Positions 1-22,560 of a stretch of DNA of 22,560 nucleotides are shown in pieces. The notes below the pieces were generated by a model. The model did not search any database, was not told the origin of the DNA, and worked only from the letters and a program-made list of their open reading frames with translations. How positions within the stretch are numbered: the stretch's first letter is position 1; each line of letters starts with the position of its first letter. A program made the position numbers and the translations under genes. The stretch is from positions 1 through 22,560 of the forward strand of contig JAWXBZ010000007.1 in NCBI GenBank assembly GCA_034440375.1, read 5' to 3'. The DNA comes from Candidatus Eiseniibacteriota bacterium. GTDB lineage: Bacteria; Eisenbacteria; RBG-16-71-46; JABDJR01; JAWXBZ01.

Positions 1-97
1 CAAGAAGGTCAGCCGGATGATGTTCATCGAAGGCGAAGTCACCGCAGGTCCCAACGACGGTGGTCGGACCGACGATCGGCCGGAGGACGGACGCTGA
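1..97 (+). CDS. 3' end of an upstream gene (partial), product unknown
   Basis: Frame 2 is open from the window edge (KKVSRMMFIEGEVTAGPNDGGRTDDRPEDGR) to TGA at 95-97, with GC3-rich codons. Confidence 0.5.
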   Translation, partial: KKVSRMMFIEGEVTAGPNDGGRTDDRPEDGR

Positions 98-182
98 ACT
101 GTCAACGGGAGGAACGAGGATTCATCGCCCGGTGAGGGTGACCCGAAAGGGTCAGGAGAGGCCTTCGCCAAAGCGATGTCGA

Positions 183-218
183 GGCGGGGTGACCCCACAA
201 GGGTCACCCCGCCGTTTT
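183..218 (+). terminator. Intrinsic-terminator-like hairpin
   Basis: Perfect 13-bp stem GGCGGGGTGACCC (183-195) / GGGTCACCCCGCC (201-213), loop CACAA, followed by GTTTT. Confidence 0.6.
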
Positions 219-301
219 GCCTGGCCGGGACGGACCGGTAGACTGATGGCTGTCACCCAAAGAAGTACAACCGCAGTTGGCAGACGCTGAGGGGGCTGTA
301 G

Positions 302-1264
302 GTGGACGGACAACCGCTCGATCTGCTCGAACTTGCCGGCTCCCGGAAGTTGGATCTCTACCGGCAGCTCTACACGATTCGACGGGTCGAGGAGAGTCTG
401 CTGGCCCTGTTTTCCCAGGGCCTGTTGTCCGGCACGGTGCATACCTGCATCGGTCAGGAAGCCTGCGGCGTCGGGGTGGTCAACGCCCTTGATCGAACCC
501 GGGATGTCATCTGGTCCAATCACCGCAGTCACGGCCACTTCCTTGCCTACTCCGACGACATGGAAGGCTTGCTGGCCGAGATCCTGGGCAAGTCAACCGG
601 TGTCTGCGGGGGGATTGGCGGATCGCAGCATCTTCACACCGGCGCGTTCTACTCGAACGGCGTGCTGGGAGGAACGATTCCCTGCGCGGTCGGCTCGGCC
701 TGGGCGGAAAAATTGCGGGGTACGGGAGCCATCGGCTGCGTATTCCTCGGGGATGGCGCCATGGCGGAGGGAGCGGTCTACGAGGGACTGAACATGGCCT
801 CGCTCTGGAACGTCCCCTTGCTGTTCGTGCTGGAGCACAACGGTCAGGCCCAGAGCACCCCGACGCGATACGAACATGTGGGTTCCTTCGAGGACCGCGT
901 TCGGTCATTTGACATCGAGGTTGAGACCTTGAATGCCGACGAGGTGATGGTCGTTCTCGGGGCCGCCACCCGGGCCGTGAAGCAGGTACGACGCCGCAAT
1001 CGCCCTCTCTTCCTGATCCTCCATACCCACCGACTCTGCGCGCACAGCAAGGGCGACGATCATCGGCCGGAAGAGGAGCTTCAGGAAATCCGTCGACTCC
1101 ACGACCCCGTGGCCAACTTCCGCCAACAGTTGATGGCACTCGACCCGTCCGCGGTGACGGCCAGTGAGGCGGCCCTCGAAACGAGGCTCCAGCAGGCGAT
1201 TGTAGCGGCCCAGGCTGCCCATCCGCGTGACTCCAACGACTTTTTCGCTGGCGAGCCCCGGTGA
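302..1264 (+). CDS. TPP-dependent 2-oxoacid/acetoin dehydrogenase E1 alpha subunit family
   Basis: Motifs GTVHTCIGQEA, NHRSHGH, TPP-binding GDGAMAEG...EHN and HSKGDD. GTG start with GAGGGG upstream. Confidence 0.93.
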   Translation: MDGQPLDLLELAGSRKLDLYRQLYTIRRVEESLLALFSQGLLSGTVHTCIGQEACGVGVVNALDRTRDVIWSNHRSHGHFLAYSDDMEGLLAEILGKSTGVCGGIGGSQHLHTGAFYSNGVLGGTIPCAVGSAWAEKLRGTGAIGCVFLGDGAMAEGAVYEGLNMASLWNVPLLFVLEHNGQAQSTPTRYEHVGSFEDRVRSFDIEVETLNADEVMVVLGAATRAVKQVRRRNRPLFLILHTHRLCAHSKGDDHRPEEELQEIRRLHDPVANFRQQLMALDPSAVTASEAALETRLQQAIVAAQAAHPRDSNDFFAGEPR

Positions 1265-2259
1265 CTACCTACCTCGCGAGCCTGCAGCGGGGCATAAGGG
1301 AACTGCTCAAAGGGGATGACCGGGTGTACATCCTGGGAGAAGACCTCCTCGATCCATATGGCGGCGCCTTCAAGGTCACGCTGGGCGCACAGGCGGCCTG
1401 GCCGGATCGGGTCATCACCACACCGATCAGCGAAGGCGGCCTGGTTGGCGTGGGCGTCGGTATGGCGCTGCGCGGACTGCGCCCCATCGTGGAGATCATG
1501 TTCGGCGATTTCATGACGCTGGCCGCGGATTCAATCATCAACTACGGGGCCAAGTTGCCGGCCATGTTTGACTGGCGAGTCGATGTCCCGCTGGTCGTCC
1601 GAACCCCGGTGGGGGGACGTCGGGGCTACGGTCCGACCCACAGCCAGTGCCTGGAGAAGCTGTTCTTTGGGGTGCCGCACCTGGTCATCGTGTCCCCGTC
1701 GATCTACGACGACCCCGGTGATGCCTTGACCAGGGCGGTCACGAAGACGCGGGGCGTTGTCCTGTTCATCGAGCACAAGTCGCTCTACGAAGAGCCGCTC
1801 GTGAACGATGGTGCGGCAGGGCTCAGCATCGAGAAGCAAGGGCGATACCCGTATGCAACAGCCGTGGTGCGCAACTATGTCGGGGGTGCACCGGATGTCG
1901 CCGTCATTGCCTACGGCGGTACCAGCCTGATGGTGCACGCCCTGATGTCCCGGTTCGCCGACGACGAAATTCGCGTTGTCGCCTGCTTCCCGACACAGGT
2001 TCAGCCGCTGGCCATCGACGATATCCTGCCGGTGGCGGCCGAGGCCCGAAGGGTCGTGGTGGTCGAAGAAGGAACGAAGAGCTTTGGCTGGGGCGCCGAA
2101 GTGGCCGCCACGCTCCAGGACCGGCTCTGGGGGATTCTGGAAAGACCGGTGTGCCGGGTCGCCGCGCGCGATACGATCATACCGGCGGCACGAAGCCTTG
2201 AAGATTCCGTTCTGCCATCCCTCGACGACATTGAACGATCGGTACACGGGCTGCTATGA
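1261..2259 (+). CDS. TPP-dependent dehydrogenase E1 beta subunit family
   Basis: Motifs GEDL...GGAFKVT, TPISEGG, EIMFGDF, YGPTHSQ and VVVEE. GTGA overlap with the E1 alpha stop. Confidence 0.93.
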   Translation: MTTYLASLQRGIRELLKGDDRVYILGEDLLDPYGGAFKVTLGAQAAWPDRVITTPISEGGLVGVGVGMALRGLRPIVEIMFGDFMTLAADSIINYGAKLPAMFDWRVDVPLVVRTPVGGRRGYGPTHSQCLEKLFFGVPHLVIVSPSIYDDPGDALTRAVTKTRGVVLFIEHKSLYEEPLVNDGAAGLSIEKQGRYPYATAVVRNYVGGAPDVAVIAYGGTSLMVHALMSRFADDEIRVVACFPTQVQPLAIDDILPVAAEARRVVVVEEGTKSFGWGAEVAATLQDRLWGILERPVCRVAARDTIIPAARSLEDSVLPSLDDIERSVHGLL

Positions 2260-3386
2260 CGACGTTCATCCGGGCCCCGATGGTCAATCTCAACAGCGAG
2301 GTCATGCGACTTGTCGTCTGGACCAGGACGTCCGGCACGCGTGTCGGCAAGGGTGAGATCATCGGTCTCCTGGAGACATCCAAGTCGACATTCGACCTGC
2401 AGGTGGAGGATGAAGGGTTCCTGTATTTCCGGGTTGATGCGGGAGCCGAGATTCGGGTCGGTGAAACACTCGCGGCCCTGACCGAACGGGAGAATCAGCC
2501 AATCGACTGGCCGAAGACATCCCCCGACGATGACAGGATCGAGGCCGGAGATGGACAGCGACGCTGGACAAAGAAGGCCGAGCTCCTGGCGCTCCGCGGC
2601 AACATCGACATCGAGGCGGTCACGCGGGGTAAAGGCGATGGACCGGTCACCGAGAGCGAGATTCGGGCCCTGATGGACACCCGTGCCCGGTCAACCGCGG
2701 ATGCCCGGGATGTCGTGGACGACATCTACCCCACGGGTCGCCAGCAGCGGATCCTGGTGGCGGGCGCGGGCGACGGCGCCTCGCTGGTTCTCGACATCAT
2801 CGCGCGAACGCCACACCAGCGTGGCGTTGCCATGCTGGATGACGATCCCCGCTGGCACGGTCGCGCCCGGATGGGCGTTTCGGTCGTGGGACGCCTGGCC
2901 GATCTCGAGAGGCTCTGGAAGGACGGTTCCTTCGATGCGGTCGTCTGTTCCGTGAGTACCATCATCCCGTTTCGCGTCAAGGTGCGCGAGATGTGCGGGA
3001 CGCTGGGAATTCCGATGGCATCGGTCATTGATCCGACGGTGAGTGTCTGCACCAACGTCCAGATCGGCGCCGGCAACGTCATTCTCGGATTCGCGCGGCT
3101 GGGCCCCACCTCGGTCATCGGTCGGAATAACTTCATCGGCGCCTACACCAACATCGAGCACCACGCGATGGTCGGAGACGACAACACCTTCGGACCCGGC
3201 GTCATGCTCTCGGGTTTCGCCTCGATCGGCCATCGCATCCGGTTCGGAACGGGCATCTTCATCGAGCCAAAGGTGCAGATCGGCGACGACGCCATCGTGG
3301 CCTCTGGCGCCATCCTGACGATGAATGTGCCGCCGGGATCGCTGGTCCGGACTCGCTCAACCATTTCCATTCAGCCACGAAGCTGA
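2256..3386 (+). CDS. Fusion: lipoyl domain + E3/peripheral-subunit-binding-like domain + PglD/NeuD-family hexapeptide (left-handed beta-helix) acyltransferase
   Basis: Lipoyl motif VGKGEIIGLLETSKSTFDL (Lys43). PSBD-like TKKAELLALRGNIDIEAVTRGKGDGPVTESEI. PglD_N-like ILVAGAGDGA...LDDD. Hexapeptide repeats with NIEHH. ATGA overlap with E1 beta. Confidence 0.85.
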   Translation: MTTFIRAPMVNLNSEVMRLVVWTRTSGTRVGKGEIIGLLETSKSTFDLQVEDEGFLYFRVDAGAEIRVGETLAALTERENQPIDWPKTSPDDDRIEAGDGQRRWTKKAELLALRGNIDIEAVTRGKGDGPVTESEIRALMDTRARSTADARDVVDDIYPTGRQQRILVAGAGDGASLVLDIIARTPHQRGVAMLDDDPRWHGRARMGVSVVGRLADLERLWKDGSFDAVVCSVSTIIPFRVKVREMCGTLGIPMASVIDPTVSVCTNVQIGAGNVILGFARLGPTSVIGRNNFIGAYTNIEHHAMVGDDNTFGPGVMLSGFASIGHRIRFGTGIFIEPKVQIGDDAIVASGAILTMNVPPGSLVRTRSTISIQPRS

Positions 3387-3392
3387 AGACCC

Positions 3393-6188
3393 TCAAGGGC
3401 GATCGAGCGCCTCGAGAAGATTTCGTTCCACGACGGGAAGTTCGTGGATCGACTGCCAGGTGGCCATCTTAGGCCTGTAAAGGTAGGCCGGCGGCGCGTT
3501 CTCCCGGAGGCGGGCCTGTATCGGGGCGACGGCTCGTGTCGCGGCCGCCGCATCGCCGGTGGCCTTCAAGGCGTGGGCCTCGATAATCCAGGCCAGATCG
3601 CACCAGTCTCCCCAGGTGCGAGCCCGTTGAGCATGCTCCAGCGCTTCCCCGGGCCGTCCGGCAGCCAGGGCGGCCCAGCCACGCAACGCCTCGGCGATCG
3701 GGTTCTCGGCTTCCAGGAGCTGTGCTTCGTCGAGATGTGTCAGGGCGTGGTCGAGCCGGCCGGCGCGGATCAAGTCGCGCGCGACATCGCAACGGAGTGA
3801 CACGACGCCGGTGCGCAGCCGGACCGCCTGTTCATAGAGTGGAAAGGCCTGATCCCACCGTTCGGCCAGTGCCAGCGAGGCGGCCTTGCCCCATAACCCC
3901 TCCGGGCTGTCCGATTGATAGGTCAGCAGGGCGTCGTAGGCCGCCAGCGCGTCATCGACCTGACCCAGATTCCAGGAATAGCTGCCAATGGCCCCGTCGA
4001 CCAGATAGCGATCCTCCTCCTTGACGGCTGCCCGTGCTTCCTTCAACTCGTGGAGGACCTCCGTCAGCGGCCGGCCGGAGCGCCAGAAGGCATCCGCAGC
4101 CGTCGTGCGCACCGAGCCGCTGCCGGGATACATCTGAATGGCTCGTGTCGCCAGCTCGCCGGCCGTGACCCGATCGCCCTTCAGGGCTCGGGCCCCAACC
4201 AGGGCGGTCAACGCTGTCTCCTCGTTCGGGGAGCGATGCAGCGCCTTCTCGAAGAAGACGACGCCGGCATCGACATACCCTTTTCCAACCCGGTCCTGAC
4301 CCGCATTCACATAGGCGATGGGGTAGTTCGGTTCAACATCGGCCAGGGCCATGAAGTGCCGGACCCGGGCCATCAGGTCGGGATCCATTGTCTCGAGCCG
4401 CTCGTAGACTTCCTCGCGACTGTCGAAAACGTCACGTTTTTTCGACTGGAGCGCGTTGGCTCCTTCGGCGAAGTACTCATATACGGACCCGCCGGCGTAA
4501 CGGCTGAGAAAGCCGTTCTTCGTCAAGTCGTCGCGCTCCTTGGCCTGGCGATACAGCTCCTGTATCTCGCGACTCTGATCGGCTGTCATGACGCCGTGCA
4601 CCTGGTGCGTCAGTTCGTGGAGTACCGTGTTGTAGCGGTCGAAGATCGTCCGCTCGACGTCCTCGATGCCGGTTACCGTGTTGTAGCCGCCGGCACCCCG
4701 TACATCGTCCCAGAGGCGGCTGTCATAGCTGATCCGCTGGTCGCGCAGAGTTTCCAGGCCGGGCGTTTCGGATAGAAGCTGGTGGAGGGGCTTCACGTAG
4801 TGCGTGCAACCGCCATCGAGAAGTACCGGCAGAAAGTTCTTCCACGGTTCGACCGACAGCGCCACCCGCTTCTGGTGACGCGGCGACAGGCTCTTCCAGT
4901 TGGCCACGTAGCGCTCGATGCCGGGAAGGACCGGCATGGGCGACGCGTCGAAGCGTGCCTCGTAGTCCCTACGATGCACATCGATGTCGAACCGTTGGAA
5001 TTCGAGCGCCTTGGCCAGTGTGGCGTGGGCCCGGCCATATTCGGGGCAAAGGCGCAATGCCTCGAAACACGCGTCGCGTGCGGCGACGTATTGCCCTTCC
5101 TCGAACTCGTAACTGGCGATCCGGACCCGGATGTCTGCCCAGTCCGGGTGCGTTCGGAGAATTGATTCATATGCTGCGCGGGCTTCGCGGCGCTTGCCGT
5201 CTGCCAGCAGGCGGTCGGCATCGGCCATCAATTTCCGCCCGGACTCATCGGCGAACTTGCCCGGGAAGGCCACTGCCAGCTCGGTATAGTTTTTTCTGGC
5301 ATAACCGTTGCCAAGGTAGTAGTGGCTCGCGTCGTGGTAGCGGTTTAACTTGACCGCCCACTCGGCGGCGGTAATGGCTTCGTCGGTCCGTCCAAGCCGG
5401 ATGAGCGTTTCAGAAGAGGCCATCAGAACGTCCGGCGTGGCCATATCCGACATGGCTTTCTCGTGAAACGCGAGAGCGCCGTCAAAGTCACGTCGACGAA
5501 ACTGCACCTGACCCAACCCGCGCCGCGCGGCCGCACGAAAGACGACATTTTCATCCGACTGGCCGGCCCGATCGAGTGCCCGAACGTAGCAGGACTCGGC
5601 GCGGTCAAAGTTCAGCATCTGGTAGGACAGCCGGCCGGCGGCCAGAAGGTCGGGCATTCCGGCGTCGGTGTCCCGGGCCAGCGAGATGCCACGCGTGCGT
5701 TTTGCCACTTCGGGCGTGTTGTCGGCAGCGAAGAGCCAGGCGTAGACAAGATCCCGCTCGTCGTCGGACAGCATGCGGCGCTCATGCATCAGGGGTGTCG
5801 TGAGTCGCCCGGCGAGTTCGAAGTCCTGGCGAAGAATCGCCACGCGCGCGGCGAGGATCGTCCAATCGGGCGTGGAGTGCTCGATGCGGGCCAGTCGCTC
5901 GGACGCTTCGTCCAACCGCCCGGTGGCGATCATCGCCCGAACCGGGTCGAGGCTGGCCGTTTTGCTGTCCGACCCGTCAGACGATCGGGCGAGCCGTTCT
6001 TCGAACCGTGCCTGTTGAGCCTTGAGCGGCGCAAAATAATCGGGCGACGTGGAACCGGCCGGGTCAGCGGCAGAGGCGGCGGGAGTCATCGGCAGGAGTG
6101 TCATCATCACAAGCATCAAAGCGATCGGTGCCGCTCCCCGGGCGGCGACGGTGCGCGACGGAGCCGCTGGGGCGATGAATGTCATCAT
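3393..6188 (-). CDS. Exported TPR-repeat protein with a central HEXXH zinc-peptidase-like domain
   Basis: Signal-peptide-like N-terminus (ALMLVMMTLLPMTPAASAA), many TPR-like helices, and LHELTHQVH followed by YEYFAEG. Confidence 0.8.
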   Translation of the reverse strand: MMTFIAPAAPSRTVAARGAAPIALMLVMMTLLPMTPAASAADPAGSTSPDYFAPLKAQQARFEERLARSSDGSDSKTASLDPVRAMIATGRLDEASERLARIEHSTPDWTILAARVAILRQDFELAGRLTTPLMHERRMLSDDERDLVYAWLFAADNTPEVAKRTRGISLARDTDAGMPDLLAAGRLSYQMLNFDRAESCYVRALDRAGQSDENVVFRAAARRGLGQVQFRRRDFDGALAFHEKAMSDMATPDVLMASSETLIRLGRTDEAITAAEWAVKLNRYHDASHYYLGNGYARKNYTELAVAFPGKFADESGRKLMADADRLLADGKRREARAAYESILRTHPDWADIRVRIASYEFEEGQYVAARDACFEALRLCPEYGRAHATLAKALEFQRFDIDVHRRDYEARFDASPMPVLPGIERYVANWKSLSPRHQKRVALSVEPWKNFLPVLLDGGCTHYVKPLHQLLSETPGLETLRDQRISYDSRLWDDVRGAGGYNTVTGIEDVERTIFDRYNTVLHELTHQVHGVMTADQSREIQELYRQAKERDDLTKNGFLSRYAGGSVYEYFAEGANALQSKKRDVFDSREEVYERLETMDPDLMARVRHFMALADVEPNYPIAYVNAGQDRVGKGYVDAGVVFFEKALHRSPNEETALTALVGARALKGDRVTAGELATRAIQMYPGSGSVRTTAADAFWRSGRPLTEVLHELKEARAAVKEEDRYLVDGAIGSYSWNLGQVDDALAAYDALLTYQSDSPEGLWGKAASLALAERWDQAFPLYEQAVRLRTGVVSLRCDVARDLIRAGRLDHALTHLDEAQLLEAENPIAEALRGWAALAAGRPGEALEHAQRARTWGDWCDLAWIIEAHALKATGDAAAATRAVAPIQARLRENAPPAYLYRPKMATWQSIHELPVVERNLLEALDRP

Positions 6189-6194
6189 CGAGGC

Positions 6195-6204
6195 AGGTTA
6201 CCAT
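6195..6204. promoter_or_regulatory. Overlapping divergent -10-like hexamers (candidate leaderless promoters)
   Basis: TACCAT (+, 6199-6204) is 7 nt before ATG 6212. TAACCT (-, 6200-6195) is 6 nt before ATG 6188. No SD sequence is evident in the 23-nt gap. Confidence 0.45.
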
Positions 6205-6211
6205 AGCCCAC

Positions 6212-7033
6212 ATGGAGGACAGCTGCGCCCTGATCACCACTCACTATGCCGCCAGTGCGGAGGGATACCGCGACTGGTGGGCGCCGGTACTGGACCATCT
6301 GGCGGGACCGACACTGGACGCGCTGCCGATTCCACCGGGGGCGCCGCGGCTTCTTGACCTTGGCTGCGGCACCGGCCTCGCGAGTCGGCGGCTGGCTCCG
6401 CGACTTCCCGGGAATGCCCGCCTCGTGGCCGGTGACCTGGTTTTGGCCATGCTGGTTCAGGCGCGGCAACTGGCTCCGAGCATCCCCGTCGTGCGATTCG
6501 ATGCGGTGCGGCTTCCGTTTCCGGATTGCCGGTTTGATCTGGTCGTCTGCACGTTCGCCCTGCATCACATCCGCGAGCAACGCCGCACGCTGGGCGAGAT
6601 TTATCGAATCCTGAAACCGGGTGGACGGCTCCAGCTCGTCACCTGGGGCGCCGACGATCCCGGCTGCCCGGCCATGACGGCCTGGGACGACCTCCTGATG
6701 GAGATGGGCGGGCCGGCCGAGGATCCGAAGGCACCCACCGTCTGGCACGAGGAGATAGGCAGACCGGCGGCGCTGAAAGCCATGCTGACCACGCTCGGCT
6801 TCCGCTCCGTGTCGGTGACTCTGTCAGCCGGAGTCCACGACTTTACGCCGGAAACGCTGGCCGGGGTTCGACTCGGCGTAGGCGCGGGACGGCGTCGATT
6901 CCTGGCCCTCTCGTCATCCTCGCGCGAACGCTTCGAATCCAGGGCCCGCGAGCTGCTGGCCGGGCTCGCCGCCGCCGACTTTGTCTGGCGCCCGGACATC
7001 GTCACCGCCCAGGTCGTCAAACCGGCCAGGTGA
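6212..7033 (+). CDS. Class I SAM-dependent methyltransferase (UbiE-like)
   Basis: Motif I LLDLGCGTG, then DAVRLPFPDCRFDLVVC and EIYRILKPGG. Start moved to ATG 6212 to avoid overlap with the divergent gene. Confidence 0.88.
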   Translation: MEDSCALITTHYAASAEGYRDWWAPVLDHLAGPTLDALPIPPGAPRLLDLGCGTGLASRRLAPRLPGNARLVAGDLVLAMLVQARQLAPSIPVVRFDAVRLPFPDCRFDLVVCTFALHHIREQRRTLGEIYRILKPGGRLQLVTWGADDPGCPAMTAWDDLLMEMGGPAEDPKAPTVWHEEIGRPAALKAMLTTLGFRSVSVTLSAGVHDFTPETLAGVRLGVGAGRRRFLALSSSSRERFESRARELLAGLAAADFVWRPDIVTAQVVKPAR

Positions 7034-7175
7034 ACGGGGGTCGGGCCGGCCAGGTCGCCATCCGATGACCTCCGCACGACATGCCCGAATTGTGGCGCCG
7101 GGATGACGGACCGCGGTTGTAAAACCCGCTGCTCGCGGCGCCACTCTTCCACCGATTGCCCTGAATCCCTGGTAG
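7030..7175 (+). pseudogene. Probable decayed small CPxCG zinc-finger protein gene
   Basis: Reads TCPNCGAGMTDRGCKTRCSRRHSSTDCP with no in-frame start upstream of CPNCG. The GTG at 7030 is out of frame, and removing one A near 7164 restores a ...DCPDPW-stop ending. Confidence 0.5.
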
Positions 7176-7239
7176 CCGACGCGGCAGGTCGGGCGTAAGA
7201 TTTCGGCTCACACCCCTCAACATTGGAAAGGATGGGACC

Positions 7240-8028
7240 ATGGCAGAATGCAGCGAACACTCCCCCGGCACCTTTTGCTGGGTGGATCTGGCCACGACGG
7301 ATCGCGCGGCGGCCCGGAAGTTTTATGGCGAGCTCTTCGGCTGGACCTTCGAGGAGAATCCGGCCGGACCCGACATGACTTATACGATGGCGAAGCTCGG
7401 CAGCCATGACGTGGCCGGGCTGGCCGATCTTCAGGCGGAGCAGGCGTCTCAGGGGGTGCCACCTCATTGGATGTCGTACGTGGCAGTGGACGACGCGGCG
7501 GCCACCGCCGCGAAAGTGAAGTCGCTCGGCGGAATGGTTCTGATGGACGCATTCGATGTCATGGAGCATGGTCGAATGGCCGTCTTCATGGATCCCGATG
7601 GCGCCATGTTTTCCGTGTGGCAGCCGAAGAGCCACAAGGGGGCCGGCCGGCGTGACGAGCCCGGCACGCTGTGCTGGAACGAACTTGGCACGCGGAACAC
7701 CGACATCAACGGCGCCTTCTATACCAATTTGTTCGGTTGGGGTACCACGCCGATGACCGGTTCCGGCGACATGCCCTACACCATGTTCATGAAGGGCGAG
7801 ACGCCAATCGGCGGCATGTATGCCTTGACCGAAGCGATGAAGGATGTGCCGCCCCACTGGCTGCCTTACTTCGCCGTGGCCAGTGTCGACGACTCATTCG
7901 CGAAGGCGGGGAGACTGGGCGCCAAACCACTCATGCCGGGGACCGACATCCCGAACATGGGGCGCTTCGCCATTCTTCACGATCCGCAGGGCGCAGTCTT
8001 CGCGATTTTTCAGGGACTCAATCAGTAG
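7240..8028 (+). CDS. VOC/glyoxalase family protein with two domains (CFP32-like)
   Basis: Two repeats: PGTFCWVDL...FYGELFGW...PPHWMSY...GRMAVFMDPDGA and PGTLCWNEL...PPHWLPYF...GRFAILHDPQGA. Confidence 0.92.
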   Translation: MAECSEHSPGTFCWVDLATTDRAAARKFYGELFGWTFEENPAGPDMTYTMAKLGSHDVAGLADLQAEQASQGVPPHWMSYVAVDDAAATAAKVKSLGGMVLMDAFDVMEHGRMAVFMDPDGAMFSVWQPKSHKGAGRRDEPGTLCWNELGTRNTDINGAFYTNLFGWGTTPMTGSGDMPYTMFMKGETPIGGMYALTEAMKDVPPHWLPYFAVASVDDSFAKAGRLGAKPLMPGTDIPNMGRFAILHDPQGAVFAIFQGLNQ

Positions 8029-8035
8029 GCACGAC

Positions 8036-8070
8036 GCGGGCGGGCGGTTCCATCGGAGCCGGCCGCCCGC
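8036..8070. terminator. GC-rich hairpin between convergent genes
   Basis: GCGGGCGG...CCGCCCGC outer stem with inner CGGTTCC/GGAGCCG. It lies between the stops at 8028 and 8102 and has no clear U tract. Confidence 0.4.
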
Positions 8071-8101
8071 TGCAGTTCACTTTGTTGTCGCCACCGCACG
8101 T

Positions 8102-9010
8102 CTACCAGTCGATCGTGCCCTGCCCCAGGTAGACCACCGGTCCTCCGACCTTGACCGACGAGATGCCGTCGTAGGAATTTTCGATTTCGATTTCGATCTG
8201 GCTGGGGCGTCCCACCTCGTGACCCTGTTCATTGCTGATCCGGACGATGGGATCGCAAGGCACCAGCTTGTGGCGCACCAGATAGGCGCCAAGACAACCG
8301 GCGGCGCTGCCCGATGCTGGATCCTCGCCGGTATGGTCCGGCATGATCAGCCGGCCGTGGGTCGTTGACATCGGGTCGATCGTTTCGCGGGTAAAGAGAT
8401 AAAACATCTTGCTGCCGAACAGCTCCGCCGCCTGCCGCACCAGGTCCATCCGGGGCATGACGCGTCGCAGCGCTTTCAGCGAGCGAAGCGGCACCATGAT
8501 CTGCTTCAAGCCGGTCGACACCATCTGGATCGGCAAATCGGGCGTGGCGAAATCGGATTCGGGAATGCCCATCGCTTCCGGCAGCGGTCCCGGCTCGTGG
8601 ATCGGCTCGTAGAATACGGGCTCCGACTGAGTCATCACGACTTTGCTCACCTGCCCGGCCCGGACCATGAGATCGACGGGAAGGATCCCGGCCCCGATCT
8701 CCTGGAAGACCCGCGTCACCGGCTCACTCAGCTCATAGCGACCCAGCCGTGCCAATACGAAGTGTGTGCCAAGCGTTGGGTGGCCGGCCATCGGCAGTTC
8801 CTCGGCCACGGTGAAGATCCGGACGCGAACGTTGGCGCCAATGGCGCGGGCCCGCTGCACGAACGTCGACTCCGAAAGATTCATCTCCCTGGCCAGGCTC
8901 TGCATGATGTCGGTTGGCAGCCCCTCCGCGTCGGGAAAGACCGCCAGTGGATTGCCGCCAAATGGGCGCGTGGTGAAGACGTTGACGCGGTGATACGTGA
9001 TGGTCGGCAC
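8102..9010 (-). CDS. PhzF family phenazine-biosynthesis-like isomerase (DAP epimerase fold)
   Basis: Motifs VFTTRPFGGNPLAV, REMNLSESTF, ELPMAGHPT, EDPASGSAAG and QGHEVGRPS. Confidence 0.93.
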   Translation of the reverse strand: MPTITYHRVNVFTTRPFGGNPLAVFPDAEGLPTDIMQSLAREMNLSESTFVQRARAIGANVRVRIFTVAEELPMAGHPTLGTHFVLARLGRYELSEPVTRVFQEIGAGILPVDLMVRAGQVSKVVMTQSEPVFYEPIHEPGPLPEAMGIPESDFATPDLPIQMVSTGLKQIMVPLRSLKALRRVMPRMDLVRQAAELFGSKMFYLFTRETIDPMSTTHGRLIMPDHTGEDPASGSAAGCLGAYLVRHKLVPCDPIVRISNEQGHEVGRPSQIEIEIENSYDGISSVKVGGPVVYLGQGTIDW

Positions 9011-9016
9011 GGACGA

Positions 9017-9412
9017 TCAGGGCTTCCGGAAAAACTGGTCGACGAGCTGGCGCGCCTCATCCCAATCGGTTTCGCGCACGTAGACACGGGCCCGGGAGAG
9101 GGGCACCGGGAGCCGGTAGAGGTGACCAATGGGGTCCTCGTGAACGACACAACCGATTCCGCAATTCTGGAGAAATTCGCGGATCATGGCCGCCATTTCG
9201 GGCATTGGTTCCTCGATGAGGAGCTTGAGCGCCCCATCACTTTTATCCACAGGGGTTTCACCGACGGGCTCCACCAAGTCGTCCTCCTCGAAGTCGTCCA
9301 TGTCCGGCAGCGGCCCCTCCATTTCGAGGACTTCCAGCAGAACGACATCGCAGGCCGGACACCGTTCCGTGTCGTAGTCAAACCTCGATCGACAGCGCGG
9401 GCAGATCGGCAT
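9017..9412 (-). CDS. Zinc-ribbon + DUF2007-like (putative signal-transducing) protein
   Basis: CPRC...CPAC N-terminus, acidic linker, then AAMIREFLQNCGIGC...VYVRETDWDEARQLV. GGAG upstream. Confidence 0.7.
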   Translation of the reverse strand: MPICPRCRSRFDYDTERCPACDVVLLEVLEMEGPLPDMDDFEEDDLVEPVGETPVDKSDGALKLLIEEPMPEMAAMIREFLQNCGIGCVVHEDPIGHLYRLPVPLSRARVYVRETDWDEARQLVDQFFRKP

Positions 9413-9608
9413 CAGGTTGCACTCCGTTGTCCAGCAACACTATACCAGCTTGACCCCGGGTGGATCGACGCTGTCGTCACCTGACCCGAATCCGGTGGCA
9501 TCCGGTCAATGGCGTACCACGGAACTGAACCGGAAAGGCCAGGGTGCCGATAACCGTAGTGGATGCGGGCGTCATCAGGCAAAATCGGTCCGGGAGGACG
9601 AAAATCCA

Positions 9609-10814
9609 GTGAATCGCAGGGGATTTGGATTCGTGATCGGGCTTCTCCTGACCCTTGGCTCGGAGGCCCGGGCCGATCGAATGGTTCGGGTGGCCGTAGC
9701 GGCCGACGACGCCTACCGTGCCCGCACGGGGTGGCAGGAACGGGCCGAGGCGGCACTTGTCGAGGCCGGGACGGCCTTCGGCGATTTCGGGATCACCTTC
9801 AAGATTGTCGAATTCCTGGACTGGGAGTCCGAATCTGCCGACCATGATGTGGCCGCGCTTCAGAACGAGATGTCGGCCGAGGTGGTGAGCTCCCGCGCGG
9901 AACTGATCGTGGGCTTCGCCGGCGCAACCGGAGGGCGTGGGAACAGGCACTTCATCCGGTTGGGCCATTCCGATACGCCAGGCCGCCATCTTCTGGTATC
10001 CGAGCGGGCCGGGCGCGACCTTTCCCTTGTCCTGCGCCACGAACTCGGCCATGCCTTCGGTCTTCCGCACGTTTCCCACACCGTTTCGGTGATGAACGAA
10101 GGGGTCGAATCGGGGCGCACCCGGTTCGACACGCTGAGCGCCGCCATCCTGCGCAACAACGCCCGGCTGGAGTTCCTGTCCGGCGATCCGCTGGCCGGGT
10201 GCAGCCTCGGTTCACTTTGGGGCCTTTACGATCAGGTGGCTTCCAACGGCGACGAGGTCGCCGATCTCATTGCCGTCATCGGCGACAGTTACCGCCGTCG
10301 CGGAGATCCGGAATCCTCGCGCCGGGCCTACGCGGAGGCCGAGCAGATCAGTCCCGGCTTGCGGTCGGCGCGGCTGGGCCTGGCCATGCTGGCACTGGCC
10401 GATGAACGCCCTTCCGAAGCGATCTCACTTCTAGAATCGCTCCGGAAGGAGGGCGCTGATGATGTCCCCGGCCTGGAAACGAGCCTTGGCTTGGCCTATG
10501 CCCAGCTCGGGCTCACCGCCAGCGCTGTCCGGGCCTACGAGACGGCCATCCGGCAGAATCCGGATGATTTCGCGGCGCTGAACAACCTCGGGCTTCTGCA
10601 CCTGGACGACGGCCGGCATCACGACGCAGAAATGCTTTTCCAGCAGGCCCTGGCCGTGCGGCCGCGATTTGCCCTGGCCTGGAACAACTACGGTGCCCTG
10701 CTCTACAAGACCGGTCGCCAGGACGAGGCGATCAAGGCCTTCCAAACCTCACTTGACCTCGAGCCGGACCAGTCGGGCGCGGACAACCTTCGTCAGCTCG
10801 TCGATCGCCGCTAG
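9609..10814 (+). CDS. Exported metzincin (matrixin-like) metalloprotease with C-terminal TPR repeats
   Basis: HELGHAFGLPH (10038-10070), Met-turn SVMN, TPRs such as ALNNLGLL and AWNNYGALL. A signal-peptide-like stretch follows GTG 9609, with GGAGG upstream. Confidence 0.82.
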   Translation: MNRRGFGFVIGLLLTLGSEARADRMVRVAVAADDAYRARTGWQERAEAALVEAGTAFGDFGITFKIVEFLDWESESADHDVAALQNEMSAEVVSSRAELIVGFAGATGGRGNRHFIRLGHSDTPGRHLLVSERAGRDLSLVLRHELGHAFGLPHVSHTVSVMNEGVESGRTRFDTLSAAILRNNARLEFLSGDPLAGCSLGSLWGLYDQVASNGDEVADLIAVIGDSYRRRGDPESSRRAYAEAEQISPGLRSARLGLAMLALADERPSEAISLLESLRKEGADDVPGLETSLGLAYAQLGLTASAVRAYETAIRQNPDDFAALNNLGLLHLDDGRHHDAEMLFQQALAVRPRFALAWNNYGALLYKTGRQDEAIKAFQTSLDLEPDQSGADNLRQLVDRR

Positions 10815-10885
10815 TCGGAATCGGCCCATCCTGATAGCCTGCTTGATGTTCCGTCCATTCCGTCGACTCCATCCGTCATGAGGCC

Positions 10886-12784
10886 ATGACCCAGACGCGC
10901 ACGCACGATCAGAGTGGACCGCGGCCGGGCGACCTCCTCCGCGCCGGCATCGGCGGCGGCCTCATGGTCGGTCTTCTCCTCGGCCGATTGACGCTCGGCA
11001 TGAATCCCCATCTCGCGGAAGGCCTCCGTGATCCGCTGCTGCTCTTCCTCTACTTTGCGATCGGCTATGGATTGGTCGGCCTCGTGCTCGGCCTCCTGGG
11101 TGTTGTCCTTCTCGCGTTGATCGGTGTCATGGCCGGCCGGTCGTCCGCCACCACGGAGCGGCTCGGTACGGCGGGCGTGGCCGGCCTCCTGATCGGCCCC
11201 TTGATCTACTACGGCCTCCTGCCGGATGTCGGCCTGCAGCACGGATTCCTGTCGGGGTTGCTCTTCGGAGCCTCGAAACCACGGCTGCTGCTGTCGCTGG
11301 CCGGCCTGATCGTGGGCCTGTCCGTCATCGGGTGGCTGATCCGTCCGCTGGTTGCCGGCCTGGCGCGCTCGATGGGAATGACAAGCCGGCAACTTCTGAC
11401 TCGCGGGATGGTTCTGGCCGGGGCACTGATCGTGGCGATGACCCTGGCCTTCCCGCCGAAAGCGCCGACCCCCACAATCGCCGCTCCGGCTGCACTGGCC
11501 GACATCCCGCCACCGCCGGCCTCCCGCCCACCTCTGGTGCTCCTCTGCATCGATGGCGCCGACCTGGACGACATGATCCTTCCGATGACGGGCCGCGGTG
11601 AACTTCCAACGTTTGCCCGCCTGATGCGCGAGGGAACCTGGGGGGCGCTGGCAACCATCGAGCCGACGTTATCCGCGGTGGTCTGGACCACGATCATCAC
11701 CGGCAAGACGCCGGCGCAGCACGGCATCCGGCACTTCATCGTCTTCCGACTTCCGGGGATACGGAAGGCCATCCACCAGTTCCCGCGACATACCGGCCTC
11801 AACTTCCGGGTCTTCCCGATGCTGGAGAAACTGCCGGGGATGCCGTCGCTCCAGTCCCCGTACACGAGCAACATGCGCACGGCGGAGGCCCTCTGGAACA
11901 TCGTCGGGCGGTTCATGCCGGTGGGCGCCTATCGCTGGCTCGTCACCTGGCCGGTCGAGAAGCTGAACGGCTTCAACGTGGCCGGGGGTGTCGGCTGGCT
12001 TCAGATCATGGGTTCCTTCGAGAGCCAGGCCCATGACATGTTGCAACAAGGATTCCACTTTCCCGCCGATGTCTACACTGGCCTGCCGCCACCGCCCACG
12101 ATTCCCGATGTGACCCGATTGATGCTCGAGCCCTATGTCGGCGCTGGGCACGACGCTCCCGCCTCCGACTGGAAGGTCAAGGCAATCGCCGCCGCGTTGC
12201 GCGACCCGACCGGTCATTACCTGCCACGGCTGATGGAGAAGTATGACGCGCGCTTTGTGGCCGCCAGCTTTTATCCAGTCGACGAGTTCTGCCACTACTT
12301 CGCGGTTTACAAGGACAAGGGGGGAATTTTTTCGGGGGCGGTCGCCGAACGATACCGCGCCACCGACGCGCGGCTCGGCGAATTTCTCGACGCGATGGGC
12401 GATTCCGTCAACATCGTGATCGTATCCGATCACGGATATGACTTCGCCCAGAACCACCACACGAATGCACCGGCCGGCGTCCTCTTCGGCATCGGGCCGG
12501 ATTTTGCGAAGGGGCGGCGCCTCGACACGTTGAACGTTTACGACGTGGCGCCGCTCTGCCTGTCGCTGCTCGGCCTGCCCCTGGCCGATGACATGCCCGG
12601 AACGAGAGAGCCCCGGTTTGAGGCGGCACTTGACAGCGCTGGCGCGGGTGCCACCAGTCTCCGGCAGTCTCCCACCATAATCGCCACCTGGGAAACGGGC
12701 CTTCGCCACGCCGATGACCCGATCTCTAGCCCGATCGATGCGCAGATCAAGGAGCAGCTGCGGAGTCTGGGGTATATCAACTAG
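10886..12784 (+). CDS. Membrane-anchored alkaline phosphatase superfamily protein (type I phosphodiesterase/sulfatase-like)
   Basis: About 5 N-terminal TM segments, then IDGAD, PTLSAVVWTTIITGKTPAQHGI, VSDHG and the C-terminal QLRSLGYI. Confidence 0.85.
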   Translation: MTQTRTHDQSGPRPGDLLRAGIGGGLMVGLLLGRLTLGMNPHLAEGLRDPLLLFLYFAIGYGLVGLVLGLLGVVLLALIGVMAGRSSATTERLGTAGVAGLLIGPLIYYGLLPDVGLQHGFLSGLLFGASKPRLLLSLAGLIVGLSVIGWLIRPLVAGLARSMGMTSRQLLTRGMVLAGALIVAMTLAFPPKAPTPTIAAPAALADIPPPPASRPPLVLLCIDGADLDDMILPMTGRGELPTFARLMREGTWGALATIEPTLSAVVWTTIITGKTPAQHGIRHFIVFRLPGIRKAIHQFPRHTGLNFRVFPMLEKLPGMPSLQSPYTSNMRTAEALWNIVGRFMPVGAYRWLVTWPVEKLNGFNVAGGVGWLQIMGSFESQAHDMLQQGFHFPADVYTGLPPPPTIPDVTRLMLEPYVGAGHDAPASDWKVKAIAAALRDPTGHYLPRLMEKYDARFVAASFYPVDEFCHYFAVYKDKGGIFSGAVAERYRATDARLGEFLDAMGDSVNIVIVSDHGYDFAQNHHTNAPAGVLFGIGPDFAKGRRLDTLNVYDVAPLCLSLLGLPLADDMPGTREPRFEAALDSAGAGATSLRQSPTIIATWETGLRHADDPISSPIDAQIKEQLRSLGYIN

Positions 12785-12793
12785 ACGGTTGGC

Positions 12794-13618
12794 TCAGCCG
12801 GACGCCGACCCCAGGTAAGCCGCCACCCCCAACCCGATCGCCGCCAGCGTCACGACCACCGCCACCCAGGCAAGAGCCGTCCAGAGACGCTCGTCGCCGC
12901 GGCCGTTGCGGTCGCCCATCAGGAACGACAGGGCAATGCCGCTGACCAGGCCACCGAGGTGGGCGGCGTTGTCGGCCCGGATCAGGAGGCCGAAAAGGAG
13001 CGCGTACAACCCCCACTGGATCATGGAGCCGCGAATCATCTTGCCGAAGGCATCGCCACGGCGATGACCGTACAGGCCGGCCGCACCGATCAGGCCGAAC
13101 AGCGAGCCGGAGGCACCGATCGAAATGTTCGTGGGCGAGGTCCAGGCACCGAGCAGAAATCCGAGTGCGCCGGACAGGATGAAGATGAGGATGAAGCGTG
13201 GGCGGCCATAGGCCTGCTCCGCCAGCGGCCCCGCCTGGATCAGCGCCATCGAATTGAACAACAGGTGAAGAAAGTTGCCGTGCAGGAAGATCGGCACGAT
13301 CAGCCGCCACCACTCGCCAGCCAGGATACGGGGCGTCGAGCGGGCACCCATCTCGAATAGCAGGCCACCCGGCACGTTCATCAGTGCCGCCCACAACCCC
13401 TTGCCCCCGAGAGCACCCAGCGTGGCCACCATCTCGAGGACGAAGAAGAGGATGCAGATGCCGATCAGCCATCCAGTCACCATTCCGGGGTTGTCCGATG
13501 CCGACAGATGAACCTCGCGGACGCTTTTTCGGTCGGCGGCCGCGCCGCAATAGGGACAGAGTCGCTCAGTCGAATCGATCAGCGCCCGGCACGCCGGGCA
13601 TGGTTTAAGGCTGGACAT
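12794..13618 (-). CDS. Rhomboid intramembrane serine protease with N-terminal zinc ribbon
   Basis: WRL, HLLFNS, GASG (catalytic Ser) and AHLGG (catalytic His). N-terminal CPAC...CPYCG. Confidence 0.92.
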   Translation of the reverse strand: MSSLKPCPACRALIDSTERLCPYCGAAADRKSVREVHLSASDNPGMVTGWLIGICILFFVLEMVATLGALGGKGLWAALMNVPGGLLFEMGARSTPRILAGEWWRLIVPIFLHGNFLHLLFNSMALIQAGPLAEQAYGRPRFILIFILSGALGFLLGAWTSPTNISIGASGSLFGLIGAAGLYGHRRGDAFGKMIRGSMIQWGLYALLFGLLIRADNAAHLGGLVSGIALSFLMGDRNGRGDERLWTALAWVAVVVTLAAIGLGVAAYLGSASG

Positions 13619-13796
13619 CAGCCGACCATAACGCCGGGAGTCGTCGGCTCACAAGCGCCGGACGATGCGACCAGCGGGACGTCGGTCCTTTGATGCTGCC
13701 CCGTCGCATCCAACAGTTTGTCCGGGTACTATCCGCGCGGATGACGGTCGCGCGTTTCCGGGAGGATCGACAACCGGTCGGGGGCACGGGAGGATA

Positions 13797-14966
13797 ATGG
13801 TTCGGCAGATCGGGTTCCGGTTGGTCCTCCTGATGACCTCGCTGGCCATCGCCCTCCTGGCAGCCGAGTTCGCCCTCCGGCTGGCATTGCCGATTCCCGA
13901 CCCCTACGCGACCACCAAGGAAGGCCGGATAGCCGGGTTCGAAAACTCCTTCATCCGGTCGCAGTTTGCTCCCGACTACACGATGACAACCTTGCCGGAG
14001 CCGGGCCTGCCGGGCGTCTCGGGATCCAAGCGGTTCACGGTGAACAACTTCGGATATCGCGGTCCGACCCTCACGGTTCCAAAGCCAAAGGGCGAGCTTC
14101 GAATCTTCCTGGTCGGTGGCAGCTCGACGGAGTGTCTTTACCTGGACGATTCGGAATCCCTGGACGCCGTGCTGCAGCGGGAACTTCAGACGGACTCCGA
14201 TTGCACCGTTCGCGTTCATAACGCCGGAAAATCGGGTGATGCCAGCGATGATCATGTCTCGATGCTGGTTCACCGGATCGTCCACCTGGAGCCGGATCTC
14301 ATCATCGTTTTTGCCGGCTTGAACGATCTGGGTCGGGCCATCTACAACCACGACTATCTTCATCTGGATGCCGTGTCCCAGCCAAACCGCCCGTCACCAC
14401 TCCTGCTCCTGGCCTCTGAATTCCAGGTATTTCGCCGCATGTACTACACATTCAAGCGAGTGGCCCCCTCGGAAAAGGAAATTCTCGAAGGCGTCACGCA
14501 GACCACCAATTATCGAAAGAAGGTGGCCGTCCGCCAGTCGTATCCGATCACGGATGGCCCGCCCCGCGTCGACCACGATCCCTATGAAGCAAACCTGCGA
14601 ACGCTGGCCGGAGCGGCGCGCGCCAACGGTGCCCGGGTCGTCTTTCTGACCCAGCAAACCACCTGGAACAGCACGGTGGATCCGAAAGCGGAGGACTGGC
14701 ACTGGCTGACGTTGCTGAACGGCGTGCGCTATCGGGAGGACGAGCTCGATCGCGCCCTGGAGGGGTACAACGACGTCATGCGACGCGTGGCCACCCAGCT
14801 GGACGTGCCCCTGCTCGATCTCTCGGCGTCGCTCGTCAAGTCTCTCGACTTTTTCTACGACGATGTGCACTTCAATGTTCGTGGGGCACAACAGACGGCG
14901 CAGTCCCTCGCTCAAATGCTGCGCGATCGGGGCCTTTGCTCCTGCGTGAGCACTGAAGGCCGGTGA
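13797..14966 (+). CDS. Membrane-anchored SGNH/GDSL hydrolase family protein
   Basis: N-terminal TM ending AEFALR, and blocks GGSSTE, NAGKSG, GLND and DDVHFN. ATG 13797 follows GGGAGG. Confidence 0.85.
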   Translation: MVRQIGFRLVLLMTSLAIALLAAEFALRLALPIPDPYATTKEGRIAGFENSFIRSQFAPDYTMTTLPEPGLPGVSGSKRFTVNNFGYRGPTLTVPKPKGELRIFLVGGSSTECLYLDDSESLDAVLQRELQTDSDCTVRVHNAGKSGDASDDHVSMLVHRIVHLEPDLIIVFAGLNDLGRAIYNHDYLHLDAVSQPNRPSPLLLLASEFQVFRRMYYTFKRVAPSEKEILEGVTQTTNYRKKVAVRQSYPITDGPPRVDHDPYEANLRTLAGAARANGARVVFLTQQTTWNSTVDPKAEDWHWLTLLNGVRYREDELDRALEGYNDVMRRVATQLDVPLLDLSASLVKSLDFFYDDVHFNVRGAQQTAQSLAQMLRDRGLCSCVSTEGR

Positions 14967-14996
14967 GCGGAGAAACCGGCTGAGTCGTGCCGGTCG

Positions 14997-15254
14997 CTAG
15001 GGCTGCTCCTCGTAGTCCGCAAGGCGGATGCCGTGCTTCGCCATCGCCTCCTTCATCTGGTCTTTCAGATGCGCGGGCGTGGCCTTGACCAGACCGATCA
15101 CCATGGTGGCCATGTCCACCTGCGACACGCCGCGGGTCGCCGCCACCTTGGCCACTTCGTTCCGGCCCATCTTCTCGGCCAGCGGCCGCATGAAGACGGG
15201 AATCTCGCCTAACAGCACCTTGAACTTGTCACTGGCTTCCGGTGTCCACTCCAT
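14997..15254 (-). CDS. Small PCP_red/DUF2621-like protein
   Basis: Pattern MEWTPEA...IPVFMRPLA...KATPAH, with a strong AAGGAG SD. Confidence 0.7.
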   Translation of the reverse strand: MEWTPEASDKFKVLLGEIPVFMRPLAEKMGRNEVAKVAATRGVSQVDMATMVIGLVKATPAHLKDQMKEAMAKHGIRLADYEEQP

Positions 15255-15288
15255 CGTGCGCTCCTTCGTTTCACCATGTCGATCGTGA

Positions 15289-16995
15289 TCAGGGCGTGCC
15301 GGCCACCTGGTTGGCCGCCTTCCGCAGCAAGGGCGAAAGCGGGTCGAAGCGGATCGCCTCCATCAGCCAGCTCTTCGCTTTCGCGGAATCCCGCCGCGCG
15401 GCGTACAACAGGCCCACGGCACCGCAGTAGAGGCCACGGGCCGGTTCATCGAGCCGGTTGAAATTTCTTCCAACGTACTGAAGATGAGGCTCCGCGACGG
15501 CGGCATTCATTTCGCGCAACGCCAGGACCGCCAGGCCAAGGCGTGCCCGCCATTGCGTGGAATCGATGGCCGCCGACCGGCTGAGGTCGCGGTGGGCCTC
15601 GTCCAATCGCCCGAGCCCGCCACGGCATATTCCCAGCCAGGACAGCATCGGGGCGCTCACGGCTCCGGCCGCGCCGCTGTTGGCCGTCATGGCCCCGAGG
15701 ATGGCCGCTTCCATCCGCCCGGCGATCGGCAGGTCGGACGGCAAACCGGCCGCCGCCTCGAGCGCGTGAACGGTATACAACTCGGTCGCCTGATCGTTGA
15801 TGTCGTCGGGATCGCGAACCATCAGTGACCGCCACAGGCCGGCGGCCCCGTCCAGGTCACCGAGCAGCAAGGCCAGCCGCGCCAGCTCGGCGCGAGTTCG
15901 CGGATATCGTGACGGCGCCAGCAGCTCGCAACGGTTCAGGTTGGCCGCCGCGTAGGCGGCATCGCCGGCCCGCTGCTCACGTCGCTTCACCAGGAGATGC
16001 CACAACCCTGCGGCGAGCGAGTCACGCGAGGCGACCGTGTGCCGCATCAGGAGACCTTCGGCCGCAATCGGCAGGAATATCTGACCGGTCACGATCGAGC
16101 CGAGCAGGCCATGCGCTTCCGCCAGGTTCGTATCGCTTTCGGCGGCCGCCTGAAACGCCCGCCGTGTCTCGGGTGACACCACGCGGGCCATCAGGCTGAA
16201 GAGTGAATCGGCCCCGGCCGAACGCCAACGCTCCGGATGCAGTGCCTGATCGGCGCGCACCTCGAGGATGGCCCGATCGATCCGAAACCGGCCCCGTTCC
16301 AGGTGAAAACGTGCCGCTCGCTGGCTGTCCGCCGGTGCTGGGGCGGCAAAAAAGTGTTCTCCGTCGGCCAATCGGTCCCGAAAGACCCGTTCGGTCGAGG
16401 CCGCCGGGTTGGCGAGGAGTCGTTCCAGCTCCGCGTTGACCAGCCGGCCATGGAGGCGCGCCGGTACGCGTGATGAGGCCGCCGCCTTTCGGTAGCTGGC
16501 CAGCGCCGAATCGGGGTAACCCAGGAAACGATGAAGGTCCCCTTCGTCGGTCAGGACTTCGCCGTTGTCCGGCACCCCGGCCAACAACCGGGCGTAGCTA
16601 CGCCTGGCCCGAACGGCCCGTGCCTCGCTGGTCATGGAATCGGCATTCGAAACGCGCCGCAGGTCGGTGGGGCCCTGTCGTTGCGCCGCGCCAAGAAATG
16701 CAAGCTCCAGTTCCAGCCGCGCCCGAACCAGCATCGGCAGGTTTCGCTTGTCGATCTCCCGCCGCCGCCACAGGAAATCCTCCAGCACCGGATGCGCCAT
16801 CGGTTCATAGGCCGTCGGGTCCCAACCCCACTGGAGCCCGGGCTCGAGCGGCGGCATCGGGAGGGTGCGAAACAGTTCGGAGATGGTGTCCGGAGCGGTG
16901 GCCGACTCCTGGGCGCTGGCCGCACCACCCCTGTCAACCAGGCCGACAGCCAGGACCACCAGGATCAGAGCCAGCGCGTTGCCCGACCTATTCAT
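15289..16995 (-). CDS. Exported helical-repeat (TPR-like) hypothetical protein
   Basis: Signal-peptide-like MNRSGNALALILVVLAVG and TPR-like segments. ATG 16995 overlaps the upstream stop by 8 nt. Confidence 0.65.
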   Translation of the reverse strand: MNRSGNALALILVVLAVGLVDRGGAASAQESATAPDTISELFRTLPMPPLEPGLQWGWDPTAYEPMAHPVLEDFLWRRREIDKRNLPMLVRARLELELAFLGAAQRQGPTDLRRVSNADSMTSEARAVRARRSYARLLAGVPDNGEVLTDEGDLHRFLGYPDSALASYRKAAASSRVPARLHGRLVNAELERLLANPAASTERVFRDRLADGEHFFAAPAPADSQRAARFHLERGRFRIDRAILEVRADQALHPERWRSAGADSLFSLMARVVSPETRRAFQAAAESDTNLAEAHGLLGSIVTGQIFLPIAAEGLLMRHTVASRDSLAAGLWHLLVKRREQRAGDAAYAAANLNRCELLAPSRYPRTRAELARLALLLGDLDGAAGLWRSLMVRDPDDINDQATELYTVHALEAAAGLPSDLPIAGRMEAAILGAMTANSGAAGAVSAPMLSWLGICRGGLGRLDEAHRDLSRSAAIDSTQWRARLGLAVLALREMNAAVAEPHLQYVGRNFNRLDEPARGLYCGAVGLLYAARRDSAKAKSWLMEAIRFDPLSPLLRKAANQVAGTP

Positions 16996-17821
16996 CAAAA
17001 ATGACCGTCGGCTCGGGATAGGCGCGGATCTTCTTCTCGCGGCTCTTCCTGGCAATCAAGGCCGCCAGTTCCCGGTTCCGTGCCGCCAGGGTCTTCTTCC
17101 CGCGCAGCACCGACAGGGGGAGATTCACCTTGAGCGCCCGGTTGGGAATGAAGTGCTTGGTGATTCCGGGCGGAAGTTTTTCTCCTTCCTTGAGGGCGAA
17201 GCGAACGATGTCCTGCTTCCGGAATCCCGGAAAGAGGATGACCGCCGTGACATTGGCCGCCGTCTGCTCGGCCAGCCGGTCGATCTGCTCGTCCGCGATT
17301 CGATAAATCTGCGTGCGGCGCTTGTATATGTCGGTGACGGCCCGCATCACCGCCGCCGGGCTCACGCCGGGGCGGGGCAGGACACGCCATGCCGTTCCGT
17401 TTCGCGGACGGACGACGCAGGCGACCCGCTTTCCGGACAACGCCCTCTCGGCAGTCTTGGCCTCGGTTTTCTCCACGATGGCCAGCGGGATCTTCCGCAC
17501 CGATTCGAGCAGGGCGGCGCCGTCCAGTTCCAGCAGGAGGTGGTGCCACCGGTGCAGTCGAACCTCCGGGTCCGCGTAGTCGACCACCTGCACCATCAGC
17601 GCGGTCAGCTTCAGTACAAATGCGGCGCTGACCCGGTTGGCACCGTCGAGCACGATCAATTTTGAAGTGCCCGGTACACTGGCCACGATGGGCGGATTCC
17701 CAAGCACCTTCTCTTCAGCCAGCCGCGCGGCGATTCGCTCGCTCCGCGACGGGTCGGATTCCTCGTGCAGAACAAGCCGCCGGGTGTCGACGATGCGCAG
17801 GTCCGGCAGTTTCAGTTCCAT
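16988..17821 (-). CDS. ParB/Srx-fold protein resembling SerK/SbnI free L-serine kinases
   Basis: LVLHEESD, NPPIV, IVLDGANR, VQVVDY...VRLHRWHH and C-terminal GEKLPPGITKHFIPNRALKVNLPL. Confidence 0.7.
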   Translation of the reverse strand: MELKLPDLRIVDTRRLVLHEESDPSRSERIAARLAEEKVLGNPPIVASVPGTSKLIVLDGANRVSAAFVLKLTALMVQVVDYADPEVRLHRWHHLLLELDGAALLESVRKIPLAIVEKTEAKTAERALSGKRVACVVRPRNGTAWRVLPRPGVSPAAVMRAVTDIYKRRTQIYRIADEQIDRLAEQTAANVTAVILFPGFRKQDIVRFALKEGEKLPPGITKHFIPNRALKVNLPLSVLRGKKTLAARNRELAALIARKSREKKIRAYPEPTVIFDE

Positions 17822-18873
17822 TGCGTCCCCGCGATCGGGAAGTCGATCACCTGTCCGCCCACCGGGCCGTCGGGCGTGTTCACTGCCACTTTTGTACCGG
17901 TGAGCGCCAGGTCATTTCGGAGATATCCCATTGCCAGGGGCGCGGCATGTTGGAACGACCAGGCCGTCGAGGTGATCCGGCCAGCGGCGGTCCCGTCGGC
18001 CAACGGATAGGACGATCCGGTCCGCGGCGCGGTCACTGCCCGCTCGAGTTGGATGAGAGACAGGATCCTCTTCACCGACTTGTAAGTGATCATCCGGGCG
18101 ATGACTTCCTGGCCGGGATAACACCCCTTCCTGAATCCAATCGAGGCGTGCAGCCGGGCCTCGAGCGGGTTGGCCTGGTTCGTCAGCTCACGCCCGACCA
18201 GCGGCTGACCACGTTCGAGTCGCAGCGCCTCGTCCACCACGAGGCCAATGGGCGTGGCGCCGGCTTGTTGCAGGCGCGCCGCGACCGCCGGAGCGGCGGC
18301 GCGCGGCACCACCAGCCAGCACTCGGGGTGTTCGGCGCGGCGGGCGATGGCCACGGTAATCAGCGCACCGTCGACGATCCCATCAACGCATCGGGGTTCA
18401 GCGGCAGCGCCCACCCGACCGGGCAATTTCAGACCGAGCCGGCCAAGGATTGCCGCGGCATCCGGACCGGATAGTTCGAAAAGGGCGCTCTCGTCATCAA
18501 GGGAACGGACGGTTACATCGTCCATGATCACCATCCGGTCCAGCCACTCGAGGTCGGCGGCGCCGCGGCCAGGCCCGGTCACGATCAACAGGTCGTCCGT
18601 CCGACGCCACAGGAGGAGCCAATCGAGAATCCGTCCCGTCTCTATCTGGATGACAGTGGTGGCAAACTGGCCGGCAGCCAGTTCCGACAAGTCGGCGGTG
18701 GTGGTGCGATGAAGCAGGTCGAGTGCGTCCGGGCCAGACAGGACGAGGCGTGCGCGATCGGATCGGTCGATCAGCGCCGCGCCATCCCGTGCGGCACGGT
18801 GAGATGCGATCAGTTGAGATGCGTCACCGGCGGGGGGACCGAAGGCTGCTGATTCGTTCAGGGGCGTCGACAT
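17812..18873 (-). CDS. ygfZ: YgfZ/CAF17 (GcvT-fold) folate-binding protein
   Basis: Signature KGCYPGQE and GcvT-like LSGPDA repeats. Start taken at ATG 18873 (MSTPLNE). Confidence 0.85.
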   Translation of the reverse strand: MSTPLNESAAFGPPAGDASQLIASHRAARDGAALIDRSDRARLVLSGPDALDLLHRTTTADLSELAAGQFATTVIQIETGRILDWLLLWRRTDDLLIVTGPGRGAADLEWLDRMVIMDDVTVRSLDDESALFELSGPDAAAILGRLGLKLPGRVGAAAEPRCVDGIVDGALITVAIARRAEHPECWLVVPRAAAPAVAARLQQAGATPIGLVVDEALRLERGQPLVGRELTNQANPLEARLHASIGFRKGCYPGQEVIARMITYKSVKRILSLIQLERAVTAPRTGSSYPLADGTAAGRITSTAWSFQHAAPLAMGYLRNDLALTGTKVAVNTPDGPVGGQVIDFPIAGTQWN

Positions 18874-18933
18874 GGCGCAGGATTGTGGGGATGGCTGGAA
18901 AGGCGGGTCAAGGGGGCGTCCCCCCGGCGGAGG

Positions 18934-19065
18934 CAAATAAACGAGCCGCCGACGTTTTGCCTCGTCCCGTGGCCGCTCGGGTTCGAAGTGCGTCGACGGC
19001 TCCTACTCAGGGGGTGAGGGCTTTCGCCCTCGGTGTCACATGCACCAAGACATACACGTCCCCCG
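18934..19065 (-). other. Unassigned structured RNA element ending in a terminator-like stem
   Basis: On the minus strand: GAGGGC-GAAA-GCCCUC hairpin, then a 12-bp stem GAGCCGUCGACG/CGUCGGCGGCUC followed by GUUUAUUUG. Confidence 0.45.
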
Positions 19066-19075
19066 GGTGTCGGTT

Positions 19076-19678
19076 TCATGATTGTTCGCCGAAACGGGTT
19101 GAATTTCGCACCAGGTCTTCGGGCGTATCGAAATCAATCAGAATTGAATCGTCTTCAACTGGAACATCAACGCGGTCACTGCGGAACGCCTGCAGAATCT
19201 CAAACAGCGTTTCAGTGGGCTCTGCCGCTTTGATGCGCGAAAATATTTCCGATCCGAGCAGAAGGGGGTGCCCGCCCCGACCGTTCCAAACGGGCCGGAC
19301 GACTGGAGCACCGCTCTGAGCTCGTATCGAGACGAGTCGCCGAACCAGCGTGCCGTCGGTCTGGGGCTGGTCGACGAGCGCCACGACGGCGGCCGTCACA
19401 TCGGCCGGAAGATGCGACACCGCAAGGCGAAGCGAACCCGCCTGGCCGGTGGGCCAATCGGGGTTATCGATCCATTGCGCCCGGGTGAGCGAAACCGAGG
19501 ATCGCGTCAGCGCGGCGTGAGCGCCGATCACGACCAGGATCGGGTCGAGGTCCGCTTCCGCAAGGCGTGTGACGACCATCTCGATGAAAGTCGAACCGTG
19601 CCACGGCAGGAGCGCCTTGGGACGACCCATCCGCCGGGACTCGCCGGCGGCGAGCACGATCCCGGCAGTCCGGCTCAC
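19076..19678 (-). CDS. Nucleotidyltransferase, MocA-like (molybdenum cofactor cytidylyltransferase family)
   Basis: Motifs LAAGESRRMGRPKALL, NPDWPTGQAGSL, LVDQP, GHP and DFDTPED. GTGA overlap with the upstream gene. Confidence 0.85.
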   Translation of the reverse strand: MSRTAGIVLAAGESRRMGRPKALLPWHGSTFIEMVVTRLAEADLDPILVVIGAHAALTRSSVSLTRAQWIDNPDWPTGQAGSLRLAVSHLPADVTAAVVALVDQPQTDGTLVRRLVSIRAQSGAPVVRPVWNGRGGHPLLLGSEIFSRIKAAEPTETLFEILQAFRSDRVDVPVEDDSILIDFDTPEDLVRNSTRFGEQS

Positions 19679-20202
19679 GACGAGGCGGCGGTCGGGGGGG
19701 TCGAGGAGGTTGGCGAGAGGACCGGCGTCGCGGCCGGCGGGGGGGCGGCCGCGACAGCGACGGGGGAGGCCGAAGCCGCTGGAGCGCTCTTCGGCTTCTC
19801 CATCTGGGTTTGGATGTTTTTCAGGATCCCCTCGAGCTGCGCCTTCATCGCCAGGTGGTACAGCGCCATCTGGAGGCGGCTCATCTGTGCCTCGACCGCG
19901 ATGTTCAGAATTGCGGTCTGGTCGTCGGCCTGGATCTTGAAGTAGCGGCGGTACGAAAACGGTGACCCGCTGACCGGTTCTTCGCAGATTCGCAGGCCCG
20001 GGAAGCGCTCAACGATTCGAGTTTCCACATTGAAGCGCCCAAGACCAAGCTGCCACTGGTAGCGGGCCTGATCCTTGTCGCCTTCCCACCCCGAGGTGGC
20101 GGGCCACAGGGTCTTGTGATTGTCCAGGTTTTCGAGAAATTTGTAGATATGAACCGGATGAGCCTTCACGAGAAGTCGGGAGGAGACGATACGATGGATC
20201 AT
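19675..20202 (-). CDS. SRPBCC/START-fold (CoxG-like) protein with a Pro/Ala-rich tail
   Basis: Pattern VKAHPVHIYKFLENLDNHKTLWP...LEGILKNIQTQME. Start uncertain (ATG 20202 or GTG 20259). Confidence 0.55.
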   Translation of the reverse strand: MIHRIVSSRLLVKAHPVHIYKFLENLDNHKTLWPATSGWEGDKDQARYQWQLGLGRFNVETRIVERFPGLRICEEPVSGSPFSYRRYFKIQADDQTAILNIAVEAQMSRLQMALYHLAMKAQLEGILKNIQTQMEKPKSAPAASASPVAVAAAPPPAATPVLSPTSSTPPTAASS

Positions 20203-20288
20203 TGTTTGATGGCTCTCAGTCAGCAATCTCGACGGATCGAGGTGAATCCAGCCCGTCACGGACCGGAGCGGCCACCCGGAAGCCCGTG

Positions 20289-20294
20289 ATTATA
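20289..20294 (-). promoter_or_regulatory. -10 element for the leftward SRPBCC-mocA operon
   Basis: Perfect TATAAT on the minus strand within a GC-rich divergent intergenic region. Confidence 0.45.
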
Positions 20295-20476
20295 GGGCAT
20301 CCGGGGCAGCTCTCCGCCTTAGAAAATCGGCGGGTTTCGACCCGCCTTGAGTAAACTTTGGTCTCGGCGCCCTTTTCCCGGCCTCCCAAAGGCCTTAGAA
20401 TCGACCATTCCATGAAAATGACGCTGAGTTGGGCCACCGGGCAAGAGGACAGTCAGGGTGACCGTCGGGGGGGTCG

Positions 20477-21418
20477 GTGCTGAGTTGGGCCGAGGCCTGG
20501 CCCTGGGTGGCATTTCTGGCCCTTGTCATCGGCCTTCTGGTGCTCGACCTCGGGGTGCTCCACCGGCGGGAACATGTCATCCGGCCGAAGGAGGCGCTGG
20601 GCTGGAGTCTCTTCTGGATCTCGCTGGCCATGGCCTTCTGCGGTGTGATCTATTTCTGGAAGGGTCCGGGCCCCGCCGTTGAGTTCCTCACCGGCTACCT
20701 GATCGAGCAATCGCTCTCCGTCGACAATCTTTTCGTCTTCGTCCTCATCTTCACCTACTTCCGTGTGCCGGCCGAGTACCAGCACCGCGTCCTCTTCTGG
20801 GGGATTCTCGGCGCCATCGTTTTCCGGGCCACGTTCATTCTGGCCGGCGCGTGGCTGCTCAATCGCTTCGCCTGGATCGAGTATGTCTTCGGGGCCTTCC
20901 TGATTCTCACGGCCCTCAAGATGCTCAAGGGCGGGGAGCCCGAAATCCATCCGGAGGGGAATGGGCTGGTCCGCCTCCTTCGCCGCTTCATTCCGGTCAC
21001 TGCCGACTTCGAGGGGACGAAGTTCTTCGTTCGGCGGGGGGGCGTCCTGACCGCCACGCCGCTCGTCATCGTCCTCATCCTGGTGGAGACCACCGATATC
21101 GTCTTTGCACTTGACTCGATCCCGGCCATATTCGGCGTCACCCGCGACCCCTTCATCGTCTTCACCTCGAACATCTTCGCCATCCTCGGCCTGCGCGCCC
21201 TCTACTTTCTGCTGGCCAGCGTGCTCGGCCTCTTTGCCTTCCTGAACATCGGTCTGGCAGCCGTCCTGGCGTTCGTCGGCCTAAAAATGGTCCTGTCTCA
21301 TTGGATTCACATCCCGACCAGCGTTTCCCTGCTGGTAGTATTCGGATTGCTCAGCCTGTCGATCGTGGCCTCCCTGCTTTTCCCGCGGAAGCAAACCGAC
21401 GGCCAATCGAGGCCGTAA
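20477..21418 (+). CDS. TerC/Alx family metal-homeostasis membrane protein
   Basis: Motifs GYLIEQSLSVDNLFVF, QHRVLFWGILGA, ETTDIVFALDSIPA and FTSNIFAILGLRALYF. Confidence 0.93.
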   Translation: MLSWAEAWPWVAFLALVIGLLVLDLGVLHRREHVIRPKEALGWSLFWISLAMAFCGVIYFWKGPGPAVEFLTGYLIEQSLSVDNLFVFVLIFTYFRVPAEYQHRVLFWGILGAIVFRATFILAGAWLLNRFAWIEYVFGAFLILTALKMLKGGEPEIHPEGNGLVRLLRRFIPVTADFEGTKFFVRRGGVLTATPLVIVLILVETTDIVFALDSIPAIFGVTRDPFIVFTSNIFAILGLRALYFLLASVLGLFAFLNIGLAAVLAFVGLKMVLSHWIHIPTSVSLLVVFGLLSLSIVASLLFPRKQTDGQSRP

Positions 21419-21500
21419 CGCCTTTGGCACCCGCTCCTGTAACTCCCGGGCCAGGCCGGCATCTGATTGATGGGCCACAACACTGAGGGGAGAACTGACC

Positions 21501-22379
21501 ATGCGCCATCTGATTGCCAGGGCCGTCCTGTTCGGGGGCCTGCTGGCCCTGCCTCTGTTCGGGGGCACTCTTGTCGTCCCGACGCCCGTCCACGCCAACA
21601 TCAATGTCGGTGACACCGCCCCCGCCTTCACCAAGAACGCCCTCGACGCCCCACCCCCGGCGGCCCGCTCCCTGTCCGACTACCCGGGCAAGGTCATCAT
21701 CCTCTTCCTGCTGGGGTACAACTGACCGTTTTGCCTCGCGGACGGTCCGTCCGTGCAAGCTGACCTGAAGCAGTACTATGACGTCACCTACCCGGGCCGA
21801 GTCCAGGTGCTGGGGGCGGACATGTACAACGGCACGGAGGCGCAGCTCCGCTCCTTCCGGACGCAGACGGGGGCCACCTACCCGCTTCTCCTGCAGGGCG
21901 CTTCGGCGGTCGGGGGCAATCTGAACACGCTGTACGGGCCGTTCGACAACTACCTCGTCATCAATGCCGATGGCATCGTCCGCTACCACTCCGCGAACAT
22001 CCATCCGCATGGCGACCGCTACTACCTGAACGAGATCCGCGCGGTGGTGGATTATGAGATCAACCTGGTCGGTGTTCCCGACGAGGGGGGCGGTCTTCCC
22101 GGCTTCATCCTGTCCGCCGCGCCGAATCCGTTTGCCGGCAGCACCGTCATTGAATTTGTGAATCCCACCACGGAGACCCTCCCGGCCAAGGCCACGGTGC
22201 ATGACCCTCTCGGACGCCTGGTTGCCACCCCTTGGTCCGGTACGGCCGAGCCCGGTCGCCAATCCCTGCGCTGGGACGGCAGGGGAGTCTCGGGCAACCG
22301 TGTTCCGTCCGGCAGCTACTTCGTGCGGGTACAGCTGGGTCGCAACACCGCCGTCCACCGGGTCACCGTCCTGCCATGA
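21501..22379 (+). CDS. Putative exported selenoprotein: AhpC/TSA-redoxin domain (UxxC, Sec at codon 75) + FlgD-Ig/T9SS-like C-terminal domain
   Basis: ORFs 21501-21725 and 21753-22379 are in the same frame and separated by a single TGA (21723-21725), in GKVIILFLLGYN-U-PFC. A hairpin follows. The C-terminus has PNPF...WDGR...VPSGSYFVR. GGAG SD upstream. Confidence 0.85.
21731..21758 (+). promoter_or_regulatory. Candidate bacterial SECIS element
   Basis: Lower stem TTGC/GCAA, CTC bulge, upper stem GCGGACG/CGTCCGT, and a G-initiated loop GTC starting 19 nt after the UGA. Confidence 0.7.
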
Positions 22380-22560
22380 CGATCCGGACGCTTCGAACTT
22401 CGCCGCGCTTCGTGTCGGTTGTGCCCGCCATTTTCGTCCTGACACTATCCCTCTTCCGACCGGCCATGACGGCGGCCGCGGAAAACCGCCCGGCGCCGAG
22501 CGTGTCGTTCCGCCTGTTGGATGGCGCCCGGCTCGATCTGAGGAGCTTGTGCCGGCGCGG
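22376..22560 (+). CDS. 5' part of a probable TlpA-like/redoxin protein (runs off the window)
   Basis: ATGA overlap with the previous stop. MTIRTLRTSPRFVSVVPAIFVLTLSLFRPAMTAAAENRPAPSVSFRLLDGARLDLRSLCRR shows a signal peptide and the APxxxFxxLDGxxxxLxxL redoxin start. The CxxC motif is not visible within the window. Confidence 0.6.
   Translation, partial: MTIRTLRTSPRFVSVVPAIFVLTLSLFRPAMTAAAENRPAPSVSFRLLDGARLDLRSLCRR

Follow-up and report, generated by a model that had tools for sequence, protein, structure and literature searches.

A three-gene module at the end of a contig from a Candidatus Eiseniibacteriota bacterium (GCA_034440375.1, JAWXBZ010000007.1) encodes a putative sugar acyltransferase that carries a lipoyl arm and is accompanied by its own E1, a design that is widespread and, apparently, undescribed. 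The whole stretch of DNA analysed (hereafter the window) has 22,560 nt, and positions 302-3386 of its plus strand are, as read from the sequence, a translationally coupled gene trio. The first two genes encode the alpha and beta subunits of a ThDP-type E1. The third encodes a fusion protein in which a lipoyl domain and a PSBD precede a C-terminal half that, judged from its sequence and predicted fold, belongs to the PglD class of amino-sugar N-acyltransferases. No account of a lipoyl-PglD/NeuD fusion turned up in literature searches; the term 'lipoyl' in PMC4875605 denotes a fatty-acyl decoration and is unrelated to the present fusion.

Organization of the operon

The first gene (302..1264, + strand; 320 aa, GTG start) encodes E1 alpha, a ThDP-binding 2-oxoacid dehydrogenase E1 component according to Pfam. 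Its stop codon overlaps the GTG start of the E1 beta gene (1261..2259, + strand; 332 aa) in the GTGA at 1261-1264, and the E1 beta stop overlaps the ATG start of the fusion gene (2256..3386, + strand; 376 aa) in the ATGA at 2256-2259. Both overlaps, from which an initial annotation of this DNA had concluded that the three genes are coupled, are present in the sequence.

The module stands alone in the window as a three-gene operon, with only 301 nt of contig upstream. In sequencing run X4, one contig reaches some 1.6 kb past base 1 of the window. The window starts with the 31-aa tail of a cut upstream ORF, which found no match in the search. A terminator-like hairpin (183..213, + strand; 13-bp stem with 11 G-C pairs, then GTTTTGCC) lies between this tail and the E1 alpha start. 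The hairpin is a consensus match only, because the scan over positions 1-3700 observed one site and shuffled sequences yielded a mean of 2.1. No Rfam family matched anywhere in the window.

The E1 subunits

E1 alpha matched the Pfam family E1_dh (PF00676, 1.8e-48) and E1 beta matched Transket_pyr (PF02779, 4.4e-28) and Transketolase_C (PF02780, 1.1e-16), the pyrimidine-binding and C-terminal domains of such a subunit. The nearest solved structure to E1 alpha is human PDH E1 alpha (8.9e-40), and the nearest PDB matches to E1 beta are the PDH E1 beta entries 1ik6 and 1w85_B. Against TIGR03182 (PDH_E1_alph_y), E1 alpha scored 226 bits, under the 394-bit cut-off. Its closest homologues bear only the generic names pyruvate or acetoin dehydrogenase alpha, which point to no particular acyl group.

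The ThDP-binding residues GDG150-152 and N180 and the motif H248-S-K-x-D-D of E1 alpha are kept in all 47 module E1 alphas; we take H248-S-K to correspond to the histidine that serves reductive acylation in PDH E1. In a tree of 67 rows, the module E1 betas formed a single clade (SH-aLRT 100) against three paralogues from the window's genome. At some related loci E1 alpha and E1 beta are merged into one protein of 682 aa.

Lipoyl domain and PSBD of the fusion protein

The lipoyl domain spans residues 1-85 of the fusion (2256..2510, + strand) and contains the motif ETSK, with Lys43 encoded by the AAG at 2382-2384. Biotin_lipoyl matched the window's copy at 0.0061, under the Pfam cut-off, and all 21 aligned relatives matched the family (best 1.7e-12). 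In the AlphaFold model of the fusion (pLDDT 86.7) the domain superposes on the PDH lipoyl domain 3crk_C with a TM-score of 0.84 and an rmsd of 1.2 over 80 columns. Lys43, the predicted site of lipoylation, is conserved in 45/45 and, among full-length relatives, in 175/176 cases, and Glu40, Ala108 and the PSBD pattern are conserved across relatives as well. The ETSK/ETxKA motif tells lipoyl from biotinyl domains; a biotinyl domain was rejected on this motif, on the context of E1 and PSBD and on the fold.

The PSBD (approximately residues 102-145; 2559..2690, + strand; TKKAE...VTESEI) was recognized by a profile search. The model places its helices at residues 106-114, 119-125 and 133-146, flanked by low-confidence linkers (89-101 and 145-160). 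Pfam E3_binding was matched by none of the 21 relatives. When residues 101-148 of 31 relatives were made into a profile, it hit the PSBD of PDH E2 (1w4i; 8.6e-09), and E2 PSBDs made up 20 of the 21 best PDB matches. In pairwise BLASTP between the fusion and the genome's own E2, the alignment was confined to the region of the lipoyl motif (E 0.022) and did not include the PSBD. These results bear out the lipoyl domain with its ETSK lysine and the PSBD-like segment that had been proposed initially, the latter through the profile match, with Pfam silent.

The PglD-like acyltransferase half

The C-terminal half is predicted to consist of a Rossmann-like PglD_N domain (approximately residues 164-250; 2745..3005, + strand) and a left-handed beta-helix of hexapeptide repeats (3006..3386, + strand; Hexapep, 3.3e-16) that contains E301-H302-H303 (His302 codon at 3159-3161). 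PglD_N is the nucleotide-sugar-binding half of PglD-class enzymes. It matched the window's copy at 0.0014, under the Pfam cut-off, and 10 of the 21 relatives were matched (best 9.8e-09). NCBIfam TIGR03570 (NeuD/PglB/VioB) matched residues 166-364 at 1.2e-33 with a score of 116.4 bits, below the curated cut-off of 160.8 bits. PglB-ATD, PerB, VioB, WeeI and PglD are among the PDB sequence matches of this half. In the model, this entire half overlays PerB and the acetyltransferase domain of PglB with TM-scores of 0.88-0.90, and Foldseek matched 4eaa, 4m98 and 2vhe with target TM-scores of 0.83-0.90; the two-domain PglD-class fold is present.

His302 is kept in all 176 full-length relatives and, as read from the alignment with PerB, faces a PerB histidine. 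Entries of the PerB mutants H141N and H141A head the fold search, and the facing residue is probably H141. The E2 core (2-oxoacid_dh, PF00198, with its DHRxxDG motif) had no Pfam match in the fusion. Both the PglD_N domain followed by hexapeptide repeats with EHH and the lack of an E2 core, as described in the initial annotation, agree with these findings.

Distribution of the fusion and linkage to the E1 genes

The search for relatives yielded 114 genomic relatives of the fusion and 1124 cluster representatives at E<=1e-30, and the family comprises hundreds of 50%-identity clusters. Among the best 47 homologues, 46 span at least 89% of the fusion query. Carriers belong to the Chloroflexota, Acidobacteriota, Actinomycetota, Bacteroidota, Pseudomonadota and other phyla and include the cultured strains Chryseobacterium hispalense DSM 25574, Acanthopleuribacter pedis KCTC 12899 and Actinoplanes cyaneus NBRC 14990. 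Longer fused forms of 659-2000 aa did not appear in the protein search, which is weak as evidence.

Whether the fusion is an assembly chimera, a check raised together with the initial annotation, can be answered in the negative. Contigs from other studies span positions 1954-3062 and bridge the fusion junctions, with 13 synonymous and three non-synonymous differences in the fusion, and full-length relatives occur in many phyla. E1 alpha and E1 beta lie directly 5' of the fusion gene on the same strand at 61 of 65 loci with enough flank (the adjacent E1 is missing at L009, L033, L047 and L052), which supports that the E1 genes travel with the fusion gene.

Genomic context

The window contains no sugar-pathway gene, with 19 kb downstream of the module covered. 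Among 80 related loci, a DegT aminotransferase is encoded at 36, Gfo/Idh/MocA at 29, an SDR dehydratase or epimerase at 25, Bac_transf at 19 and a UDP-sugar dehydrogenase at 12. Restricted to the 51 loci of at least 15 kb, DegT is found at 31 and any amino-sugar pathway gene (DegT, Gfo/Idh/MocA, dehydratases) at 41. The other 10 of the 51 lack all six sugar-gene classes; such loci belong mostly to a Caldilineae group in which a fused E1 is accompanied by an aldo-keto reductase and a Fumble-like kinase. The expected neighbourhood with NDP-sugar aminotransferase genes is thus found in the relatives and not in the window itself. In the nearest relatives of the window (L003 and L004), Gfo/Idh/MocA and Bac_transf genes adjoin the module.

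Amino-sugar loci occur on other contigs of the window's genome (C47, C151 and C62). Contig C62 begins with a truncated hexapeptide transferase beside Gfo/Idh/MocA and Bac_transf genes. Joining it to the window's contig (C7) was unsupported: the search for end overlaps of 15-141 nt turned up none among the contigs, and the ORF tail was unmatched.

E3 is absent from the window, as noted initially, and from all 80 related loci. The genome encodes one E3 candidate on contig C130, its only Pyr_redox_dim match. LipA and a ligase of the LplA/B type are also encoded, and contig C205, with the genome's only PF00198 match, carries a canonical E1-E2. An LplA-B_cat gene was present in 50/50 carrier genomes tested; this is weak support, because 12/14 named control genomes also have one.

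Proposed function

The balance of the data tips slightly towards a reading in which E1 charges the lipoyl arm with an acyl group, which the PglD/PerB-like domain transfers to a nucleotide amino sugar, and a housekeeping E3 reoxidises the arm. The steps that we infer would run as follows. E1 alpha-beta, with ThDP, would decarboxylate a small 2-oxoacid, in the simplest case pyruvate, which would yield acetyl, with hydroxypyruvate, glyoxylate, 2-oxobutyrate or a ketose donor as alternatives. Docked through the PSBD, E1 would reductively acylate the lipoyl group on Lys43 of the fusion, and the acyl-dihydrolipoyl arm would swing into the acyl-donor groove of the beta-helix, presumably a trimer. His302 would there activate a nucleotide-linked amino sugar, bound by PglD_N, at its amino group, yielding an N-acyl sugar. 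For reoxidation of the reduced arm the cell would rely on its one housekeeping E3, which may be able to use the same PSBD. LpxA and LpxD with acyl-ACP are among the PDB matches of the fusion; both are beta-helix enzymes that use protein-tethered acyl donors and may, by analogy, serve as a precedent.

The glycan-acylation machine proposed in the initial annotation stands in so far as the domain make-up, the conservation of key residues, the linkage to E1 and, in relatives, the linkage to amino-sugar genes are established; no sugar gene lies beside the module in the window. A farther-reading claim would be that lipoate is a biosynthetic acyl carrier for glycans, from which the beta-helix transferase moves the E1-made acyl group straight to a nucleotide amino sugar, with no CoA involved. 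The group may then be other than acetyl (glycolyl, formyl or propionyl), i.e. one without a CoA pool. We advance this claim tentatively, at a little under an even chance. Counted against the best reading is the lack of an evident reason to build such a machine merely for acetyl.

CoA might still take part: the loaded arm could acylate CoA in the beta-helix groove, which would then substitute for the E2 core, and the acyl-CoA would be released or used at once on a sugar by the same domain. PglD-class structures contain CoA or acetyl-CoA (titles of 4ea7, 4m99 and 3bsy), the acyltransferase domain aligns end to end with PglD-class enzymes without obvious loss, and CoA_binding-type Pfam matches, albeit weak, occur in 3/21 relatives. 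At the sites of CoA binding in PglD-class enzymes, the beta-helix shows no visible truncation or change, and acyl-CoA use therefore stays compatible with the sequence. However, the lipoyl arm would have to compete with CoA for a single donor groove. The conservation of PglD_N, the sugar-nucleotide half, and the sugar genes near the module in relatives point to a sugar product rather than acyl-CoA, and a sugar product does not require an E2-type catalytic domain. We regard a CoA intermediate as unlikely.

Still less probable is that the two halves act separately, with E1 adding a C2 branch from pyruvate to a keto sugar, the beta-helix N-acetylating from acetyl-CoA and the lipoyl-PSBD part only tethering E1. 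Dehydratase genes for the formation of keto sugars are common near the module, and PMC4802897 reports lipoyl-less E1 alpha/beta-like pairs proposed for C2 branching of NDP-4-keto sugars. Yet a mere tether would need neither the lipoyl lysine (175/176) nor H248-S-K of E1 alpha (47/47), and the three genes are translationally coupled. We give just as little weight to an acceptor other than a nucleotide sugar, at least here and at Caldilineae-type loci, such as another amine or hydroxyl on a small metabolite or on a lipid- or protein-linked group. The window without a sugar gene speaks for it, as do the 10/51 long loci that have an aldo-keto reductase and a Fumble-like kinase beside the fused E1 instead. 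Against it stand the superposition of the C-terminal half, including the nucleotide-binding PglD_N, on PerB and PglB-ATD, the Gfo/Idh/MocA and Bac_transf genes of L003 and L004 and the amino-sugar loci elsewhere in the window's genome.

To our knowledge, lipoyl arms occur in five or so complexes of central metabolism and in one natural-product cassette, and in all of these systems E2-type or H-protein chemistry delivers the acyl group to CoA, an ACP or an acceptor of the folate type. An arm that feeds a PglD-type sugar acyltransferase, if confirmed, would pair lipoate with a new class of acceptor and a new partner in catalysis. Some bacteria would then decorate surface sugars with N-acyl groups without drawing on acyl-CoA pools, and a new lipoate role and a new route to unusual N-acyl sugars would extend across many phyla. 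Glycoengineering could make use of such a module for converting 2-oxoacids to sugar decorations. The hypothesis is directly testable, since several cultured strains carry the module.

Comparison with known systems

With the 2-oxoacid dehydrogenase complexes of heterotetrameric E1 (Geobacillus and mitochondrial PDH, BCKDH and acetoin dehydrogenase), the module shares the ThDP motifs of E1, the lipoyl lysine, the linker followed by the PSBD and the gene order E1 alpha, E1 beta, lipoyl protein. In contrast to these complexes, the PF00198 core is replaced by an unrelated beta-helix sugar acyltransferase, E3 is missing from the operon here and at the 80 related loci, and the presumed acceptor is a sugar amine instead of CoA. 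Known PglD-class enzymes measure some 190-220 aa and use acetyl-CoA as donor; they are stand-alone proteins except in PglB, where a glycosyltransferase is attached. PglD, PglB-ATD, PerB, VioB and WeeI (TIGR03570) share with the present protein the Rossmann-like N domain, the left-handed beta-helix and the catalytic histidine and, with its relatives, the DegT and dehydratase neighbours, whereas the N-terminal lipoyl domain, the PSBD and an E1 of its own are additions of the present protein.

The glycolicacyl cassettes of Streptomyces (QncN/QncL/QncM and SclQ1-4) resemble the module in biosynthetic lipoyl loading. As described in PMC6335953, a PDH/transketolase-like ThDP enzyme loads a C2 unit on a lipoyl domain for biosynthesis, and SclQ2 (305 aa) and SclQ3 (338 aa) are similar in size to the E1 subunits reported here. 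In the same account an E2-type acyltransferase domain is joined to the lipoyl domain, and an acyl carrier protein that feeds an NRPS serves as acceptor. The present fusion, in contrast, lacks an E2-type domain and combines a beta-helix transferase with a sugar-gene context in its relatives. Recruitment of E1 alpha/beta homologues to nucleotide-sugar tailoring is represented by Plm8/Plm9 and AviB1/AviB2, with the paulomycin, avilamycin and kosinostatin pathways as the setting of such pairs (PMC4802897). According to that text these pairs have no lipoyl partner and are proposed to make a C-C bond on a keto sugar, whereas the present system has a conserved lipoyl carrier with a predicted N-acyltransferase attached.

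Domain composition of the module

The module consists of three ORFs on the forward strand, coupled by GTGA (E1 alpha/E1 beta) and ATGA (E1 beta/fusion) overlaps, as the initial annotation had read them. Matches in Pfam and NCBIfam identify the first two (302-1264 and 1261-2259) as the predicted alpha and beta subunits of a heterotetrameric 2-oxoacid dehydrogenase E1, the former matching E1_dh (1.8e-48) and the latter Transket_pyr (4.4e-28) and Transketolase_C (1.1e-16). Among curated models PDH_E1_alph_y scored best, at 226 bits, under its cut-off of 394 bits, and the nearest solved structures were the human-type PDH E1 alpha (8.9e-40) and a PDH E1 beta, respectively. The third ORF (2256-3386) encodes a fusion protein of 376 amino acid residues. 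It matches Hexapep (3.3e-16) and, over residues 166-364, the NeuD/PglB/VioB model TIGR03570 (1.2e-33; 116 bits, under the 161-bit cut-off). Matches to PglD_N (0.0014) and Biotin_lipoyl (0.0061) were weak, and an acetoin-dehydrogenase E2 model aligned with residues 3-166 (5.9e-07). The E2 core, already noted as lacking in the initial annotation, had no match in the Pfam/NCBIfam scan of this protein.

The window is the whole of contig C7 (22,560 bp). A terminator-like hairpin (183-213) marks the upstream limit of the module, and a convergent gene for a large TPR protein (3393-6188, reverse strand) ends 6 nt past the fusion stop codon. The hairpin follows an ORF tail of 31 codons (KKVSRMMFIEGEV...; 2-94, forward strand), which is cut by the contig start and has no match in the related loci. 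A 3983-bp contig from sequencing run X4 is identical to window positions 1-2392 and extends about 1.6 kb upstream of the first base, so public data do contain the upstream neighbours that the window lacks.

The weakly matched domains were checked in the relatives. Biotin_lipoyl matched all 21 aligned homologues when scanned singly (best 1.7e-12) and PglD_N matched 10, while Pfam E3_binding matched 0 of the 21. Residues 101-148 of 31 relatives were therefore made into a profile for a PDB search, in which the best match was the PSBD of a PDH E2 (1w4i, 8.6e-09); 20 of the best 21 matches (E<=0.0034) were E2-subunit PSBDs and one was an alpha/beta-hydrolase entry. Invariant among the 21 homologues are Lys43 of the ETSK motif (codon 2382-2384), Lys107-Ala108 (TKKAE), Glu133 and His302. 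The AlphaFold model computed from the same alignment has a pLDDT of 86.7, with low confidence only at 89-101 and 145-160, the linkers flanking the PSBD. In Foldseek searches the model resembled PerB (target TM 0.88), the acetyltransferase domain of Neisseria PglB (TM 0.90, rmsd 1.6) and PglD (TM 0.83-0.89), and its N terminus the PDH lipoyl domain 3crk_C (TM 0.84, rmsd 1.2, 80 columns). The lipoyl, PSBD-like, PglD_N and hexapeptide segments first read from the sequence are thus all borne out. His302 lies opposite a PerB histidine in the sequence alignment, as we read it; the fold search was led by the PerB mutant entries H141N and H141A, and we infer that this histidine is H141.

Relatives and conservation

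A word-indexed protein search returned 59 proteins, and 46 of the best 47 (E<=4.4e-48) cover at least 89% of the query. A genome scan gave 114 relatives, 80 of which were kept for locus analysis; they belong to Chloroflexota, Acidobacteriota, Actinomycetota, Armatimonadota, Bacteroidota, Pseudomonadota, Bacillota, Planctomycetota and other phyla, and include cultured strains. A full search by HMM through 1.84 billion representatives yielded 1124 proteins at E<=1e-30. Among the full-length members (340-420 aa) from 193 relatives, Lys43 is kept in 175 of 176 and His302 in all 176. The single Lys43 exception, P0120, is probably an alignment offset, since the protein still matches Biotin_lipoyl (1.3e-11). 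A few relatives are built differently: P0188 (865 aa) gave four matching stretches, has recurrent hexapeptide and PglD_N matches and no lipoyl domain, and possibly comprises four tandem PglD-like units; P0186 (320 aa) has a short linker between lipoyl domain and PglD_N and may lack the PSBD; P0056 and P0059 (~525 aa) combine a lipoyl domain and hexapeptide repeats in a different arrangement.

A contig of 1109 bp from another study (runs X7 and X8) covers 1954-3062 with 21 differences from the window, crossing the E1 beta/fusion junction and every internal domain boundary up to the helix. Inside the fusion, 13 differences are synonymous and 3 non-synonymous; all eight in the lipoyl domain are synonymous. 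The fusion gene is evidently under selection. An assembly chimera, which the initial annotation had named as a possible refutation, is rejected in view of the near full-length relatives in many phyla and this independent contig bridging the junctions.

Linkage to E1

Of the 80 loci, 65 have at least 2150 nt of upstream sequence, and in 15 the flank is too short to judge. In 61 of the 65, tblastn with the window's E1 subunits places E1 alpha and E1 beta immediately before the fusion gene, on its strand. The strict scripted count was 59, to which L077 and L080 were added; in both, E1 is fused and more divergent, and 68-74 nt separate the end of its beta part from the match. Upstream of the fusion in the other four (L009, L033, L047 and L052) lie unrelated genes. 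About ten loci encode the E1 subunits as a single protein of 650-720 aa. GDG, N180, H74-R75, H77 and H248-S-K-x-D-D are kept in all 47 module E1 alphas, the last motif corresponding, in PDH E1 alpha, to the histidine loop used for the reductive acylation of lipoamide. In a quick maximum-likelihood tree, a branch with SH-aLRT 100 separates the 67 module E1 betas from three further E1 betas encoded in the window's genome; with so small an outgroup (n=3), this shows only that the module E1 is not a recent copy of the housekeeping E1s.

Gene neighbourhood

ORFs of the 80 loci were clustered, the clusters named by Pfam and the families counted by tblastn. DegT aminotransferases occurred in 36 loci, Gfo/Idh/MocA oxidoreductases in 29, SDR dehydratases/epimerases in 25, Bac_transf phosphoglycosyl transferases in 19, UDP-sugar dehydrogenases in 12 and NTP_transferases in 7; one or more of the six classes occurred in 53 loci. 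Of the 51 loci reaching 15 kb or more, DegT was found in 31 and one or more classes in 41. The ten long loci lacking all six are mostly of a Caldilineae type (L020, L025, L027, L029-L032, L035 and L036), in which an aldo-keto reductase, a Fumble-like (pantothenate-kinase fold) gene and a small unknown ORF precede a module with fused E1. These loci have no sugar gene closer than 10 kb, and their modules may therefore use a different acceptor.

The NDP-sugar aminotransferase sought as a neighbour is thus common among the relatives; none lies beside the module in the window, whose remaining 19 kb downstream hold no sugar gene. The initial interpretation is partly supported, by architecture, E1 linkage and the sugar-gene context of relatives, and not by the window's own flank. 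Gene content there is ordinary-looking (6179-22445): a methyltransferase (6179-7033, +), a glyoxalase-fold protein (7240-8028, +), a PhzF-like protein (8102-9010, -), a type I phosphodiesterase (10886-12784, +), a rhomboid (12794-13618, -), a GDSL lipase (13665-14966, +), a GcvT-like aminomethyltransferase (17812-18936, -), a MobA-like NTP transferase (19076-19678, -) and TerC (20477-21418, +). A second large TPR protein (9417-10814, +) shares with that at 3393-6188 weak zinc-metallopeptidase matches (Peptidase_Mx1, Reprolysin_5, Peptidase_M10), and a third TPR protein lies at 15289-17055 (-).

Elsewhere in the genome (93.7% complete, 264 contigs), DegT genes lie on contigs C151, with a GNAT, and C47, in the order UDP-sugar dehydrogenase, SDR, DegT, SDR; no acyltransferase is in view on C47. 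A polysaccharide locus on C62 (1-8306) carries Gfo/Idh/MocA and Bac_transf genes homologous to the module's neighbours in L003 and L004, its closest relatives. The first gene of the C62 locus, right at the contig end, encodes a truncated hexapeptide transferase; after it come Gfo/Idh/MocA, Bac_transf, radical SAM/SPASM, two GT4 glycosyltransferases and a flippase. Genes for an LplA/B-type ligase and LipA accompany a canonical E1-E2 operon on contig C205, and C130 has the single E3 candidate; homologues of the genome's E3, LplA/B-type ligase, LipA and E2 core were found in 0 of the 80 loci. The sole PF03099 match in the genome is a biotin ligase. An LplA-B_cat gene is present in 50/50 carrier genomes versus 12/14 controls, which says little.

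Proposed mechanism

E1 would make an acyl group on the PSBD-docked lipoyl arm, which would hand it to a PglD-class amino-sugar N-acyltransferase standing in the place of the E2 core; a shared E3 would reoxidise the arm. The lipoyl lysine, PSBD and E1 catalytic motifs are almost perfectly conserved and the genes tightly linked, which speaks for a functional arm and against a relic. That E1 and transferase act independently of each other appears improbable. For the step itself we lean slightly towards direct transfer from lipoyl to sugar without CoA. The beta-helix shows no visible change where relatives bind CoA, so the sequence leaves room for an acyl group shuttled by CoA, which we regard as unlikely. 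Curated models, PDB matches and homologue names place the module E1 nearest to pyruvate/acetoin-type E1s; a dedicated machine would be easier to justify for an acyl group that lacks a CoA pool. The full PglD/PerB-like fold including its nucleotide-binding half, the conserved catalytic His and the DegT, dehydratase and oxidoreductase neighbours argue for a putative sugar acceptor; a non-sugar one has little probability.

Comparison with known systems

The module represents an altered 2-oxoacid dehydrogenase design that is widespread, uncharacterised and directly testable. It has E1 alpha-beta, lipoyl domain and PSBD in common with the classical complex, but not the E2 core that defines the latter. 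With PglD-class transferases the fusion shares the fold and the catalytic His, although it scores under the family cut-off and contains a carrier domain, which the PglD class is not known to have. No description of a lipoyl-PglD/NeuD-type fusion was found in full-text searches, which covered few subscription journals. E1-like pairs proposed to act in sugar tailoring without lipoate are described for Plm8/9 and AviB1/B2 (PMC4802897). The nearest functional precedent is the cassette QncN/L/M and SclQ1-4: a glycolyl unit destined for biosynthesis is loaded onto a lipoyl domain by a PDH/transketolase-like enzyme and, unlike in the module, passed to an ACP by an E2-type transferase (PMC6335953).

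Follow-up and report, generated by a model that had tools for sequence, protein, structure and literature searches.

An internal UGA, very probably decoded as selenocysteine, in a redoxin gene of Candidatus Eiseniibacteriota

The question raised by this locus is whether a TGA codon lying within a redoxin-like reading frame terminates a short gene or, instead, specifies the catalytic residue of a longer one. The window analyzed here (the whole stretch of 22,560 nucleotides, taken from the forward strand of contig JAWXBZ010000007.1) contains, on its plus strand, a frame that opens with the ATG at 21501, reaches a TGA at 21723-21725 (codon 75), continues with CCG TTT TGC and then runs uninterrupted until a TGA at 22377-22379, for a total of 292 codons. 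The open reading frame list generated with translation table 11 reports this frame as two pieces: a 74-aa ORF (21501-21725) and a 208-aa ORF starting from a GTG (21753-22379). An earlier note, made from the DNA alone, had described the 74-aa ORF and the 292-codon continuation, and both are confirmed; it had further proposed that the TGA stands for selenocysteine (Sec) in a single thiol-redox protein. The evidence assembled below leads to much the same answer: the internal UGA of one gene is very probably decoded as Sec within a thiol-redox active site. The features of the locus on which the argument draws are these:

21486-21493, plus strand: Shine-Dalgarno-like GAGGGGAG, 7 nt upstream of the ATG (assigned by eye)
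21501-22379, plus strand: complete candidate selenoprotein gene of 292 codons, in which codon 75 would specify Sec and the last codon is a TGA stop (from frame reading, Pfam and homologues)
21501-21596, plus strand: putative Sec-type signal peptide, residues 1-32, ending ...VHA|NIN (by eye; Ala32 at least 90% conserved)
21606-21998, plus strand: thioredoxin-fold redoxin domain, TlpA/ResA-like, residues 36-166 (Pfam, PDB profiles, AF2 and Foldseek)
21723-21725, plus strand: UGA very probably read as selenocysteine, U75 (Cys column of the homologues, TGA of the orthologues, other assemblies)
21723-21734, plus strand: predicted active-site motif U75-P-F-C78, directly N-terminal to helix 76-96 (invariant columns C75 and C78; model)
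21737-21755, plus strand: bacterial SECIS-type hairpin, with an 8-bp stem (21737-21744 with 21748-21755) and a GUC loop (21745-21747, nt 23-25 if the U of the UGA is nt 1)
22119-22367, plus strand: C-terminal beta-sandwich, residues 207-289, FlgD-Ig-like or T9SS type A sorting domain (Pfam, NCBIfam, PDB profiles)
22376-22560, plus strand: start of the next gene, for a TlpA-like thioredoxin, truncated where the contig ends (in orthologous loci the corresponding gene encodes a WATWCKPC thioredoxin)

One domain across codon 75

The protein domain encoded by this frame extends over both sides of the TGA. Pfam AhpC-TSA (residues 36-162; 36.3 bits) and Redoxin (residues 36-166; 32.3 bits), each above its cut-off, match without interruption over codon 75, and the AF2 model consists, in this region, of a single continuous domain with a pLDDT above 90 over residues 40-150, in which residue 75 caps helix 76-96. 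The second TGA (22377-22379) is taken to be the true stop because homologues terminate at that position. Of 49 full-length homologues in the database 34 were aligned, and every one of these 34 has Cys at columns 75 and 78, so that the TGA sits where, as had been proposed, the first Cys of a CxxC motif belongs.

The same column was examined at the codon level in 21 close orthologues (the window included), which come from different MAGs, whose identity to the window is 43-55% wherever a figure is given, and whose loci were located by a search with an 8-row alignment. Codon 75 is TGA in 17 of these (that is, in 16 orthologues besides the window) and TGT or TGC in the other 4, with at least three Sec/Cys switches on the tree. 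Among homologues and orthologues together the column holds Cys or TGA throughout, and Trp or random residues are never seen there. The TGA is likewise stable between assemblies: three further runs (X2, X3 and X4) yielded contigs that are letter-identical over it, which speaks to the concern that it might be a sequencing error, and a divergent strain, X7 (about 6%; 30 differences in 531 nt), retains both the TGA and the hairpin described below, while its changes beside the TGA, at 21719, 21728 and 21734, are synonymous third-position changes in all three cases checked.

A gene of this kind leaves a recognizable trace in sequence databases. N-terminally truncated calls account for 68 of 120 database clusters and start at query residues 79-103, as is expected where a gene caller stops at the TGA; the suggestion that gene callers split selenoproteins of this type thus holds here, and the active site is therefore missing from the public proteomes of the whole candidate phylum. 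Redox models of Eisenbacteria, and selenoproteome censuses of any kind, should for their part read such genes through the UGA.

Machinery and signal for Sec insertion

The host genome, a 264-contig MAG with an estimated contamination of 0.09%, encodes the Sec machinery for which the earlier note had recommended a search: selA (582 bits), selB (332 bits; 362.5 summed) and selD (337 bits) all score above cut-off, and tRNA-Sec is recognized both by Rfam (68.6 bits) and by ARAGORN (tRNA-SeC, anticodon tca).

A potential cis-acting signal directly follows the codon. The hairpin begins 11 nt past the UGA (i.e., at nt 15), consists of an 8-bp stem capped by a GUC loop, places that loop 19 nt from the UGA and has an MFE of -11.2 kcal/mol. 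All 17 Sec forms preserve this hairpin and carry GACGGTCCGTC, a sequence missing from the 4 Cys forms even though their codons specify identical or near-identical residues, [D/N]-G-P-S. Over 16 distinct Sec-form sequences 98.4% of cells are paired, with compensatory changes at 3 of the 8 pairs, at synonymous sites; by comparison, 0 of 500 shuffles reach the observed score, slid controls show 16-56% pairing, and the Cys forms (n = 4), where the hairpin is absent, are 56.3% paired. Because the hairpin lies within the codons of a conserved D-G-P-S-V, its conservation is partly protein-level, and the SECIS argument depends upon the synonymous positions and upon just 4 Cys-form controls. Natural Sec/Cys swaps in which the hairpin is lost along with the Sec codon are useful material for studying SECIS elements embedded within coding sequence.

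In its general form the hairpin agrees with published models. The bacterial SECIS (bSECIS) model, as set out in the excerpted text of PMC13188914, specifies a loop of 3-9 nt with G in the first two loop positions, a stem of 4-16 bp, a spacing of 16-37 nt and an MFE of -7.5 or lower, and the window's hairpin, with its GU-first loop, 8 bp, 19 nt and the above MFE, satisfies it. Like the E. coli fdhF SECIS, as described in the excerpt of PMC8659212, it has a stem starting from nt 15 and has G23 and U24 in its apical loop; unlike that element, it pairs over 8 bp without interruption beneath a GUC loop of 3 nt and has no bulged U17, a feature required by E. coli SelB. An Rfam scan of 21400-22000 ranked by E-value returned no SECIS family, only chance-level matches. 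A 76-nt context around the TGA folds no more stably than its shuffles (z of -0.58), and its MFE favors another stem (nt 2-7 with 20-25). This alternative stem, one position of which cannot pair in 11 of the 16 sequences, was rejected because it shows no covariation and fails in orthologues with differing residues 76-77.

The combination of signals was also sought throughout the genome. A site had to show an in-frame TGA preceded by 50 open codons and followed by 60, a GC3 that reached 0.8 or more and exceeded that of the other frames, and a hairpin with a G[G/U] loop and a stem of 6 bp or longer. Six places in 3.96 Mb (both strands) were returned, and the codon-75 site surpasses the other five both in stem length and in GC3. 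Because the C177 paralogue escaped it, the scan is specific rather than sensitive. The five remaining candidates appear to be non-coding.

Other accounts of the TGA have to be weighed against this evidence. Stop-codon reassignment does occur in some uncultured lineages, so the UGA might be read through as something other than Sec--as Trp or Gly by a reassigned code, or as Cys or Trp by a near-cognate tRNA, where Cys would likewise yield an active enzyme; but both the redoxin gene and the C177 paralogue end in TGA at the homologues' end position, and TGA is therefore a stop here, while neither Trp nor Gly ever occurs at column 75 in homologues and the genome has both the full Sec machinery and a hairpin specific to Sec forms, so that such readthrough is very unlikely. 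Slighter still is the chance that the TGA arose by nonsense mutation, results from misassembly or marks a decaying pseudogene, from which only fragments or nothing would be made: the two ORFs obtained with table 11 and the mostly fragmentary database entries of the family fit this notion, but the TGA recurs in 17 of the 21 orthologues despite their divergence, with the frame intact on both sides and with no frameshifts or extra stops seen, and the agreement of the other assemblies, the synonymous changes in X7 and the covariation of the hairpin likewise count against it. Least credible is a pair of real genes, one for a 74-aa secreted peptide and one for a 208-aa protein starting from GTG 21753. 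Gene callers do output the shorter form (P0002 and others); such a protein, however, would start inside helix 76-96 and would lose the active site along with the signal peptide and three of the fold's strands, whereas the Cys-form homologues are single proteins of 275-290 aa. The earlier judgment that the locus is neither two genes nor a pseudogene is thus upheld, both by the domain that spans the TGA and by the orthologues that keep it; and the reading of the product as a Sec-containing thiol-redox protein gains from the orthologous TGA codons, the covarying hairpin confined to Sec forms and the Sec machinery.

Under this Sec reading, SelB together with Sec-tRNA(Sec) would bind the 8-bp GUC-loop hairpin, so that Sec is inserted without termination, and the terminal UGA, having no such hairpin, would act as a stop. 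As judged from sequence, actual selenium insertion at residue 75 is highly probable. A look for RNA runs that contain the stretch turned up none.

Enzyme class, export and the C-terminal domain

The class of enzyme is indicated by the fold and by the residues around U75. Profiles of PDB entries that match the redoxin domain are those of 2ls5, 3kcm, ResA and DipZ; for the AF2 model (pLDDT 88.1), the best Foldseek matches are 2ls5, ResA and DipZ, with target TM-scores of 0.75-0.83 for 2ls5 and ResA. In the model helix 76-96 begins right past residue 75, which corresponds to a CxxC-type site at a helix N-terminus, and in the sequence G72-Y-N-U75 the Gly is invariant and there is no T/S-x-x-C/U peroxidatic motif. 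On the basis of sequence and model, the redoxin is assigned to the CxxC thiol:disulfide oxidoreductases of TlpA/ResA type and not to the peroxiredoxins. The description first proposed, an AhpC/TSA or thioredoxin-fold redoxin, accordingly stands as to the thioredoxin fold and the UxxC motif, and is narrowed as to family. Within such a site U75 would attack substrate disulfides or other oxidized sulfur or selenium species, and C78 would resolve the intermediate to give a selenylsulfide.

The redoxin shares with TlpA, ResA, CcmG(DsbE) and the C-terminal domain of DipZ the CxxC at a helix N-terminus and export to the envelope (here predicted), and it shares with DipZ a beta-sandwich that trails the TlpA-like domain. 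It differs from these proteins in having Sec in place of the first Cys, in its motif (G-Y-x-U-P-[FY]-C versus W-C-x-x-C) and in showing no connection with cytochrome c maturation; moreover, unlike in the TlpA/ResA type, the usual cis-Pro position is not conserved in the redoxin homologues (P147 gives way to Glu in 13 homologues, which read YGE, and to different residues in a further 3), and D149 is invariant. With PrxU it has in common the AhpC/TSA superfamily and a Sec in the active site; unlike PrxU, with its TxxU peroxidatic motif, it has UxxC with Gly at -3.

Redoxin selenoproteins with a UxxC motif have been described before. Those catalogued include, in the excerpted material, a 'Prx-like thiol:disulfide oxidoreductase' (PF00578, UxxC/UxxU; PMC13188914, PMC1794560) and a 'Redoxin family protein' (PF08534, UxxC; PMC13188914), and the peroxiredoxin selenoprotein motif is given as TxxU in Table 1 of PMC13188914. 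The window's orthogroup resembles the catalogued UxxC redoxins, as excerpted, in its Pfam domains, its UxxC, its Cys homologues and a coding-region SECIS just past the UGA; compared in this way by description, it may or may not be one of those listed. The excerpt of PMC13188914 makes no mention, for UxxC redoxins, of a sorting domain, of a TlpA/DUF6029 module or of Eisenbacteria, and the words 'secreted' and 'periplasm' each occur 0 times in that review. What is less ordinary here is the fusion to a sorting domain together with the conserved gene module.

Residues 1-32 have (as judged by eye) the basic N-terminus, the hydrophobic core and the A-x-A-like site of a signal peptide, and the AF2 pLDDT is low over residues 1-30. 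The signal peptide would take the mature redoxin out of the cytoplasm, and an extracytoplasmic location is likely. At the other end of the protein, the C-terminal domain matches Pfam FlgD_ig (34.4 bits; cut-off 27), falls under the cut-off of 27 for Pfam Por_Secre_tail (PF18962; 15.8 bits) and exceeds that of NCBIfam TIGR04183 (24.4 bits versus 23) by a margin of just 1.4 bits; the PDB profiles that match it are those of the C-terminal domains of PorU and PorZ, and the corresponding domain of a Calditrichota homologue does pass the Por_Secre_tail cut-off of 27, with 33.7 bits. The genome encodes PorU (520.5 bits; cut-off 420) and SprA (535 bits summed; cut-off 200), a PorV-like gene adjoins PorU (111 bits, under the cut-off of 250), and the same C-terminal domain ends dozens of ORFs. 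The redoxin thus resembles Bacteroidota T9SS cargo with a type A C-terminal domain in combining a putative signal peptide with a C-terminal beta-sandwich of about 85 residues that matches TIGR04183, and the genome resembles Bacteroidota T9SS systems in encoding PorU and SprA; unlike such cargo, the host belongs to Eisenbacteria and the match is marginal and FlgD_ig-like. With the T9SS assignment marginal, export of the redoxin by this system is favored slightly by the sequence matches; the FlgD-Ig/T9SS-type domain would then probably route the redoxin via type IX secretion to the outer membrane or the cell surface. In the literature on selenocysteine and type IX secretion, no report of a selenoprotein as T9SS cargo was found, and a T9SS-sorted selenoprotein, if true, would be a new cargo class.

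Both assignments have a competitor. That the enzyme is a peroxidase (of peroxiredoxin type, like PrxU) is suggested by AhpC/TSA being its best Pfam match, by peroxiredoxins among the Foldseek matches and by a weak NCBIfam PrxU match (E 0.026); that match, however, scores 14.2 bits versus a cut-off of 270, the best sequence and fold matches are of TlpA/ResA/DipZ type, the resolving Cys is in a CxxC arrangement, and the invariant Gly72 occupies the position, three residues before the catalytic residue, that is Thr or Ser in a peroxiredoxin motif (TxxU in PMC13188914), so that this assignment is improbable. A good deal more weight, albeit still a minority share, goes to the C-terminal domain being an ordinary Ig-like or binding module of a protein that stays in the periplasm and is not T9SS cargo: FlgD_ig outscores Por_Secre_tail, DipZ too couples a TlpA-like domain to a beta-sandwich, and T9SS function in Eisenbacteria is a prediction from genes. 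Against this are the TIGR04183 score above cut-off, the strictly C-terminal placement of the domain, its recurrence at the ends of so many other ORFs, the presence of PorU and SprA, and the profile matches to the PorU and PorZ C-terminal domains.

A conserved module and a possible relay

The Sec-redoxin heads a module that comprises, in order, the Sec-redoxin, a TlpA-like thioredoxin and a DUF6029 barrel; to our knowledge, this module has never been characterized. Both downstream genes are found in 15 of the 16 orthologous loci with a flank of at least 1400 nt, the one locus without the module being L053. In the window the TGA of the redoxin overlaps the ATG of the next gene as ATGA, and the reverse complement of contig C141, with a 5-nt overlap, starts midway in a gene of this TlpA-like kind. 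For the Eisenbacteria neighbors the label TlpA-like is based on the WATWCKPC motif and on the Pfam matches of the Flavobacterium and Calditrichota counterparts. A search of 20 orthologous loci found no equivalent of the upstream genes (TerC, a MobA-like gene and a 194-aa ORF), which are therefore placed outside the redoxin system.

This gene order suggests how the enzyme may be kept active. The probably co-transcribed TlpA-like thioredoxin would be the likely recycling partner of the Sec-redoxin, would itself probably be fed by a CcdA/DsbD-type membrane protein (a CcdA/DsbD_TM gene is encoded in the genome; 63 bits), and the conserved DUF6029 barrel would be the likely outer-membrane companion. 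Electron relay from TlpA to the Sec-redoxin, for which synteny is the sole support, is offered tentatively, as something that may well not hold; the fuller picture--a cell-surface selenoenzyme, secreted by the type IX system, that ends a relay running from the CcdA/DsbD-type protein through the periplasmic TlpA-like thioredoxin to the Sec-redoxin at a DUF6029 outer-membrane barrel--is more speculative again and, as a whole, rather unlikely.

No Sec-type formate dehydrogenase was found in the same genome, either above cut-off or with an in-frame TGA, and a second Sec-redoxin adjoins a second DUF6029 gene there; modules of redoxin, TlpA-like thioredoxin and DUF6029 may therefore be a main reason why Eisenbacteria keep the Sec machinery. 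The module is conserved over Eisenbacteria, Calditrichota and Bacteroidota, and could be approached by genetics in a cultivable Flavobacterium; its all-Cys form is found in Flavobacterium and in Calditrichota.

Reading through the in-frame TGA

The sequence features on which the analysis of this gene rests are:

21501-22379, + strand: Sec-redoxin gene, 292 codons, ATG start, final TGA at 22377-22379
5' of ATG 21501, + strand: GAGGGGAG, read from the sequence
21723-21725, + strand: in-frame TGA (codon 75), then CCG TTT TGC in open frame

Translation table 11 divides this gene into ORFs of 74 and 208 aa. That these are one gene rather than two, as an earlier note had proposed with exact coordinates and residues (the frame was re-read over 21501-22379), is indicated by Pfam AhpC-TSA (residues 36-162, 36.3 bits) and Redoxin (residues 36-166, 32.3 bits) matches, both of which span codon 75. 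Moreover, an AlphaFold2 model (input of 35 sequences; its last residue is artefactual) predicts a single continuous thioredoxin-fold domain with a mean pLDDT of 88.1, in which residue 75 directly precedes helix 76-96--that is, occupies the classic CxxC position. A separate 208-aa gene beginning at GTG 21753 was rejected: its start would fall inside that helix.

The in-frame TGA is not an error. The window comprises all 22,560 bases of contig C7 of the source MAG (264 contigs, 93.7% complete, estimated contamination 0.09%, GC 63.8%), and it agrees letter for letter across the TGA region with contigs assembled from three other runs, which may stem from a single sampling campaign. A further strain, from another study, shows 30 differences over 531 nt, yet its TGA and all of 21735-21783 are unchanged; the latter is a weak point, because only about three differences would be expected there by chance. 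A 364-aa antisense ORF (21351-22445, - strand) covers the entire selenoprotein gene; the GC-rich coding strand most likely gives rise to it as a shadow ORF. Conservation of the sense gene is the sole reason why antisense frames from orthologous loci cluster with it.

Codon-75 column, hairpin and decoding machinery

A search of a large protein collection matched 120 clusters: 49 full-length ones, 3 that match the C-terminal domain only, and 68 calls that lack the N-terminus and begin at query residues 79-103 (just past the active site). All 34 of the 49 full-length clusters that were taken into the protein alignment have Cys at both columns 75 and 78. At the DNA level, 32 loci were surveyed (10 from relatives' genomes and 22 from GTDB species genomes), one of which, L061, failed to map. 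Of the 21 loci counted as close orthologues (alignment score 340 or higher, the window included), 17 have TGA at the codon-75 column (Sec forms) and 4 have TGT or TGC (Cys forms); L031, a more distant redoxin, has Ala. In a quick 24-row ML tree (L027, L028, L031, L037, L060, L062 and L063 were left out for low score, and L061 as unmapped), the Cys forms are interspersed among the Sec forms, implying a minimum of four Sec/Cys changes, counted regardless of direction, at least three of which are forced by starred branches.

Four distant redoxins likewise carry TGA at the first CxxC position, with motif SWUPVC in L027 (genome G020), L028 (G027) and L037 (G013) and motif GYSUSEC in L030 (G025), followed by different hairpins (e.g., GGUCCG-GAGUUUU-CGGACC). 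Several independent Sec-redoxin families exist within this class.

The hairpin 3' of the UGA, and the two pieces of the selenium-pathway gene selD found elsewhere in the genome (G000), lie at:

21737-21744 paired with 21748-21755, + strand: hairpin stem, with GACGGTCCGTC as its core
21745-21747, + strand: hairpin loop GUC, as read in the window
C122:58742-59509 (model 58-310) and C66:7641-7898 (model 1-89): selD pieces, both at contig ends

GACGGTCCGTC is identical over the D-G-P-S codons in 17/17 Sec forms and occurs in 0/4 Cys forms, whose third codon positions differ from it in three cases, L052 also having Asn (AAT) for Asp. Standard pairs make up 98.4% of hairpin cells in the Sec forms (16 distinct sequences) and 56.3% in the four Cys forms; slid-register controls on the Sec forms gave 16-56%, and none of 500 shuffles scored as well as the observed hairpin. 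Compensatory changes occur at three of the eight pairs in Sec forms (two pairs go from CG to GC and the third from CG to AU) and at none in Cys forms; in the window, the GC version of one pair falls on the third positions of Ala and Ser codons. Taken by itself, the hairpin has a folding energy of -11.2 kcal/mol and, within 43-nt contexts, is the MFE core in three Sec forms and in neither Cys form tested. An alternative stem from a 76-nt MFE fold was discarded, being without covariation and broken in orthologues. No Rfam family matches the hairpin. Counting from the U of UGA, its stem starts at nt 15 and its loop holds G23 and U24, as in the E. coli fdhF SECIS, whose bulged U17, however, it lacks (PMC8659212).

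The genome encodes selA (582 bits), selB (332 bits; 362.5 with the C-terminal part added), selD (337 bits; a further, N-terminal piece lies at a different contig end) and a tRNA-Sec (Rfam, 68.6 bits; called tRNA-SeC, anticodon tca, by ARAGORN); the two selD pieces represent two copies or a single gene broken up by the assembly. TGA is otherwise a stop codon: the Sec-redoxin gene ends in TGA exactly at its homologues' end. No formate dehydrogenase alpha subunit was found above cut-off in G000, and none with an in-frame TGA, the full Sec machinery nonetheless being present; its selenoproteome may be dominated by thioredoxin-fold proteins. The Cys/Sec pairing, the Sec-form hairpin and the machinery bear out the earlier note's Sec-containing thiol-redox protein, and support a genuine, mis-annotated selenoprotein gene.

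Enzyme class and relation to known selenoproteins

The UxxC thiol-redox site foreseen for this redoxin stands; a PDB profile search and Foldseek (2ls5, 3kcm, ResA and DipZ, the last by its C-terminal part) both group it with TlpA/ResA/CcmG-type thiol:disulfide oxidoreductases. A peroxiredoxin it is not, because three residues before the catalytic position it has an invariant Gly in place of Thr or Ser (the Prx motif being TxxU; PMC13188914, Table 1), and the NCBIfam PrxU model gives it 14 bits, where 270 is the cut-off.

Selenoproteins that combine a UxxC motif with an AhpC/TSA or Redoxin domain are catalogued in a 2026 review, under the names 'Prx-like thiol:disulfide oxidoreductase' and 'Redoxin family protein' (PMC13188914, Table 1), the former name also appearing in a 2006 survey (PMC1794560). 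Therefore the kind is already known, as matched to the catalogue by described domains and motif. Full-text literature searches returned no report joining 'selenoprotein' and 'Eisenbacteria', and 'selenocysteine' together with 'type IX secretion' only under an unrelated title. Worth following are the sorting-domain fusion and the conserved redoxin/TlpA-like/DUF6029 module.

Export, gene module and proposed mechanism

The N-terminal 32 residues resemble, by eye, a putative signal peptide. The last ~85 match FlgD_ig at 34.4 bits, the T9SS type A sorting domain of NCBIfam at 24.4 bits (cut-off 23), Pfam Por_Secre_tail at 15.8 bits (under the cut-off of 27) and, via the family profile, the PorU and PorZ C-terminal domains. 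Because G000 also encodes PorU (520.5 bits), SprA (535 bits summed) and, adjoining PorU, a PorV-like protein scoring below cut-off, T9SS export is plausible but not established. Well over 40 ORFs on many G000 contigs end in the same FlgD-Ig/T9SS-like domain, which points to a lineage with a large repertoire of sorted proteins; relatives' genomes (n = 40) each have at least 29 such places.

Features of the neighbourhood, and of a second locus on contig C177, are:

19076-19678, - strand: MobA-like NTP transferase (125 bits), farther upstream
20477-21418, + strand: TerC-family membrane protein (181 bits), directly upstream of the selenoprotein gene
22376-22379, + strand: ATGA overlap of the redoxin stop and the next gene's start, the latter gene cut by the contig end
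22376-22560 plus the end of contig C141 (reverse complement): TlpA-like gene, split by the assembly
C177, TGA at 6245, + strand: second Sec-redoxin paralogue, motif AYW-U-PPC
C177 ~6892-8142: second DUF6029 gene, directly downstream of the paralogue

The cut gene's N-terminus resembles the TlpA-like thioredoxins (WATWCKPC) found 3' of the redoxin in orthologous loci. The reverse complement of C141 starts in mid TlpA-like gene, overlaps the window's end by 5 nt and runs on into a DUF6029 gene; the two contigs probably abut. Both genes lie downstream in 15 of 16 orthologous loci having at least 1400 nt of downstream sequence, L053 having neither; the TerC and MobA-like genes show no conservation beside the orthologues compared. 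Outside Eisenbacteria, all-Cys redoxin/thioredoxin-like/DUF6029 trios occur in a Calditrichota MAG (L058, 65-3235) and in a Flavobacterium MAG (L059, 2351-4914). In L058 a further redoxin follows, whose C-terminal domain passes Por_Secre_tail (33.7 bits). The module appears to be uncharacterised, as is the DUF6029 family, a predicted outer-membrane barrel to which Wzi-type barrels are similar by HHpred (PMC9603273).

In the proposed mechanism, SelB carrying Sec-tRNA(Sec) would bind the hairpin and insert Sec at codon 75, the case for which is strong, though indirect. From fold, domains and synteny we infer that the protein would then be exported, its C-terminal domain probably directing it to the surface via T9SS; that U75 would attack substrate disulfides, C78 resolving the intermediate to a selenylsulfide; and that the TlpA-like neighbour would probably re-reduce the latter. 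Elsewhere, G000 has a gene for a CcdA/DsbD-type membrane protein. The C177 paralogue is without the C-terminal sorting domain, and 3' of its in-frame TGA lies a 7-bp hairpin, the loop of which is again GUC (nt 21-23).
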